Shown piece by piece: positions 1-64,000 of a stretch of 64,000 nt of DNA. The DNA comes from Acidimicrobiales bacterium (GTDB lineage Bacteria; Actinomycetota; Acidimicrobiia; Acidimicrobiales; AC-9). Each line of letters starts with the position of its first letter. Position 1 is the first letter of the stretch. Location: contig DASXCO010000059.1 of the NCBI GenBank assembly GCA_036491125.1, forward strand, positions 4,981 through 68,980, in the 5' to 3' direction. A model generated the notes under the pieces. The model was given only the letters and a program-made list of their open reading frames with translations, was not told the origin of the DNA and ran no database searches. The translations under genes and the position numbers were made by a program.

Positions 1-98
1 AGCAAGAACCCGACACGCTGACCGGATACCCCGGACGGCGGAAGGGTGGGGATCGTGCTGCCCTCCTCGGACTGCACGGCCCCGCTTTCCGTCTCGAT

Positions 99-653
99 TT
101 GCCTTCTACGATATCAGTCATGAGCAGCCTCTGGACACCCGGTGGAGAGCGTCCGGTATCCCGTCCCGGCGAGGAGCAGCAAGGAGAACGACGGGAACGC
201 CCACCGATCTCGGGAGCGCCACCAGCCGGCGCGGGAGGTCCGCCCGGAGGAGGACCGGAGGGCGGGGCGGACGAGCCGGACGACGCCGAGCTGCGGGAGC
301 GGATGACCGAGCTGCGCCAGCAGCTGGCCGACACCCCCGCACGGACGGTCGTAGCCAACCACTGCTACGGCATGTTCGAGCTGGCCGCGCTCCATCTCTC
401 GCTCGATCCTCCCAAGCTCGACCAGGCCCGGCTGGCCATCGACGCCCTCGCTCTGCTGGTCGAGGGGCTCGGCTCGCGCCTCGGCGAGGAACAGGACAAC
501 CTGCGCGAGGGGCTCACCCAGCTGCGGCTGGCCTTCGTGCGCATGGGCGGGACGACGACCGCCGAGGAGGCAGCCGACTCGAGCCCCGACGCCGGAGCGC
601 CAGCATCAGGAGACTCAGGTGACTCAGGAGCGACTGGGGGGACAGGAAGCTAG
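99..653 (+). CDS. Conserved hypothetical protein with a DUF1844-like C-terminal half and a Gly/Pro/Glu-rich N-terminus
   Basis: 184-aa ORF with a TTG start. The segment VVANHCYGMFELAALHLSLDPPKLDQARLAIDALALLVEGLGSRLGEEQDNLREGLTQLRLAF fits my recollection of the DUF1844 pattern. The true start is uncertain. Confidence 0.5.
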   Translation: MPSTISVMSSLWTPGGERPVSRPGEEQQGERRERPPISGAPPAGAGGPPGGGPEGGADEPDDAELRERMTELRQQLADTPARTVVANHCYGMFELAALHLSLDPPKLDQARLAIDALALLVEGLGSRLGEEQDNLREGLTQLRLAFVRMGGTTTAEEAADSSPDAGAPASGDSGDSGATGGTGS

Positions 654-872
654 GCCCGTCGCCTCCCAGCGCCCCAGGTGGCCGGCCACCACGCTGAGGG
701 CAACTCTGGTGCCCACGGCGATGGTGCGGCTGCCGTCGGCGATGGCCGTGCAGTGGAAGGGAAAGAAGCGGCCGTCGTCGGTCACGACGCTCCCGAGGCC
801 CCGCTCCTCGTCGAAGGTCGCCACGCGGCCCTCGGCCCGCTCACCGGGGCCCGGCGTCGCCCGCGCGGGCAT
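624..872 (-). CDS. Cold-shock-domain-like small OB-fold protein
   Basis: 82 aa. GRVATFDEERGLGSVVTDDGRFFPFHCTAI...GTRVALSV follows the CspA-type pattern. The ATG overlaps the hisG stop (ATGA at 872). Confidence 0.5.
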   Translation of the reverse strand: MPARATPGPGERAEGRVATFDEERGLGSVVTDDGRFFPFHCTAIADGSRTIAVGTRVALSVVAGHLGRWEATGLASCPPSRS

Positions 873-1747
873 CAGGGGACGATCTTGGACAGGGCCAGCT
901 CGAGGATGTCGGTCGCGCCGCGATCGCGGAGGGCGGGGATGAGCACGTTGATCTCGGACTTGGGGACGACCGTCTCGACGGCGTAGCTGTCCTCTCCGAA
1001 CAGCTTGGACACCGTCGGCGACCGCATCGACGGCAGCAGATCGATCACGACGTCGAGGTCGCTGGCGCCGACGTTGAGCTTGACCAACACCATTCCCCGC
1101 GCCTCCAGGGCGCCCTCGAGGAGGGTGTGGAGCTGGCCCATGGCGTGGGCTTTCTCAGGGTCGGCGACGGCGGCGGGGTTGGCCACCAGCTCGGTGTGGG
1201 ACACGAGCAGGGTGTCGATGATGCGCAGCCCCGCCGCCCGCAGGGCCCTGCCCGTCTCGGTGATCTCCACGACGGCGTCGGCGATGTCGGGCACCTTCGC
1301 CTCGGTCGCTCCGTAGGAGAGGCGGACGTCGGCCTCGACACCCTGTTCGTGCAGGAACCGTCGGGTCAGCTCGGGGTACTCCGTCGAGACCCTGGACCCG
1401 GGGGCGAGCTCTTTGGCGCTCTGCACCGGCGAGTCCTCGTCGACGGCCAGGACCACCCGGACCGGGTTGCGGCTGGCCTTGGAGTAGGCGAGGCGACCAA
1501 GCGAGACCAGTTCGGCGCCGGTCTCCTCGATCCAGTCACGACCGGTCACCCCGAGGTCGAACAACCCGTCGGCGACGTAGCGGGGAATCTCCTGGGGGCG
1601 CAGGATGCGAACCTCGTCGATGCGGGGATCGTCGATCGAGCCCCGGTAGTCCACCTCCGAGCCTCGACCCACAGCCAGGTCGGCGGCGGCGAACAGCTCG
1701 AGCGTCGCCCGCTCGAGGGACCCCTTGGGAAGGACGAGGCGCAGCAC
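872..1747 (-). CDS. hisG: ATP phosphoribosyltransferase, long form with C-terminal regulatory domain
   Basis: Motifs VLRLVLPKGSLERATLELF and LRPQEIPRYVADGLFDLGVTGRDW. The start was moved to the GTG at 1747, because the ORF-track N-terminus overlaps ribH. Confidence 0.9.
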   Translation of the reverse strand: MLRLVLPKGSLERATLELFAAADLAVGRGSEVDYRGSIDDPRIDEVRILRPQEIPRYVADGLFDLGVTGRDWIEETGAELVSLGRLAYSKASRNPVRVVLAVDEDSPVQSAKELAPGSRVSTEYPELTRRFLHEQGVEADVRLSYGATEAKVPDIADAVVEITETGRALRAAGLRIIDTLLVSHTELVANPAAVADPEKAHAMGQLHTLLEGALEARGMVLVKLNVGASDLDVVIDLLPSMRSPTVSKLFGEDSYAVETVVPKSEINVLIPALRDRGATDILELALSKIVP

Positions 1748-1772
1748 TACCTGCTCGCCACCGGGCGGCTCC

Positions 1773-2300
1773 TCACGACGCGCCCCCGCCTTTCGGCAGC
1801 TGACGAAGGAGGTCGGCCATCTCGATGGCGGCGAGGGCGGCATCGAAGCCCTTGTTCCCCGCCTTGGTCCCGGCGCGCTCGATGGCCTGCTCGACCGTAT
1901 CGGTCGTGAGCACGCCGAAGAGGACCGGCACGCCGGTGTCCAGCTGGGCCCGCTGCAGTCCGGCCGCGCACTGACCGGCCACGTGCTCGTAGTGGTCGGT
2001 GGCGCCCCGGATCACGGCGCCGAGACAGACCACGGCGTCGACCTCGCCCGACGCCGCGAGCCGACGGGCGACGAGCGGCAGCTCGAACGCCCCGGGCGCC
2101 CAGGCCACGGTGATCGACGATGCGTCCACCCCGTGGCGGACCAGGCCGTCGTAGGCGCCGTCGAGCAGCCGGTCGGTCACCAGACGGTTGAACCGGCTGC
2201 ACGCGACCGCGACCCGCATCCCGTCGCCTCGGAGCCGCCCCACGTAGGCCCCGCGATCGTCGGAGCGCCCGGGTGGAGCGGTGTGCTCAGAGGACGTCAT
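1773..2300 (-). CDS. ribH: 6,7-dimethyl-8-ribityllumazine synthase
   Basis: Motifs [21 protein letters not shown] and [16 protein letters not shown]. An alternative GTG start lies near 2243. Confidence 0.9.
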
Positions 2301-3507
2301 CGAGTCCCTCCAGCAGATGACCCATCCGCTCCCGCTTGGCCCGGAGGTACTGGATGTTCTCCGGGTTGGGAGACGACTCGAGCGGAACCCGCTCGACGAT
2401 GTCGAGCCCGAACCCCTCCAGGCCGCCGTACTTGGCTGGGTTGTTGGTCATCAGGCGCATGGTCGTGATACCCAGGTCGACGAGGATCTGGGCTCCGATA
2501 CCGTACTCGCGGCTGTCGACCGGCAGGCCCAATTCCACGTTGGCGTCGACCGTGTCCCGGCCCTGCTCCTGGAGCGTGTAGGCGCGCAGCTTGTGCTTGA
2601 GCCCGATGCCGCGGCCCTCGTGACCCCGCAGGTAGACGACCACACCGAGGTCCTCCTCGGCGATGAGGCGAATGGCGGCGTCGAGCTGCGGGCCGCAGTC
2701 GCAGCGGAACGACCCGAAGACGTCGCCGGTGAGGCACTCGCTGTGCACCCGCACGAGGACGTTGTCCTCACCCTGGACCGCGCCCCGCACCAGGGCCAGG
2801 TGCTGCTCCTCGTCCAGCACCGACTCGTAGGCGAAGCAGGTGAAATCGCCGTACGTGGTCGGGATCCGGGCCTCACTGACCCGGCGGACCAGCTTGTCCT
2901 TCTGCCGGCGGTAGTGGATGAGGTCGGCGATGGAGATCACCAGCAGGTCGTGCTCCTTGGCGAACCGCTCGAGCTCCACCAGGCGGGCCATGCCCGTCTT
3001 GTCGGCGTTGACGACCTCGCACAGCACTGCCGCCGGGTACAGGTGGGCGGCCCGCGCCAGGTCGACCGCCGCCTCGGTGTGACCGGCCCGCTTGAGCACG
3101 CCGCCCGGTCGGTATCGCAGCGGCAGGATGTGGCCCGGACGGGCCAGGTCACCGGGCCGGGTGCCAGGGTCGATCAGCGCCTTGATGGTGGCAGCCCGGT
3201 CGGCGGCGGAGATGCCCGTGGTGGTGCCGTGGCGGTAGTCGACGGTGACGGTGAAGGCGGTGCGCTGCGACTCGGTATTGGACGTCACCATCAGCGGCAG
3301 GTCCAGCTGGTCGAGACGGTCGCCCGTCATGGGGACGCAGATGAGGCCGGAGGTGTGGGCCAGGAAGAACGCGATCTTCTCCGGCGTGACCGCTTCTGCG
3401 GCCATGATGAGGTCGCCCTCGTTCTCCCGGTCCTCGTCGTCGACCGCGACCACCATGTCGCCGCGACCGATGGCGGCGATGGCGTCGTCGATCCGGGCCA
3501 TCGGCAT
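2287..3507 (-). CDS. ribBA: Bifunctional 3,4-dihydroxy-2-butanone-4-phosphate synthase / GTP cyclohydrolase II
   Basis: [11 protein letters not shown] marks the DHBP synthase half and [18 protein letters not shown] the GCH II zinc site. The start was set to the ATG at 3507, just after the ribE stop. Confidence 0.93.
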
Positions 3508-3508
3508 G

Positions 3509-4099
3509 TCAGGGACCTCCCTGGTCGTTGCGAGCCCCGCCACTGACCAGCAGGCGCTCGGTGTACTTGGCGATCACGTCGATCTCGAGGTTCACCGCGT
3601 CGCCGGGCCCCTTGTGCCCCAACGTGGTGGCTCGCGCGGTATGGGGCACGATGGCGGCGCTGAGGCTGTCCGCGGTCACGTCCACCACCGTGAGGCTGAC
3701 CCCGTCCACGGTGATCGATCCTTTCTCGACCACGTAGCGGAGCACGGCCTCGGGAGCGCGTACGCGCAGCGCGGGCGCCGGCTCCACGATCGTCCCGACG
3801 GCATCCACGTGGCCCTGGACCAGGTGACCCCCCAGCCGGTCCGACAGCCGCACGGGCCGTTCGAGGTTCACCGGATCGCCGGGAGCGAGCCCGTCGAGGT
3901 TGGTCCGGGACAACGTCTCGTCGACGGCGTCTGCCGCCCAACACCCCTCGCCGGTCGCCGTCACGGTGAGGCAGCACCCGTTGACGGCGATCGAGTCACC
4001 CACCCGGGCGTCCTCGGACACAAGCGGAGCCTCGAACAACAGGCGACCGCCGTCGCTCGCTCGCACCCGCCCGAGCTCTTCCACGATGCCGGTGAACAC
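3509..4099 (-). CDS. ribE: Riboflavin synthase alpha chain
   Basis: N-terminus [12 protein letters not shown] plus an internally duplicated lumazine-binding fold pattern. Confidence 0.9.
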
Positions 4100-4105
4100 G
4101 CGCTC

Positions 4106-5149
4106 CTACCTCCCCGCCTCGGTCCCGGCCAGGGCCGCCTCGGCCTGGGCGCCCGGTTGCTTGCCAGGGGGTGCGAGCTCGACGCGGAGATCCTCTCCGA
4201 GGCGCTCGATCGACCGCATGCGACCGCGCCACAACCCTCCGATCGTGGGGGCACCGGGACCCTCGAACACCGGGCGGCCGTCCGAACCGCCCAGGAGCGC
4301 CGGCGCGAGGTAGATGACATAGCGGTCCACCAGCCCTGAGGCGTGGAAGTCGTGCGCCACGGTCGGCCCTCCCTCGACCAGGACCTGGAGGATCTGTCGG
4401 CGCCCCAGGTCCTCCAGCACCTCGCCGAGATCGCCGATCAGCTCCACCGCCGGATGGATCTTGGCCCCGGCCGGCGCCCGCCCCAGGACCACCCGCAGGG
4501 GTTGGCGCTCAGGGGCGTCGCCGCCCGCAAGTCGCACGGTGAGCTCGGGGTCGTCGGCCCGCACCGTGCCGGCCCCCACGAGGACGGCGTCGCTCTCCGA
4601 CCGGAGCCGGTGGGCGTCGGCGCGGGCCTCGGGGCCGGTGATCCACCGGCTGGTGCCGTCGGGGGCCGCTACCCGCCCGTCGAGGGTCGCGGCCAGCTTC
4701 AGCACCACCCAGGGCCGGCCCGTCCGGCGCTGCTTGAGGTAGGGGGCGAGCTGGTCCTCGACGGCGCCGGCCTCGATCCCGACCGAGACCTCGATCCCGG
4801 CCTGGCGCAGGCGCTCCAGCCCCCGCCCCGACACGCGGGGATCAGGGTCGAGGACACCCACGACCACCCTGGACACGCCGGCGGCGGCGATGGCATCGGC
4901 GCAGGGCCCGGTGCGACCGACGTGTGAGCATGGCTCCAGCGTGCAGTACAGGGTCGCTCCCCGCGCTCCCTCGCCCGCTTCGGCCAGGGCTGCGGCCTCG
5001 GCGTGGGCCTGGCCCGGGCCGGAGTGGGCGCCCTCGAACGTCGAGGCACCGGACACGATCACGCATCCGACCCAAGGGTTGGGCGAGGTCCGGGTGCGGA
5101 CGGAAGCCGCCAGCTCGACCGCCCGCTGCATGGCTGCTTCGTCGCGCAT
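4106..5149 (-). CDS. ribD: Bifunctional diaminohydroxyphosphoribosylaminopyrimidine deaminase / 5-amino-6-(5-phosphoribosylamino)uracil reductase
   Basis: Cytidine-deaminase zinc motif HAEAAAL...CTLEPCSHVGRTGPC, followed by a C-terminal reductase domain. Confidence 0.9.
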   Translation of the reverse strand: MRDEAAMQRAVELAASVRTRTSPNPWVGCVIVSGASTFEGAHSGPGQAHAEAAALAEAGEGARGATLYCTLEPCSHVGRTGPCADAIAAAGVSRVVVGVLDPDPRVSGRGLERLRQAGIEVSVGIEAGAVEDQLAPYLKQRRTGRPWVVLKLAATLDGRVAAPDGTSRWITGPEARADAHRLRSESDAVLVGAGTVRADDPELTVRLAGGDAPERQPLRVVLGRAPAGAKIHPAVELIGDLGEVLEDLGRRQILQVLVEGGPTVAHDFHASGLVDRYVIYLAPALLGGSDGRPVFEGPGAPTIGGLWRGRMRSIERLGEDLRVELAPPGKQPGAQAEAALAGTEAGR

Positions 5150-5172
5150 GATGTGTCTCTTGACCGCTCAGT

Positions 5173-5649
5173 CTAGTGTTCGGTCGGACGCCCGGCTAGC
5201 AGGTCGAGGGCGTGCGGGAGGGTGTCGAGGACGGCATCCACGCACTCGACAGCCCCCGCCGGCGATCCGGGGGTGTTGAGCACGATGCACCGGCCCAGGG
5301 TGCCGGCGACACCCCTCGACAGCCGACCTCGGGGGCTCACCAGGCGCATGGCCTCGGCCAGGCCGGGAGCGTCACGGTCGAGCACGGCCCGGGTGCCTTC
5401 GGGGGTCAGGTCCCGCGCCCCGAAGCCAGTGCCCCCGGTGGTGACCACGAGGCCCTCGAAGTCCGTCGCCAGGCGGCGCAGGGCGTCGGAGACCGCCTCG
5501 GCCCCGTCGGCCACTGACTGCCGATCGGTCACGTCGAACCCTGCGGCAGCCAGACGCTCTCCGAGTGCCCGCCCCGATCGGTCTTCCCGGGTGCCAGCGA
5601 CGACGCCGTCGGAGACCGTGAGCACCTTCGCCGTCAGCGGCGAGCTCAC
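5173..5649 (-). CDS. mog: MogA/MoaB-family molybdopterin adenylyltransferase
   Basis: 158 aa. Motifs KVLTVSDGVVAGTREDRSG and VVTTGGTGFGARD. The start overlaps the rpe stop. Confidence 0.8.
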   Translation of the reverse strand: MSSPLTAKVLTVSDGVVAGTREDRSGRALGERLAAAGFDVTDRQSVADGAEAVSDALRRLATDFEGLVVTTGGTGFGARDLTPEGTRAVLDRDAPGLAEAMRLVSPRGRLSRGVAGTLGRCIVLNTPGSPAGAVECVDAVLDTLPHALDLLAGRPTEH

Positions 5650-6317
5650 CGGCCGGCCCGCTCGTGCTCTCCCTCGGCGGCGCGCTGCAGGAGACGGGCC
5701 GCCTCCTGGGGATCGTCCTGGCCGAAGACCGCCGTTCCCGCGGCGAAGACCTCCGCCCCGGCACGGGCGGCCACCGGCAGGGTGTGCGACTCGATGCCGC
5801 CATCGACCTCGATGGCGACGGCCAACCCCCGGCGGTCGATCTCGGCCCGGGTGCGCTCGACCTTGGGCATCACCTCGGCCATGAAGGTCTGTCCCCCGAA
5901 GCCGGGGAAGACCGTCATCAGCAGGACGAGGTCGATCCGGTCCAGATACCCGGCGACGGCCTCGAACGGCGTGTCGGGGTTCACGGCCACGCCGACGCTG
6001 AGTCCGAGGCTGCGCATCTCGCCGATGAGGGACTCGGTGTCACCGGCCTCGACGTGCACGGTGCAGTGGTCGGCGCCCGCCCCCCGGAAGGCCTCGAGGA
6101 AGTCGCCCGGGTTGGTCATCATCAGATGGCAGTCGAAATAGAGCTTCGTGCGCCGACGCAGCGCGGCCACGACCGGGGGCCCGACGGTGATGTTGGGCAC
6201 GAAATGCCCGTCCATCACGTCGACGTGGAGCCAGTCCACCTGATCGCCCAGCCTCGCGACATCATCGGCCAGGGCCGCGTAATCGGCGGCGAGGATGGAT
6301 GGCGCGATCCGGATCAT
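5646..6317 (-). CDS. rpe: Ribulose-phosphate 3-epimerase
   Basis: Motifs MIRIAPSILAADYA, HVDVMDGHFVPN and EVDGG. Confidence 0.93.
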   Translation of the reverse strand: MIRIAPSILAADYAALADDVARLGDQVDWLHVDVMDGHFVPNITVGPPVVAALRRRTKLYFDCHLMMTNPGDFLEAFRGAGADHCTVHVEAGDTESLIGEMRSLGLSVGVAVNPDTPFEAVAGYLDRIDLVLLMTVFPGFGGQTFMAEVMPKVERTRAEIDRRGLAVAIEVDGGIESHTLPVAARAGAEVFAAGTAVFGQDDPQEAARLLQRAAEGEHERAGR

Positions 6318-6338
6318 CGCCCGGGAGCCTACCGGTGA

Positions 6339-7487
6339 CTAGGAGTCGCTCCAGCGAAGCCGGAGCACGTACATACCGTCGGTGCCCGCCGCCTGGGGCA
6401 GGAGCAGCGCGCCGCGCCCCCGCGCCGTCCAGGGCGCACCGGGGGCTTCGAGCGCCACGAGCTCGGGGTGCTGCTTCGCCAGCCAATCGTCGATGGCGAC
6501 CGTCTCTGTGTTCGTCATGGTGCACGCGCTGTACACCAGGGTCCCGCCAGGGTGCAGATACCCTGCTGCGCTCTGGAGGAGCTCACGCTGCAGCACCGCC
6601 AAGCGCTCGACGTCATCCGGCGCAACGCGCCAGCGGGCGTCCGGGCGTCGACGCAGGGCGCCCAGGCCTGAGCACGGCGCATCGACCAGCACACGGTCGA
6701 AGACCGCGGAGCGCACCGGGGGCCGCCGTGCGTCGGCCACGATGGCGTTGACGTTGGGCAGCCCGAGCCGCCGGGCGTTGTCGTTGACGATGCGGGCCCT
6801 CGTCTCGCGCACATCGCCCGCAACCACAAGCGACGGACGACCGGTCGAGCCGGCCATGAACGTGGCCTTGCCACCGGGCGCCGCGCACAGGTCGGCGACC
6901 CTGTCGCCGGGACCCGCGCCGATCAGAGCCGCCACCCACTGCGACGCCTCGTCCTGGACGTAGCCGTCATCTCGCTCCGCGACCACAGCGGGACGGTTCA
7001 TCTCGGCCAGCGCGGCCATGCTCGCCGACGCGCCGAGGTCCTCGGTGAGGCGCTCGACAACCCAGTCCGGGTAGCTCAGCCCGGTCGCCGCGTCTGGCCA
7101 CTCCGGCGGCGTCGCTGCGGCCACCTTGCGCAACACGGCGTTGACGAGCCCCCGCGCGCGCAACGGTGCGGCGTCGACGGTCGCGGACACGGCGGCGTGC
7201 GGCGGCGTGCCGGCCACGGCCAGCTGGTAGGCACCGAGGCGCAAGGCGGCACGGACGTCGTCGTCGAGCGACCGGCGGACATGGGGTGCGAGGAGCCAGT
7301 CGCAGGCTCGCCGCATACGAGTCGTCCCGTAGACGAGCTCGGTCGTGAAGGCCCGGTCCCGGGTCGACAGCCCGCTCCTCCCGAGCAGGCCGGGGAGCAC
7401 CAGGTTGGCGTAGGCGCCGTGCTCGATCTGCACCAACGCGTCCAGTGCCACGCCTCTCGATGTCTTGGGCCCGGCGGAAACACTCAC
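6339..7487 (-). CDS. rsmB: 16S rRNA (cytosine967-C5)-methyltransferase
   Basis: Motifs DLCAAPGGK and DAPCSGLGALRRRPD. The start was set to the GTG at 7487, which overlaps the fmt TGA (GTGA). Confidence 0.88.
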   Translation of the reverse strand: MSVSAGPKTSRGVALDALVQIEHGAYANLVLPGLLGRSGLSTRDRAFTTELVYGTTRMRRACDWLLAPHVRRSLDDDVRAALRLGAYQLAVAGTPPHAAVSATVDAAPLRARGLVNAVLRKVAAATPPEWPDAATGLSYPDWVVERLTEDLGASASMAALAEMNRPAVVAERDDGYVQDEASQWVAALIGAGPGDRVADLCAAPGGKATFMAGSTGRPSLVVAGDVRETRARIVNDNARRLGLPNVNAIVADARRPPVRSAVFDRVLVDAPCSGLGALRRRPDARWRVAPDDVERLAVLQRELLQSAAGYLHPGGTLVYSACTMTNTETVAIDDWLAKQHPELVALEAPGAPWTARGRGALLLPQAAGTDGMYVLRLRWSDS

Positions 7488-8362
7488 GTGCCGAGCACCT
7501 CCCCCTCCGCCAGGCGGGCGCCCCGCAGCCACGAGTCAGCCGGGACGACGCCGCGGCCCTCCGGCTTCACCGCCACCAGCTCCAGGGCGCCGTCGCCCGT
7601 CGCCACTCCGAGGCCCTCGAGCTGCCCAGGCGATCCCGGCGACGGCGGGCGGGGCGCCACCCGGGCCCGGACCACCTCCAGTCGTCGGCCCCGCACGGTG
7701 GTCCAGGCCCGGCCGAGACGGACCAGTCGGTGGAGCTCGACGGCCGGCCGGGACCAGTCGAGGTGGAGCTCGGCGGGATCGAGCTTGGCCGCATAGGTCG
7801 GCTCGCCGGTCTGGGGGCGCGGTGTCGGCAGGCTCTCCCGGCCACGCTCGAGCGCCGTCACGAGGAGCTCGGTGCCGACGTCGGTCAGTCGTCGCCGCAG
7901 CTCCTCGGCGGTCTCCTCGGGCCCGATGACGACGCGCTCGCACGAGTAGACATCACCGGTGTCGAGTCCCTCCTCCAGCGCCATGAGGCACACGCCGGTC
8001 TCGGCGTCGCCGGCGAGGATGGCCCGCTCGACGGGCGCCGCCCCCCGCCATCGGGGAAGAAGCGAGAAGTGGACGTTGACCATGTCCAGTTCGGCCAGCA
8101 CGTGCGGCTTCACGAGCCGGCCGAAGGCCACCACCACACCCAGCTCGGCCCCCACGGTCAGCACGTCGTCGACCTTGGCGCTCACCGGGAGGCCGAGCTC
8201 CACCGCCGCCGCCTTCACCGGGCTCGGGCTCAGCTGAGGTCCCCGACCGCGGCGGCGGTCCGGCCGGGTGACGACCAGGGCGACGTCGTGACCGGCGGCG
8301 ACCAGGGCCCGGAGCGCCGGCACGGCGATCCCGGGGGTGCCGAGGAAGGCGAGGCGGGCCAG
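7484..8362 (-). CDS. fmt: Methionyl-tRNA formyltransferase
   Basis: Motifs ARLAFLGTPGIAVPAL and HFSLLPRWRGAAPV. The only canonical in-frame start is the GTG at 8647, 95 codons upstream and inside def. The likely start is the CTG at 8362, preceded by AAGGGG. Confidence 0.85.
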   Translation of the reverse strand: MARLAFLGTPGIAVPALRALVAAGHDVALVVTRPDRRRGRGPQLSPSPVKAAAVELGLPVSAKVDDVLTVGAELGVVVAFGRLVKPHVLAELDMVNVHFSLLPRWRGAAPVERAILAGDAETGVCLMALEEGLDTGDVYSCERVVIGPEETAEELRRRLTDVGTELLVTALERGRESLPTPRPQTGEPTYAAKLDPAELHLDWSRPAVELHRLVRLGRAWTTVRGRRLEVVRARVAPRPPSPGSPGQLEGLGVATGDGALELVAVKPEGRGVVPADSWLRGARLAEGEVLGT

Positions 8363-8370
8363 GGCGCCCC

Positions 8371-8898
8371 TTAACGGCCCGCCGGCCGCCCGTTGCCGGG
8401 CAGGCTCAGCGTGCGCTCCCGCAAGGTGCGCATGGCCTCCTTGCGTTGCTCGCTGTCGAGGCGCTCGAGGAGGAGCATGCCGTCGAGGTGGTCCACCTCG
8501 TGCTGGAACACCCGGGCCAACAGCTCGTCGGCCTCGATCGACAACTCCCGGCCGTCGAGGTCGCGGCCTCGCAGGTGCACCTGCCCGGGTCGGACGACTG
8601 GCCAGAACAGGCTCGGCACCGAGAGGCAGCCCTCCTCGTAGGTCCACTCGCCTCTGTGGTCGGAGATCACCGGGTTGATCACGACGCGGGGGCCGTCGCC
8701 CACGTCGTAGACGAACAGGCGCTTCTGCACGCCGACCTGGGGAGCGGCGAGCCCCACACCGGGGGCCGCCCGCATGGTCTCGATCATGTCGTCGACAAGG
8801 CGGACGATCGACTCGTCGACGGTCTCGACCTCGGGGGTGCGCTGCTTGAGCACCGGGTCGCCAAAGGTCCTGATCGGAAGAAGGGCCACCACGAGCAC
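8371..8898 (-). CDS. def: Peptide deformylase
   Basis: Motifs GVGLAAPQVG, EGCLSVP and QHEVDHLDG. The ORF-track start at 8934 lies inside the tandem repeat. GTG codons at 8898, 8892 and 8889 give the usual (M)ALLPIRTFGDPVL N-terminus. Confidence 0.9.
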   Translation of the reverse strand: MLVVALLPIRTFGDPVLKQRTPEVETVDESIVRLVDDMIETMRAAPGVGLAAPQVGVQKRLFVYDVGDGPRVVINPVISDHRGEWTYEEGCLSVPSLFWPVVRPGQVHLRGRDLDGRELSIEADELLARVFQHEVDHLDGMLLLERLDSEQRKEAMRTLRERTLSLPGNGRPAGR

Positions 8899-8901
8899 TC
8901 T

Positions 8902-9060
8902 AGGCCCGCCCGGGAGGCGGGCCAGCAGAGGCACCGCAGGCGCGAAGCGCCAAGGCCCGCCCGGGAGGCGGGCCAGCAGAGGCGCCGCAGGCGCGAAGCG
9001 CCAAGGCCCGCCCGGGAGGCGGGCCTGCTAGCTAGCCCGCCCGGGAGGCGGGCCAGCAGG
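8902..9060. repeat. Array of two full 51-bp tandem repeat units, a partial third copy, and a fourth copy of the core hairpin
   Basis: Units at 8902-8952 and 8953-9003 differ by one base (a/g). The core hairpin GGCCCGCC-CGGGA-GGCGGGCC occurs at 8903-8923, 8954-8974, 9005-9025 and 9035-9053. A second small hairpin, GGCGC-GAA-GCGCC, occurs at 8939-8951 and 8990-9002. Confidence 0.9.
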
Positions 9061-10806
9061 TCACGCCCGCAGCGGATCGACCTCGATGCGAAGTCGCCCG
9101 GGCGGACGGGGCGCGGCGGCCAGCGCGTCGCACAGGACCCGATGATCGGGCGCCCGGATCAGCCAGCGTCCGTCGTCGGGACCGAGCACGTCGACCGCCC
9201 GGGTGTCGAGCCCGGCCGCGTAGCGCTCGCCGGACGAGCCGGAGACGAGAGCAAGGGCGGTGGCCGGGGGCAATCCGAGGGCCGATCGCCGCTCGCCGTC
9301 GACGGCGGCCAGGCGTCCCGGATCGGCGTGGAGGGAGGCGTCGATCACCTCGTTCCCCGGCAACCGGGTCTGCACGACGATCCGACCTCCCCCCCGGCCC
9401 CCTACCAGGCGCGAGGCCCGTGCCAGCAGGGCCAGGGCCTGCTCGCTGGCCCGAAACCGGGGAGCCAACAGCTCCTGATCGAAGTCGAGGAAGACGACGG
9501 TTCCCGCCCCCCGAATGCGGTGGAGCACGGCCTCGGTACCCACGAGAACGGGAGCGTCCAGGTTGACGTCGACGGTGCGCGAGCTCACCTCGCCGACGGG
9601 CATCCCCGCCAGCGCCTCCAGCTCGTCCCGGGCCTTCGCCACGCCGGGCCGGAGGGCCCGCCACCGCCGTGATCCGCACGACGCGCACACGTCCGGACGC
9701 TCCTCACCACAGCGCCGGCACCGGAAAGCGGCGGTGGTATCGGCCTGGGCCAGGGGGCCCTGGCAGCGCTCGCAGCGAGCCAGCTCACCGCAGGCTCCGC
9801 AGGCGAGGAGCCGAGCGCGACCGGTTCTGTTGAGCACGCACACCACGCGCTCGCTGGGCGTCGCGCCCGCCGCCCGGGCCACAGTGACCAGCCGTTCGGA
9901 GAACAGCCCCGACCTCGGATCCTCCTTCCGGCGGTCGACGACCTCGAGCGTTGCCCACCCCTGCCGCTCGGCCCGGCGCGATCCCGTGACGAGCCGACCC
10001 CAGTCCAGCTGCTCGAGAGTCGGGCAGGGGGAGACGAGCAGGCACGGGGCGCCGGACCGCGCTGCCCGCTCCGCGGCCACGACCCAGGCGTTCCATGTCG
10101 GGGCCCGCTCCTCGGTGTGCCCCTCGTCGTGGGCGTCGAGCACGACCGCGCGCGACAACTTCGGCACCCGAGCCCAGGCCGCCGATCTGGTGCCGACGGC
10201 CACCCGGCCGCCGGCCGCGGCCTCCGCCCAGCCGGCGGGCAGGAGCGCGACGGAGTGACCGCGGCGACCGAGGCGGTCGGCAGTGCGGGCCGCCCAGTCC
10301 TGGCTCGGCACCACGACCAGTGCCCCCTCGCCGGCCGCGCGGTCGGCGACCGCCCTCTCGACCAGGGGGAAGGGGTCCGCGGCCGGAGGCAGTCGGACGA
10401 CGGACCGGCGGTGCGCCATGGCCTCGGCGACGACACCTTCCTCCAGATCACCCGCCGGGCCCGAGGTGGCGCGGGAGGCGTCGCTGCGGGCTGCCTGGGG
10501 TAGCTCCCGAACCGCTCTCGGCGGAGAGGCGGTGGCCAGGAACGCGCCGGTGCGCCCCGCCCAGCGCCACGCCGCCCAACCAGCCAGCTCCACGAGATCG
10601 GCCGCCGGGCCCAGGCCGGTCACTCCGGCGATCGGCCGCAGCACGACACCCTCCGGGGGCGTGACGCGGTCCGCCACCACCCAACCGCCGACGCGTCGTC
10701 CGTGGAGGCCGATCCTCACCCGGACGCCGACCGAGACGCGGTCGTCGAACTTCGGAGGAACCAGGTAGTCGAACGGCCGGTCGATGCCCGCCACGTCGGG
10801 CAGCAC
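9061..10806 (-). CDS. priA: Primosomal protein N' (PriA) homologue, actinobacterial type with degenerate helicase motifs
   Basis: VLPDVAGIDRPFDYLVP at the N-terminus and the zinc-binding Cys clusters CGACGELARCERCQGPL...CRRCG...CASCGS. The start was set to the GTG at 10806, because the ORF-track N-terminus overlaps metK. Confidence 0.85.
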   Translation of the reverse strand: MLPDVAGIDRPFDYLVPPKFDDRVSVGVRVRIGLHGRRVGGWVVADRVTPPEGVVLRPIAGVTGLGPAADLVELAGWAAWRWAGRTGAFLATASPPRAVRELPQAARSDASRATSGPAGDLEEGVVAEAMAHRRSVVRLPPAADPFPLVERAVADRAAGEGALVVVPSQDWAARTADRLGRRGHSVALLPAGWAEAAAGGRVAVGTRSAAWARVPKLSRAVVLDAHDEGHTEERAPTWNAWVVAAERAARSGAPCLLVSPCPTLEQLDWGRLVTGSRRAERQGWATLEVVDRRKEDPRSGLFSERLVTVARAAGATPSERVVCVLNRTGRARLLACGACGELARCERCQGPLAQADTTAAFRCRRCGEERPDVCASCGSRRWRALRPGVAKARDELEALAGMPVGEVSSRTVDVNLDAPVLVGTEAVLHRIRGAGTVVFLDFDQELLAPRFRASEQALALLARASRLVGGRGGGRIVVQTRLPGNEVIDASLHADPGRLAAVDGERRSALGLPPATALALVSGSSGERYAAGLDTRAVDVLGPDDGRWLIRAPDHRVLCDALAAAPRPPGRLRIEVDPLRA

Positions 10807-10855
10807 CCGGACGACCCGGCGGTCGGCCGACTGCCGGCGCCGGCCGTCCTCGCGA

Positions 10856-10874
10856 GCCGCCCTTCCGGGGCGGC
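10856..10874 (-). terminator. GC-rich hairpin about 30 nt downstream of the metK stop, with no U-tract
   Basis: GCCGCCC-TTCCG-GGGCGGC: a perfect 7-bp stem with a 5-nt loop. It has the same architecture as the def-priA hairpins. Confidence 0.3.
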
Positions 10875-10901
10875 CGTCCGGGTCGGCGGTCGGGACGCCG
10901 C

Positions 10902-12116
10902 CTAGAGACCCAACGACCGCTTCACGTCCTCGAGGCGCGGGGTGGCCTCCCAGGTGAACTCCTTGTCCGGCCGCCCGAAGTGGCCATAGGCGGCGGTGCG
11001 CCGGTAGATGGGGCGCAACAGGTCGAGGTCGCGGATGATGGCCGCCGGCCGGAGGTCGAAGACCTCCCTGACCGCGCCCACGATGGCCGCCGGGTCCACC
11101 GTCTCGGTCCCGAAGGTCTCGACCATGACCGAGACGGGCTGGGCCACGCCGATGGCGTAGGCCACCTGGATCTCGCATCGACGGGCCGCACCGGCGGCCA
11201 CGATGTGCTTGGCCACCCATCGGGCGGCGTAGGCGGCCGAGCGGTCGACCTTGCTTGGGTCCTTGCCCGAGAAGGCGCCGCCGCCGTGGCGAGCTGCGCC
11301 ACCATAGGTGTCCACGATGATCTTGCGCCCCGTGAGGCCCGTGTCGGCGTGCGGGCCGCCGAGCTCGAACAGGCCCGTCGGGTTGGCGAGCACGTTCATG
11401 GAGTCGACGTCGAGGTCGGTCGGAAGCAACGGGTGGATCACGTGCTCCCGCAGATCGGGCAGGAGCAGCGTGTCCAGATCGATCCCCGGCTGGTGCTGGG
11501 TGGAGATGAGGATGGTGTCGAGCCGGATGGGACGGTTGTCCTCGTACTCCACGGTCACCTGGGTCTTGCCGTCAGGCCGGAGGTAGGGCAGCACGCCCGC
11601 CCGGCGGACCTCCGACAGGCGGTGGGCCAACCGGTGCGCCAACCAGATGGGCATGGGCATGAGGTCGGGTGTCTCGTCCGAGGCGAAGCCGAAGACCATG
11701 CCCTGGTCCCCCGCGCCCTGGGCGTTGAGCTGGTCCTCGCCGCCCTTGCCGGACCGCAGCTCCCACGCCGAGGTCACACCCTGGCCGATGTCCGTGGACT
11801 GCTCGTCGATGGACACGACGACCCCGCAGGTGTGACCGTCGAAGCCGAACGACTCGCGGTCGTAGCCCACGCTGCACACGGTGTCCCGCACCAGGCGGGC
11901 GATGTCGACGTACCCGATGGTGGTGATCTCGCCGGCGACCACCACGAGCCCGGTGGTGAGGAGCGTCTCGCAGGCGACGCGGCCATTGGGGTCCTCGGTC
12001 AAGATGGCGTCGAGCACGGCGTCGGAGACCTGGTCCGCCATCTTGTCGGGGTGACCCTCGGTCACAGACTCGGACGTGAAGGTGTAACGGGTGCTCATGA
12101 CGATCTCCTTGCCCAA
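10902..12116 (-). CDS. metK: S-adenosylmethionine synthase
   Basis: Motifs [23 protein letters not shown] and [18 protein letters not shown]. Confidence 0.97.
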
Positions 12117-13390
12117 CGGGCGACCACGGTGTCCAGCACGGCGCGGGCCACCGTCTGCTTGTCTGTCAAGCCGACCTCGTGCTCGGTTCCGTCGGCGGCG
12201 ATGATGACGACGGCGTTGGTGTCGTGCTCGAACCCGACGCCTGGAGCAGACACATCGTTCGCCACGATGAGGTCGATGCCCTTGTCGGCAAGCTTCGCCG
12301 CGGCCCGGGCGACGACCTCCCGGGTGTCCGCCGCGAAGCCGACGAGGGTCTGTCCGGGCCGCCGGCGGCGACCGAGGGCGGCCAGGATGTCAGGGGTCGG
12401 CTCGAGCACGATCTCGGGTACCCCGTCCGCTTTGCTGAGCTTGTCGTTGGCGACCGACTTGGGTCGGAAGTCCGCCACCGCGGCCGCCATCACGAGGATC
12501 TCGGCGTCGTCGCTGCGCTCGAGCAGGGCAGTCTCCATCTCCACGGCCGTCTCGACGGGCACGACATCGACGCCCGGCGCCGCAGGCCGCTGGGTCGTCG
12601 TCACCAACGTGACCAGCGCGCCGCGGCGCGCCGCCTCGTCGGCCACGGCATGACCCTGCTTGCCCGACGAGCGGTTCCCGATGAAGCGGACCGGATCGAT
12701 GGGCTCCCGTGTTCCCCCCGCGCTGACCAACACGTGCAGCCCGTCCAGGTCGCCACCGACCCCGGCCAGCGCCGCAGTGACCGCGGCGAGCACCGTCTCG
12801 GGCTCGGCCAGGCGCCCGGCCCCCACGTCGCCGCCAGCCAGATGGCCGACGCCAGGCTCGACCACCCGCACCCCCCGGCGGCGCAGGATCGCCAGGTTGT
12901 CCTGCACCGCGGGGTGCTCCCACATCTCGGTGTGCATAGCCGGCGCCAGCACCACCTCGGCCCGGGTGGCCAGGAGGGTGGCGCTCAGCAGGTCGTCGGC
13001 CAACCCGTGCGCGTAGCGACCGATGAGCCTCGCCGTCGCCGGAACCACGAGCACCAGATCGGCCGACTGGCCAAGTCTGGTGTGGGGAATCGGGTCGTCG
13101 TCCTCCCACAGCGACGAGCGCACGCGCTCCGACGCCAGGGCCGAGAACGTCACCTCGCCCACGAACCGCCTGGCGTCCTCTGACAGCACCGGAATGACGT
13201 GGCACCCTTCGTCCACCAGCCGCCGGCACACCTCCACTGCTTTGTAGGCGGCGATGCCCCCGGTGACGCCGAGGACGATGCGCCGGCCCGAGAGCGCAGA
13301 CGTCTTTCCGGGCCGGCCTCCCGGGCCGGCCGTGTTTCCGGGCCGGCCTCCCGGGCCGGGCGTGCGCCCGCCTGCCTCCCCAGCCATCAC
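12095..13390 (-). CDS. coaBC: Bifunctional phosphopantothenoylcysteine decarboxylase / phosphopantothenate-cysteine ligase
   Basis: [11 protein letters not shown] marks the CoaC half and NRSSGKQG the CoaB half. There is no alternative canonical start between 13387/13390 and the conserved N-terminus. Confidence 0.92.
13305..13364. repeat. 30-bp tandem duplication, in frame, within the 5' end of coaBC
   Basis: tttccgggccggcctcccgggccggccgtg followed by tttccgggccggcctcccgggccgggcgtg. These encode [10 protein letters not shown] and [10 protein letters not shown]. The segment contains the hairpin GGCCGGCC-TCCCG-GGCCGGCC (13311-13331). Confidence 0.9.
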
Positions 13391-13418
13391 TCCGTCGGCC
13401 TCCCCGCCGGCCCGACGG

Positions 13419-13688
13419 CTACTTGACCGACTCCTCGACGTCCTCGGGCCGCACGTAGACGATCTTGCTGGCCGCCACCTCTTCCATGGCGATCGACAAC
13501 GGCTTGCGCGACACCGAGGTCACCTGGGGGGGCACGATGGCGCCCAGCCCGTCGCCCAGCTGGTTGAAGTACGAGTTGATCTGACGGCCCCGCTTGGCAG
13601 CCAGGGTGACCAGGGTGAACTTCGAGTCGACCTTGTCGAGCAGGTCCTCGACGGCTGGTTCCATCATCGTGCTGCGGCGTTCGGCCAT
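13419..13688 (-). CDS. rpoZ: DNA-directed RNA polymerase subunit omega
   Basis: Motif VEDLLDKVDSKFTLVTLAAKRGRQINSY. Confidence 0.88.
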   Translation of the reverse strand: MAERRSTMMEPAVEDLLDKVDSKFTLVTLAAKRGRQINSYFNQLGDGLGAIVPPQVTSVSRKPLSIAMEEVAASKIVYVRPEDVEESVK

Positions 13689-13712
13689 CTGACTCCTTCG
13701 GGGCGCGCTTCC

Positions 13713-14249
13713 TCAGGAACCGCGATGAGCAGCCAGTATACCGAGCAGCTCCCCCACGGCCTGATCGGCGGAGTCGTTCACGACCACGTGATCGGCGATC
13801 CGACGGCCCTCGGACTCCTCCCGGGCCGCCAGCTCCAGCCGGCGGGCTACGTGCTCCTCGTCGTCACCCCGGACCCGGAGCCGCTCGGCCTGGGCATCCG
13901 GCGTGGGTGCCACCAGCAGGACGACCACGGCGGTCGGGTCGGCCTCCCGGATCTGACGGGCTCCCTGCACGTCGATCTCCAGCAGCACATCGTGGCCCGG
14001 CGGGGCATCCGCCGTGGGCGTGCCGTACAGGTGCCCGAGGTAGGACGCGGACTCGAGGAAGCCCCCCTCCCGGAGCCGGGACTCGAAGGTGGCGCGGTCG
14101 ACGAAGCAGTACGCGTTGGCGCCCTCTCCTGGGCGACGCGGTCGGGTGGTCCACGACCGGCTCAGCCACAGCGCCGGGTCGGCGCTGGCCAGTCGCTCGG
14201 CGACGGTGCTCTTGCCGACCCCTCCCGGACCGGAGATCACGACGATCAG
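13713..14249 (-). CDS. gmk: Guanylate kinase
   Basis: Motifs (LIV)VISGPGGVGKSTV and SWTTRPRRPGE. The ORF-track GTG at 14240 leaves only 2 residues before SGPGG. A CTG at 14249 overlaps the mihF TGA (CTGA). Confidence 0.85.
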   Translation of the reverse strand: MIVVISGPGGVGKSTVAERLASADPALWLSRSWTTRPRRPGEGANAYCFVDRATFESRLREGGFLESASYLGHLYGTPTADAPPGHDVLLEIDVQGARQIREADPTAVVVLLVAPTPDAQAERLRVRGDDEEHVARRLELAAREESEGRRIADHVVVNDSADQAVGELLGILAAHRGS

Positions 14250-14566
14250 GAGCGGGCAGTCTCCCGAAGCAGGGCCTCTCGCTGGTTGACGCCGAGTCCC
14301 TGCACGCGGCGGGACTCGCTGATCCCGATGTCCTCCATCATCCGGCGGGCTTTCACCTTGCCGAGACCGGGAAGCGACTCGAGGACGGAGATGACCTTCA
14401 TCTTCCCGACGGTGTCGTTCTGCCCGCCCTGCTCGAGCAGCTCCTCGAGGCTGAGCGAGCCCATCTTGAGCTTCTCTTTCAGCTCCGCCCGCGCTCGACG
14501 GGCAGCGGCCGCCTTCTCCAGAGCGGCCTGGCGCTGATCCGGTGACAGAGAGGGGGGGCGAGGCAT
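14246..14566 (-). CDS. mihF: Integration host factor, actinobacterial type (mIHF)
   Basis: MPRPPSLSPDQRQAALEKAAAARRARAELKEKLK...GKMKVISVLESLPGLGKVKARRMMEDIGI closely resembles mycobacterial mIHF. The start was set to the ATG at 14566, because the longer ORF overlaps pyrF. Confidence 0.85.
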   Translation of the reverse strand: MPRPPSLSPDQRQAALEKAAAARRARAELKEKLKMGSLSLEELLEQGGQNDTVGKMKVISVLESLPGLGKVKARRMMEDIGISESRRVQGLGVNQREALLRETARS

Positions 14567-14615
14567 GACGCGCACCATAGCGCCACCAGACCGTGCCCGT
14601 CGTCCGAGCGGGGGG

Positions 14616-15302
14616 TTATACGGCCAGCGAGGAGGCCAACGCCTCGGCCGCCGCCTCGGGGTCATCGGCGGCCGTCACGGCCCGGCCGACGACCAGCAAG
14701 TCGGCTCCGGCGCTCAGGGCCGCGTGTGGCGTGGCCGCTCGAGACTGATCGTCGTGCGCCGTCCCCGCCGGTCGGATACCGGGGACAACGGCGAGCAGCG
14801 GCGGGGCGAGGCGCTTCGCCGTGCCGATGTCCTCGGCCGCACACACCACGCCACCGCACCCGGCCTCCGCAGCGACGAGGACGCGCCCGGCGACAACACC
14901 CTCACCCGGCTCTCGAACACTGGTGAGCACGGTCACGCCCAGCGCCGACGGCGGGCTTGCTCCGATCGACGCCGCGCCCTCGGCCAGGCCCTCCACCCCG
15001 GCCCGCAGCATGGCAGTGCCGCCCTCGGCATGGAGGGTGAGGTAGCGAGCGCCGCGTCGACCGAGCGCCCGGGCGGCTCGTCCCACGGTGGTGGGGATGT
15101 CGTGCAACTTGAGGTCGAGGAGGACGGGGAAGCCGAGCCGGGCGAGCTCGTCGACGGCGCGGGGACCCGCGGCCCCGAACAGCTCCAGGCCGACCTTGGC
15201 CACGGAGAACCAGGGTTCGAGACGACGGGCCAGCCCGACGGCGACGTCGAGGTCGTCGACATCGAGCGCCAGGGCGAGATGCTCGCGTGCGGGCTCAGCC
15301 AT
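14616..15302 (-). CDS. pyrF: Orotidine 5'-phosphate decarboxylase
   Basis: Motifs LALALDVDD and LDLKLHDIPTTV. Confidence 0.9.
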   Translation of the reverse strand: MAEPAREHLALALDVDDLDVAVGLARRLEPWFSVAKVGLELFGAAGPRAVDELARLGFPVLLDLKLHDIPTTVGRAARALGRRGARYLTLHAEGGTAMLRAGVEGLAEGAASIGASPPSALGVTVLTSVREPGEGVVAGRVLVAAEAGCGGVVCAAEDIGTAKRLAPPLLAVVPGIRPAGTAHDDQSRAATPHAALSAGADLLVVGRAVTAADDPEAAAEALASSLAV

Positions 15303-16227
15303 GGGCCGCTCCGATCAGCTCGGCGAGACGGGTGACGTCGTGGTCCTGGCACCACCGGGCCACCTCGGCGAGGACCCGAGACGGAGCCCGGGGGTTGGCG
15401 AAGGTGGCCGTGCCGACCTGGACGGCGGCGGCTCCCGCGAGCACCAGCTCGACGGCGTCAGTTCCCCTTGTCACCCCGCCGACGCCGACGATGGAAGCGG
15501 TGGGAAACGCGGCGCGACAGTCGTGCACGGCGCGCACCGCGATCGGATGAATGGCCGGTCCGGAGAGCCCCCCGCCACCGGCGCCCAGGCGCGGGACGCG
15601 GGTCTCGGGATCGATGGCCAGACCCAGCACGGTGTTGACCAGGGTGAGCGACTCGGCCCCGGCGTCCAGCGCGGCGCCGGCGATCTCGCACAGGTCGGCC
15701 ACGTTGGGGCTGAGCTTGGCCCAGCAGGGCCGGCCTCCGGCTGCGCTGGCCGAGACGGCCTCGGCGGTGGCGGTCGGTGAGTGGGCGAACATCTGCCGGC
15801 GGTCCTCGAGGTTGGGACAGCTCACGTTGACCTCGATGGCCACGACCTCGGGCGGGGCATCGGACAGCATCGTCGCCGCCTTGGCGAAGTCGTCGACCCG
15901 CTGCCCCCAGATGCTGGCGACCACCCTGGCGCCCGTCTCGAGCAGCGGCGGAAGGTCGCGCTCCAGCCATGACTCGACTCCCGGCCCCTGGAGGCCGACG
16001 CTGTTGAGCATCCCGGCGCTGGTGCCGTGCACCCGGGGGGCCGGGTTGCCGGGGTAGGGCTCGGCCGACAGTGACTTGACTACCACGGCCCCGAGCGACC
16101 CGAGCTCTATGTAGGAAGCCAGCTCGGCGCCGTGACCGGACGTCCCCGAGGCCGTCATGATCGGGTTGGGAAGCGCCAGTGACCCGACCTGTGTGCGGAG
16201 ATCGACCGGCGGGTGGGCCCGTCTCAC
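15295..16227 (-). CDS. pyrD: Dihydroorotate dehydrogenase, class 1 type with a Cys catalytic base
   Basis: Motifs LPNPIMTASGTSG and IEVNVSCPN. Confidence 0.9.
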   Translation of the reverse strand: MRRAHPPVDLRTQVGSLALPNPIMTASGTSGHGAELASYIELGSLGAVVVKSLSAEPYPGNPAPRVHGTSAGMLNSVGLQGPGVESWLERDLPPLLETGARVVASIWGQRVDDFAKAATMLSDAPPEVVAIEVNVSCPNLEDRRQMFAHSPTATAEAVSASAAGGRPCWAKLSPNVADLCEIAGAALDAGAESLTLVNTVLGLAIDPETRVPRLGAGGGGLSGPAIHPIAVRAVHDCRAAFPTASIVGVGGVTRGTDAVELVLAGAAAVQVGTATFANPRAPSRVLAEVARWCQDHDVTRLAELIGAAHG

Positions 16228-16237
16228 GATGTCCGTC

Positions 16238-19200
16238 TCACAGGGGCAGCCGCAGCTGGTCGCCCTGGTGCAGCTCCTGCAGCGACCGCACCGTCAACGG
16301 GTGGCCGGCCCAGTCGGCGATCCCGGCGGCCGCGGCGCGCGCCGCCGCCACCGTGGTCAGGCAGGGCACGCCGTGCACGCTGGCCGCGGTACGGATGTGA
16401 GCGCCGTCGGCGCGTGGTCCGCGACCGCGAGGGGTGTTCACCACCAGCTTGACCTTGCCGCTGGCGATGAGCTCGATGGCATCGACGCCCTCGTCATCGC
16501 CTCTGCGCCTCGCCTCCCCCACCTTGGCCACCACTGTCTCCACGGGCACGCCGTGCTCCTCGAGGTACGCTGCCGTCCCGCCGGTGGCAGCGAGCGAGAA
16601 GCCGAGCTCGACGAAGCGGACGGCGGCGCCGAGGCCGGTCGACTTGTCGCGATCGGCCAGTGAGAGGAACACGGCGCCGGCGTCCGGGAGGCGCGCTCCG
16701 GCCGCCATCTGGCTCTTGGCGAAGGCGAGGCCGAAGGTCCGGTCGACGCCCATCACCTCTCCGGTCGAGCGCATCTCTGGTCCCAGCAGCGTGTCGACGT
16801 CCGGGAACCGTCCGAAGGGCAGCACCGCTTCCTTCACGCTGACGCGATCGCCGCCGCCCGGCGATCCCAGCATTCCCTCTGCCCGCAGCTCGGCAAGCGT
16901 GGCCCCCAGGATCACCCGGGCGGCAACCTTGGCGAGGGGCACGCCGGTGGCCTTGGCCACGAACGGCACTGTCCGGCTGGCCCGCGGGTTCGCCTCGATA
17001 ACGAACACCTGCCCCTGCTTGACCGCGTACTGGACGTTGATCGGCCCCCGAACATCGAGAGCGTCAGCGATGGCCCGGGTGTAACTCTCGATCACCTCCA
17101 AGGTGGACGCGGGCAAGGTTGGCGGCGGGATCACACACGCCGAGTCGCCGGAGTGCACGCCCGCCTCCTCGACGTGCTCCATCACGGCGCCGATCACGGT
17201 CTCGCCAACGCGGTCGCGCACGGCGTCGACGTCCACCTCGATGGCATCTTCGAGGAACCGATCCACGAGCACAGGCCGCTCGGCCGACAGGCCGCCCTCG
17301 CGCCCGAGGGAGCCGGCGGCGCCCGTACCCCCGAACGGGGCCAGGGCAGCCATCGCCTGCCGCAGGCCCGGCTCGTCGTAGACGATCTCCATGGCCCGGC
17401 CCCCGAGCACGTAGCTGGGGCGCAGCAGGGCCGGGTAGCCGATCCGCCCGAGCACGGCCAGGGCCTCGTCGACCGACGTCGCGGTCGCCCCCGCCGGCTG
17501 GGGGATCTCCAGGCGGGCGCACAGCGCGCTCCACCGCTCCCGGTCCTCGGCCAGGTCGATGGCGTCCGGGCTCGTGCCCAGCACCAGATGACGGGGGAGC
17601 CGACCAGCCAGCTTGAGAGGGGTCTGCCCGCCAAGGCCCACGATCACCCCGACGACGCGGCCGCCCGCCTCGGCGGCCGAGTGCTCGGCGTCGATGACGT
17701 TGCGCACCTCCTCCTCTCCCACAGGCTCGAAGTAGAGGCGATCGCTGGTGTCGTAGTCCGTCGAGACGGTCTCGGGGTTGGAGTTGACCATGACGGTCTC
17801 GTAGCCCGCCTGGCGCAGGGCGAAGCTCGCCTGCACGCAGCAGTAGTCGAACTCGATCCCCTGGCCGATGCGGTTGGGTCCCGACCCGAGCACGATCACC
17901 GTCGGTCGGCGACTGGGTCGGACCTCGTCCTCGTCCTCGTAGGTCGAGTAGTGGTACGGCGTCGCCGCCTCGAACTCGGCGCCACAGGTGTCGACGGTCT
18001 TGAAGGTGGGTCGCACGCCGGCGGCGAGGCGGGCTCGGCGGACGGCATCTTCCGTCGAGACGAGCAGGCGCGCCAGCTGCGCGTCCCCGAACCCCAGGCG
18101 CTTGGCCCGCCGCCAGTCGCTCCGGCTCATGTCCCGGACGTTGCCGCCAGCCAGGCGCTCCCGCTCGTCCACGATGCGCCCGATCTGGCCGAGGAACCAG
18201 TGGTCGACCCCGGTAGCCGAGGCCAGGCGATCGCCGCCGATCCCGCGGCGCAGGGCCGCCTCCAGTTGGAAGGGCCGATCCGGAGTCGCCACCGACGCCC
18301 GCCGCACGAGCTCGTCGTCAGACAGCGAGTCGAGGGCAGTCTCGCCTGGGTCGCAGTTCAGGCCCCAACGGCCGTGCTCGAGGGAACGGAGGGCCTTCTG
18401 CAGGGACTCGGGGAAGGTGCGGCCGATGGCCATGGCCTCGCCCACCGACTGCATGCTGGCCCCCAGGGCGTCGGGGATCCCGGGGAACTTCTCGAACGCC
18501 CAGCGCGGGACCTTTGTCACGACGTAGTCGATGGTGGGCTCGAAGCTGGCGGGTGTCTCGCGCGTGATGTCGTTGGCGATCTCGTCCAGCGTGTAGCCGA
18601 CGGCCAACCGGGCCGCGATCTTTGCGATGGGAAACCCGGTCGCCTTGGAGGCCAACGCGCTCGAGCGGGACACGCGCGGGTTCATCTCGATCACCACCAT
18701 GTCGCCGCGCTCGGGATCGACGGCGAACTGGATGTTGGAGCCGCCGGTCTCGACCCCGATGCGACGGATGCACGCGAAGGCTGCGTCGCGCATCCGCTGG
18801 TACTCGACGTCGGCCAGCGTCTGGATCGGCGCCACCGTGATCGAGTCCCCGGTGTGGACGCCCATGGGATCGAGGTTCTCGATCGAGCACACGACCACGC
18901 AGTTGTCGACTCTGTCGCGCATGACCTCGAGCTCGTACTCCTTCCAACCGGCGATGGAGCGCTCGATGAGGATCTCCGAGATGGGGCTGGTGGCGAGGGC
19001 GGTGCGGGCCAGGGCGCGGAAGCTGTCCGGGTCGTGGGCGATGCCCGTGCCGGCTCCCCCCAGGATGAACGAGGGGCGCACGATGAGCGGGAAGCCGATC
19101 TCCTGGGCCACACCGAGCGCTTCCTCGAAGTTGTAGGCGAATCCCGATGGCGGGACGGACAGGCCGATCTCGGTCATCGCCGCCTTGAAGCGCTCACGGT

Positions 19201-19582
19201 CCTCGGCGGTGTGGATGGCCTCGGCGCTGGCGCCGATCAGCTCGACACCGAAGCGCTCGAGCACCCCCCGTTCGACGAGGCCCACGGCCAGGTTGAGCGC
19301 CGTCTGGCCACCCAGGGTGCCGAGGACGGCGTCGGGGCGCTCGCGCTCGATGATCGCGGCCAGCACGTCGACGTCCAGCGGCTCCACGTACGTGCGGTCG
19401 GCGAACTCCGGATCGGTCATGATCGTGGCCGGGTTCGAATTGGCCAGCACGACCCGGTAGCCCTCTTCGACAAGGACGCGACAGGCCTGGGTGCCCGAGT
19501 AGTCGAACTCGCACGCCTGGCCGATGACGATGGGACCCGACCCGATGACGAGGATGGACGACAGATCGTCGCGACGGGGCAT
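16238..19582 (-). CDS. carB: Carbamoyl-phosphate synthase large subunit
   Basis: 1114 aa. [30 protein letters not shown] and duplicated ATP-grasp halves. Confidence 0.98.
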
Positions 19583-20655
19583 CAGCGCGCCCCCTCCATG
19601 AGGAGGCGGAACTCCTCGAACAGGTAACCGGCGTCGTGCGGCCCCGGACCTGCCTCTGGGTGGTACTGCACTCCGAAGGCGGCCACGTCCCGGCTGCGCA
19701 GTCCCTCGACGACCCCGTCGTTGAGGTTGACGTGGGTGACGTCGGCACCCGAGACGGAGCCGTCGGCCACCGCGTAGTTGTGGTTCTGGCTCGTGATCTC
19801 GACCGCCTCGGACTCGATGCGGCGCACGGGGTGGTTGCCGCCGTGATGCCCGAAGGCCATCTTGTACGTCTTCCCGCCCAGGGCGGTGGCAAGCAGCTGA
19901 TGACCGAGGCAGATGCCGAACACCGGTACCTGCCCGAGGAGCGCGGCGATGGTGTCGACCGCGTAGCCGAGCGCCGCCGGATCCCCCGGCCCGTTCGAGA
20001 CCAGGACGCCGTCGGGCCGGTCGGCCAGCACCTCCTCGGCCGGGGTCGTGGCCGGGACCACGTCCACGCGGGCCATGGTCCCGAGGCGGCGGAGCATGGC
20101 CCGCTTGACGCCGAAGTCGTAGGCCACGACGCGCAGCGGCCCGTCACCGACGCGATAGGGCCGGGGGGTGCTCACCGCAGTCGCCAGATCGACGCCCTCG
20201 GTGCCGGGCTCGGCCTTCGCCGCCGCCAACAGCGTCTGCTCGTCGGCCGGGCCGAAGGCGCACGGCAGCGCGCCGGCCTCTCGGATGTGGCGCGTGAGCC
20301 GCCGGGTGTCGACGCCGGCGATCCCGGGGACGCCGTGCCGCTGCAGGAAGTCGCCCAGGCTTTCGACGGAGCGCCAGCTGCTGGGCCGGGATGCCAGGTC
20401 GCGCACGACGATGCCTCGGCACCACGGCCGCCGGCTCTCGTCGTCGTCGGGAGTCACGCCGTAGTTGCCGATGTGGGGATAGGTGAAGGCGATCACCTGA
20501 CCGGCGTACGAAGGGTCTGTGATGACCTCCTGGTAGCCGCTCATGACGGTGTTGAACACCACCTCGCCGGTCGCCACGCCGTCCGGCAGGGCAGCGCCGA
20601 TGGCCTCGCCCTCGAACACGGCGCCGTCGGCCAGCACGAGAAGGGCGTCGCTCAC
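19582..20655 (-). CDS. carA: Carbamoyl-phosphate synthase small (glutaminase) subunit
   Basis: Motifs GICLGHQLL and [13 protein letters not shown]. The GTG at 20655 overlaps the pyrC TGA (GTGA). The ORF-track N-terminus is a spurious extension into pyrC. Confidence 0.95.
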
Positions 20656-21929
20656 CGCTGGGCCTCCCCATCCATGACCACGGGCTCGCCGTGGTACACG
20701 GTGTGGCGCACGCGCCCGGTAAGGCGGCGCCCGGCGAACGGCGTGTTGCGGCTCCGGCTGGCCATCGCGGCGGGGTCCACGACCCAGGTGGCGCGCGGGT
20801 CGATCACACACAGGTTGGCCGACGCCCCCGTCACCACGGGGCCGCCGTGCTCGGTCGAGAGTCCGGCGATCCGGGCCGGCCGCCAGGACAGCAGGGCGAG
20901 GATGGCCCCGATGGGCATGCAGTCCTCGAGCTCGGTCAGGGCCACCGCCAGGGCCGTCTCCAGGCCGATCATGCCCGGCGGGGCGGCGTCGAAGGGAGCC
21001 TCCTTGGCCTCCTGGGGGTGGGGGGCGTGGTCGGTGGCGATGGCGTCGAGGGCGCCACTGGCGAGCCCGGCGCGCACCGCGGCCACGTCCGAAGGGCCGC
21101 GCAGCGGCGGGTTCACCTTGAACAACGGGTCGTAGCCGGCCAGCTCGGCGTCGGTCAGGCAGAGGTGGTGAGGGGCCGCCTCGGCCGAGACGGGCAGGCC
21201 CTCCGCCTTGGCCGCCTCCACCATCGCCACCGAGGCGGCAGTGGACAGATGGAGGAAATGCATGCGGCCACCGGTGAGCCGGGCCAGGCTGATGTCGCGA
21301 TGGACCATGAGCTCCTCGGCGGCGGCGGGGATGCCGGGCACGCCAAGGCGGCTGGACCATTCGCCCTCGTGCATCTGTCCGCCGGCAGCCAGCCTGGCCT
21401 CCTCGCAGTGCTGGGCCAGCACGACGTCGAGCGCCGAGGCGTACTCGAGGGCCCGCCGCATGAGCCGGGCGTCCTGCACGCCCGTACCGTCGTCGGTGAA
21501 GAGGCGCACGCCGAGGGCGGCCATCTCCGCCAACGGGGCGAGCCGCTCGCCGTCGCGGCCCACGGTGATGGCGCCGGCCACGGCGACGTCGGCCGCCGCC
21601 GTCGCCCCGAGATCGAGGACCTGACGAACCACGGCGACGGAGTCGATCGGCGGCTCGGTGTTGGGCATGGCGACCACGGCTGTGTAGCCGCCCAGGGCGG
21701 CGGCGCGGGCGCCGCTCTCGACCCGCTCGGCTTCCTCCCGGCCGGGCTCGCGCAGGTGGGTGTGGAGGTCCACCAGCCCCGGCGCCACGACGCAGCCGCC
21801 GGCGTCGAGCACCACGGCATCCGATGACGGCTCGAGCTGGGGTTCGACAGCCACGACGGCGCCGTCGGCCACGGCAACATCGACCCGCCGCTGGCCGGTC
21901 GCGTCGACCACCAGGCCCCCGCGGACCAC
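20652..21929 (-). CDS. pyrC: Dihydroorotase
   Basis: Motifs DLHTHLREPG and IATDHAPH. The start is the GTG at 21929, 5 nt after the pyrB stop. Confidence 0.93.
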   Translation of the reverse strand: MVRGGLVVDATGQRRVDVAVADGAVVAVEPQLEPSSDAVVLDAGGCVVAPGLVDLHTHLREPGREEAERVESGARAAALGGYTAVVAMPNTEPPIDSVAVVRQVLDLGATAAADVAVAGAITVGRDGERLAPLAEMAALGVRLFTDDGTGVQDARLMRRALEYASALDVVLAQHCEEARLAAGGQMHEGEWSSRLGVPGIPAAAEELMVHRDISLARLTGGRMHFLHLSTAASVAMVEAAKAEGLPVSAEAAPHHLCLTDAELAGYDPLFKVNPPLRGPSDVAAVRAGLASGALDAIATDHAPHPQEAKEAPFDAAPPGMIGLETALAVALTELEDCMPIGAILALLSWRPARIAGLSTEHGGPVVTGASANLCVIDPRATWVVDPAAMASRSRNTPFAGRRLTGRVRHTVYHGEPVVMDGEAQR

Positions 21930-21933
21930 GAGC

Positions 21934-22887
21934 TCACGCCCCAAGGTCCGCCCCCGAGCCCAGGAGCAGGAACAGCACCGCCATGCGGACGGCGACGCCA
22001 TTGGCGACCTGGCGAGTGACAAGGGAGTTGGGCAGGGCGGCCAGCTCGGCGGCGATCTCGACGCCGCGGTTCATCGGTCCGGGGTGCATGACGAGGGCCC
22101 GCTCGGTGAGCAGGCGGCCCCGCGCCCTGGTCAGCCCGTAGCCGGCGGTGTACTCCCGCACCGACGGAAGGAGCGACTCGGTGGCCCGCTCGGTCTGGAG
22201 CCGCAGCAGGTACACCACGTCGGACTTGGGCAGCACGGTGTCCAGATCGTGGCTCGCCACGACCGGCCATCCGGAGAGCGACGGGGGCAGCAGCGTCGGG
22301 GGTGCCACGACCGTGACCTCGGCGCCGAGCGCCGAGAAGGCGATGATGTTCGAGCGCGCCACCCGGCTGTGCTTCACGTCACCGACGATGGCGACGCGGA
22401 GGCCCTCGAAGGCCCGGTCGGACCCGAGGCTCTGACGGATCGTGTAACAGTCCAGGAGGGCTTGCGTGGGGTGCTCGTGCCACCCGTCCCCGGCGTTGAT
22501 CACCGCTGCCGATGCCCACGAGGCCACCTGCCAGGGCACGCCGGCGGAGGCGTGGCGGACCACGAGCGCATGCACGCCCATGGCGTCGATCGTCTCGACC
22601 GTGTCGCGGAGGGACTCGCCCTTGCTCAACGAGGACGACGACGCCGAGAAGTTCATGATGTCGGCCGAGAGCCGCCGGGCTGCGGTCTCGAACGACAGCC
22701 GGGTCCGGGTCGAGTCCTCGCAGAAGAGCGACACGACCGTCTTGCCCCGCAGCGCCGGCACCTTGGGGATGGCGCGCTGGCCGACCTCGACGAACGAGTC
22801 GGTGACCCGCATCACCTCCTCGATCCCGTCCCGGCCGAGATCGGCGACCGAGAGGAGATGGCGGGCGGTCGTCACCGGCCCAGTCAC
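21934..22887 (-). CDS. pyrB: Aspartate carbamoyltransferase catalytic subunit
   Basis: Motifs STRTRLSFE, HEHPTQALLD and HPGPMNRG. Confidence 0.95.
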   Translation of the reverse strand: MTGPVTTARHLLSVADLGRDGIEEVMRVTDSFVEVGQRAIPKVPALRGKTVVSLFCEDSTRTRLSFETAARRLSADIMNFSASSSSLSKGESLRDTVETIDAMGVHALVVRHASAGVPWQVASWASAAVINAGDGWHEHPTQALLDCYTIRQSLGSDRAFEGLRVAIVGDVKHSRVARSNIIAFSALGAEVTVVAPPTLLPPSLSGWPVVASHDLDTVLPKSDVVYLLRLQTERATESLLPSVREYTAGYGLTRARGRLLTERALVMHPGPMNRGVEIAAELAALPNSLVTRQVANGVAVRMAVLFLLLGSGADLGA

Positions 22888-23387
22888 CGGCCCACCAGGT
22901 CCCCGATGACCACGCCCTCGTCGCTCACGTCGACGAGCTCGTCACGACGGGTGGGAAGGTTCTTGCCGACGTAGTCGGGGCGGATGGGCAGCTCGCGATG
23001 GCCCCGGTCGACCATCACTGCCAGCTGCACGGCCCGAGCCCGGCCGTAGTCGTTCAGCGCGTTCAGCGCGGCCCGGACGGTGCGCCCCGTGAAGAGGACG
23101 TCGTCGACCATCACGACGACCCGGCCCGACACCTCGAAGTCGATGCTCGTCACCGCCTCGGGCAGCACCGGGCGCAGCCCGATGTCGTCGCGGTAGAAGG
23201 CCACGTCGAGACTGCCCATCGGCACCGCGGTCCCCTGGATCTCCTCGAGGATGGCAGCCAGCCGGCGGGCCAGCGGCGCCCCACCGGTCTGGAGCCCGAT
23301 GAGGGCAACGCGCTCGAGGCCCCGGTTGCGCTCGATGACCTCGTGGGCGATGCGCGTCAGCGCCCGATGCACGTCGGCCGCCGTCAT
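22884..23387 (-). CDS. pyrR: Bifunctional pyrimidine operon regulator / uracil phosphoribosyltransferase
   Basis: PRPP-binding motif VVMVDDVLFTGRTVRAAL. The start was moved to the ATG at 23387 (or the GTG at 23390), because the ORF-track TTG at 23453 would translate through an intrinsic terminator. Confidence 0.9.
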   Translation of the reverse strand: MTAADVHRALTRIAHEVIERNRGLERVALIGLQTGGAPLARRLAAILEEIQGTAVPMGSLDVAFYRDDIGLRPVLPEAVTSIDFEVSGRVVVMVDDVLFTGRTVRAALNALNDYGRARAVQLAVMVDRGHRELPIRPDYVGKNLPTRRDELVDVSDEGVVIGDLVGR

Positions 23388-23400
23388 CACCTGGGCCCGG

Positions 23401-23430
23401 GCAACAAAAACGCCCCTCCTGGGGGGCGTC
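23401..23430 (-). terminator. Intrinsic terminator / attenuator hairpin with a U-tract, between nusB and pyrR
   Basis: The minus-strand RNA reads GACGCCCC-CCAGGA-GGGGCGUU-UUUGUUGC. This is the only canonical U-tailed terminator I saw in the window. It ends 14 nt upstream of the pyrR ATG. Confidence 0.6.
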
Positions 23431-23468
23431 AGATGCCGCTCTCGCTCGGCCAAGGGCCTTCCTCCACT

Positions 23469-23492
23469 GTCCGTGCGGGCCTCACGGGACCC
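23469..23492 (-). promoter_or_regulatory. Candidate PyrR-binding stem-loop in the pyr leader
   Basis: The RNA GGGUCCCGUGAGGCCCGCACGGAC contains UCCCGUGAGG, close to the PyrR binding-loop core (UCCAGAGAGG) known from Bacillus and the Rfam PyrR element. It folds as GUCC(C)GUG-AGGCCCG-CACGGAC. Confidence 0.45.
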
Positions 23493-23517
23493 ACTTCACG
23501 GTCAGAACGGGAGCTTA

Positions 23518-23928
23518 TCAGTCGGAGGTTGTCGACGGACGAGTCTCGGCGGCGATGCTCGCCAGCATGCCGTTGACGAACCGCCCCGACTCGTCGGTGG
23601 AGTACCGCTTGGCCAACTCGACCGCCTCGGAGATCACCGCTCCCAGTGGCACGTCGGGCCGCTCGAGCAGCTCGTAGGCTCCGAGGCGCAGGATGTTGCG
23701 ATCGACGGCGGGCATCCGCTCGAGCGTCCAGTCGATGGCGTGCCGGCTGATGAGCTCGTCGATGCGGTCGCGGTTGCCGTCCACACCGGTCACCAGGTCC
23801 ACGACGAACGGCTCGGGAGACACGGGGAGCTGGGCCAGGAGCGCGGGGGCGCGCAGGTCCTTGGCCTCGGCCTCGTAGAGGAGCGACAAGGCCCGCTCGC
23901 GCTCCGCGCGGCGGGTGCCGACACTCAT
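23518..23928 (-). CDS. nusB: Transcription antitermination factor NusB
   Basis: Motif MSVGTRRAERERALSLLYEAEAK. The start was set to the ATG at 23928, because the longer ORF overlaps efp. Confidence 0.9.
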   Translation of the reverse strand: MSVGTRRAERERALSLLYEAEAKDLRAPALLAQLPVSPEPFVVDLVTGVDGNRDRIDELISRHAIDWTLERMPAVDRNILRLGAYELLERPDVPLGAVISEAVELAKRYSTDESGRFVNGMLASIAAETRPSTTSD

Positions 23929-23935
23929 TGCACGG

Positions 23936-24499
23936 CTACTGGGCTCGGGTGAGGTACTCGCCGGAGCGGGTGTCGACCTTGACACGGTCGCCGGGGTTGA
24001 CGAACAGGGGCACCGAGATGACGATCCCCGTCTCGAGCGTCGCCGGCTTGCGCGCTCCCGAGACCCGGTCACCCTGCAGGCCCGGGTCGGTCTCGGACAC
24101 CGTCAGCTCGACCGCCGCCGGCAGGTCGACCCCGACGATCTCGCCGTCGTAGAGCGAGAGGACCGCCGAGTCCCCCTCCTTGATGAAGCGGGCCGAGTCA
24201 CCCAGGGCAGGCGCCTCCACATGGAGCTGATCGTAGGAGGCGGTGTCCATGAACACGTACTGCTCGCCGTCGCGGTACAGGTACTGCATCTCGCGCTTGT
24301 CGATGACCGCCTGCTCGACCTTCTCGTCGGCGCGGAAGCTCCGCTCCAGCACCGCCCCGGTGCGAACGTTCTTCAGCTTGGTCCGCACGAACGCGCCGCC
24401 TTTCCCCGGCTTCACGTGCTGGAACTCGACCACAGAGAACAGCCCCTCGGAGAGGTCGAGGGTCATGCCGTTCTTGAGGTCGTTGGTCGATACGGTCAT
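23936..24499 (-). CDS. efp: Elongation factor P
   Basis: Motifs [16 protein letters not shown] and [17 protein letters not shown]. The ATG at 24499 overlaps the pepQ TGA (ATGA). Confidence 0.95.
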
Positions 24500-25593
24500 G
24501 TGGCGATGAGATCCTTGGGCGCCTTGGTCAGTGCTCGGCACCCATCGGGGGTGACGACGACGGTGTCCTCGATGCGGACCCCGCCCGTCTCGGGCAGGTA
24601 CACGCCGGGCTCGACGGTGACGACCGAGGACGCTTCGAGGGTATCAGTGGACGTCGACGCGACCCACGGAGCCTCGTGGATGTCGAGCCCGACGCCGTGG
24701 CCGGTCGAGTGCAGGAAGGCATCGGCCCAACCGGCCTCGGCGATCACGTCCCGACAGGCCTCGTCGACCTCGGCGCACGACGCGCCCGCCCGCACCGCCT
24801 GCACCCCCGCGGCCTGGCTGGCGGCCACGACCTCGACCATGCGGCCGGCGACGCCTGACCCGAGGTCCCCCACCCACAGCGTCCTCGTCATGTCCGAGCA
24901 GTAGCCGTCGACGATGGCGCCGAAGTCGATCACCACCAGCTCGCCCTCGTCGATCGGCCGGGGCGAGGGCCGGGCGTGCGGCTTGGCGCCGTTGGGCCCG
25001 GCGGCCACGATCGTGTCGAAGGAGCTGCCGGCAGCGCCGAGACGGCGCATGGCGAAGTCGAGCTCCAGCGCCAGGTCGGCCTCGGTCACCCGCTCCGGCA
25101 GCAGGCGCCTCACCTCCGCCAGGGCGGCGTCGGCGATGTCGGCCGCCGCCTCCATGCGGGCCAGCTCTCCGGGGTCCTTCACCCGGCGGAAGCCCTCCAC
25201 CACGCCCTCGGTCGGCACCAGCTCGGCCTCGGTGAACACCTCGGCGCCGAACCGGCGCTGCCGGGACCAGGTGACGTCGGTCGCCTCGAGTCCCACCCGC
25301 CCCAGCCCCCGAGCGCCGGAGGCGAGGGCCTCCAGCTGGCCCGCCACCCCCCCGATCTCGATGCGGGCGTCCACTGCCGCGGCGGCCAGCTGCTCGTGGG
25401 ACTGGGTCTGGTACCGGCCGTCGGTGACCAGGACGGCGTCTCCCGGCGTGACGAGGAGGATGCCGGCCGAGCCGGTGAAGCCGGTCAGGTACCCGAGGTT
25501 GGAAAGGTTCGTGACGACCAGCGCGTCGCAACCGGCGTCGACGAGCCGCTCCCGCAGCCGGGGAAGGCGGGCGGCCACGTCCATCGCAGGCAT
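24496..25593 (-). CDS. pepQ: Xaa-Pro aminopeptidase / dipeptidase (M24B)
   Basis: Motifs [32 protein letters not shown] and VEPGVY. The start is uncertain: candidate ATGs at 25593 or 25584, against the ORF-track 25680, which overlaps aroQ. Confidence 0.85.
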
Positions 25594-25663
25594 GGCGGCG
25601 GTATCGGTCGTCACGCGCTTCCACCTCTCGTCGAACACGACTCCGACTCTAGGCGCGGCCCCG

Positions 25664-26128
25664 TCATCCGGCACCGGCATGGGAACGGGCGGCCAGGATC
25701 CGGGCCACGGCGTCGACCGCGAGCTCGTAGCCGAGCCCGCCGAAACCGACGATGGAGCCGTCGGCGACAGGCGCCACGACCGAGACGTGGCGCCAGGACT
25801 CCCGGGCGTTGGGATTCGACAGGTGCAGCTCGACGACCACCCCGTCGAAGCTGGCCAGCGCGTCGTGCAACGACCAGGCGTAGTGGGTCAGGGCGCCGGC
25901 GTTGATGACGATCGCCTCAGCCCGGCCTCGCGCCTCGTGGACGGCGTCGACGAGCACACCCTCGTGGTTGGACTGGGTGTGCTCCAGGACCAGTCCGTGG
26001 CGCTTCGCCGCGGCCTCGGCTGTGCCGACGTGCTCGGCCAGTGTGGCCGATCCGTAGACCTCGGGTTGGCGCTGACCGAGCAGGTCGAGGTTGGGCCCCG
26101 ACAGCAAGACGACAAGGGGCGTCGTCAT
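25664..26128 (-). CDS. aroQ: 3-dehydroquinate dehydratase, type II
   Basis: Motifs LSGPNLDLLGQR and HLSNPNARE. Confidence 0.92.
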   Translation of the reverse strand: MTTPLVVLLSGPNLDLLGQRQPEVYGSATLAEHVGTAEAAAKRHGLVLEHTQSNHEGVLVDAVHEARGRAEAIVINAGALTHYAWSLHDALASFDGVVVELHLSNPNARESWRHVSVVAPVADGSIVGFGGLGYELAVDAVARILAARSHAGAG

Positions 26129-27156
26129 CGCGCCCCGCCCCCCACCTTGTCCATGCCGGCCAGGGCCGCACGCACATCGGAGCGCTCCACGCCCCGGACG
26201 ACCTCGAGGCCGCGTACGCCGTCGAGGACGAAGGTCAAGCCGCTGGTGGCCTTCTTGTCCCTCGCCATGAGGTCGATCAGCCGGCTCGCGTCAGCCCCGG
26301 CGGGGAGCTCGGCCGGGAGGCCGTACCCCTCCACCACCCGCCGGTGGTCGGCCACCCGCTCGTCGTCGATCCTCCCCAGCCGGCGCGCCAGCAGGGCGGC
26401 GAAGACCAGTCCTATGCCGACGGCCTCACCGTGGCGGAGATCCGCCCCGATGTCGAGGGCGAGCGCCTCGAGCGCATGGGCCAGGGTGTGGCCGTAGTTG
26501 AGCACGGCTCGGCCGCCCGCTTCCTTCTCGTCTGCTGCGACGACCTCGGCCTTGATCTCCACGCAGCGGGCCACGCGCTCGGCGAGGGGCAGGTCGGCGA
26601 GCCCCTCGGCGCCGAGGAACGAGTACTTGGCCATCTCACCGAGCCCGCTCTGGTATTCACGCGGGGGAAGCGACTCGAGCACCTCGGTGTCGCACAGGAC
26701 GGCGGCGGGCTGCCAGAAGGCGCCGACCAGGTTCTTGCCCTCGGGGATGTTCACACCGGTCTTGCCGCCGATGGCGGCGTCCACCTGAGCCAGCAGGGTC
26801 GTGGCCACGTGCACCACGGGGACGCCGCGGTGGTAGGTCGCGGCGGCGAAGCCGGCCACGTCGGTGACCACCCCGCCGCCGACGGCCACGACGACATCGG
26901 CGCGCGTGAGCCCCCAACGGGCGAAGCCCCGACACAGCTCCTCGACGGTGGCGAGGCTCTTGGCCCGCTCCCCCTCTCCGATCAGGAACGACCGCCACTC
27001 CACACCAGGATCGACGGCCACGTCGACGTCCGCCTGGGTGACCACCGCAGCCCGGGCGACACCGGCAGGGAGGACCTCGAGCAGTCGGTGACGCGCGCCG
27101 TGACCGACCAGCACCTCGTAGGACCGGTCCCCGAGGGCGACCGGGATGCGGATCAC
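26125..27156 (-). CDS. aroB: 3-dehydroquinate synthase
   Basis: Motifs GGGVVTDVAGFAAATY and NYGHTLAHALE. The GTG at 27156 overlaps the aroK TGA (GTGA). Confidence 0.93.
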   Translation of the reverse strand: MIRIPVALGDRSYEVLVGHGARHRLLEVLPAGVARAAVVTQADVDVAVDPGVEWRSFLIGEGERAKSLATVEELCRGFARWGLTRADVVVAVGGGVVTDVAGFAAATYHRGVPVVHVATTLLAQVDAAIGGKTGVNIPEGKNLVGAFWQPAAVLCDTEVLESLPPREYQSGLGEMAKYSFLGAEGLADLPLAERVARCVEIKAEVVAADEKEAGGRAVLNYGHTLAHALEALALDIGADLRHGEAVGIGLVFAALLARRLGRIDDERVADHRRVVEGYGLPAELPAGADASRLIDLMARDKKATSGLTFVLDGVRGLEVVRGVERSDVRAALAGMDKVGGGAR

Positions 27157-27683
27157 GGACGCGTGTCCAGCGACAGGGCGGCCAGCACCCGCTCGGCCAC
27201 GGTCCGGGCGTCGACGCCATCGACGTCCACGACGACGTCGGCCAGCTCCTGGTAGACGGGGCGCCGCTCGGCGTACAAGCGGCGGATCGCGTCGGCGGGG
27301 TCGTCGCCGAGCAACGGTCGCCCGGCACCGTCGCCGACCCGCTTGGCCAGCGTCTCCACCCGGGCCCGCAGCCAGACGACCACACCACCGCGGCGCAGCA
27401 CCTGGCGGTTGTCGGGATCGAGGACGGCGCCGCCCGCCACCGACACCACCGTCGGCGTGTCCGCGGCAGCGGCGGCGGCCAGGGCGTGCGCCTCGGCCGC
27501 TCGAAAGGCAGGCTCGCCCCGCCGGGCGAAGATCTCGGGAACGGTCTGCCCGGTGTCCCTGCCGACCTGCTCGTCGCTGTCGAGATGACGCCATCCCAAC
27601 CGCTCTGCGAGGAGCCGACCGATCGTCGTCTTCCCGGATCCCATCATCCCCACGACGAAGACGTGCTCAGCCATCCCCGGCAC
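27153..27683 (-). CDS. aroK: Shikimate kinase
   Basis: Walker A motif [14 protein letters not shown]. An alternative ATG lies at 27674. Confidence 0.9.
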
Positions 27684-28854
27684 CGACCTCCGACACTGAC
27701 TCCCCCAGGCTGGCCACGTAGGCGTCCCGGTTGCGCCGCACCTCGTCCAGCGAGTCGCCGCCGAACTTCCGCAGGGCCTCCGCCGCCAAGGTCAGCGCCA
27801 CCATGGTCTCGGCCACCACGCCCATGGCGGGCACCGCGGTGACGTCGGTGCGCTCCTTGAACGACAGCGTCTCTTCCTTCGAGACGACGTCGACGGTCTT
27901 GAGCACGGGCCGGTTGAGCGTGGCCAGCGGCTTCATGGCCACCCTGGCCACGAGGAGACCGCCGGTGGACATGCCGCCTTCCACTCCGCCGGCCCGGGTG
28001 GTCTCGCGTCTATAGGCGCCCGCATCGGCATCCCAGGAGATGGCGTCGTGCGCCTCCGAGCCGCGGCGGCCCGCCAGGTCGGCGCCGTCCCCGAGGCCGA
28101 CGGACTTGACCGCCTGGATGCTCATGAGCGCCTGAGCCAGGAGACCGTCGAGCTTGCGGTCCCAGTGGACATGGCTCCCGAGCCCGACGGGGACGCCGTA
28201 CGCGAGGATCTCGGCCTCACCCCCCAGCGAGTCGCCGACTTTGGCCGCCGCCTTGACCTCGGCCACCATGGCCTGCTCGACCTCGGGATCGAAGCACCGC
28301 AGCGGTGAGGCGTCGATGCGTGGAAGATCACCGGGCTCGGGGCGGGCGCCGGCTCCCGCCTCCACCGACCCGACGGCCACCACGTGGCTGAGGACCTCGA
28401 CGCCGAGCTGGGCCAGCAACGCCTTGGCGCAGGTGCCGGCGGCGACACGGGCGGCCGTCTCGCGCGCCGACGCTCGTTCGAGGACATCGCGGGCGTCGTC
28501 GAAGCCGTACTTCTGCATGCCGGCCAGGTCGGCATGGCCGGGCCTGGGTTGGGTCAGCACCCTCGACGGCGCGCCCGGTGCAGGCGACATCTCCTCCGAC
28601 CACTTCGGCCACTCCGTGTTGGCGATCACGATGGCCACGGGCGACCCCAGCGTCCGACCGTGGCGGATGCCCCCGAGCAGGGTCACCTCGTCCGCCTCGA
28701 ACCGCATCCGGGGGCCCCGGCCGTACCCGAGCCGTCGCCGGGCCAGCTCGCCCTGCACCTCTTCCACGGTGATGGGCAAGCCGGCCGGAAGCCCCTCGAC
28801 GACGACGACGAGCGCCTGTCCATGGGACTCACCAGCGGTGAGGAAGCGCAGCAC
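27667..28854 (-). CDS. aroC: Chorismate synthase
   Basis: N-terminus (V)[14 protein letters not shown]. The start was set to the GTG at 28854 (a TTG at 28863 is also possible). The ORF-track N-terminus runs through a 10-bp repeat and is spurious. Confidence 0.95.
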
Positions 28855-28920
28855 GAAGTCCAATGTACCGGCGGGTCCCCACGATCGGCCGTGCTGCTGT
28901 GCGGCTTTGGCGCCCCGGGC

Positions 28921-28960
28921 TGGGCCGTGCTGGGCCGTGCTGGGCCGTGCTGGGCCGTGG
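28921..28960. repeat. 10-bp tandem repeat, four copies (tgggccgtgc)
   Basis: tgggccgtgc x3 plus tgggccgtgg, with a degenerate extra copy (ggccgtgc) at 28887-28894. It lies in the non-coding gap between the peptidase stop (28964) and the aroC start. Confidence 0.9.
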
Positions 28961-28963
28961 CGG

Positions 28964-29578
28964 TCAGCCCGACCAGGCGCGGACGAGCGGACCGCCCCAG
29001 AGCACGGCGAGCACGGCGCCGGCACCGAGAAACGGCGCGAACGGCAGCCGCGCCCTGAAGCCGCCGCCCGTTGCCACCATCAGGACCAACCCGGCGACCG
29101 TCGCCAGCACGAAGCCGAGCACCAATCCCACGGCGACGTGGGAGAGGCCGAGCCAGCCCAGGTAGATGCCGATGAAACCGGCCAGCCGGACGTCGCCGAA
29201 CCCCAGGCCCCGGGGCTGGACCAGATGCACAACGAGCAGGGCGATGAAGGCCAGGGCGCCGCCGGCGACGGCGTCGAGCGCCGCCCGACCGGCGCCGTCG
29301 ACGATCGCCGCCCCGCCGAGCAGCACCACCGTCAGGACCAGGCCGGGCCGCAGGACGCGGTTCGGGATCATCCGGTGCTCCACGTCGACTGCGGCCACGG
29401 TCACCAGGACCGCGAAGAAAAGGCAGTAGGCGGGCAGGACTGGAGTGAGACCGAACCGCACGGCTGCCGCCGCGAACAGGGCCGCCGTCGACAGCTCGGT
29501 GTACGGACGGCCGCGGCGCACGAGCGACCCGGCGCCCAGCCCGCTCGCGGCACAAGCGCCCACCAGCAACGCGGCCAC
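28964..29578 (-). CDS. A24-family prepilin peptidase-like membrane aspartyl protease, lacking an N-terminal methyltransferase domain
   Basis: 204 aa and polytopic. The two Asp motifs are [11 protein letters not shown] and [17 protein letters not shown]. Confidence 0.75.
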
Positions 29579-29587
29579 CGACGCAGG

Positions 29588-30808
29588 TTAGTAGCGGCGC
29601 CTCGTCAGCGACCCGAAGCGGGACCGGCGCCGGCGGACGGCCCGACGGCGGAGCACCACGGCGACGGTGCCCAGCACGAGAAGGGTCGCGGCCACCCCGA
29701 CAGCAGTGCCGCGAAGCCACCCGCCGAGCAGCCCGACATCCTGGCCCGGAGCCGCGGCGAGCCCGCTCGTCCGGCGGGCGACCGGCTGAGGCGTCGTGAC
29801 GTTGACGGGCGCGGGGACCGACGTCGACGCGGCGGGCAGGTGGTCGACCTTCGACTCGCTGGCGACCGGTGTGGCAAAGCCCTGGTCGAGGAGGGCGCTC
29901 GCCGAACGGTAGATGTCCGGCGACTGGAGGACGACTGCCACCATCGTTCGCCCGTTGCGGGTCGCAGCGGCCATGAATGTGTTCCCCGCCGCCTTCGTGT
30001 AGCCGGTCTTGACGCCGATCGCACCCGGGTACCGGGCCAGGCCCTCATCGACATTGCGGATCACGTGGACCACCCCGTCGGGCGCGGTGAACCGATACTC
30101 GGGCAGGTCCACGATCTGGCTGATGGCGGGGATCGCCAGGGCGGTCCGGGCGATGATGGCCAGGTCGTAGGCGGAGACGAGGTTCCCCCCGCCGACGGAG
30201 AACTGGTCGTCGAGCCCGGCGGGGTCGCGCATGACGGGGTGGTCGACGAGGTGCAGGGCGGCTGCGGTGCGGTCCATCTCGACCGCGAACGCCTCCCGTG
30301 ACCCGCTGACCCGCTCGGCCAGCGCCGTGGCCGCGTCGTTGGCCGACAGCATGAGCATGGCGTGGAGGGTGTCGGTGAACGTCCAGACCTGACCCACCTT
30401 CATGCCCAGGTTCACCGACTCGGTTCCTGCCGCCACGGGGCTCACCGGCACCACGGCGTTCGGGGGCAGCTGCCGGGCCGCGATGATGGCGGTCAGCACC
30501 TTGCTGATGCTGGCGGGCCGCATGGGCGTGTGGTCGTCGGCGGCGTTCACCACGTTGCCCGTGTCGGCGTCGACCACGACCCAGGCTCTCGGCCCGAGCG
30601 GAGGGGCCAGGCCGGGAGTGCCCGGCGGGGGCAGCGCAGCCGGCGGAGGGGCGGGAGCCGCCGGGGTCGGGGCCGGAGCAGCCGCAGACGCGAACTGCGC
30701 CCCCGGCAGCGCAGCCGAGACGATGGCGAGCAGGAGCCCTAGCAGGGTGACGACGGGGTGGCGTCTGACCGCCGACAGATCCACCGGCAAAGAGTAGGAC
30801 CCCGGCAC
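29588..30808 (-). CDS. D-alanyl-D-alanine carboxypeptidase (S11 serine peptidase) with signal sequence and C-terminal TM anchor
   Basis: The SxxK (ASISKVL), SxN (LSANDAA) and KTG (VKTGYT) motifs are present. An Ala/Pro-rich linker follows the signal peptide. Confidence 0.85.
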   Translation of the reverse strand: MPGSYSLPVDLSAVRRHPVVTLLGLLLAIVSAALPGAQFASAAAPAPTPAAPAPPPAALPPPGTPGLAPPLGPRAWVVVDADTGNVVNAADDHTPMRPASISKVLTAIIAARQLPPNAVVPVSPVAAGTESVNLGMKVGQVWTFTDTLHAMLMLSANDAATALAERVSGSREAFAVEMDRTAAALHLVDHPVMRDPAGLDDQFSVGGGNLVSAYDLAIIARTALAIPAISQIVDLPEYRFTAPDGVVHVIRNVDEGLARYPGAIGVKTGYTKAAGNTFMAAATRNGRTMVAVVLQSPDIYRSASALLDQGFATPVASESKVDHLPAASTSVPAPVNVTTPQPVARRTSGLAAAPGQDVGLLGGWLRGTAVGVAATLLVLGTVAVVLRRRAVRRRRSRFGSLTRRRY

Positions 30809-30856
30809 GTACCGCGTACTGCGCGGCGACCGGCGTGCTTCGTTTTGACCCTCTTG

Positions 30857-31522
30857 TTACTTCTTGGCCGGCTCGAAGTACGGGTTGTCGCCGCTGGCGT
30901 GGTCCGTGACGTCGACCACCGATGCCACCTCGGGAATGGCGTCAATGATCGCCACCTCGATGCCCTGGCTGAGCGTCACCTTGGCGAGACCGCATCCCTG
31001 GCAGCCGCCGCTCAGGCGGAGGTAGGCAGTGGCATCCTCGACGGCCACCAGATCGGCCCGGCCCCCGTGGGCGGCGATGCTGGGATTGATCTGGCTGTCG
31101 AGGACGGCGACCACCCGCTGCGCCACGTCGCCGCTCAGGTCGGCCGGCGGCCGGTCACCCATGGCCGGGCTACCCGTCGGAGGCGGGGAGTTGGGGTTGA
31201 TGATCACCATCCCCGCGTCCTCGCCGGCGCCACTCACGTCGAGGGTGGCCCCGCGGACCTTCTCCACGCTGGCCTCGGGAATCACGACCGTGAGATCGTC
31301 GTCGTGTTGCACCAGATCGTCCGGACCGGCGTCCGCCGCCGCCTCGAAGTACATGTCGTAGGTGTAGTTGGAGCCCGTGACCCCGTTGACCTCCAGCCAG
31401 AGAGCGAGGCGATCGCCGTCGGTCTCCGACGACCGGACGTCGAGCACCATCCCACGAGCCCGATCGCTCACCTTCAGCACGGGCTGGAACTCAGGAGTCT
31501 GCTGCGAGCTCATATCCTCCAT
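30857..31522 (-). CDS. NfuA-like Fe-S cluster carrier: degenerate A-type (HesB-like) N-domain plus Nfu C-domain
   Basis: C-terminal Nfu domain INPSIAAHGGRADLVAVEDATAYLRLSGGCQGCG (CxxC). The N-domain VLKVSDRARGMVLDV...LALWLEVNG lacks the A-type Cys residues. Candidate ATG starts are at 31522 and 31513. Confidence 0.8.
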   Translation of the reverse strand: MEDMSSQQTPEFQPVLKVSDRARGMVLDVRSSETDGDRLALWLEVNGVTGSNYTYDMYFEAAADAGPDDLVQHDDDLTVVIPEASVEKVRGATLDVSGAGEDAGMVIINPNSPPPTGSPAMGDRPPADLSGDVAQRVVAVLDSQINPSIAAHGGRADLVAVEDATAYLRLSGGCQGCGLAKVTLSQGIEVAIIDAIPEVASVVDVTDHASGDNPYFEPAKK

Positions 31523-31531
31523 GATAGGTCC

Positions 31532-32770
31532 GTGGCTCGTCTTCTCCTGATCCTTCCCACAGCCACCTACCGGGCGACCGACTTTCTCGACGCTGCCGCC
31601 GAGGTCGGCGCCGAGGTGGTCGTGGCCTCGGAACGCCGCCAGGTGCTGGCCGAGACGATGAAGGACCGGTTCCTCCAGATCGACCTGCGGCGCCCGGAAG
31701 CGGCCGCGGCATCCATCGTCGCCGCCTCCCGCACACGCCGGATCGACGGCATCGTGGCCGTCGACGACCAGGGGGTCCTGGCCGCGGCGCTGGCTGCCGG
31801 CCAGCTGGACCTCCCTCACAACCCTCCGACGGCGGTCATGGCTACGAGGAACAAGCTGGCCATGCGGGACACCCTGGCTGAGGCCGGCGTGCCGCAGCCT
31901 CGGTACACCAGCGTCGGCCCCAACGACGACGTCGGCGACGCGGCCGCAACGGTGGGCTTTCCGTGCGTGATCAAGCCGACGTCCCTGTCTGCAAGCCGCG
32001 GCGTCATCAGGGCGGACGACCCGCCGGGAGCCAAGCTCGCCGGTGACCGGGTGAGGGCCATCGCGGCCGCCGCCGGCGAGGACCCCGCCGGTCCGCTCCT
32101 GGTGGAGGCCTACGTGGCCGGTGCCGAGGTGGCTGTCGAGGGCCTGCTCAGGGACGGAGTGCTGGAGACGCTGGCCGTGTTCGACAAGCCGGATCCGCTC
32201 GAGGGGCCCTACTTCGAGGAGACGATCTACGTCACGCCGTCCCGGCTGCCGGCGGCGGCCACGGCGGCCGTGGAGCGGACGGCGGCCGCCGCCTGCGCCG
32301 CCATGGGCCTGGTCGAGGGTCCGGTCCACGTCGAGCTGCGGACCGATGGAACGGCGACCTGGCTGATCGAGGTGGCGGCCCGCTCGATCGGGGGCCTGTG
32401 CTCACGCTCGCTGTCCTTCGGGGTCGGCCTCAGCCTCGAGCGGCTGATCGTGGCCCACGCCCTGCGCGAGCCCCTCGAGGGCCTCGCCCGGGAGCGTCGG
32501 GCGGCGGGGGTGATGATGCTCCCGATCCCCGCCCGAGGCCGCCTCGAGACGGTGACCGGTCAGAACGAGGCCCGCCAGGTACAGGGCATCACCGAGCTGG
32601 ACATCTCGATCGCGCCGGGCCGACTGGTTCGTCCGCTTCCCGAAGGCGACCGGTACCTCGGCTTCCTGTTCGCCAAGGGCGATACGCCCGAAGAGGTCGA
32701 GGCCAGCCTGCGCCGGGCCCACGCCCACCTCGACGTACGGGTCGTCGAAGACGACCAGGACGACGATTAG
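31532..32770 (+). CDS. ATP-grasp domain ligase (carboxylate-amine / L-amino-acid-ligase-like)
   Basis: Motifs (V)ARLLLILPTATYRATDF, FPCVIKPTSLSASRGV, LLVEAYVAGAEVAVEG and HVELRTDGTATWLIEVAARSIGG. The start is the GTG at 31532. The upstream part of the ORF-track frame is antisense to the nfu-like gene. Confidence 0.8.
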   Translation: MARLLLILPTATYRATDFLDAAAEVGAEVVVASERRQVLAETMKDRFLQIDLRRPEAAAASIVAASRTRRIDGIVAVDDQGVLAAALAAGQLDLPHNPPTAVMATRNKLAMRDTLAEAGVPQPRYTSVGPNDDVGDAAATVGFPCVIKPTSLSASRGVIRADDPPGAKLAGDRVRAIAAAAGEDPAGPLLVEAYVAGAEVAVEGLLRDGVLETLAVFDKPDPLEGPYFEETIYVTPSRLPAAATAAVERTAAAACAAMGLVEGPVHVELRTDGTATWLIEVAARSIGGLCSRSLSFGVGLSLERLIVAHALREPLEGLARERRAAGVMMLPIPARGRLETVTGQNEARQVQGITELDISIAPGRLVRPLPEGDRYLGFLFAKGDTPEEVEASLRRAHAHLDVRVVEDDQDDD

Positions 32771-32771
32771 C

Positions 32772-34229
32772 GTGGCCAGAGTGAGAGTGCTGGTCATGTC
32801 GACCTACGAGCTTGGTCATCAGCCTCTCCACGTCGCCTCCCCCGCGGCAGCGCTGGCGGGGGCCGGCCACGAGGTGCGCTGTCTGGATCTGTCGGTGCAG
32901 CGGTGGGACGAGCTGGGGCCCGAGGCGGTGGACTGGGCCGACGCGGTGGCCTTCTCGGTGCCCATGCACACCGCCATGCGGCTGGCTCTGGCCGCCGCCA
33001 CCGCGATGCGACAGCGCCGTCCCGAGCTGCCTCTGTGCTTCTACGGCCTCTACGCCCCCATGGCCGGCGACCCCGATGTCGCCGCCCTCGTTGACCGGGC
33101 GATCGCCGGCGAGTACGAGCCGGCCCTCCTCGCCTGGGTCGCTCAGGTTGGTGATGAAGGCCGCCCCGGCGCCAGCCCGGTCACCGTGGAGCTGGGGAGG
33201 GGCCGGTTCTCGGCGCCCGCCCGTCATCTACTCCCCCCGCTCGATCGCTACGCCCGCCTGGCCGTCGACGGTGAGGAGCGCCAGGTCGGGTACGTGGAGG
33301 CCAGCCACGGCTGCGCGCACCGTTGTCGCCACTGCCCCGTGCCGGTCGTCTATGACGGCCGCACCCGCCTCGTCGGGGAGGACGTGATCGTCGCCGACGT
33401 CGCCGACCTGGTGGACATGGGCGCGCGGCACATCACATTCGGCGACCCCGACTTCCTGAACGGCCCGCATCACTCGCTCAGGGTGGTGCGGGCGATCCAC
33501 GACCGCTTCCCGCAGCTCACTTTCGACTGCACGACCAAGGTGGAGCACATCCTTGCGCACCACCAGATCTGGGAGGAGATGGCGGCCGCCGGGTGCCTGT
33601 TCGTGGTGTCGGCGTTCGAGTCTGTGAACGACGAGATCCTGGCCCGCCTGGACAAAGGCCACACGGCCGCCGACTCCTCCGCCGCCATCCAGATCGTGCG
33701 GGCTCACGGGATCGAGCCCCGTCCGTCGTGGCTGCCCTTCACGCCTTGGACATCGGTGCAGGACGTGGCGGACATCGTGGACTTCGTCGCCCGCCACGAC
33801 CTCGTGCCCAACGTCGACCCGGTCCAGTACAGCATCCGGCTCCTCGTACCCCAGGGCTCCCTGATCCTGCGTGACGCCGAGTTGCCACTCGGCCCCTACG
33901 ACCCCGATCTCCTGAGTTACACGTGGCGATCTCCCGACGCCGGGGTGGACGCGCTCCAGGCCGAGCTGGCGTCCATCGCCGAGCGGGCGGCTGCCGACGG
34001 CGAGGCAGCGGGGACCACGTATCTGCGCATCCGGCGCGCTGTCAACGAGGCCGTGAACGGTCGAAGTCACGGCGAGCGCACGGGCGACACCGACAACGGC
34101 GCCGACGACATGACGGCGCTCGTTGGCGCCCGATCGGGAGCGGAACGACCCCGCCTGACCGAGCCGTGGTTCTGCTGTGCAGAGCCGACCGCCGGCCAGC
34201 TCGGCTCACTCGGCCAGCTGTCCGACTGA
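32772..34229 (+). CDS. Radical SAM enzyme with an N-terminal B12-binding-like domain and a C-terminal CCAEP tail
   Basis: CX3CX2C motif SHGCAHRCRHCPV (C181/C185/C188). The N-terminal Rossmann-like domain is VRVLVMSTYELGHQPLHVASPAAAL...AVAFSVPMHTA. The C-terminus reads ...EPWFCCAEPTAGQLGSLGQLSD. The start lies 1 nt after the ATP-grasp stop. Confidence 0.85.
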   Translation: MARVRVLVMSTYELGHQPLHVASPAAALAGAGHEVRCLDLSVQRWDELGPEAVDWADAVAFSVPMHTAMRLALAAATAMRQRRPELPLCFYGLYAPMAGDPDVAALVDRAIAGEYEPALLAWVAQVGDEGRPGASPVTVELGRGRFSAPARHLLPPLDRYARLAVDGEERQVGYVEASHGCAHRCRHCPVPVVYDGRTRLVGEDVIVADVADLVDMGARHITFGDPDFLNGPHHSLRVVRAIHDRFPQLTFDCTTKVEHILAHHQIWEEMAAAGCLFVVSAFESVNDEILARLDKGHTAADSSAAIQIVRAHGIEPRPSWLPFTPWTSVQDVADIVDFVARHDLVPNVDPVQYSIRLLVPQGSLILRDAELPLGPYDPDLLSYTWRSPDAGVDALQAELASIAERAAADGEAAGTTYLRIRRAVNEAVNGRSHGERTGDTDNGADDMTALVGARSGAERPRLTEPWFCCAEPTAGQLGSLGQLSD

Positions 34230-34289
34230 CCGTCGCGGAAAACCGCGGTAGATACCGCCCCGGCGGCCACGGGCACGACTACCGTTGCC

Positions 34290-35057
34290 GTGATGGCGCG
34301 GTCGCGACGCAACGGCAAGCAGCCCGATGACGTGCACGAGTGGGTGAGCTTCGAGGATCCCGACGAGGACCGGACGTGGGTGTTCGACGTCACGTTCCTC
34401 CTGAGCTCGTGGAGCTGCATCTTCGGTCGCGGCTGCCAGGGCGTCCTCACAGCGGCCGCTCCCGAGCTGGGCCAAGGCTGCTGCTCCTACGGCGCCCACT
34501 TCACCGACGACGAGGACGCAGCCCGCGTGGAGCGGGTGGCGGCCACGCTTGGACCAGACCAGTGGCAGCTCGCCCATCGAGCGCGGTCTGGTCCGCTCAA
34601 GCGCACCAGGTCGGGCGACCTGGCGACGAGGATCGTCGACGGGGCCTGCATCTTCTTGAACCGGCCCGAGTTCGCAGGGGGCGCCGGCTGTGCCCTCCAC
34701 CTCGCCGCCCTGGAGCAGCACCGGTCCCCGATGGACCTGAAACCCAACGTGTGCTGGCAGCTGCCATTGCGACTCGAGGACGACGCCAGCGACGACGGGC
34801 ACGTGACGACGACCGTCGGGCAGTGGGAGCGCCGGCACTGGGGCGCCGGCGGGGCCGAGTTCCACTGGTGGTGCACCGAGGCTCCGGATGCCTTCGTCGG
34901 CGCCGAGCCAGTGTTCCGCACGCTGCGCGACGAGCTCATCGCCCTCGTCGGGCGGGATCCCTACGATCGCGTGAGCCGCTACCTCACTGACCGCTACTTC
35001 AACGGCAGCGCCTACCCGGCTGTACCGGTGCCCCACCCCGCCGTTCGCCGCCGCTGA
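34290..35057 (+). CDS. Cys-rich conserved protein, YkgJ/UPF0153-like putative Fe-S or zinc-binding protein
   Basis: 255 aa with 8 Cys: WSCIFGRGC, GCCSYGA, DGACIFLNRPEFAGGAGCALH, KPNVCWQLPL and WWC. The composition is protein-like (W, F, D and E are frequent). Confidence 0.7.
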   Translation: MMARSRRNGKQPDDVHEWVSFEDPDEDRTWVFDVTFLLSSWSCIFGRGCQGVLTAAAPELGQGCCSYGAHFTDDEDAARVERVAATLGPDQWQLAHRARSGPLKRTRSGDLATRIVDGACIFLNRPEFAGGAGCALHLAALEQHRSPMDLKPNVCWQLPLRLEDDASDDGHVTTTVGQWERRHWGAGGAEFHWWCTEAPDAFVGAEPVFRTLRDELIALVGRDPYDRVSRYLTDRYFNGSAYPAVPVPHPAVRRR

Positions 35058-35096
35058 GCATCGGATGTGCCGGCCGCGGGGCGCGGACCGACGGAG

Positions 35097-35282
35097 TCAG
35101 CCTTCCTCGTCGAGCTCCTCGGCCTCGGCCAGACACCACGACGCGTGGCCCTGCCGAGGGTCGGCTCCGCACTCCGGGCACTGCTCTGCAGCGCCATCCG
35201 CGTCACGCACCGTGAGTTGACCCTGCTGTCCGAGCTTCAACGTGCGTGCCTCTTCGAAGCGCCGGTGACGTCCCTTCTTCAC
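35097..35282 (-). CDS. Small hypothetical protein with a CxxC...HxxxC zinc-knuckle-like motif and an acidic tail
   Basis: (V)KKGRHRRFEEARTLKLGQQGQLTVRDADGAAEQCPECGADPRQGHASWCLAEAEELDEEG. The GTG at 35282 was chosen as the start; a GTG at 35333 is also possible. There is no homology evidence. Confidence 0.4.
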   Translation of the reverse strand: MKKGRHRRFEEARTLKLGQQGQLTVRDADGAAEQCPECGADPRQGHASWCLAEAEELDEEG

Positions 35283-35388
35283 GAGCCGCTCCCAAGTGTC
35301 GACAGGTGCTGTGGCGACAGTGTACCCCGCCACCCTTGCGATCAAGCTCCCCCGGAGCCGCCCAGGAAACTCGCTAGGGTCTGGCGCG

Positions 35389-35628
35389 ATGCCCGAGGAG
35401 CTTGACGTTGGAGCCATGATAGAGCGTTTTCGGCAGCGGGCCGCGGCAGTGCGCAGCCGGGGCCTTCCGCCCGTCGAGGGCGCCGAGCGCCGACGCTTCG
35501 CCGAGCAGGCCCAACGCGACTTCATGGACTTCGCCATGATCGGCGACGCCGACGGGACGCTCGACGACGGGATCCTTACGCTGCGCATCGATCTGCGCCC
35601 CCCGGACGGCGAGGGAGCCCGGGGCTAG
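35389..35628 (+). CDS. Small hypothetical protein (79 aa)
   Basis: MPEELDVGAMIERFRQRAAAVRSRGLPPVEGAERRRFAEQAQRDFMDFAMIGDADGTLDDGILTLRIDL. The composition is protein-like, and the ATG at 35389 lies within the ORF-track frame. I do not recognise the family. Confidence 0.4.
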   Translation: MPEELDVGAMIERFRQRAAAVRSRGLPPVEGAERRRFAEQAQRDFMDFAMIGDADGTLDDGILTLRIDLRPPDGEGARG

Positions 35629-35728
35629 AGGCGCACGGTCGGTCGGGTGGCGGGCGGGCGCCGTCGTGGCGGCCGTCCCGGGTCCCCCGTGCGGGGGAGC
35701 TCGATCGGGGCGACTTCCGCTCCCGAGG

Positions 35729-36280
35729 CTACGGTCGGACGATCTCGTCGACGATGCCGTAGCTGCACGCGTCCTCCGCAGACAGGTGTCGAGCGAGGCG
35801 CACGTCCGCCTCGACGTGCTCGAAGGGCTGGCCGGTCGCCTCGGCCAGGCGGTGCAGATAGCTCCTCACCCGGGTCTCGAGATCGGTCGCCCGCCGGTGG
35901 AGGTCGGTCGCCGCCCCCGAGAGCTCGGCGGTCGGCTCTCGCAGGTGGATGCGCCCGAGGGCGCCGATGCGCCGGTGGGCGCAGACGGCGAGCACGCCCG
36001 CGATGGTGCCGCCGACGGTGCTGGCGACCGTGGCGTTGACCTCGACGCCGAGGACATCGATGGTGTCGATGAGGATGAAGGCGACGTCCAGCGAGTCGGA
36101 CTCGGCGTTCAGGCGCAGCTCGACCGGGTCGTCGCCGAGGGCGTCCAAGGTCATGACGGTGGCCGCTGCGTCGCTGGCCCGTGCCGCGTCGATTGTGCCG
36201 CTGAGGAGGATGATCCTCCGGTCGAGCAGCGCCCGCTCGGCCGACAGGTGAGACCCCTCGGAGGGAGACGGCCCCGTCAC
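35729..36280 (-). CDS. Divergent ClpP-fold (S14-like) protein that probably lacks the Ser nucleophile
   Basis: By eye it aligns along its full length with the neighbouring ClpP (LLDRRIILLSGTID, SAEDACSYGIVDEIV). However, INSPGG is replaced by LNAESDS, and the GMSA nucleophile block aligns with VGGT. The GTG overlaps the XRE stop (GTGA). Confidence 0.7.
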   Translation of the reverse strand: MTGPSPSEGSHLSAERALLDRRIILLSGTIDAARASDAAATVMTLDALGDDPVELRLNAESDSLDVAFILIDTIDVLGVEVNATVASTVGGTIAGVLAVCAHRRIGALGRIHLREPTAELSGAATDLHRRATDLETRVRSYLHRLAEATGQPFEHVEADVRLARHLSAEDACSYGIVDEIVRP

Positions 36281-36663
36281 GGCTCGCCTGCTCGGCCCGA
36301 TGCGGGACCGTCGCCCCGACCGGCGCCGTGCTCGTCGGGCGCGCCGAGACGCCAGTCGATGACCTGGTCGACGGCGGCGGCGTAGCGCTCGAGGCTCGAG
36401 AGGCGGACGTCACCCTGGCCCGACTCGAGGCGGGCCACGGCCGATTGTGATGTGCCCATGCGGGCCGCAACCTCGGTCTGGGACATCCCCACCTCCTGCC
36501 GCCTCGCCACCAGCGACTCGGCCAGCGCCCGCCGACGACGGGCCATCTCGCCGAAGCCGGGCAGGTAGCGATCGTGGCGCCGCTCAGCCAAGGGTGCCCT
36601 CGCCAACGGTGCGCTCGCCAACGGTCGATCCGTACGCCGCCGGACGACGTCCTTCCATGTCAA
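36277..36663 (-). CDS. XRE-family helix-turn-helix transcriptional regulator
   Basis: HTH segment GMSQTEVAARMGTSQSAVARLESGQGDVRLSSLERYAAAV. The TTG start at 36663 is preceded by the SD sequence AAGGAG (36680-36675). An alternative ATG lies at 36546. Confidence 0.75.
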   Translation of the reverse strand: MTWKDVVRRRTDRPLASAPLARAPLAERRHDRYLPGFGEMARRRRALAESLVARRQEVGMSQTEVAARMGTSQSAVARLESGQGDVRLSSLERYAAAVDQVIDWRLGAPDEHGAGRGDGPASGRAGEP

Positions 36664-36703
36664 AGATGATAACTCTCCTTTGATATCGCATGTATGGTAT
36701 CAA
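36660..36703. promoter_or_regulatory. AT-rich divergent promoter/operator region with two overlapping inverted repeats
   Basis: TCAAAG-N12-CTTTGA (36660-36683) and TTGATA-N12-TATCAA (36680-36703). TANNNT-type -10 candidates are TATGGT (plus strand, 36693-36698) and TACCAT (minus strand, 36700-36695). Confidence 0.4.
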
Positions 36704-36775
36704 CCGTCGGTGAAACCGCCGGCAGGCCCGAGAGCGACGCCGGCCCGGGAGGTCGGCCCAGGACGTGAGGTGATC

Positions 36776-37405
36776 ATGGCGTCGTACCACTCCCTGATAC
36801 CGACTGTCGTCGACAGCGGACCACGCGGCGAGCGAGCGTTCGACATCTACTCGCTTCTGCTCCGGGAACGGATCGTCTTCCTCGGTCAGGAGGTGGACGA
36901 CCAGATCGCCAACCTCCTGATCGCCGAGATCCTCTACCTCGACGCCGAGAACCCCGACAAGGACATCTATCTGTACATCAACTCGCCCGGCGGTCTCGCC
37001 TACGCCGGGATGGCGATCTACGACGTGATGCAGCACGTCCACTGCGACGTGGCAACCATCTGCGTCGGCATGGGCATGTCGGCGGCGGCGATGATCCTCG
37101 CCGGCGGTGCCGTCGGCAAGCGCTCTGCCCTGCCGAACTCCAAGGTCATGATCCACCAGGGGTCGGCCGGGGCCCGAGGAGCGCCGCGCGACATGGAGAT
37201 CCAGCTCCAGGAGGCGCTGGCCACCACCAAGCGCATGGCCGAGATCCTCGCCCACCACACCCACCAGCCGATCGAGCGGGTCGAACGCGACATCGACCGG
37301 GACTTCTACATGACGGCGGAGGAAGCTCGGGCCTACGGCATCATCGACGACATCATCGCCCCCCGCCGGGGCGTGAGCGCGTTGACGGCGGCAGCTGCGT
37401 CGTGA
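36776..37405 (+). CDS. clpP: ATP-dependent Clp protease proteolytic subunit
   Basis: Motifs YINSPGG, GMGMSAAAMILAGG (Ser), VMIHQG (His), ERDIDRD (Asp) and YGIIDDII. The SD sequence GAGGTG lies 5 nt upstream of the ATG at 36776. Confidence 0.92.
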   Translation: MASYHSLIPTVVDSGPRGERAFDIYSLLLRERIVFLGQEVDDQIANLLIAEILYLDAENPDKDIYLYINSPGGLAYAGMAIYDVMQHVHCDVATICVGMGMSAAAMILAGGAVGKRSALPNSKVMIHQGSAGARGAPRDMEIQLQEALATTKRMAEILAHHTHQPIERVERDIDRDFYMTAEEARAYGIIDDIIAPRRGVSALTAAAAS

Positions 37406-38190
37406 CGGGGCGACCCGCCCGGTGCGACGTGTGCGGGGATGTCGTGGACTCCCTCCACCCGTGGGACGTACAGACGTGTTCGTGTGGTCGGCTCACGCTG
37501 AGCCGTGGACCTAAGCATCGTCGGGTCCAGTGGCGGGCGGAACCGGGGGCGGGGTGGACGGATCTCTGTGGCGAGCTCGACCCGGCCGGTGGAGCCGAGG
37601 GCACGGACAGGTTGCGTCAAGTCCTGCTGATCTCCGGGAGTCTGCGCAATGGCTCGACCAACACGGCACTGCTCCGCACCAGTAAGGCTGTCGCACCTCC
37701 GCGCCTCGCGACCGTGCTCTACGACGGCCTCGACGAGCTTCCTCATTTCAATCCGGACCACGACGTCTCGCTGCTACACCCCGCCGTGGCCGACCTTCGG
37801 GCCCGGATCGCGAGTGCGGATGCGGTCCTGCTCTCGACTCCGGAGTACGCGGGAGGGCTTCCCGGGTCGTTCAAGAACCTGTTGGACTGGACCGTCGGAG
37901 GCGGCGAGATCTATGGCAAGCCAGTGGCGTGGGTCAACGCCTCCGCCTCCCCCACGGGTGCGGCCGACGCCTACGAGTCGCTTCGCAAAGTGCTCGGCTA
38001 CGTCGGTGCTGTCGTCGTCGAGCCCGCCTGCGCCCACATCCCCGTGACCAGGAATGCCATCGGCGCGGATGGCCACGTCGCCGATCCGTCGATTCGCGCC
38101 CGCCTGGGCGACGTCCTGGGGGCGCTCCTTGCCCACCTCGAGCACGGTCGAGCCGTGGGCGTCGCCGGGCAACCGCCGACGACGGCCTAG
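37402..38190 (+). CDS. NAD(P)H-dependent FMN reductase-family protein with an N-terminal CxxC...CxCG zinc-ribbon-like extension
   Basis: FMN_red core: VLLISGSLRNGSTNTAL and LSTPEYAGGLPGSFKNLLDW. The N-terminal 70 aa read RCDVCGDVVDSLHPWDVQTCSCGRLTLSRGPKHRRVQW. The GTG overlaps the clpP TGA. An alternative TTG start at 37612 would remove the extension. Confidence 0.8.
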   Translation: MTGRPARCDVCGDVVDSLHPWDVQTCSCGRLTLSRGPKHRRVQWRAEPGAGWTDLCGELDPAGGAEGTDRLRQVLLISGSLRNGSTNTALLRTSKAVAPPRLATVLYDGLDELPHFNPDHDVSLLHPAVADLRARIASADAVLLSTPEYAGGLPGSFKNLLDWTVGGGEIYGKPVAWVNASASPTGAADAYESLRKVLGYVGAVVVEPACAHIPVTRNAIGADGHVADPSIRARLGDVLGALLAHLEHGRAVGVAGQPPTTA

Positions 38191-38198
38191 CCCTCAGC

Positions 38199-40139
38199 TC
38201 ATCCGGTGCTGACGCGAGCCGGCCGAGGTCCGGTCGCAGCCACGGCCGCCTCGACTGCGCTCCCGTCGATCGTCTCCTTCTCGAGCAGTAGATCGACGAC
38301 GTGGTCGAGCGCCGGGCGGTGCTCGGTCAGCAGCCTGGTGGCCCGCTGCTCGGCTTCGCGCAGTAGCCGGGCGACCTCCTCGTCGATGAGCTGCTGAGTG
38401 CCCTCCGCGTACGGCCGACCCCGACCGTCGGCGCTCAGGTAGTTCGGAGTCCCCGAGGCGAAGCCGACCGGCCCCAGCCGATCGCTCATGCCGAAGTCAC
38501 GGATCATTCGGGTCGCCAGCTCGGTGGCACCGGCGAGGTCGTTGCTCGCCCCGCTGGAGGCCTCGCCCAGCACGAGGAGCTCGGCGGCCCGACCACCGAG
38601 GCGGACGGCCAGGGAGTCGAGCAGGTAGCTCTCGGGGTACAGATGGCGCTCGTCGACCGGTAGCTGCTCGGTGATCCCGAGGGCCATGCCCGAGGGGAGA
38701 ATGGTTACCTTGGCGACCGGGTCGGCGTGCTCCGACAGCACCGCCACCAGAGCATGTCCGCTCTCGTGCACCGCGACGGATCGCTTCTCGTCTGGGAGCA
38801 GGGCGTTGGACGCGTCGCGGCGCCCGAGCAGGATGCGATCACGGGCGTCGGAGAAGTCGGCGGCGGTGATCACCTCTCGATCGGCCCTCACGGCGACGAT
38901 TGCCGCCTCGTTCACCAGATTGGCGAGGTCGGCACCGGAGAACCCGGGCGTCAGGCCGGCTACCACGTCGAGGTCGACATCCGGCGCCAGCCGACGCGCC
39001 TTGATGTGCACCGCCAGGATCTTGGCCCGCTCGGCCCGGTTGGGCAGGGGGATCTCCACGGTTCGGTCGAAGCGCCCGGGGCGAAGCAGGGCGGGATCGA
39101 GGGTCTCGGGTCGGTTCGTCGCCGCCATCACGACGACCCCCGTAGCCGGGTCGAACCCGTCCATCTCGGCCAGGAGCTGGTTCAGGGTCTGCTCCCGCTC
39201 GTCGTTGGACGCGAACAGCGCCGCGCCACGTTTGCCGCCGATGGCATCGATCTCGTCGATGAAGATGATCGACGGCGCCCGCTTGCGGGCTGCGGCGAAC
39301 AGATCCCGGACCCGGGACGCCCCCACCCCCACGAACAGCTCGACGAAGCTCGAGCCGGTGATGGCGAAGAACGGCACCTCGGCCTCGCCCGCCACCGCCC
39401 GGGCGAGGAGGGTCTTGCCCGTGCCAGGGGGCCCGACCATGAGCACGCCGCGGGGTCCGATGGCGCCGGCCCGGGTGTACCGGTCGGGGTGGGTGAGGAA
39501 GTCGACGACCTCGCTCACCTCCTGCTTGACCCCTTCGTAGCCCGCCACATCGGCGAACCGGGTCGGAGGGCGCTCCTCGTCGTAGAGCTTGGCGCGGGAG
39601 CTGCCGATGCCCATGATCCCGCCCGCCGCCCGGGCCGTGCGCCGGCCCAGCAGCAGAAACAGACCGAGGAAGAGCACGAACGGCAGGAACGACAGGATCG
39701 TGGGCAGCACCGAGCTGCTGGGGCCCACGCCGGTGATGGCTACACCGTGGGCTTGGAGGGTCGGGGCGAGCTGATTGTTGCCGAGGGCCAGGGGGATCTG
39801 GGAGCTGTAGTGCTGTCCGGCCTTCCCCTTCAACGTGCCCGTGACCTTGCCGTTGGGGTCGATGGTGGCCGTGGACACCTGATTGGCATTGACCTTGTTG
39901 ACGAAGGAGGAGTAGTTCAGGTTGGTGACCGGCGCGGCGCTGCCCATCGTCGGTATGAACAGCAGGCCGACGGTGGCGACGATCCCGACCACGAGGAACC
40001 AGATCCGCCAGCGGGGAGGCGGCGGTGGGGTCGGTCGCTTCGGCGGGTCGTTCGGCGGGCCCGGCTTCGGTGGGTTGGAGTGGTGGCGGGTCACCAAGAG
40101 AGGTCCCCTATCGGGCGGATGGTCCAACCTACCCGGCAA
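38199..40139 (-). CDS. ftsH: ATP-dependent zinc metalloprotease FtsH
   Basis: Two TM segments, Walker A GPPGTGKT, Walker B IIFIDEIDA and the zinc site HESGHAL. The exact start in the Pro-rich N-terminus is uncertain. Confidence 0.93.
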   Translation of the reverse strand: MPGRLDHPPDRGPLLVTRHHSNPPKPGPPNDPPKRPTPPPPPRWRIWFLVVGIVATVGLLFIPTMGSAAPVTNLNYSSFVNKVNANQVSTATIDPNGKVTGTLKGKAGQHYSSQIPLALGNNQLAPTLQAHGVAITGVGPSSSVLPTILSFLPFVLFLGLFLLLGRRTARAAGGIMGIGSSRAKLYDEERPPTRFADVAGYEGVKQEVSEVVDFLTHPDRYTRAGAIGPRGVLMVGPPGTGKTLLARAVAGEAEVPFFAITGSSFVELFVGVGASRVRDLFAAARKRAPSIIFIDEIDAIGGKRGAALFASNDEREQTLNQLLAEMDGFDPATGVVVMAATNRPETLDPALLRPGRFDRTVEIPLPNRAERAKILAVHIKARRLAPDVDLDVVAGLTPGFSGADLANLVNEAAIVAVRADREVITAADFSDARDRILLGRRDASNALLPDEKRSVAVHESGHALVAVLSEHADPVAKVTILPSGMALGITEQLPVDERHLYPESYLLDSLAVRLGGRAAELLVLGEASSGASNDLAGATELATRMIRDFGMSDRLGPVGFASGTPNYLSADGRGRPYAEGTQQLIDEEVARLLREAEQRATRLLTEHRPALDHVVDLLLEKETIDGSAVEAAVAATGPRPARVSTG

Positions 40140-40216
40140 AGGTCATCAGCACCGCGCCGAGTCACCAGTGGAGGTGGTAGCGACCGGAGCGGTGGTCGGC
40201 GACCTCGAGCCGGTCC

Positions 40217-41851
40217 ATGCGTGGCATCCAGGACCCTCTTGGGCTCCGACGCTTCCGGCTACCGTGCCGGATCGTGCTCCCTGGGCAGGTCCATGACCAA
40301 CCGTGGTGGAAGTCCGCCGTCGTCTACCAGGTCTATCCGCGTTCGTTCCAGGACTCCGACGGTGACGGTGTCGGAGACCTCGAAGGTATCCGTCGTCGCC
40401 TCGACCACCTGGCGTGGCTGGGCGTCGACGCCGTCTGGTTGTCGCCGTTCTTTCGTTCGCCGATGGCCGATTTTGGTTACGACGTCGCCGACCACTGCGC
40501 CGTGGACCCGCTGTTCGGGACGCTGGCCGACTTCGACAACCTTGTCGCCCGGGCGCACGAGCTCGGCATCCGGGTCCTGATCGACTGGGTTCCCAACCAC
40601 ACCAGCGACCGCCACCCCTGGTTCATCGAGTCGCGGTCGTCCAGATCGTCATCGCGACGCGACTGGTACGTCTGGCGGGACGGGCGCCCCGACCAGCCGC
40701 CGAACAACTGGCAGGCCGCCTTCTCCGAGGGCCCCACGTGGAGCTGGGACGAGACGACCCAGCAGTGGTACCTCCACCTGTTCCTGCCCGAACAGCCGGA
40801 CCTCAACTGGGCCAACCCACGGGTGGTCGAGGCCATGCAGACGGTGCTGCGATTCTGGCTCGACCGCGGGGTGGACGGCTTCCGGGCCGACGCGGTGCAC
40901 GCCATCGGGAAGGATCCGGCCCTTCCCGACGCCCCCGTGAAGTGGAGGGGCATGCCCTGGTCAGCCCTCAACGACCAGCAGAGCACGCACGACATCCTGC
41001 GGCAGCTGCGGCGGCTGATCGACTCCTATCCGGGAGATCGGGTCATGGTCGGCGAGGTCTTTCTCCTGTCGACGGGGGCGGTGGCCCGCTATTACGGCCG
41101 CGGTGACGAGCTGCACCTCGCTTTCAACTTTCCTCCTCTCTTCGCCCCGTGGGAGGCGGACGCGTGGCGCCATCGGATCGACCGCGTCGTCGAGGAGCTC
41201 GATCCGCGGGGAGCGTGGCCCACATGGGTGCTGTCGAACCACGACAATCCGCGTCACCGCACGCGCTATGGCGGCTCGGAGCAGCGCGCCCGTGCCGCCG
41301 CCGTGCTGCTGCTCACGTTGAGGGGTACGCCGTTCATCTACGCAGGCGAGGAGCTCGGCCTCGAGAACGCCGCGATCCCCGCTGAGCGGCGTCTCGATCC
41401 TGGAGGACGCGACGGCTCGCGGGCCCCGTTGCCGTGGGACGGCTCACCCGACCACGGGTGGCCCTCGGGCGACCGGCGCCCGGGAGCCGCTCCTTGGTTG
41501 CCGTGGCCGCCGGAGGCCGAGGTCCGCAACGTGGCTGCCCTGCAGGACGATCCGACGTCCATCCTCAACCTCTACCGCCGGCTCGTGGCCACTCGTCGAC
41601 GGTCGCCCGCCCTGTCCACCGGGTCCTGGTCGCCGCTCCCGAGCCCGCCCGACGTGCTCGCCTACCGGCGGGCTGCGGACAACGATCGGCGGCTGGTCAT
41701 CGTCAACTTCGGCGACGGTGATGCGTCCGTCCCCGCGCCGGATGCGGCCTGGCGGGTAGAGGTGTCCACCGAGGCGGGGACCGACGGGGAGCCGTACATG
41801 GGCATGGTTCCCGGGCCGGGCGCCGTTGTCCTCACCGACGAACCCTCCTGA
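40217..41851 (+). CDS. GH13 alpha-glucosidase / oligo-1,6-glucosidase-like enzyme
   Basis: Motifs WWKSAVVYQVYPRSFQDSDGDGVGDL, DAVWLSPF, DWVPNHTSD, GFRADAV and SNHDN. An alternative GTG start lies at 40274. Confidence 0.88.
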   Translation: MRGIQDPLGLRRFRLPCRIVLPGQVHDQPWWKSAVVYQVYPRSFQDSDGDGVGDLEGIRRRLDHLAWLGVDAVWLSPFFRSPMADFGYDVADHCAVDPLFGTLADFDNLVARAHELGIRVLIDWVPNHTSDRHPWFIESRSSRSSSRRDWYVWRDGRPDQPPNNWQAAFSEGPTWSWDETTQQWYLHLFLPEQPDLNWANPRVVEAMQTVLRFWLDRGVDGFRADAVHAIGKDPALPDAPVKWRGMPWSALNDQQSTHDILRQLRRLIDSYPGDRVMVGEVFLLSTGAVARYYGRGDELHLAFNFPPLFAPWEADAWRHRIDRVVEELDPRGAWPTWVLSNHDNPRHRTRYGGSEQRARAAAVLLLTLRGTPFIYAGEELGLENAAIPAERRLDPGGRDGSRAPLPWDGSPDHGWPSGDRRPGAAPWLPWPPEAEVRNVAALQDDPTSILNLYRRLVATRRRSPALSTGSWSPLPSPPDVLAYRRAADNDRRLVIVNFGDGDASVPAPDAAWRVEVSTEAGTDGEPYMGMVPGPGAVVLTDEPS

Positions 41852-41864
41852 CGGCGCCCGCTGC

Positions 41865-43064
41865 TCAGCCGGCGATCGGCCGGTGTGAGCGAGCCTCGAG
41901 CACGAGCTCGCCCCGACCCCCGACCGCAAGCGCCCCCTCCCCTGCCAGCAGCTGGCGCAGCGGCTCGCCCACGAGCGTCCGCCGCCAGCCGCTGGCCAGA
42001 CGGGACTCGCCACCGCCCCGCAGCAGCGCGTGCAGGTCGGCCCTGGTGGCGAGAAGGGGACCGTCGATCCGCAGCTCGGCGGCCCGCTGTGCCAGCCAGG
42101 CTCCGGCCAGCGTCGCCACTGGACGCAGGCGGCGCTCGACCTGATCGATCGGCGGCTGCCGGAGGGCGCCATCACTGAGCTCGAAGCCGGCCCGCACCGC
42201 GTCGAGGAGCCCGGCCTCGGCCGCCCCCCTGGCCCGGCGCGGGTCGAGACCCCGGACCGCGGCCAGCTCGGCCGCGGTGGTAGGCGGCCGCTGGGCGATC
42301 GCCACCACCGCCAGGTCGGGGAGGACGAACCGCGCCGGTCGATCGGTCGCCGCGGCACGGCGCTCCCGCCAGGCGGCCACGGTCTGAGCCACGGCTCGTG
42401 ACTCACCCTTGAGCTGGCGGGCCTCCTTCAGTCGCCACCACGCTTCGTTGGGCTCGACCCGCCGGCTGGGGCGGGACAACAGGATCTGGCACTCGCCCTC
42501 GGCCCAGGTCAACCGGTCGAGGCCATCGAGCTCGGTGACCAGCGCTCCATGCAGGTCCAGCAGGTGGGCGGCGTCCGACGCCGCGTACTCGCGTTGGGCG
42601 GCGCTCAGGGGGCGTCGGGTCCAGTCGGTGAGGCGGTCCCCCTTCGCCAGCCGCTGGCCGAGCAGGTGCTCGACCAGGGTCGTCAGCGACGGAGCCGAGA
42701 GGCCGAGGAAGCCCGCCGCCAGCTGGGTGTCGAACAAGCGACGGGGCTTGGTCCCGCACGCCAGCTCGAGCACTTCGAGATCCTGGTCGGCGGCGTGGGC
42801 CACGGCGAGCCCGGGCCCGTCGAGCACCTGGCGCAATCCGGTGAGGTCGACCCGGTACGGATCGACCAGGGCCACTCCCCCGGGCCAGACCAGCTGAACC
42901 AGGGCCAAGTGAGGGAAGTACGAACGTTCACGATGGAACTCGGTGTCGAAGCCGTACACCGACGCGGCTCCGATCTGGCCCACCACCTCGTCCATGGCGG
43001 GCTGCGTGTCGACCCAGCTCGGTTCGGCCAGATCGCTCAAGCCTTCACGAACCCGCGTCGACAC
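41865..43064 (-). CDS. rnd: Ribonuclease D (DEDD 3'-5' exonuclease plus HRDC domain)
   Basis: Motifs YGFDTEFHRERSYFPHLALVQL and YAASDAAHLLDL, with an HRDC-like C-terminal half. Confidence 0.85.
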   Translation of the reverse strand: MSTRVREGLSDLAEPSWVDTQPAMDEVVGQIGAASVYGFDTEFHRERSYFPHLALVQLVWPGGVALVDPYRVDLTGLRQVLDGPGLAVAHAADQDLEVLELACGTKPRRLFDTQLAAGFLGLSAPSLTTLVEHLLGQRLAKGDRLTDWTRRPLSAAQREYAASDAAHLLDLHGALVTELDGLDRLTWAEGECQILLSRPSRRVEPNEAWWRLKEARQLKGESRAVAQTVAAWRERRAAATDRPARFVLPDLAVVAIAQRPPTTAAELAAVRGLDPRRARGAAEAGLLDAVRAGFELSDGALRQPPIDQVERRLRPVATLAGAWLAQRAAELRIDGPLLATRADLHALLRGGGESRLASGWRRTLVGEPLRQLLAGEGALAVGGRGELVLEARSHRPIAG

Positions 43065-43183
43065 TGGTGGCCACCACCGACTCGACGTCCCAGGCGTCGC
43101 TGTCGAGCCGATGTCGGATCATGGCGCCCGACGCTACCGTACGCCGAGGCGGCCCTCGCTAGGCCTCGATGGCGGGGGTCGGC

Positions 43184-43741
43184 TCAACCGCCGTAGCTCA
43201 TGCGGGTGTCCTCCATCCGGAGCGGCAGGGAATCCTCGTCCCGCTGGAAGCCGGCCTCGACGACCTCGCCCACGAAAAGCACGTGGCCTCCCACGGGCAC
43301 GCGCTCACGTACCTCGCAGTCCAGGTAGGCCAGGGCCTGGTCGAGGATCGGCGCGCCGGTGGTGGCATCGTGGAACGAGAACCCGTTCAGCGTCCCGGCC
43401 CCCTCGTCGTGCTCGACTGGCCTGACGAACTTGCGGACGATGGCGCGGTCGTCGCGGTCGACGATGGAGACGCTGAACACTCCGCCATCGCCGATCAGGG
43501 CGGCGGTGAGGGCCTCGCGCTCGACGCTGACCGCCACGAGCTTGGGATCGAAGGCGACCTGGGTGACCCAGTTGGCGGTCATGAGATTGCGCCGCCCGCC
43601 GGCTCGGCTCCCGATGACGTAGAGCCCGCTGGGCATGGTCCACAGCACCCGACGGCGGAGCTTGTCGTACTCCTCGGGGTCCGTGCCTGGTGGAAAGGGG
43701 CCGATCAACCCGCTCGTCGTTCCGGGCATGCCCTCGAACAT
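43184..43741 (-). CDS. Flavin reductase-like domain protein
   Basis: GLYVIGSRAGGRRNLMTANWVTQVAFDPKLVAVSVE is typical of the flavin reductase (FMN-binding split barrel) family. Confidence 0.8.
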   Translation of the reverse strand: MFEGMPGTTSGLIGPFPPGTDPEEYDKLRRRVLWTMPSGLYVIGSRAGGRRNLMTANWVTQVAFDPKLVAVSVEREALTAALIGDGGVFSVSIVDRDDRAIVRKFVRPVEHDEGAGTLNGFSFHDATTGAPILDQALAYLDCEVRERVPVGGHVLFVGEVVEAGFQRDEDSLPLRMEDTRMSYGG

Positions 43742-43833
43742 AGCGCCGGATCACGCCTGGCCCGGGCATGCCGACCGACGGTCCGGCCGCGCGCACCCTC
43801 TGAGCGAACACGAGATCCGAGGCCTGCCGTCTC

Positions 43834-43862
43834 TTGACGACGCATCGCGGGCGAAGAATAAT
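43834..43862 (+). promoter_or_regulatory. Sigma-70-type promoter for the DUF3224-marR operon, overlapped by an inverted repeat
   Basis: TTGACG (43834-43839), a 17-nt spacer, then AATAAT (43857-43862). The IR GACGCAT (43839-43845) / ATGCGTC (43865-43871) brackets the -10. The SD sequence AAGGA lies 8 nt before the GTG at 43904. Confidence 0.5.
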
Positions 43863-43903
43863 GCATGCGTCACACATGTAACTAGAGAGAAAGGACGGCG
43901 ATC

Positions 43904-44299
43904 GTGTCCACCCATCTGGAAGGCGTCTTCGATGTCACCTCGTGGTCCGAAGAGCAGGTTGGCGGGCTGGAGGGCGCAGCCAAAGTGACGACGGCAGGGA
44001 TCGGGCAGCGATTCACCGGAGGCATCGAAGCGGAGACCAAGTGGGACATGGTGATGACGTACCGCGACGACGGCACCGCTGACTTCGTCGGCTATCAGCG
44101 ACTCCAGGGCCGAATCGGTGACAGGGAGGGGACGTTTGTCCTGCAAGGGCTGGGCCAATTCGATGGCAAAGAGGCGCGGACGCTCCTCGAGGTGGTGCCG
44201 GGCGCCTCGACGGGCGCGCTGACGGGTCTGCGGGGCACCGGCCTTGCGGTCGCCCCCATGGGTTCCACCGGCACGTTCAGCCTCGACTACGACCTCTGA
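43904..44299 (+). CDS. DUF3224 domain protein
   Basis: 131 aa. LEGVFDVTSWSEE...GTFVLQGLGQFDGKEARTLLEVVPGASTGALTGLRGTG fits my recollection of DUF3224. Confidence 0.65.
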   Translation: MSTHLEGVFDVTSWSEEQVGGLEGAAKVTTAGIGQRFTGGIEAETKWDMVMTYRDDGTADFVGYQRLQGRIGDREGTFVLQGLGQFDGKEARTLLEVVPGASTGALTGLRGTGLAVAPMGSTGTFSLDYDL

Positions 44300-44300
44300 G

Positions 44301-44837
44301 ATGAGCGCGGCTCCGGCAGGTCACGGCGCCAACCTGCTCGGCGCGCTGGCCCTCGCCGTGTCCGACCGCGTAGCGGAGGCGGGCGCCGATCGATCGGGCC
44401 GCTCCGAGAGCGCGGCGGCAGCCCTGTCCGCCCTCGATCAGTTCCTCGGTCATCCGTCGATCGACCAGCTGGCCCAGGTCCTCGGGCTCAGCCAGTCGGG
44501 CACGGTCCGTCTGGTCGACCGGCTGGAGGGCGACGGGCTCGTGCAGCGCGGGGCGGGTGAGGACGGTCGCATCACGACGGTGTCGCTGACGCCCGCGGGC
44601 CACCGAGCGGCGCACCGGCTCGAGGCCGCCCGCCTCGAGGTCCTCGACGGCGTGCTCGAGCCGCTGACCGTCACCGAGCGACGGAGCTTCTCTGCGCTCC
44701 TCGGCCGCATTCTCGTCGGCATGATGCGCGAGCCGGGCGCCACCCGCTGGATCTGCCGTTTGTGCGATCTCTCGGCCTGCGGCCGGCCCGCCGGCCACTG
44801 CCCGCTCGAGCGCGAGGCGCGCCTCCGCTACGGGTGA
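44301..44837 (+). CDS. MarR-family transcriptional regulator with a C-terminal Cys4 motif
   Basis: Winged HTH LAQVLGLSQSGTVRLVDRLEGDGLVQR. The C-terminus reads WICRLCDLSACGRPAGHCP. The ATG at 44301 lies 1 nt after the upstream stop. Confidence 0.8.
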   Translation: MSAAPAGHGANLLGALALAVSDRVAEAGADRSGRSESAAAALSALDQFLGHPSIDQLAQVLGLSQSGTVRLVDRLEGDGLVQRGAGEDGRITTVSLTPAGHRAAHRLEAARLEVLDGVLEPLTVTERRSFSALLGRILVGMMREPGATRWICRLCDLSACGRPAGHCPLEREARLRYG

Positions 44838-44960
44838 GCTGCGGCTGTGACGCCGAGACCCGGCGCCGGGGGCGGCTCGGCACACTCCGCGTCCACATAT
44901 GGACAAGACAACGACCCTGAGCGGAGCGCGAGGCCGGGCGACGAACAAGAGGGCAACTGC

Positions 44961-45425
44961 TCAGGAGTGGGCGAGCGTCGCGGCGCGCGTGCGCGCCGCC
45001 TGCAAGGCCTGCTGCGCCGCATCCGCCTGGCGGATGACAGCAGCCAGACCGGCCGCCCGGTCGGACCCCACGCCCTTGTCCAGGTCGTGGTTGGCCAGCT
45101 GGTACGCGGTCTGGTACGCCGTGTTCAGCTCGTCGGTCAGACGCTGATCGGGGCTCGGCAGCTGGGCGTGAGCGATGGTGGCGTCGTCCTGGAGCTGGAC
45201 GCTCACCGCTTGCAGGCCTCCCAGATCGCCGGCCTGGGCCGTCTTCGTCACCTGATCGAGCTCGGACCCGATCTTGGCGCTGGACGCAGTGAGCGCTACT
45301 CCCTGCGACCAGCCGTTGACTCGCTGCGACAACGTTCCGGAGACATCGGGCCCGGCCGAGCAGGCGGACACCGTGACGGCGGCGATGACCACGGCGGCCG
45401 ATGCGATCGCCCTCGGATGTTTCAT
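44961..45425 (-). CDS. Putative lipoprotein
   Basis: MKHPRAIASAAVVIAAVTVSAC is a signal peptide with a lipobox-like VSAC. The ATG overlaps the putA stop (ATGA). The upstream part of the ORF-track frame is spurious. Confidence 0.6.
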   Translation of the reverse strand: MKHPRAIASAAVVIAAVTVSACSAGPDVSGTLSQRVNGWSQGVALTASSAKIGSELDQVTKTAQAGDLGGLQAVSVQLQDDATIAHAQLPSPDQRLTDELNTAYQTAYQLANHDLDKGVGSDRAAGLAAVIRQADAAQQALQAARTRAATLAHS

Positions 45426-48400
45426 CGCCGGTCGGGTCCGTCCGGCGCGAACCCCCGGCGCAGCGTGTTCTCCGTCACCACCCTCGGGTCCACGAACTGC
45501 AAGAGATAGTCGGGACCGCCCGACTTGGAACCCACGCCTGACAATCCGCGACCGCCGAAAGGTTGGCGGCCTACCACCGCTCCCGTGGTCCCCCGGTTGA
45601 CGTAGACGTTGCCCGCCCGCAGCTCGTTCGAGGCGAGCGCGATGTGCGCCGGGGAGCGCGAGAAGACGCCGGCGGTCAGCGCGTAGTCGGTGTCGTTGGC
45701 CAGCGCCACGGCTTCGGCAAAGGAGGCGGCGCGCAGCACCGCCAGCACCGGGCCGAAGATCTCCTCCCTGGCCAGTGGTGCGTCCGGCGCCACGTCGGCG
45801 ACGACCAAAGGACCGGCGAAGTAGCCCGATCGGGGGAGGTCTGCCCGCGACAGCACGACCCTGCCCTGAGTGTGTGCCGCTTCGGTGTAGCCGCGCACGC
45901 GGGCGTGCGCGTCGGCGTCGATGAGCGGCCCGACCTCGGTGGCCATGTGTCGCGGATGACCGATCGACAGCTCGAGGGCGGCACCGCTCAGCCTCGTGAC
46001 CACCTCGTCGAAGACGGGATCCAGCAGGATCAGGCGCGAGGCGGCCGAGCACTTCTGCCCGGCGTAGGAGAACGCCGAGTGCACCACGGCGGGAACGGCC
46101 TGGTCCAGGTCGGCGTCGGCGTCGACAACGATGGCGTTCTTGCCGCCCATCTCGGCGACGACGCGCTTGACCTGGCGCTGGCCGGGACGGTGCTCGGCGG
46201 CCGCGGCATTGACCTGCAGGCCCACCGCCTTCGAGCCGGTGAAGACGACGAAGCTGACGCCGGGATGGGCCACCAGGTGCGCCCCGACGACCTCCCCGAC
46301 CCCGGGCAGGAAGCCCACAACCCCCGAAGGCAGGCCGGCCGCGGCCAAGCCTTCGATCAACATGGATGCGACCGCCGGGGTCTGCTCAGCCGGCTTCAGG
46401 ATCACGGCGTTTCCGGTCACCAGCCCAGCCGTCACCATGCCGGTGGGGATGGCGAGGGGAAAGTTCCACGGTGGGATCACCACGCCGACGCCCTTGGGCT
46501 CGTAGGTCAGGCGGTTGGTCTCCCCCGGTGGCGACTCGACGGCACCACCGAGGTCCAGGCGCAGCATCTCCCTGCCGTAGTACTCGCAGAAGTCGATGGC
46601 CTCGCACACGTCGGCGTCGGCCTCGGCCCAGGGCTTTCCCGCCTCGAAGATCTCGAGGCTGGTCAGGTCGGTCCGGCGGGCGCGCAGCCATTCCGCCAGA
46701 CGGAAGAGGACCGCCGCCCGCTCACGCGTCGGCGTCCGCCTCCACTGCTCCCAGGCCCGGGCTGCAACCTCGACGGCCCGGTCGGCCTCGACCGGCCCGC
46801 AGGACGCCGAAGTCGCCACCACCGTCCCGGGCGCCGCCGGATCGACCGAGACGATGGTCGATCCGGTCTGGAACTTCTCGCCGTCGATCACCGCCGGTAC
46901 GTCGAGGCCGCGATCTCCGGGCGCAAAGGAGCTCCCGGTGCGTTCGACGACCGCCGCGAACTCCGAACGAACACCGGCACGCCGCCACTCGGCCACGGGC
47001 TCGCGATGGTAGGGCCCCGGCTTGTCCGGGTCGGTGGCGGGACGACTGGCGGGAAGCGTGGGACCCGGAAGCTCGCTCGCCTGCGGCGCGACCAGGAGGT
47101 CGTCGAGACTTCGGCGCTGGGCGAACTGGCGACGGACGAAGCTCTCGTTCGACGTGTTCTCGAGCAGGCGCCGGACGAGGTAGGACATCCCAGGCACCAG
47201 CTCGCCCATGGGGGCATAGACGCGTAGGCGCAGTCCCAGTCGGCGGATGGCGGCGTGCACCGGCTCCGCCATCCCGTACAGCATCTGGAGCTCGTAGCCC
47301 GAGTCGGGGATGCCGAGCTGGCGGGCATAGACGATGGCGTAGGCGAGCGACCGGAGGTTGTGCGAGCCGAATGCAGCCCGGACCTCGCCGTGGTGATCGT
47401 GCAGCAGCCGGGCGCAGCGCTCGTAGTTGGCGTCGGTCTGGGACTTCTCCTCGAACACCGGGACCGGCCAGCCCTCGGCTCGGGCCTGCACGGTCTCGGC
47501 ATCCCAGTAGGCCCCCTTCACCAGACGCACCCCGATGGGACGGGCGCCGGGGACGGTGGCGGTTCGCCGAGTCGACCAGGCGACGAGGTCGGCGACGTCG
47601 GCGACGGCGTCCTTCAGGTAGGCCTGGACGACCACGCCCGCCTCGAGACCGGCCAGGTCCGGCTCCTCGAGCAGGCTGCGGAACAGCTCGAAGGTCAGCT
47701 CCTTGGCGTCGTAGTCCTCGGTGTCCAGCCACACGAAGGCGCCGTGGTCGACGGCCAGCTTGAGCAGGGGGCGGAGACGGTCGGCGGCCTGGTCGACGGC
47801 CTCGGCACCTGTGAGCGGCCCGAACCTCGGCGCCAGGGCGGTCGGCTTGATGCTGACGCTGACCCGGGGCAGCGGTCCGAGATCGTCCCGCTCCAGGTGA
47901 TCGTCGGGGGCCCAGCCGGCGCTGGCGTCGAGTAGGACCCGCAGGACCTCGTCCACCCGCGCTGCATAGTGGTCGGCTTCGGCTCCGGTGAGCGTCTTCT
48001 CGCCCAGCAGGTCGACGGTGAAGGCCGTCCCCGTGCGCCACAGCCGCTCCAGCCGATCCGCCACCTCGGCCGGGGTGGTTCCGACGATGAACTGCTGGGC
48101 CATGCGGGCGATGTTGCGGCGGGCCACCGCAGCTGACAGCCGCTCGCCGCGCGGGAGGTGCTCGGCCACCCCGACGCCCAGATCGAGCAGCCGGGGGGCG
48201 TCGGCACCGGCGAAGTACTCGTGGAGATGGCGGAGCGCGTCGGCGTCACCCGTCGTGGCCGGGAACACGTCGACCAGGCGGAACAGCTGGGTCTTGAACG
48301 AGGGGTTCGCCATCGCCCAGGCGAGCATCCGCTCGCTCCACCACGACAGCCGGTAGACCCGGGCCCGCTCACCCGAGCCGAGCTCGGCGATGCGCCGAGC

Positions 48401-48466
48401 CAGGTCGGTGACTTCCGCCTCGAGCGGTGGGGCCACAACGGCCAACGTACCCGCCGCCCACGGCAA
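45422..48466 (-). CDS. putA: Bifunctional proline dehydrogenase / L-glutamate gamma-semialdehyde dehydrogenase
   Basis: 1014 aa. The N-terminal half is a PRODH barrel. The C-terminal half is an ALDH domain with EMGGKN and GQKCSAASR (catalytic Glu and Cys). Confidence 0.93.
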   Translation of the reverse strand: MPWAAGTLAVVAPPLEAEVTDLARRIAELGSGERARVYRLSWWSERMLAWAMANPSFKTQLFRLVDVFPATTGDADALRHLHEYFAGADAPRLLDLGVGVAEHLPRGERLSAAVARRNIARMAQQFIVGTTPAEVADRLERLWRTGTAFTVDLLGEKTLTGAEADHYAARVDEVLRVLLDASAGWAPDDHLERDDLGPLPRVSVSIKPTALAPRFGPLTGAEAVDQAADRLRPLLKLAVDHGAFVWLDTEDYDAKELTFELFRSLLEEPDLAGLEAGVVVQAYLKDAVADVADLVAWSTRRTATVPGARPIGVRLVKGAYWDAETVQARAEGWPVPVFEEKSQTDANYERCARLLHDHHGEVRAAFGSHNLRSLAYAIVYARQLGIPDSGYELQMLYGMAEPVHAAIRRLGLRLRVYAPMGELVPGMSYLVRRLLENTSNESFVRRQFAQRRSLDDLLVAPQASELPGPTLPASRPATDPDKPGPYHREPVAEWRRAGVRSEFAAVVERTGSSFAPGDRGLDVPAVIDGEKFQTGSTIVSVDPAAPGTVVATSASCGPVEADRAVEVAARAWEQWRRTPTRERAAVLFRLAEWLRARRTDLTSLEIFEAGKPWAEADADVCEAIDFCEYYGREMLRLDLGGAVESPPGETNRLTYEPKGVGVVIPPWNFPLAIPTGMVTAGLVTGNAVILKPAEQTPAVASMLIEGLAAAGLPSGVVGFLPGVGEVVGAHLVAHPGVSFVVFTGSKAVGLQVNAAAAEHRPGQRQVKRVVAEMGGKNAIVVDADADLDQAVPAVVHSAFSYAGQKCSAASRLILLDPVFDEVVTRLSGAALELSIGHPRHMATEVGPLIDADAHARVRGYTEAAHTQGRVVLSRADLPRSGYFAGPLVVADVAPDAPLAREEIFGPVLAVLRAASFAEAVALANDTDYALTAGVFSRSPAHIALASNELRAGNVYVNRGTTGAVVGRQPFGGRGLSGVGSKSGGPDYLLQFVDPRVVTENTLRRGFAPDGPDRR

Positions 48467-48913
48467 TCAGCCGTCGGGTGTGCTCGGGCGCCAACCGGGG
48501 TCGAGCTGGCGGAGGAACTGGCGACAGCGCTCGGCCTCGTCCGTCTCGCCGATCGAGGCGGCGACCCGGGCGAGGCCGTCCAGGCAGCGCAGGAATCCTC
48601 GGTTCGGCTCGTGGGCCGAGCGCACGTACCCCGACCCACGCCAGCCGGCCGCCCGCAAGGCGTCGAGCCCGCGGTGGTACCCGACGCGAAAGTAGGCGTA
48701 GGCCTCGATGTCGTCCCGGGCCGCGTCGCCGAGTGACGCCCAGGCCTCGAGGTAGCGGGGGTAGGCGGCAGCCACCTCGGCCACGGCGCGGTGACGATCC
48801 GGGGGCGGTGCCTCGAGCGCGGCCTGGAGCTGCTCTCGGGCGGCATCCGGGGCCGCTGGGAGCTCCGTCTCGGGCGGGCTGCCGGACAGCGAGATTCGGG
48901 AGTCGTCGGCCAC
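48467..48913 (-). CDS. DUF3151 domain protein
   Basis: Motif YFRVGYHRGLDALRAAGWRGSGYVRSAHEPNRGFLRCLDGL. The start was set to the GTG at 48913. Confidence 0.7.
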   Translation of the reverse strand: MADDSRISLSGSPPETELPAAPDAAREQLQAALEAPPPDRHRAVAEVAAAYPRYLEAWASLGDAARDDIEAYAYFRVGYHRGLDALRAAGWRGSGYVRSAHEPNRGFLRCLDGLARVAASIGETDEAERCRQFLRQLDPGWRPSTPDG

Positions 48914-48944
48914 GACGAATCGTCGCACATAGGCTCGCCCGCCG

Positions 48945-49403
48945 ATGACCGCGTCGCCCGGAGACCGGCTCCCCGGCTGCAAGTTCTGCGAGATCGTGGC
49001 CTACGAGGTGCCCACAGACCTGGTCCTCGACGAAGAGCAGGTGATGGCGTTCCTCGACCAGCGCCCCGTGTTCCCGGGCCACGTGCTGGTCGTGCCGCGA
49101 GCCCATTTCGAGACGCTCGTCGACCTACCGCCACCGCTGGTCGAGCCGCTCTTCGCCACGACCCGGCGAGTCGCCGCCGCCGTGACCCGGGCCATGGAGG
49201 CCGACGGCACCCTCGTGCTCATGAACAATCGGGTGAGCCAGAGCGTGCCCCACCTCCACATCCACATCGTGCCGCGGCGCTTCAAGGATGGTCTCCGGGG
49301 CTTCCTGTGGCCCCGCCAGCGCTACCCGGACGAAGCCACCGAGGCCAAGGTGGCGGCCGCGATCCGCGCCGCTCTCGTCACCGAGCCGCTCAGCGACAGC
49401 TGA
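48945..49403 (+). CDS. HIT-family (histidine triad) protein
   Basis: Motifs CKFCEIV, FPGHVLVVPR and SVPHLHIHIVPR. Confidence 0.88.
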   Translation: MTASPGDRLPGCKFCEIVAYEVPTDLVLDEEQVMAFLDQRPVFPGHVLVVPRAHFETLVDLPPPLVEPLFATTRRVAAAVTRAMEADGTLVLMNNRVSQSVPHLHIHIVPRRFKDGLRGFLWPRQRYPDEATEAKVAAAIRAALVTEPLSDS

Positions 49404-49458
49404 GGCCGCCTGTGACGCCGGCCCATCGACGACACCGACCGAGGACAGCGGTCGTCCG

Positions 49459-50745
49459 TTAGCCGAAGCGGACCAGGTGCTGGTCCCGTCTCCCCCGCCG
49501 CAGGAGCAGGTAGCGATCCCGCAGCAGGTCGTCGGGGCCCAGCTGGCGGGCCCGGTCGAGCTCGCGGTGATTGTTCACGTAGGCGCCGCCCTGCTCGATC
49601 GTCGTCCGCGCCGCGGAGCGAGACGGTGCGAGCCCCGTCTCGACCATCGCCTCCACGAGAGAGAGCCCGCCGTCAGCAAGACGTTCCCTCGACCAGGTGC
49701 TGGACGGCGCATCGGCGAGCACGTCCACGAGGACCTCCTCGTCGAGCTTGGCGATCTCCTCAGAGAACAGCGCCGCCGCGGCGCGCTCGGCGTTGGCCGT
49801 CGCCGCCTCGCCGTGGACCAGCGTGGTCACCTCGCGCGCCAGAGTCCGTTGGGCCTCGCGGGCCTGGGGGCGCGTGGCGACGGCGGCGTCGAGCTCCTCG
49901 ATCCGCTCGTAATCGAGCCAGGTGTAGTAACGGAGGTAGGTGCCGACGACGCTGTCTTCGCTGCGCAGGAAGAACTGGAAGAGCTGGTACGGGCTGGTGC
50001 GCCGCTCGTCCAGCCAGACGGTGCCGGCTTCGGTCTTGCCGAACTTCGTCCCGTCGGGCCGCACGACGAGAGGCCAGGTCAACCCCCACGCTTCGGCGCC
50101 CCCTAGGCGCCGGATCAGCTCGATGCCCATGGTGATGTTGCCCCACTGGTCGCTGCCCCCGAGCTGCAGCCGACACCCGTAGGTGTCGAACAGTCGGAAA
50201 AAGTCGTAGGCCTGGAGCAACATGTAGCTGAACTCGGTGAACGACATGCCCTGCTCGGGCGTGTCCAGCCGGGCTCGCACGGTCTCCTTGGCGATCATCT
50301 GGCCCACACCGAAGTGCTTGCCAACGTCGCGGAGGAACTCCAGGAGTCCCAGCGGACCGAGCCATTCGGCGTTGTCCACCAGCAGCGCCTGCCTGGCGCC
50401 GGCCGATGGCGTGAAGTCGAGGAAGCGACCGAGCTGGCCGCGAATGCCGGCGAGGTTGGCCTCGAGCGTCTCGGCTCCGAGCAGCTGACGCTCCTCGCTC
50501 TTGCCGCTCGGGTCGCCGATCATCCCCGTACCTCCGCCCGCCAGGGCGATCGGCCGGTGGCCGGCCTCCTGCAGTCGGCGGAGGTTGAAGATCCCGAGCA
50601 GGTGGCCGACATGGAGGCTGTCGGCGCTGGGATCGAAGCCGGCGTAGGCGGTCAGCGGCTCCCGGTCGAGCATCGGGGCCAGCCTGGCGTCACTCATCTG
50701 TTGGACGAGACCACGGAACTGGAGGTCGGCAACGAGTCCGCGCAC
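49459..50745 (-). CDS. tyrS: Tyrosine--tRNA ligase
   Basis: HIGH-type motif HVGHLLG, KMSKS-type motif KFGKTE, and a C-terminal S4-like domain. The start is GTG. Confidence 0.96.
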   Translation of the reverse strand: MRGLVADLQFRGLVQQMSDARLAPMLDREPLTAYAGFDPSADSLHVGHLLGIFNLRRLQEAGHRPIALAGGGTGMIGDPSGKSEERQLLGAETLEANLAGIRGQLGRFLDFTPSAGARQALLVDNAEWLGPLGLLEFLRDVGKHFGVGQMIAKETVRARLDTPEQGMSFTEFSYMLLQAYDFFRLFDTYGCRLQLGGSDQWGNITMGIELIRRLGGAEAWGLTWPLVVRPDGTKFGKTEAGTVWLDERRTSPYQLFQFFLRSEDSVVGTYLRYYTWLDYERIEELDAAVATRPQAREAQRTLAREVTTLVHGEAATANAERAAAALFSEEIAKLDEEVLVDVLADAPSSTWSRERLADGGLSLVEAMVETGLAPSRSAARTTIEQGGAYVNNHRELDRARQLGPDDLLRDRYLLLRRGRRDQHLVRFG

Positions 50746-50824
50746 GCGGGCCAGCCTGCCACGGCTGGCCCGGACCAGACACGACGTTGCACCGGGCCGC
50801 TGTCGCCCGCCCGGAGTCGACCCA

Positions 50825-50837
50825 GTCGTGTCACGAC
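50825..50837. promoter_or_regulatory. 13-bp perfect palindrome, a candidate TetR operator
   Basis: GTCGTG-T-CACGAC, located 27-45 nt upstream of the candidate TetR starts, in the tyrS/tetR divergent gap. Confidence 0.3.
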
Positions 50838-50881
50838 GACGTTGCTACGGCGAAACGACGCTGATGGTGCGACCCTGGAGT

Positions 50882-51472
50882 ATGGGTGCTCGTCTCTCCC
50901 GCCAGGCGATCATCGAGACGGCCCGCACCCTGCTGGCGGCGGAAGGGATCGAGGCGGTGTCCCTGCGCCGGGTTGCGGGCGCTCTGGGCGTCACCGCTCC
51001 GGCCCTCTATGCCCACGTGAAGGACAAACACGACCTTCTCCAGGGTCTCGCTGACCAAGAAGGCCGGCGGATGATCGAGCGCATCCGGTCCATCCCCGAG
51101 CGCGACCCCCTGGCGCTCCTCCGGGCCCGGAGCCTGGCCTACGTGGCGTACGCCAAAGAGAACCCGGCGCTGTTCAAGGCCATCTTCATGGTTCGGCCCG
51201 AGCTCACGGCCCAGCCCCAGGACACCGAGGCGATGGCCACCATGGCGACCGAGGCCTTCCAGGTCGGAGCGGCGCCGGTCTTCGAGCTCGCTCGAGCCGG
51301 CCTGCTCGGCAGCGTCGACCCCCAGCTCGCATGGCTGGCCATCTGGACCGCCACCCACGGCGTGGCCACCGTGATCCTCGCCGGACCCGAGTTCGACCCC
51401 GACCTGGAGCGGGCACTGGTCGAGACGGTGATCGACGCCGTCATCGCCGGGCTCACCGGCCGCCGGCCATAG
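50882..51472 (+). CDS. TetR/AcrR-family transcriptional regulator
   Basis: Motif RQAIIETARTLLAAEGIEAVSLRRVAGALGVTAPALYAHVKDKHDLL. Alternative ATG starts lie at 50864 and 50828. Confidence 0.85.
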   Translation: MGARLSRQAIIETARTLLAAEGIEAVSLRRVAGALGVTAPALYAHVKDKHDLLQGLADQEGRRMIERIRSIPERDPLALLRARSLAYVAYAKENPALFKAIFMVRPELTAQPQDTEAMATMATEAFQVGAAPVFELARAGLLGSVDPQLAWLAIWTATHGVATVILAGPEFDPDLERALVETVIDAVIAGLTGRRP

Positions 51473-51580
51473 GCCGCCCCGGGAGGCCGGACACGACCAC
51501 AAGCCGGCCCAGGAGGCCGGTCCGCGGGACCGCCCACCACGGACCGGGCACGGCCGGGGGGCGGGCATAGGCTCGTCGTC

Positions 51581-53617
51581 ATGAACCGTCTCTCCGCCGA
51601 GACCAGCCCCTACCTTCGCCAGCACCAGGACAATCCGGTGGACTGGTATCCATGGGGCCAGGAGGCATTCGAGCGCGCTCGCGCCGAAGATCGCCCGGTC
51701 ATGCTCTCCATCGGGTACTCCGCGTGTCACTGGTGTCACGTGATGGCGCACGAGTCGTTCGAGGACGAGCGCACGGCGGCCCTGCTCAACGACCGCTTCG
51801 TCAGCGTCAAGGTCGACCGCGAGGAGCGACCTGATGTCGACGCGGTGTACATGGAGGCCGTCCAGGCCATCACCGGTCGGGGGGGCTGGCCGATGACGGT
51901 CTTCCTCACCCCCGACCGGCGACCGTTCTACGGGGGCACCTACTTCCCCAAGGACGGCCGGGGTGGGCTGCCGGGGTTCACCACGGTCCTGCAGGCCATC
52001 GACGCGGCCTGGCGCGAACAGCGCGACGAGGTCGTCGGCCAGGCCGAGCAGCTGGTGGGCGCCGTCGAGGCCAGGTTGGAGATCCCCTCCTCCGGAGACG
52101 GCGCCCGCCGACCGGCACCTGATCCAGGTCAGCTCCTGCAAGGGGCCTATGCCGCCCTGCAGAGCGCCTACGACCCGGGCTGGGGGGGCTTCGGGGCGGC
52201 TCCCAAGTTTCCCCAACCGTCGATGCTCGAGCTGACGCTCCGGGCCCACGACCGCTCGGGCGGCGAGACGGCGCTCGCCATGGTGGCGACCACGCTCGAC
52301 GCCATGGCCTCGGGGGGCATCTACGACCACCTCGGAGGCGGGTTCGCGCGGTACTCGGTGGACGGCCGCTGGATGGTCCCGCATTTCGAGAAGATGCTGT
52401 ACGACCAGGCCGGGTTGGCCCGCATCTACCTGCACGGGTGGCAGGTCAACGGGTCGCCGCACTGGCGGCAGGTGCTCGACGAGACCGTGGAGTACGTGCT
52501 GCGCGACCTGCGCGGCCCCGAGGGTGGGCTCTACTCCGCCGAGGACGCCGACTCCGAGGGGGTCGAGGGTCGGTTCTACGTCTGGAGCCTGCAGGAGGTG
52601 ACCGACACGCTCGGCCCCGAGCTGGCCCCGGCGGCCATCGACTGGTACGGCATCACCGCCGCGGGGAACTTCGAGGGCTCGAACATCCTGTACCGGCCCC
52701 AACGCGGAGACCTGCTGCGCCCGCCCGCGATCGAGCGGGCGCGGCGGCAGCTGTTCGAGCACCGGGCCCGACGCGTGCGGCCCGGTCTGGACGACAAGGT
52801 GCTCACCGAGTGGAACGCCATGTTCTGCTCGACGCTGGCCGAAGCGGCGGGGGCGACGGGTCGGGCCGACTGGCGGGCGGAGGCGGTCTCGATCGCCGAG
52901 TTCCTCGTCGGATCCCTGCGGCGAGGCGACGGGCGGTGGCTGCGCTCCTGGCAGGCGGATTCCAGTCGCGACAGCGACGCCGGTGATGGTGGCGGGCGCG
53001 GGCGGGCCGGGCACCTGGCCGTAGCGGCCGACTACGCCTGGCTGGTCGAGGCCTTCACCCGACTGTCAGAGCTCATCGGCGAGGCCCGCTGGATCGAGGC
53101 CGCCCGGTCCACGGCCGACGCCATGCTCACCCTGTTCTGGGATCCGGCACAAGGCGGGCTCTTCACCACGGGTGAGGACGCCGAGCGGCTCATCGTCCGC
53201 TCGAAGGAGCTGTTCGACGGGGCCACGCCCTCGGCGAACTCGGTGGGTGCCGTCGCCCTCGCCCGTCTGGCCGCCCTCACTGGCGAGCAGAGCTACGCCG
53301 ACGCCGCCGAGGCCATCCTTGCGTTGCTCGGAGACGTGATGGCCACGCAGCCGACCGCTTTCACCCACGCCCTCGGCGCCGTCGATCTCCTCGCCGATGG
53401 CGTCACCGAGGTCGCCGTCGTGGGTGACCGCCCCGAGCTCGTCGAGGCCGTTCACCATGCCTACCTGCCCCGTGCCGTGCTGGCGTGGGGGGAGCCGTAC
53501 CCGTCGCCGCTGTGGGAGGGCCGGCGCGACGGCCTCGCCTACGTCTGTCGTGACTACGCCTGCCTGGCGCCCACGTCGACGATCGAGGACCTGGAGGGCC
53601 AGCTCACCGCCCCGTGA
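51581..53617 (+). CDS. Thioredoxin-domain (DUF255) / six-hairpin glycosidase-like protein, YyaL/SPATA20-like
   Basis: Motifs [25 protein letters not shown] and [20 protein letters not shown]. 678 aa. Confidence 0.88.
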
Positions 53618-53662
53618 CCATCCATCCGACAACGCACAGGCAACCGGAGGCATGATGGGGCC

Positions 53663-54331
53663 GTGAGTCGTACCGGTCTCTCGTCGCCCCGGCTCGACCT
53701 CGCCGGGGCGGAGCTCCGGCTCCTGGTCCTGGCCGAGCGCCCCGACGAGTATCTGGCGGTCGACGTCGACTCGGGCGCGTTCGTGCGGGCGCACGGCTCC
53801 ACAGACACCGACACCGCCCCGAGCCACATCCTGGACGTGATCAAGGTCGAGCTGGCGGCCAACGAGCACGCCAGCGACCTCTCGCAGCCCGAGGCGGTCA
53901 CCATGGCCGGACCGGCACGACCGGCCCGCCGGGTTCGCCGCGGACGAGTGAAGCGATATCTGCGGGCCCTCGTCGCGCCCAAGGGTGAGCCGCTGCTCGG
54001 CTTCCCCGCCTCGGCCACCCCGTACTGGACCCTGAACGGCACCCGGCCGTCGCTGGCCCTGATCACGCCCGACGATGGCCTGACGGTCACCAGGCGTCAG
54101 CCCGACGACACCCTGTGGGCCCGATTCCAATGGGATGCCGGCCTGCACCACCTACCCGTCGATGACGCCCGCCTGTCCACTGCTTTCGCCGACGGTCGTC
54201 GGGTCCGTCTCGCCGGCCGGGCGCTTTCCCACGCCCTCGGCCATCGGCCCCACTACCTGCTCGTGGCGCTCGCCCCACCGCGCAACGGCCACTGCTACAA
54301 AACGCTGGTGGCCGTGCTCCCCCGCCAATGA
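53663..54331 (+). CDS. Conserved hypothetical protein
   Basis: 222 aa with protein-like composition (ILDVIKVELAANEHASD, YWTLNGTRPSLALITPDD, GHCYKTLVAVLP). I do not recognise the family. Confidence 0.55.
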   Translation: MSRTGLSSPRLDLAGAELRLLVLAERPDEYLAVDVDSGAFVRAHGSTDTDTAPSHILDVIKVELAANEHASDLSQPEAVTMAGPARPARRVRRGRVKRYLRALVAPKGEPLLGFPASATPYWTLNGTRPSLALITPDDGLTVTRRQPDDTLWARFQWDAGLHHLPVDDARLSTAFADGRRVRLAGRALSHALGHRPHYLLVALAPPRNGHCYKTLVAVLPRQ

Positions 54332-54415
54332 CCAGCCGGGCCTGGCGTTCTCCAGGCACCTAGGGCGGCGAGGGCCCGGGAGGCCGGTCCGAAGGAACGG
54401 CCCCAGGCAACACGT

Positions 54416-55360
54416 CTAGGCCGTGAGGGCGGCGAGGGCCCCGCGGAATCGATCGGTGGCCAGACTGCGCGCCGTCGACTCGTACGCATCTCGGGCCGTG
54501 CGGTCGAGACCTGCGCCTCGCATGAGGTTGATGCCGTGGGCCCGCACCTCGGCCGCCGTCGGCCGCAGGAGGAGGACCTCGGCGCCCCGTCGACGGGCCG
54601 CGCCGGCTTCCTGGGCGAGCGCCCGGGCCGGCACCCTGCGAGCCAGCTGGACCACGGGCCCGGGCGCCCCGGCGGGGTCGTAGGCCAGCGGCGCCACGCC
54701 GATGATCAGATCACAACCGGCCTTCGCGGCTAGGTCAAGGTTGGTGGTCGAGTGCGCGCCCCCGTCGACGAGCACGTGATCGCCGACCCGGACGGGGGGG
54801 AAGATCCCCGGTATGGCGCAGGAGGCCTGGACGGCGCGCGGCAGGTCGACGCGGGTGTCGGCGTCACGGCCGAGCACGACCCGCCGGCCGCTACCGATGT
54901 CGACGGCACAGAGCCACAGGGGCTCCGTCGGCCACGTCGCTGGCAGCTCGGCCTCCAGCCTGTCCCGACCCTCGGCCATGGCGAACAACCCGCCGGGGAA
55001 CGCCCGCCTCAGCACGACCGGCACCGCCGGGACGGGGATACGCAGCACCGAACGGCTGAGCACGTATGCCGACCCGACGCCTCGCTGCACCAGCTCGAGC
55101 GGTGAGGCGAAGTTGGGAGCCAAAATGTCTCCCCATCCATCACGCTCGGCGCCGTCGGGGGCGAGCGCCTCGTTCCAGAAGTCGGCCGTCGACCAGCCGC
55201 TGCGGAGGTAGGCGGCGATGGCCGCTCCAGCACTGGTGCCCACGATCAGGTCGGCCGAGGCCAGCCGGATCCCTCCCTCCTCCTCGAGGGCGTGGAGCAC
55301 GCCGGCGTGGTACGCCAGGCCGACCACTCCACCGGCACCGAGCACCAGTCCGAGTTTCAC
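54416..55360 (-). CDS. Patatin-like phospholipase
   Basis: GxGxxG (LGAGGVVGLAYHAG), GxSxG (GTSAGA) and the catalytic Asp (VLVDGGAHS). Confidence 0.85.
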   Translation of the reverse strand: MKLGLVLGAGGVVGLAYHAGVLHALEEEGGIRLASADLIVGTSAGAAIAAYLRSGWSTADFWNEALAPDGAERDGWGDILAPNFASPLELVQRGVGSAYVLSRSVLRIPVPAVPVVLRRAFPGGLFAMAEGRDRLEAELPATWPTEPLWLCAVDIGSGRRVVLGRDADTRVDLPRAVQASCAIPGIFPPVRVGDHVLVDGGAHSTTNLDLAAKAGCDLIIGVAPLAYDPAGAPGPVVQLARRVPARALAQEAGAARRRGAEVLLLRPTAAEVRAHGINLMRGAGLDRTARDAYESTARSLATDRFRGALAALTA

Positions 55361-55399
55361 GACTCCCCCCCGCCGCCGCGCGCTACGAGTCGGGTGGAC

Positions 55400-56068
55400 T
55401 CATCGGCCCAGCCGTCCTTCGGCCAGGTCCTCGGCCATGGCCCACCCGAAGGCGACGAGGCAGTCGTAGCGCTTCTCGGTCAACGGAGCGAAGAAGGCGG
55501 CGACGTCGGCGGGGCCCGACTTCAGGCTGCGATACTCGAGCACGCCGCCCGGCGAGCCCGTACCACCGAGGACGAAGGTGCGGTCATCGAGGCGCCCGTC
55601 GGCGCCGAAGCGCTTGGCCAGGCGACGACCCCACGCCCGCTCCTCGCCGGTGGGGCGGTGCTCGGGCCGGGGAACGACGTCGGCGAGGCCCCTGAAGGCG
55701 TCGAAGGCGCCGGGATCGGCCATGCGCGTCCCGACCAGCACGTCCTCGTCAGGGAACGCCAGCAGGGCCCGCCGGTACTGGTCACCCATCAGGGTGCGGA
55801 CAATCTGCTCCCGCTTGGACGTCGACTTCACCGAAGCCAGGCCGACCAGGAGAGACGGCGTCCCGCCGATTCGCTCGAGCGTGCAGAACGAGAACCCGGC
55901 CAGCCTGCCACCCTCTCGGGCCTGGGTGACCAGCACCCATTCGTCGCGCTGCTTGGAAAGGAACCCGACGTCGAAGCCCGCCGAGCCGTCGGCACAGATG
56001 TCGGCCATGTCGGCCAGCTCGGCGTCGCTCAGCGCGGTGCAGTCCTTGGTGTCGACCTCGATGGACAT
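55400..56068 (-). CDS. Hypothetical protein, possibly a GNAT-like fold
   Basis: 222 aa. LSDAELADMADICADG...WVLVTQAREGGRLAGFSFCTLERIGG resembles the N-terminal part of acyltransferase folds. The assignment is weak. The gene lies 39 nt upstream of the patatin gene. Confidence 0.5.
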   Translation of the reverse strand: MSIEVDTKDCTALSDAELADMADICADGSAGFDVGFLSKQRDEWVLVTQAREGGRLAGFSFCTLERIGGTPSLLVGLASVKSTSKREQIVRTLMGDQYRRALLAFPDEDVLVGTRMADPGAFDAFRGLADVVPRPEHRPTGEERAWGRRLAKRFGADGRLDDRTFVLGGTGSPGGVLEYRSLKSGPADVAAFFAPLTEKRYDCLVAFGWAMAEDLAEGRLGR

Positions 56069-56209
56069 GGCCTCTTGAGAACTCCCATTCGACCTGGTGC
56101 TTGACTACTTCCCCACCAGATTACGGGATGGCGCCCGGATCTGTCCCATGCGGGGCCCGCCCCTGGCCGGCCACACCACCGCCGCCGCCCGACCCTGTGA
56201 GCGTCGCGC

Positions 56210-59200
56210 TCAGGTGACGACGGCGTTGGGACCGAGGAGCACCCGCACCTCGGCGACCACGCCGGAGCGGGCATCCACGTTGAGCTCGTCCGGAAGACGA
56301 ATCACCTTCTCCCCCACGTGCAGGAACACCGGCGAAGGGCCGGGGTGATCGACCAACAGCTGCTTGAGGCCCTCCAGCAGCGAGTCGGTCAGGCTGGGCA
56401 GCGGGAGACAGATTCGCAGCGGCGGACCGTCGTCGGAGACCAGCTGGGGCCGGGTGAGGCCCATGCACACCAGCTTGGGCTGGTCGTCGCGCGTGTCGAT
56501 CCGACCCCTGACACACACCGCCACGTCCTCCTCGAGCAGGGCGCCGAACTGCCGCATGGCGCTCGGGAAGACGAAGGTCTCGATCGTGGCCTCCAGGTCC
56601 TCCAGCACGAACGTGGCCATGTGGTCACCACTCTTGGTGTACTTGCGCACCAGGTTGGTGACGACGCCTCCGACCACCCGAACTTCGCTGTCCCGACTGC
56701 CGTTGGCCCCCCCGGGCGCGAGCTCTCGCAGCTCGGTGATCGTGCAATCGGCGTGCTTGGCCAGCGCCGTCTCCATGCCCATGAGCGGATGGTCACTGAC
56801 ATACAGGCCGAGCATCTCCTTTTCGAACGACAGCCGCTGGGCCTTGTCGAACTCGACGTCGGGGATCGGAACCCTGGAGTCGTCGAATCCAAGCGTCGAC
56901 CCGCCGGCCCCGGCGTCTGGCCCGGAGCCGTTGCTGGTCCCGCCACCGGCGCCGCCGTCGTCCATGGTCGCGAACAAGCTCATGATGCCCAGTTCGGCCT
57001 CCCGCCGCCGGGCCAGGGTGCGGTCGACGACCTGTTCGAAGACGAGACACAAGCCTTTGCGCGGGTGGCCGAGCGAGTCGAAGGCTCCTGCCTTGACGAG
57101 GGACTCCACTGTTCGCTTGTTGAGCACCGCCGGGTCCACGCGGTCGCAGAAGTCGTAGAAGTCGCGGTAGGGGCCGCCCCGCTCCCGCTCGGCGACGACA
57201 TGGGCGACGAGGCCTTCGCCCACGTTGCGGATGGCCGACATCCCGAAGGGGATGGCACCCGACCCGTCCTCGGATTCAGGCTGGGCGATGAAGTCCGACG
57301 CCGAGAGGTTGACGTCGGGGACCAGCACCCGGATGTGACGGGCGCGGCACTCGCCGAGGTAGACCGCCGTACGGTCCTTGTCGTCCTTGACGCTGGTCAA
57401 CAGGGCAGCCATGTACTCGACCGGATAGTTGGCCTTGAGCCATGCGGTCTGATAGGCGACCAGGCCGTAGCCATACGAGTGGCTCTTGTTGAAGGCGTAG
57501 TCGGCGAACGGCTCGATGAGGTCGAACAGCGCCGTCCCCAGGGCCGCGCCGTAACCGGTGCGCTCGCAACCGGCCACGAACTGTTCCCGCTCGGCGGCGA
57601 TGAGAGCCCGTATTTTCTTCCCGCAGGCCTTACGGAGCCGGTCGGCCTCCGCCAGGCTGTAGCCCGCGAAGCGCTGCGCGACGCGCATCATGGACTCCTG
57701 GTAGATCATCAGCCCGTAGGTGTCCGCCAGGATCTCCTCGAGATCGGGGTGGAGGTAGGTGATGGGCTTGCGGCCGCACTTGCGGTCGGCGTAGTCGTTG
57801 TGCATGTTGGCGGCCATGGGGCCCGGCCGGTAGAGGGCCACGAGGGCGGCGACGTCCTCGAACCGGCTGGGGGCGAGCGACCGCATCAGCGTCCGCATCG
57901 GCGCACCCTCCAGCTGGAAGACCCCGACCGACCGTCCCTCCCTGAGCATGGCGAAGGTCGCCTCGTCGTCAGGAGGGAGCGCGTCGATGTCGGGCCGGTG
58001 GCCCCGTGAGCGCTCGACCAGATCGAGCGCCCGCTCGATCACGCTCAGGTTGCGCAAGCCGAGGAAGTCCATCTTGAGCAGGCCCAGCTCCTCGACGCCG
58101 TGCATCTCGTACTGGGTGACGATGGGCGCGTCCTCCGCCGCAGTGGAGGGATCGGGCTTGCGCTGGATCGGAAGGTGCTCGGTGAGTGGCTCGCGTGTGA
58201 TGACCACGGCGGCAGCGTGAATGCCCGCCTGACGACGCAGCCCCTCCAGTCCCTTGGCCACGTCGATCACCTGATGGGCGTCCGGATCGCTCTCGTACAT
58301 CTCCCGGAGACCGGTCGCCATCTTGTAGCCGTCCTCCTGACCCTCCTGACGCTCGAGGCACGCCCCCAGTGGAGTGTCACGGCCCATGACCAGCGGCGGC
58401 ATGGCCTTTGCGATCCTGTCCCCGACGGCGTAGGGATAGCCGAGCACCCGAGCGGCGTCTCGCACCGCGGCCCGAGCCTTGATGGTGGAGAAGGTCACGA
58501 TCTGGGCGACGTGGTCCCAGCCGTAGCGCTCGGCGGCGTAGCGGATCATCTCGCCCCGCCCGCGCTCGTCGAAGTCCATGTCGATATCGGGCATCTCCCG
58601 CCGGCCGGGATTGAGGAACCGCTCGAAGAGCAGGTCGTGGTGGATGGGATCGAGGTCGACGATACGTAGGCAGTAGGCGACGCAGCAGCCGGCGGCCGAT
58701 CCGCGGCCGGGCCCGACGCGGATGCCCGCAGATCGGGCGTGGCGGATGAGATCCCACACGACGAGGAAGTAGGCCGAGAAGCCCATCTCGGCGATGACGT
58801 CGAGCTCGAACTCGAGCCGCTCGACCACCGCCGTGGGGATCGGCCGCCCGTACCGCTCCTGGGCGCCCGTCATGCTCAGGTGGCGAAGGTAGGCGGCACC
58901 GGCCGCCTCACCGCCGCCGGCGGAGAACTCCTGGGGCACGGGGAACTCGGGAAGCTTGGGCTTGCCGAACTCGATGTCGACCGCGGCACGCTCGGCGACC
59001 CAGAGCGTGTTGTCGCAGGCGTCGGGCCAGTCCCGAAACAGCTCGCGCATCTCCGCCGCCGGCTTCAGGTAGTGCTCCTCGCCCTCGAAACGGAACCGCT
59101 TGGGGTCGTCGCGCATCGCGCCGGTTTGGACGCAGAGGAGGGCGTCGTGGGCCATCGCGTCGGACCGGTGCGTGTAGTGGCTGTCGTTGGTGGCGAGCAA

Positions 59201-59857
59201 CGGCGCCCCCAGATTGCGGGCGATGTCGATCAGGCTGGAGTTGGTCTTGCGCTGCTGCTCCAGACCGTGATCCTGGAGCTCGACGAAGAGGTTCTCGCGA
59301 CCGAAGATGTCCTGGAGTCGCCCGGTCAGCGCCGTGGCGCCGGCCAGGTCGCCCCGCTGGAGCGTCTGGAGGACGACCCCTCCGAGGCACCCGGTCGTGG
59401 CGATGACGCCGTCGTGGTGGCGCTCGAGCAGCTCCCAGTCGAGACGGGGCTGGTAGTAGTAGCCCTCGAGGTAGGCGGCGCTCGAGAGCTGCATGAGGTT
59501 GCGGTAGCCCTGGGTGGACTCGGCCAGGAGCGTGAGGTGGTAGTAGAGCTTCTCCCCTCCGTCCACGTCACCACCGGTGTCGTCCACCCGGCCCCGCCGC
59601 ACCGGCCGCTCGTGACGACTGGTGGCCGCCATGTAGGCCTCGATCCCGACGATGGGCACGACCCCCTGGGACTGGCACTCCTTGTAGAAGTCGAGGACGC
59701 CGTACATGTTGCCGTGGTCGGTGATGGCGAGCGCTGGCTGTCCGTCGGCGACGGCCGCCGCCACCAGGTCCTTCACCCGGGCGGCCCCGTCGAGCATGGA
59801 GAACTCGGTGTGCACGTGAAGATGCGCGAACGAGTCCCCTCCAGTTCCGCCCGCCAC
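56210..59857 (-). CDS. dnaE: DNA polymerase III alpha subunit
   Basis: PHP motif FAHLHVHTEFSMLDGA, then polymerase core, HhH and OB domains. The GTG at 59857 is preceded by GGAGG at a 5-nt spacing. The ORF-track GTG at 59923 is the alternative. Confidence 0.95.
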   Translation of the reverse strand: MAGGTGGDSFAHLHVHTEFSMLDGAARVKDLVAAAVADGQPALAITDHGNMYGVLDFYKECQSQGVVPIVGIEAYMAATSRHERPVRRGRVDDTGGDVDGGEKLYYHLTLLAESTQGYRNLMQLSSAAYLEGYYYQPRLDWELLERHHDGVIATTGCLGGVVLQTLQRGDLAGATALTGRLQDIFGRENLFVELQDHGLEQQRKTNSSLIDIARNLGAPLLATNDSHYTHRSDAMAHDALLCVQTGAMRDDPKRFRFEGEEHYLKPAAEMRELFRDWPDACDNTLWVAERAAVDIEFGKPKLPEFPVPQEFSAGGGEAAGAAYLRHLSMTGAQERYGRPIPTAVVERLEFELDVIAEMGFSAYFLVVWDLIRHARSAGIRVGPGRGSAAGCCVAYCLRIVDLDPIHHDLLFERFLNPGRREMPDIDMDFDERGRGEMIRYAAERYGWDHVAQIVTFSTIKARAAVRDAARVLGYPYAVGDRIAKAMPPLVMGRDTPLGACLERQEGQEDGYKMATGLREMYESDPDAHQVIDVAKGLEGLRRQAGIHAAAVVITREPLTEHLPIQRKPDPSTAAEDAPIVTQYEMHGVEELGLLKMDFLGLRNLSVIERALDLVERSRGHRPDIDALPPDDEATFAMLREGRSVGVFQLEGAPMRTLMRSLAPSRFEDVAALVALYRPGPMAANMHNDYADRKCGRKPITYLHPDLEEILADTYGLMIYQESMMRVAQRFAGYSLAEADRLRKACGKKIRALIAAEREQFVAGCERTGYGAALGTALFDLIEPFADYAFNKSHSYGYGLVAYQTAWLKANYPVEYMAALLTSVKDDKDRTAVYLGECRARHIRVLVPDVNLSASDFIAQPESEDGSGAIPFGMSAIRNVGEGLVAHVVAERERGGPYRDFYDFCDRVDPAVLNKRTVESLVKAGAFDSLGHPRKGLCLVFEQVVDRTLARRREAELGIMSLFATMDDGGAGGGTSNGSGPDAGAGGSTLGFDDSRVPIPDVEFDKAQRLSFEKEMLGLYVSDHPLMGMETALAKHADCTITELRELAPGGANGSRDSEVRVVGGVVTNLVRKYTKSGDHMATFVLEDLEATIETFVFPSAMRQFGALLEEDVAVCVRGRIDTRDDQPKLVCMGLTRPQLVSDDGPPLRICLPLPSLTDSLLEGLKQLLVDHPGPSPVFLHVGEKVIRLPDELNVDARSGVVAEVRVLLGPNAVVT

Positions 59858-60044
59858 GCGCACCTCCTCTACTCGAGCCCCGTTGTCCACACCCTGTGGA
59901 TGAGTTACACCGCTGTCATTCACCCTATCGCTTTTCCGCGCGACCTCGCCGCCCGGATGGTCCTCTCTCTGGATCCGTTTGGGCGACGGGCTCCGCCCGA
60001 GGGTCGCTCTCGCCCGCGGTCCTCACCGCACCCAGCGCGTCCGA

Positions 60045-60569
60045 CTAAAGGTAGGTACCGGGCCGGGAGGATGGCGCGTCCTCGGCTCCCGGGGGGAGCT
60101 GGCGGCGCCGCATCTCGTCCAGCTGCGACCGGGCGTTCACCTGTTGCGCGAACAAGGTCGCCTGGATGCCCTGGAACAGTCCCTCCAGCCAGCCCACGAG
60201 CTGGGCCTGGGCGACCCGCAGTTCGGCCTCGCTCGGTGTGCTGGGCTCGAACGGATGCGAGATGCGGTCGAGCTCGGCGGCCAGATCGGGCGAGAGCCCG
60301 TCGCTCAGCTCCCGCACCGAGGTGTCGTAGATCTCGCGGAGACGGGTCCGGCTCTTCTCGTCCAGGGGAGCCTGGCGCACCTCCTCGAGGAGCTGGCGGA
60401 TCATCGAGCCGATGCGCATGACCTTGGCCGGCTGGGCGACCGTCTCGGTCGACTCGACGGAGCCACCGGCCCCGCCGGATGCCTGGTTCGCCTCCGCCGT
60501 CGCGCTTTCCTTGGCGTCCGGAGGCACGACGACCACCTGCGGGGGACCTTCGGGTGTGTCAGGAGCCAT
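60045..60569 (-). CDS. bpa: Bacterial proteasome activator (Bpa/PafE, DUF2587)-like protein
   Basis: 174 aa. It has a helical core (MIRQLLEEVRQAPLDE..., AELRVAQAQLVGWLEGLFQGIQ), a disordered C-terminal tail, and ends in GTYL (compare the GQYL proteasome-docking motif of M. tuberculosis Bpa). Confidence 0.7.
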   Translation of the reverse strand: MAPDTPEGPPQVVVVPPDAKESATAEANQASGGAGGSVESTETVAQPAKVMRIGSMIRQLLEEVRQAPLDEKSRTRLREIYDTSVRELSDGLSPDLAAELDRISHPFEPSTPSEAELRVAQAQLVGWLEGLFQGIQATLFAQQVNARSQLDEMRRRQLPPGAEDAPSSRPGTYL

Positions 60570-60589
60570 GAGACGATCCTTACCTCGGA

Positions 60590-61747
60590 TCAGGCCTGGA
60601 GCGCCAGCAGCGGTACCAACATCTCGGCCGAGGTCAACGAGCCGTGCCGGCTGACGAGGCTGACCTCACCGGTGTCCGCGGGGTCCAGGAAGGCGACGGG
60701 AGCACGCGCGACCACGGCGACGTCGCCGAGGCGCTGCTCGACCTCGGGAACGGGAATCCCTCCGAGCCACCCCTCGGCCAGCACCTGCTGCCGGGTGCGC
60801 ACCCAGGCCACGTGGCCGTACTCCGCCGTCGCCTGCTCGGCCAGACGATCGATTCTCCCGGGCCGTGCGTGCAACCAGCGGAAACGGCCCTCTCCTGACA
60901 GCAGCGTCACCTCCGCCATGATCTCGGGCGACAAGGTGATCGTGTCGTCGCCGACGTCCACCTGACCGTGGTCGGAGGTGACCAGCAGGGCCGCGCCGGC
61001 CGGCAGTACGGCCAGGACATCGGCCACAAGATGGTCCGCGGCTGCCACCTCGGCCTCGTAGTGGGCGTCCAGCCCCCACTCGTGGGCGACCTTGTCGATG
61101 CCGTCGTAGTAGGCGTAGACGAGGGGCTCGCCGTCCGCCAGCAGACGAGACACCTCGACCGACAGGGTCGACGGCATACGCCATCCTCGGATCGGAGATC
61201 CGGCGAGGTGGGCCGCGGTGAAGCCGGTGCTGGCGAACTCCGCCCGCGTGACGGCCGGGACCCCCCTGCCGGCGAAGGCTGGTGCCGGCTGGAAGACGGC
61301 CGGGCGCACCTTGGTCCGGGCGTCTCCAGACTCGGTCCTCCAGCGCAGGACGTTCATCACCTCGCCCTCGCCCACGTGCACCCGGTAGCCGACCACGCCG
61401 TGCTCCGCCGGGGTCAGGCCCGTCGTGATGGACGTCAGAGCCGTCGCCGTCGTGGTCGGCACGACCGAGGTGATGGGTCCTCCCATCAGGCTGCCGATCG
61501 TGGGGGTCAGGTGCGGCCGGGCCAGCAGCTGCTCCCAGCCGAAGCCGTCGAGCACCAGCAGGACCAGCTGGCTCGCCGCCCGCACCGGCTCGGGGATCCA
61601 CGGGGGAGGCTCGTGACGGTCACGGTCCAGCAGGGCGCCCACGAGGCCGGTCAGACAGGGTCCTCCATACGTCGGAAGCACCGGACTCGGAGCCGACGGC
61701 GCTGGCTGCGGCGGGCCGCCGGCGAGGGCGGCGTCATCCGGCCGCAT
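60590..61747 (-). CDS. Alkaline phosphatase-superfamily protein (nucleotide pyrophosphatase/phosphodiesterase-like)
   Basis: Motifs LVLLVLDGFGWEQL, VVPTTTATALTSITTG and LVTSDHG. The start was set to the ATG at 61747, because the longer ORF overlaps the rrf2 start region. Confidence 0.75.
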   Translation of the reverse strand: MRPDDAALAGGPPQPAPSAPSPVLPTYGGPCLTGLVGALLDRDRHEPPPWIPEPVRAASQLVLLVLDGFGWEQLLARPHLTPTIGSLMGGPITSVVPTTTATALTSITTGLTPAEHGVVGYRVHVGEGEVMNVLRWRTESGDARTKVRPAVFQPAPAFAGRGVPAVTRAEFASTGFTAAHLAGSPIRGWRMPSTLSVEVSRLLADGEPLVYAYYDGIDKVAHEWGLDAHYEAEVAAADHLVADVLAVLPAGAALLVTSDHGQVDVGDDTITLSPEIMAEVTLLSGEGRFRWLHARPGRIDRLAEQATAEYGHVAWVRTRQQVLAEGWLGGIPVPEVEQRLGDVAVVARAPVAFLDPADTGEVSLVSRHGSLTSAEMLVPLLALQA

Positions 61748-61804
61748 CGCGCTCGGAGTCGGCTCGGCCTCCACTACAGCGACCTTACGCCCAGGCGCCC
61801 TACC

Positions 61805-62260
61805 ATGGAATACGTGAAGGTCTCGACGAGGGGTGACTACGCCAGCCGGGCGCTGCTGTCGCTGGCGCTGCACACCGCCGAGGACGGACCGACCTCGGTA
61901 CGCGATCTCGCCGATCGCACCGGCCTACCCCAGCCCTATCTCGAGCAGATCCTGCTGGCCCTGAAGGGCGCCGGCCTGGTGCGTTCCAAGCGGGGCGTGG
62001 GCGGGGGCTATGTCCTGGCCCGCTCGGCCGACGAGATCACCCTCGGCCAGATCGTCAGCGCCGTCGACGGCCCCATCGTGGCGGGCGACTTCGGCGCGCC
62101 CCACCAGAACGGCGCCTGCGACCACGAGGGCCAGTGCGTGCTGCTGGGGGTGTGGTCAGAGGTCGGCAAGCACATGCGATCCCACCTCGACTCCTTCACC
62201 CTCGCCGACATGGTCACCCGATCCCGGGGGTGGGCTGCCCCCCTCGCCCCGCTCACCTGA
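61805..62260 (+). CDS. Rrf2-family transcriptional regulator
   Basis: Motifs MEYVKVSTRGDYASRALLSLAL and LPQPYLEQILLALKGAGLVRSKRGVGGGY. A Cys/His cluster reads HQNGACDHEGQC. Confidence 0.85.
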   Translation: MEYVKVSTRGDYASRALLSLALHTAEDGPTSVRDLADRTGLPQPYLEQILLALKGAGLVRSKRGVGGGYVLARSADEITLGQIVSAVDGPIVAGDFGAPHQNGACDHEGQCVLLGVWSEVGKHMRSHLDSFTLADMVTRSRGWAAPLAPLT

Positions 62261-62273
62261 CCGGCGCTGCCCG

Positions 62274-62831
62274 CTAGGGAGCTTCGTTCCACAAGCGGAT
62301 CACGGGTACCTCCCGCTCGTACCCGAGGACGCTGATCGTGGCGGGATCCAGGGCCAGGCAGCTGCCCGCCTCCGGGCCCAGGCCCACCCAGCGGGCCGCC
62401 AGCGTCCGCAGGATGTGGCCGTGGGAGAAGCAGATGACGTCTTCGGGGATCTCCCGGAGCATGGCGATGAGCCGGTCGGCTCGCTCAGTCACGTCCGAGG
62501 GCCGCTCACCTTCGGGCGCGCCGTCCCGCCACAGCAGCCAGCCCGGTCGCTCGGCGCGGATGTCGTCGGTCGTCCGTCCCTCGTAGGCGCCGTAGTCCCA
62601 CTCCACCAGGTCCTCGCAGGGCTCGCCCTCACCCATCCCCGCCAGTCGGCATGTCTCCGCCGCCCGGGAAAGCGGGCTCGTGAGCACCCGAGCGAACCGC
62701 CGATCGGCGAGCTTGATGCCGACCTGCTTGGCCTGTTGACGCCCCCCTTCGGTCAGCGGCACCTCCGTGCGCCCGGTATGACGCCCGGACCGGCTCCAGT
62801 CCGTCTCGCCGTGGCGGACGAGGGTGATCAT
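62274..62831 (-). CDS. Histidine phosphatase (phosphoglycerate mutase-like) family protein
   Basis: Motifs MITLVRHGETDWS and FSHGHILR. The ATG at 62831 overlaps the upstream stop (ATGA). Confidence 0.85.
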   Translation of the reverse strand: MITLVRHGETDWSRSGRHTGRTEVPLTEGGRQQAKQVGIKLADRRFARVLTSPLSRAAETCRLAGMGEGEPCEDLVEWDYGAYEGRTTDDIRAERPGWLLWRDGAPEGERPSDVTERADRLIAMLREIPEDVICFSHGHILRTLAARWVGLGPEAGSCLALDPATISVLGYEREVPVIRLWNEAP

Positions 62832-63916
62832 CAGTTCGCCCTCCTGGGGGTGAGCGGCGGGCTGGCCTGCTGGACCGATCGGCTGCCGTCGCCCTGCGGG
62901 TCGGTCTGGCCGTCGGGCCGCTGCTGGCGCACGGCCCACGGATGGTGCTTGCCGTGGCGGCGGCCCCGACGCTGCTGCAGGGCAAGGTAGCCCCAGGAGA
63001 TCCAGCCGAGGGGCACGACGCCCCAGAAGCTCACGATGCGGTACAGCAACACGATGGCCACGGCCTCACTGGCGCTCTGCCCGTAGGCGATCAGGGCGAA
63101 GGTCAGGCTCCCCTCGACGACCCCGATGCCGCCTGGGGTGATCGGCAGGCTGGCGGAGATCTGGGCCAGGGCGTAGGCGACGAGCACGCCCCGCCAGTGC
63201 ACGTGGGCGCCGAGGGCCAGGGTGCAGGCGATGAGGGTGGCGCAGTTGCAGAGCCAGTTGGCCATGGCGAGCGCGAAGGCCACCAGCCAGCCCCAGAGCC
63301 CCGGTCGGACCCGCCGCACCTGGGACCAGAAGAGGCGGAGCACGGCGGCCATCCGACTCCCCTCGGGGACGAGCCGCTCGGTCGACCCCAGCAGCGTGGC
63401 CCACTGCCGCCGGGCCCAAGACGAGTAGCGCACGGCCAGGCCGACGGCAACGGCGAGCAGCGGGATGGCAGCGAGGGCAACGGCGAGCCATCGCAGGCTG
63501 GCGACCGGGCCCTGCCTGCCGGCCACCCAGACGCCGCTGGCCAGGATGCAGAACAGGGCAAAGCTCGCCAGGGCACCGGCGACGAGAATCACCCACTCGG
63601 CGAGGACCCGGTCGGCACCGCGGCGCCGGAGCTGCTCGTAGGCGAAGACCGCCGCCCACGCCGCGCCGCCGGGCAGCGTCACCGCCAGCGAATTGCCGGC
63701 CAGCGTGATCTCGAACAGCGCACCGAAGCCCAGGCGCACGCCGCCGGCGCGAAGCAGCCAGCGCTGGAGCCTGGCGAACACGACGAGCGATGCGAGCTCG
63801 AAGACGATGGCGACGACCAGCCAGCCCCAGCGAATGTGCTCCAGCAGGGCCGCACCCTGCTCGAGCCGCTTGGTCTGGGTGCTCGCGGCCACCACGGCGG
63901 CGATCAGGATGGCCAC
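62831..63916 (-). CDS. Lysylphosphatidylglycerol-synthase TM-region-like (UPF0104) integral membrane protein
   Basis: Polytopic. WLVVAIVFELASLVVFARLQRWLLRAGG and LAGNSLAVTLPGGAAWAAVFAYEQLRRRG are typical of the family. The start may lie further upstream, toward the window edge. Confidence 0.7.
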   Translation of the reverse strand: MAILIAAVVAASTQTKRLEQGAALLEHIRWGWLVVAIVFELASLVVFARLQRWLLRAGGVRLGFGALFEITLAGNSLAVTLPGGAAWAAVFAYEQLRRRGADRVLAEWVILVAGALASFALFCILASGVWVAGRQGPVASLRWLAVALAAIPLLAVAVGLAVRYSSWARRQWATLLGSTERLVPEGSRMAAVLRLFWSQVRRVRPGLWGWLVAFALAMANWLCNCATLIACTLALGAHVHWRGVLVAYALAQISASLPITPGGIGVVEGSLTFALIAYGQSASEAVAIVLLYRIVSFWGVVPLGWISWGYLALQQRRGRRHGKHHPWAVRQQRPDGQTDPQGDGSRSVQQASPPLTPRRAN

Positions 63917-64000
63917 AGCCAGGATCCTGCGGACCCACTTCGCCCAGGCCCGCCCTCGGCCTGGCCGGGCGCCGTCGTCCGGCGACGTCTCGGCGGGTGG

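What the first reader, a model, noticed from the sequence alone, without database searches (positions are those of the whole stretch)
31532..35057. Uncharacterised three-gene module: ATP-grasp ligase, CCAEP-tail radical SAM enzyme and 8-Cys YkgJ-like protein
Seen: three co-directional genes separated by gaps of 1 nt (TAG 32768-32770 / GTG 32772) and 60 nt. (1) A 412-aa ATP-grasp ligase (FPCVIKPTSLSASRGV, LLVEAYVAGAEVAVEG, WLIEVAARSIGG) whose N-terminus looks like that of an L-amino-acid ligase. (2) A 485-aa radical SAM enzyme with an N-terminal Rossmann/B12-binding-like domain, CX3CX2C at C181/C185/C188 (nt 33312-33335), and a C-terminus reading ...EPWFCCAEPTAGQL. (3) A 255-aa protein with 8 Cys (WSC-x5-C, GCC, DGACIFLN...GC...C), the pattern of CxxCxxCC/UPF0153-type putative Fe-S/Zn proteins. 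Recall only, not verified: RefSeq uses the product name 'CUAEP/CCAEP-tail radical SAM (seleno)protein' for a family defined by this tail. I know of no assigned substrate or pathway for it. Inference: ligase plus rSAM plus a small Fe-S protein is the architecture of a cofactor, small-molecule or peptide-modification pathway. The module sits head-to-head with an Nfu-type Fe-S carrier at the edge of a housekeeping block. I found no short precursor-peptide ORF in the gaps. A small-molecule substrate, or the enzyme's own tail, therefore seems more likely than a classical RiPP.
Basis: partly seen in the sequence, partly recalled or inferred. Interest (0 to 1): 0.8.

Follow-up and report, generated by a model that had tools for sequence, protein, structure and literature searches.

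The report
Ligase and radical-SAM pair beside Nfu
A widespread but unstudied two-gene operon pairs an amino-acid ligase with a radical SAM enzyme, a sister of the enzyme that builds the arsenic antibiotic arsinothricin, that ends in a Cys-Cys tail (Cys-selenocysteine in many relatives); it sits back-to-back with an iron-sulfur carrier gene and probably makes an unknown unusual amino acid or dipeptide.

Summary
The three ORFs, their motifs and their spacing are exactly as described. The radical SAM (rSAM) enzyme is a true member of NCBIfam NF040546, 'CUAEP/CCAEP-tail radical SAM (seleno)protein'. That family is named but uncharacterised, and its nearest characterised relative is ArsL (33% identity).

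The module boundaries need correcting. In 63 related loci from Actinomycetota and Chloroflexota, the L-amino-acid-ligase-type ATP-grasp lies directly upstream of the rSAM in 52. The divergent Nfu gene is present in 58. The 8-Cys gene follows in only 8 of 67, and it stays beside Nfu in Acidimicrobiales genomes that lack the pair. It belongs to the DUF3109/Rv0495c family, not YkgJ.

So the real unit is Nfu <-> ATP-grasp -> rSAM. A natural ATP-grasp–rSAM fusion protein supports this. About 45% of relatives carry an in-frame UGA at the second tail Cys, followed by a covarying SECIS-like hairpin, so they are true Cys-Sec forms.

Best reading, inferred and not shown: ArsL-like transfer of the 3-amino-3-carboxypropyl group of SAM onto a soft nucleophile held by the flexible CC/CU tail. 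The ligase then condenses the product into a dipeptide, and Nfu supplies the cluster. No ars genes lie nearby, no precursor peptide is present, and cobalamin use is unlikely.

The parts
30857..31522 (-). NfuA-like Fe-S carrier, 221 aa. It has an N-terminal Cys-less A-type-like domain and a C-terminal NifU domain with CQGC. It is divergent from the ATP-grasp, with start codons 9 nt apart.
   Evidence: Pfam NifU scores 68.4 bits. The best NCBIfam match is NfuA TIGR03341 at 90.5 bits, below its cut-off of 269. It is present in 58 of 63 related loci, and divergent upstream in 53. It is also retained in genomes that lack the pair.
31532..32770 (+). L-amino-acid-ligase-type ATP-grasp enzyme, 412 aa.
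   Evidence: Pfam ATP-grasp_4, LAL_C2 and ATPgrasp_N all match. The best PDB sequence hit is 3VOT BL00235, E 3.9e-34. The AF2 model has pLDDT 85, and the best fold hits are BL00235 and YwfE/BacD at TM 0.82. It lies directly upstream of the rSAM in 52 of 63 loci. It is fused to the rSAM in P0510.
32772..34229 (+). CCAEP-tail radical SAM enzyme, 485 aa. It has a Rossmann-like N-domain, a radical SAM core, a poorly conserved linker of about 60 aa, and a conserved tail.
   Evidence: NF040546 scores 547.3 bits against a cut-off of 500. ArsL NF040542 scores 275.3 against a cut-off of 450. It is 33% identical to P. amygdali ArsL over residues 3-395. In the AF2 model the best fold hit is AprD4, and residues 432-485 have pLDDT below 50.
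33312..33335 (+). CX3CX2C motif (C181, C185, C188) for the SAM-binding [4Fe-4S] cluster.
   Evidence: Read directly from the sequence. The three Cys are invariant in alignments A1 and A2, including ArsL.
34161..34187 (+). Tail motif EPWFCCAEP. The vicinal C468-C469 codons (TGC TGT) are at 34173-34178.
   Evidence: In related loci the second position is Cys in 38 and an in-frame UGA in 32. The UGA forms are followed by a covarying SECIS-like hairpin.
34290..35057 (+). 8-Cys protein of the DUF3109/Rv0495c family. It is an adjacent backbone gene and is not part of the conserved module.
   Evidence: It follows the rSAM in only 8 of 67 loci. In L085-L087 it lies directly beside NifU with no ligase or rSAM present. 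PF11307 is the only Pfam match: 23.5 bits in the local Pfam copy, while the homologues are labelled PF11307 'Rv0495c'.

Best explanation
The functional unit is a two-gene operon: an L-amino-acid-ligase-type ATP-grasp followed by a CCAEP-tail radical SAM enzyme. The two genes are translationally coupled (1-nt gap) and divergently paired with a general NfuA-like Fe-S carrier. The downstream 8-Cys gene is only a neighbour.

Proposed mechanism, step by step:
1. The rSAM binds a [4Fe-4S] cluster through C181/C185/C188, together with SAM. This rests on motif and family membership.
2. [quoted passage not shown] This gives methylthioadenosine and a 3-amino-3-carboxypropyl (ACP) radical or Fe-C species. 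This step is inferred from homology only.
3. The conserved RPRLTEPWFC[C/U]AEP tail sits on a flexible tether of about 60 residues. It carries a soft nucleophile on its vicinal Cys-Cys (Cys-Sec in about 45% of relatives) into the active site, where the nucleophile is alkylated. The nucleophile could be a thiophilic metalloid or a chalcogen (As, Sb, Se or S); its identity is unknown. The product would be a 2-amino-4-X-butanoate, an analogue of methionine or glutamate. This step is inferred.
4. The ligase condenses that amino acid with a second amino acid into a dipeptide, as all physiologically understood L-amino-acid ligases do. This is inferred from fold, gene coupling and the natural fusion.
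5. Nfu delivers or repairs the cluster. This is inferred from conserved adjacency and from the role of NfuA with radical SAM clients.

Confidence in the anatomy (pair plus Nfu; third gene outside) is about 0.9. Confidence in ACP-transfer chemistry is about 0.4.
For: Family membership and kinship with ArsL:
- NF040546 scores 547 bits against a cut-off of 500. ArsL is the second-best model at 275 bits, E 1e-81, covering residues 6-401.
- Identity to an annotated ArsL is 33%, with shared invariant residues across both domains.
- ArsL performs ACP transfer to As(III) held by its C-terminal Cys tail. An ArsL tail mutant reduced to 'MCCA' is the most active variant, so a vicinal CC-A tail is chemically sufficient.

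Tail:
- The motif is invariant across phyla, and the tail region is disordered in the AF2 model.
- The second Cys is replaced by UGA in 32 of 70 loci. A hairpin follows in which 95.4% of cells pair, 6 of 7 pairs show compensatory changes, and 0 of 500 shuffles reach the observed values. This marks a nucleophilic or redox-critical position.

Linkage:
- The ATP-grasp is directly upstream in 52 of 63 loci, and Nfu is present in 58 of 63.
- The reverse look-ups, starting from the ATP-grasp, recover the same trio.
- The rSAM and ATP-grasp identity matrices correlate at r = 0.82.
- P0510/L094 is an 850-aa ATP-grasp–rSAM fusion, again divergent from NifU.

Ligase:
- LAL-specific Pfam domains are present.
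- Fold similarity to BL00235 and BacD is TM 0.82. BL00235 makes Met-Gly and Met-Met.

Hints of soft-metal or organometallic chemistry:
- SaoD/DsrE-like genes (NF040913, 191 bits) flank the module in 14 loci. DUF169 genes flank it in 15 loci, in several arrangements.
- One bona fide family member, P0391, is fused to a MerB C-Hg lyase domain, with a second MerB gene nearby.
- Haft groups the CU motif of this family with HgcA and SAO proteins.
Against: - No enzymology exists for this family, and 33% identity does not guarantee the unusual S-C(gamma) cleavage.
- The ArsL HMM score is far below its cut-off, and the RCCLKC tail is absent.
- No ArsM, ArsQ, ArsN, ArsR, ArsC or ArsB homologue lies in any of 88 loci or in the 64-kb window. 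Arsenic is therefore not supported by context, and no candidate substrate is identified.
- No exporter, resistance gene or regulator is conserved with the pair, which is unusual for an antimetabolite pathway.
- The family is very large and highly conserved, with about 55-65% identity across phyla. That could equally fit a housekeeping modification.
- Nfu is also present in genomes without the pair, so it is not a dedicated partner.
- MerB fusion is a single case: 1 of 150 representatives, and none in 94 loci.
- Some loci have the rSAM without the ligase (L013, L021, L057, L075, L077, Thermomicrobium roseum). Others have the ligase with Nfu but no rSAM next door (L083, L084).
Confidence: 0.4

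Rival explanations
1. A canonical radical SAM enzyme. It makes 5'-deoxyadenosyl radical and abstracts a hydrogen atom from an unknown small molecule, possibly the ligase's dipeptide. The C-terminal Cys-Cys/Cys-Sec would act as a redox-active swinging arm, like the GCUG tail of thioredoxin reductase. It would supply or remove electrons or hydrogen atoms rather than carry a substrate atom.
For: - PF04055 and CX3CX2C are present, as in thousands of canonical enzymes.
- The best structural neighbour, AprD4, is a canonical 5'-dA enzyme.
- Cys/Sec interchange is typical of redox-active sites.
- No metalloid-handling genes are conserved nearby.
- That vicinal CC/CU C-terminal tails are redox shuttles in TrxR-type enzymes is my own knowledge and was not tested here.
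Against: - The closest characterised relative by a wide margin is ArsL, at 275 bits. The next family scores 49 bits.
- ArsL's Cys tail binds substrate rather than acting as a redox centre.
- The recurrent SaoD-like and DUF169 neighbours and the MerB fusion point to a bound soft atom rather than pure redox.
Confidence: 0.28
2. A protein or peptide modification system. The ATP-grasp ligates an amino acid to, or cyclises, a protein or peptide. The rSAM modifies the same macromolecule or its own conserved tail, and the product is not a free small molecule.
For: - ATP-grasp enzymes include protein ligases such as RimK and LysX. Weak hits to RimK (35.5 bits) and LysX (30.5 bits) exist.
- The tail motif of about 15 residues is extremely conserved, and both proteins are highly conserved across phyla.
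- The module sits in a housekeeping neighbourhood in the window.
Against: - The ligase has the LAL-specific N- and C-terminal domains, and its best sequence and fold matches are free-amino-acid ligases.
- No short ORF lies in any gap here.
- Intergenic gaps in other loci are 1-56 nt, which leaves no room for a precursor gene.
- No conserved third protein other than Nfu is found.
Confidence: 0.12
3. An isofunctional or near-isofunctional arsenic enzyme. The pair would make hydroxyarsinothricin or arsinothricin and ligate it into a Trojan-horse dipeptide, analogous to phosphinothricin peptides.
For: - Homology to ArsL.
- The ArsL 'MCCA' tail variant is highly active on As(III) species.
- From my own knowledge, characterised LALs such as BacD, RizA and TabS make antimetabolite dipeptides.
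Against: - No arsM, arsQ, arsN, arsR, arsC or arsB lies within 10 kb in any of 88 loci or in the window. True arsL sits inside ars islands.
- The ArsL HMM score is below its cut-off.
- The family is far larger and more diverse than ArsL: 1 ArsL among the 150 nearest representatives.
Confidence: 0.07
4. A three-gene operon in which the 8-Cys protein is a dedicated Fe-S or Zn partner of the ligase and rSAM.
For: - The genes are co-directional, with a 60-nt gap and no detectable terminator.
- The arrangement is conserved in 8 Acidimicrobiales loci.
- Other lineages place different Cys-rich proteins (DUF169, SaoD-like) at the flank.
Against: - The gene is absent from 59 of 67 loci.
- In L085-L087 the same gene sits against NifU with no ligase or rSAM present, so its linkage is to the backbone or to Nfu.
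- The family (Rv0495c) occurs in mycobacteria. From my own knowledge, this rSAM family is not known there.
Confidence: 0.08

Closest known systems
ArsL, arsinothricin biosynthesis radical SAM enzyme (NCBIfam NF040542, RCCLKC-tail)
   Same: - The same two-domain architecture: a Rossmann-like, non-cobalamin N-domain plus a radical SAM core.
- 33% identity over about 390 residues, with many shared invariant residues.
- A C-terminal tail with vicinal cysteines.
- It is the second-best HMM match, E 1e-81.
   Different: - The score of 275 is below the cut-off of 450.
- The tail is EPWFC[C/U]AEP on an extra linker of about 60 residues, not RCCLKC.
- It has two thiols or selenols rather than three, and about 45% of members are selenoproteins.
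- It is partnered with an L-amino-acid ligase and Nfu instead of ArsM, ArsQ and ArsN, and it is never found in an ars island.
- Its substrate is unknown.
CUAEP/CCAEP-tail radical SAM (seleno)protein, NCBIfam NF040546
   Same: The window protein is a full-length member at 547 bits with the defining tail.
   Different: Nothing differs at the sequence level. The family has a name but no function: Haft 2022 calls it uncharacterised. No paper in the searchable library mentions its linkage to the LAL-type ligase and Nfu.
L-amino-acid ligases (BL00235, BacD/YwfE, RizA, TabS)
   Same: The domain set is the same (ATPgrasp_N, ATP-grasp_4, LAL_C2). Fold similarity to BL00235 and YwfE is TM 0.82, and the sequence E-value against BL00235 is 3.9e-34.
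   Different: Identity is only about 25-30%. The protein is below every NCBIfam cut-off. It is paired with, and in one case fused to, a radical SAM enzyme, which is not described for any known LAL.
NfuA with radical SAM clients (E. coli NfuA with LipA and MiaB)
   Same: It has an N-terminal degenerate A-type domain and a C-terminal Nfu domain with CxxC. It sits beside radical SAM genes, and in L092 it also sits beside MoaA and LipB-LipA.
   Different: It scores 90 bits against a cut-off of 269, so it is not an NfuA equivalog. The client relationship is inferred from gene order only.
C-terminal vicinal-Cys tails of MerA (Hg(II) hand-off) and the GCUG tail of thioredoxin reductase
   Same: A flexible C-terminal arm ends in a vicinal Cys-Cys or Cys-Sec pair that shuttles a soft metal or redox equivalents into a buried active site. 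This comparison is from my own knowledge and was not tested here.
   Different: The fold and chemistry are unrelated. This is an analogy only.

Membership tests
CUAEP/CCAEP-tail radical SAM (NF040546) | Whole-protein HMM score at or above the curated cut-off of 500 bits | tested here: met
   547.3 bits, E 2.7e-164, covering model positions 1-467 of 468.
CUAEP/CCAEP-tail radical SAM (NF040546) | C-terminal C[C/U]AEP motif | tested here: met
   EPWFCCAEP at residues 464-472. Relatives have CC in 38 loci and C-UGA in 32.
CUAEP/CCAEP-tail radical SAM (NF040546) | Radical SAM CX3CX2C cluster motif | tested here: met
   C181, C185 and C188. PF04055 scores 55.3 bits.
ArsL (NF040542) | HMM score at or above 450 bits | tested here: not met
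   275.3 bits.
ArsL (NF040542) | C-terminal RCCLKC As(III)-binding motif | tested here: not met
   The tail is CCAEP, and no third tail Cys is present.
ArsL (NF040542) | Location in an ars island with arsM, arsQ and arsN | tested here: not met
   No homologues at E < 1e-4 in 88 loci or in the window. Compare the true arsL locus.
ArsL (NF040542) | S-C(gamma) cleavage of SAM with ACP transfer | not testable with these tools
   This needs an anaerobic enzyme assay measuring MTA against 5'-dA.
Cobalamin-dependent radical SAM enzymes | Cobalamin-binding N-terminal domain | tested here: inconclusive
   PF02310 scores 33.8 bits against a cut-off of 32.1. However, the best fold match is the non-cobalamin AprD4, and a review states that ArsL homologues and AprD4 do not bind cobalamin.
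L-amino-acid ligase (ATP-grasp) | ATP-grasp core plus the LAL-specific N- and C-terminal domains | tested here: met
   PF13535 scores 96.7 bits, PF18603 66.8 bits and PF18130 47.3 bits, all above their cut-offs.
L-amino-acid ligase (ATP-grasp) | Fold closest to solved LAL structures | tested here: met
   Foldseek rank 1-3 are BL00235 (TM 0.82-0.86) and YwfE (0.82).
L-amino-acid ligase (ATP-grasp) | ATP-dependent dipeptide formation from free amino acids | not testable with these tools
   This needs a biochemical assay.
NfuA (TIGR03341) | Equivalog HMM score at or above 269 bits | tested here: not met
   90.5 bits. The NifU domain itself is present at 68.4 bits.
YkgJ / UPF0153 CxxCxxCC (PF03692), for the third gene | Match to the family profile | tested here: not met
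   None of 12 homologues matches, even at E <= 1.
DUF3109 / Rv0495c (PF11307), for the third gene | Match to the family profile | tested here: inconclusive
   In the local Pfam copy the score is 23.5 bits against a cut-off of 33.5, and 7 of 12 homologues match weakly. In the precomputed newer version, all 120 listed homologues carry PF11307, named Rv0495c.
RiPP biosynthetic cluster | Adjacent short precursor-peptide gene | tested here: not met
   No free-standing ORF of 20 aa or more lies in the gaps. Intergenic gaps in related loci are 1-56 nt.

The most novel reading that the evidence does not exclude
The CC/CU-tail family is a widespread carbon-chalcogen or carbon-metalloid bond-forming ACP transferase. 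For example, it could make selenohomocysteine-type, homocysteine-type or organo-Sb/As amino acids from a tail-bound Se, S or metalloid atom. With its dedicated ligase it would produce a previously unknown seleno-, thio- or organometalloid dipeptide in soil Actinomycetota and Chloroflexota. That would be a second natural reaction class for ArsL-type 'non-canonical' radical SAM chemistry, and far more common than arsinothricin synthesis.
Probability: 0.2. Interest if true: 0.85.

Novelty: new variant of a known kind. Interest (0 to 1): 0.62.

Why it matters
ArsL is currently the only PF04055 enzyme known to cleave SAM at the S-C(gamma) bond and build a carbon-heteroatom bond with the ACP group.

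Its much larger sister family has no known function. That family has more than 7,900 database proteins at E <= 1e-10, 403 representatives at 50% identity with E <= 1e-30, and at least 594 matching stretches among GTDB species genomes. About half of its members are selenoproteins.

Three results turn a bare family name into a concrete, testable two-enzyme pathway:
- The family travels with a dedicated L-amino-acid ligase and is sometimes fused to it.
- It sits with an Nfu carrier.
- It never sits with ars genes.

If the chemistry is ArsL-like, this would reveal a new class of non-proteinogenic amino acid or dipeptide, possibly one containing selenium or a metalloid. It would also broaden the scope of non-canonical radical SAM catalysis. 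If the chemistry is not ArsL-like, the Cys-Sec swinging tail on a radical SAM enzyme is itself a new mechanistic device.

Tried and rejected
- Arsenic-island context: tblastn with ArsM, ArsQ, ArsN1, ArsR, ArsC, ArsB and aquaporin from a real arsL locus found nothing in 88 loci or the window.
- MerB neighbours: none in 94 loci or the window. The MerB fusion is a single case.
- Precursor peptide: no free ORF of 20 aa or more lies in the gaps.
- Regulatory RNA: no Rfam family and no tRNA in the 64-kb window. The intergenic regions are too short for a riboswitch.
- Promoter and terminator scan of 30.7-35.8 kb: there were no promoter-like sites. The only terminator-like site is at 30.82 kb, in the gap between the D-Ala-D-Ala carboxypeptidase gene and Nfu.
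- Hairpin in the 60-nt gap: not better than shuffled sequence, z = -1.1. Co-transcription of gene 3 is neither shown nor excluded.
- Anti-phage defence: no PADLOC hits.
- Solved structures: none found for gene 3. DUF169 gave only chance-level hits.
- Plasmid collection: it holds no close homologue of the ligase. The only CUAEP rSAM there, on the Thermomicrobium roseum megaplasmid, lacks the ligase and Nfu.
- Other conserved neighbours: clustering all flank genes of 80 loci found only DUF169, SaoD-like genes and lineage-specific synteny. The neighbours of the five loci with neither partner were uninformative.
- Literature: searches for CUAEP, CCAEP, ACP radical with ATP-grasp, and radical SAM with selenocysteine and ACP found no characterisation.

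Full report
**Observation.** The window is 70-74% G+C. Its nearest named relatives are Acidimicrobiales MAGs.
- ATP-grasp ORF: GTG 31532 to TAG 32768-32770, 412 aa.
- rSAM ORF: GTG 32772 to TGA 34227-34229, 485 aa, 1 nt after the ligase stop.
- 8-Cys ORF: 34290-35057, after a 60-nt gap.
- CX3CX2C is C181/C185/C188, nt 33312-33335. EPWFCCAEP is residues 464-472, nt 34161-34187.
- No free-standing ORF of 20 aa or more lies in the gaps.
- The Nfu gene (30857-31522, minus strand) starts only 9 nt from the ATP-grasp start codon.

**Family assignments.**
- The rSAM scores 547.3 bits on NCBIfam NF040546, 'CUAEP/CCAEP-tail radical SAM (seleno)protein' (cut-off 500). The recalled RefSeq name is therefore correct.
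- The second-best model is ArsL (NF040542) at 275.3 bits, below its cut-off of 450. Everything else scores below 50 bits.
- Pfam finds Radical_SAM and a marginal B12-binding domain in the rSAM. In the ligase it finds ATP-grasp_4, LAL_C2 and ATPgrasp_N.
- The ligase's best solved relative is the L-amino-acid ligase BL00235 (3VOT), E 3.9e-34. An AF2 model (pLDDT 85) superposes best on BL00235 and YwfE/BacD at TM 0.82. BL00235 makes Met-Gly and Met-Met.
- The rSAM model (pLDDT 74.5) matches the non-cobalamin enzyme AprD4 best. Its last 50 or so residues are disordered.
- A 2026 review states that AprD4 and ArsL homologues do not bind cobalamin.

**What the conserved unit is.** A scan of GTDB species genomes returned at least 594 related stretches. 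The 80 best came from Solirubrobacterales, Thermoleophilia, Acidimicrobiia, Microthrixaceae and Chloroflexota MAGs and were fetched with 10-kb flanks.
- Of 63 loci with at least 2.5 kb upstream, the ATP-grasp lies directly upstream on the same strand in 52.
- Nfu is present in 58 of the 63, and divergent upstream in 53.
- Three loci keep Nfu <-> rSAM without the ligase. Five have neither partner.
- The 8-Cys gene follows the rSAM in only 8 of 67 loci, all Acidimicrobiales that share the window's wider synteny.
- Starting from the ligase instead recovers the same NifU <-> ATP-grasp -> rSAM trio in Egibacteraceae and other lineages.
- Called genes there show Nfu/ligase gaps of 1-56 nt and ligase/rSAM gaps of 10-49 nt.
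- Pairwise identity matrices of the rSAM and the ligase correlate at r = 0.82. Correlations with Nfu are lower, at 0.66-0.70.
- One representative, P0510 (850 aa, locus L094), is a continuous ATP-grasp(LAL)–rSAM fusion with a WFCCAAPTS tail. It is again divergent from NifU.

**The third gene.** Its homologues carry PF11307 (DUF3109, named 'Rv0495c' in the newer Pfam). None matches YkgJ/PF03692. In three Acidimicrobiales genomes the backbone runs aroQ-aroB-aroK-aroC-prepilin peptidase-NifU <-> Rv0495c-like, with no ligase or rSAM. The pair is therefore an accessory insertion between Nfu and this gene, and Nfu is a general carrier rather than a dedicated one. Deletion of Rv0495c in M. tuberculosis perturbs redox homeostasis.

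**The tail.** RPRLTEPWFC[C/U]AEPT is almost invariant across phyla.
- In 70 loci with a readable tail, the second position is TGC or TGT in 38 and an in-frame TGA in 32. The reading frame continues as AEPTEGQFG... after the TGA.
- The UGA forms carry a 7-bp hairpin (GAGGGCC-AGUUC-GGCCCUC) starting 15 nt downstream. In it, 95.4% of cells pair, 6 of 7 pairs show compensatory changes, and 0 of 500 shuffles reach the observed values. The Cys forms lack it.
- These are therefore genuine Cys-Sec proteins.
- Among the 150 nearest 50%-identity representatives, 48 have a CC tail, 37 stop at W[FY]C, 1 is ArsL and 64 are fragments.

**Relation to ArsL.**
- An annotated ArsL from a Pseudomonas amygdali plasmid is 33% identical over residues 3-395. 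It shares invariant residues in both domains, but it lacks the linker of about 60 residues and ends in RCCLKC.
- ArsL cleaves SAM to MTA and an ACP radical or Fe-C species. It alkylates As(III) held by its C-terminal cysteines.
- An ArsL tail mutant reduced to 'MCCA' is the most active variant, so a vicinal CC-A tail suffices for that chemistry.
- True arsL lies among arsR, arsC, arsQ, arsM and arsN genes. None of these has a homologue in any of the 88 loci or in the window.

**Other hints.**
- A SaoD/DsrE-like gene (NF040913, 191 bits) lies convergent downstream of the rSAM, or beside Nfu, in 14 loci.
- DUF169 flanks the module in 15 loci, in at least three arrangements.
- Haft links the SaoD branch to metal transporters and groups the CU motif of this family with HgcA and SAO proteins.
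- DUF169 also sits beside HgcA-like and MerR genes in Nitrospina.
- One full family member, P0391 (623 bits), is fused to a MerB alkylmercury-lyase domain, with a second MerB gene 4 kb away. This is a single case.
- In L092, Nfu is also flanked by MoaA and LipB-LipA. That fits Nfu acting as a carrier for radical SAM clients.

**Interpretation.**
- *Shown:* the gene anatomy, family membership, conserved ligase–rSAM–Nfu linkage, the fusion protein, and the Cys/Sec tail with a SECIS-like element.
- *Inferred:* ArsL-like ACP transfer onto a soft atom carried by the tail; ligation of the resulting 2-amino-4-X-butanoate into a dipeptide; and cluster supply by Nfu.
- I put the chemistry at about 0.4.
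- The main rival is canonical 5'-dA chemistry with the CC/CU tail as a redox arm, at about 0.28.
- Protein or peptide modification, a strictly arsenic-specific role, and the original three-gene reading are each less likely.

**Novelty.** The rSAM family is catalogued but uncharacterised. Haft 2022 is the only paper I found that mentions it. No paper in the searchable library describes its coupling to an L-amino-acid ligase and Nfu. Relative to the arsinothricin system and to known LAL pathways, this is a new variant of a known kind.

Noticed in passing
L001, L003-L007, L010, L011 and others (33 loci), about 15-34 nt after the in-frame TGA of the rSAM tail: A conserved 7-bp hairpin with an AGUUN loop follows the UGA only in the Sec forms. 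It shows compensatory changes in 6 of 7 pairs and behaves like a bacterial SECIS element. The window's Cys form keeps 5 of the 7 pairs (34191-34209).
   Followed up: yes
L094:8001-10553 (protein P0510): A natural 850-aa fusion of the LAL-type ATP-grasp and a CCAEP-like rSAM. It is divergent from NifU, with start codons 1 nt apart. P0493 looks like a second, closer fusion, or a read-through, on a truncated contig.
   Followed up: yes
Protein P0391 (JGI 3300047160, 8.3-kb contig; no DNA held): A bona fide CCAEP-tail rSAM (623 bits) is fused C-terminally to a MerB alkylmercury-lyase domain. A second MerB gene, a sulfotransferase and a carbamoyltransferase are nearby. This is the only such case seen.
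   Followed up: partly
L085:5323-6762, L086:5331-6747, L087:5188-6780: In Acidimicrobiales genomes that lack the ligase/rSAM pair, NifU and the Rv0495c-like 8-Cys gene are themselves divergent neighbours. The gap is 6 nt in L085, 31 nt in L086 and 132 nt in L087. This hints that the Rv0495c family may be linked to Fe-S metabolism.
   Followed up: partly
window 35700-43100: This block is absent from the otherwise syntenic loci L030 and L085-L087, where the small genes after the Rv0495c-like gene are followed directly by the flavin reductase (window 43187-43741). The block holds a ClpP-like gene (35729-36280, minus), an XRE regulator (36280-36591, minus), ClpP (36680-37405, plus), a DUF7695 zinc-ribbon fused to an FMN reductase (37402-38190), FtsH (38202-40097), an alpha-amylase-family enzyme (40217-41848) and an RNase D-like gene (41868-43040).
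   Followed up: partly
L002-L008, L022-L044 (SaoD-like); L015, L048, L052-L080 (DUF169): Two small Cys-rich protein families recurrently flank the module. One is the SaoD/DsrE-like family NF040913 (14 loci). The other is DUF169 (15 loci, in several orientations). Neither is in the window.
   Followed up: partly
L092:3922-14291: In one 3.4-Mb genome, NifU is surrounded by radical SAM clients. The order is MoaA, NifU, ATP-grasp, rSAM, LipB, LipA, then pyruvate dehydrogenase E1/E2/E3.
   Followed up: no
window 35097-35628: Two small conserved genes overlap on opposite strands. One is about 70-80 aa on the minus strand with a CPECG zinc-ribbon-like motif. The other is about 80-100 aa on the plus strand. 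Both are conserved in 7-8 Acidimicrobiales loci and have no Pfam match.
   Followed up: no
L088:7935-9371 (Thermomicrobium roseum DSM 5159 megaplasmid NC_011961): A cultured organism carries a CUAEP rSAM that is 44% identical. Its annotation stops at ...SWFC, so it is probably a Sec form. It sits next to a divergent PLP aminotransferase, an MFS transporter and a GNAT, with no ligase or Nfu. It is a possible experimental handle.
   Followed up: partly
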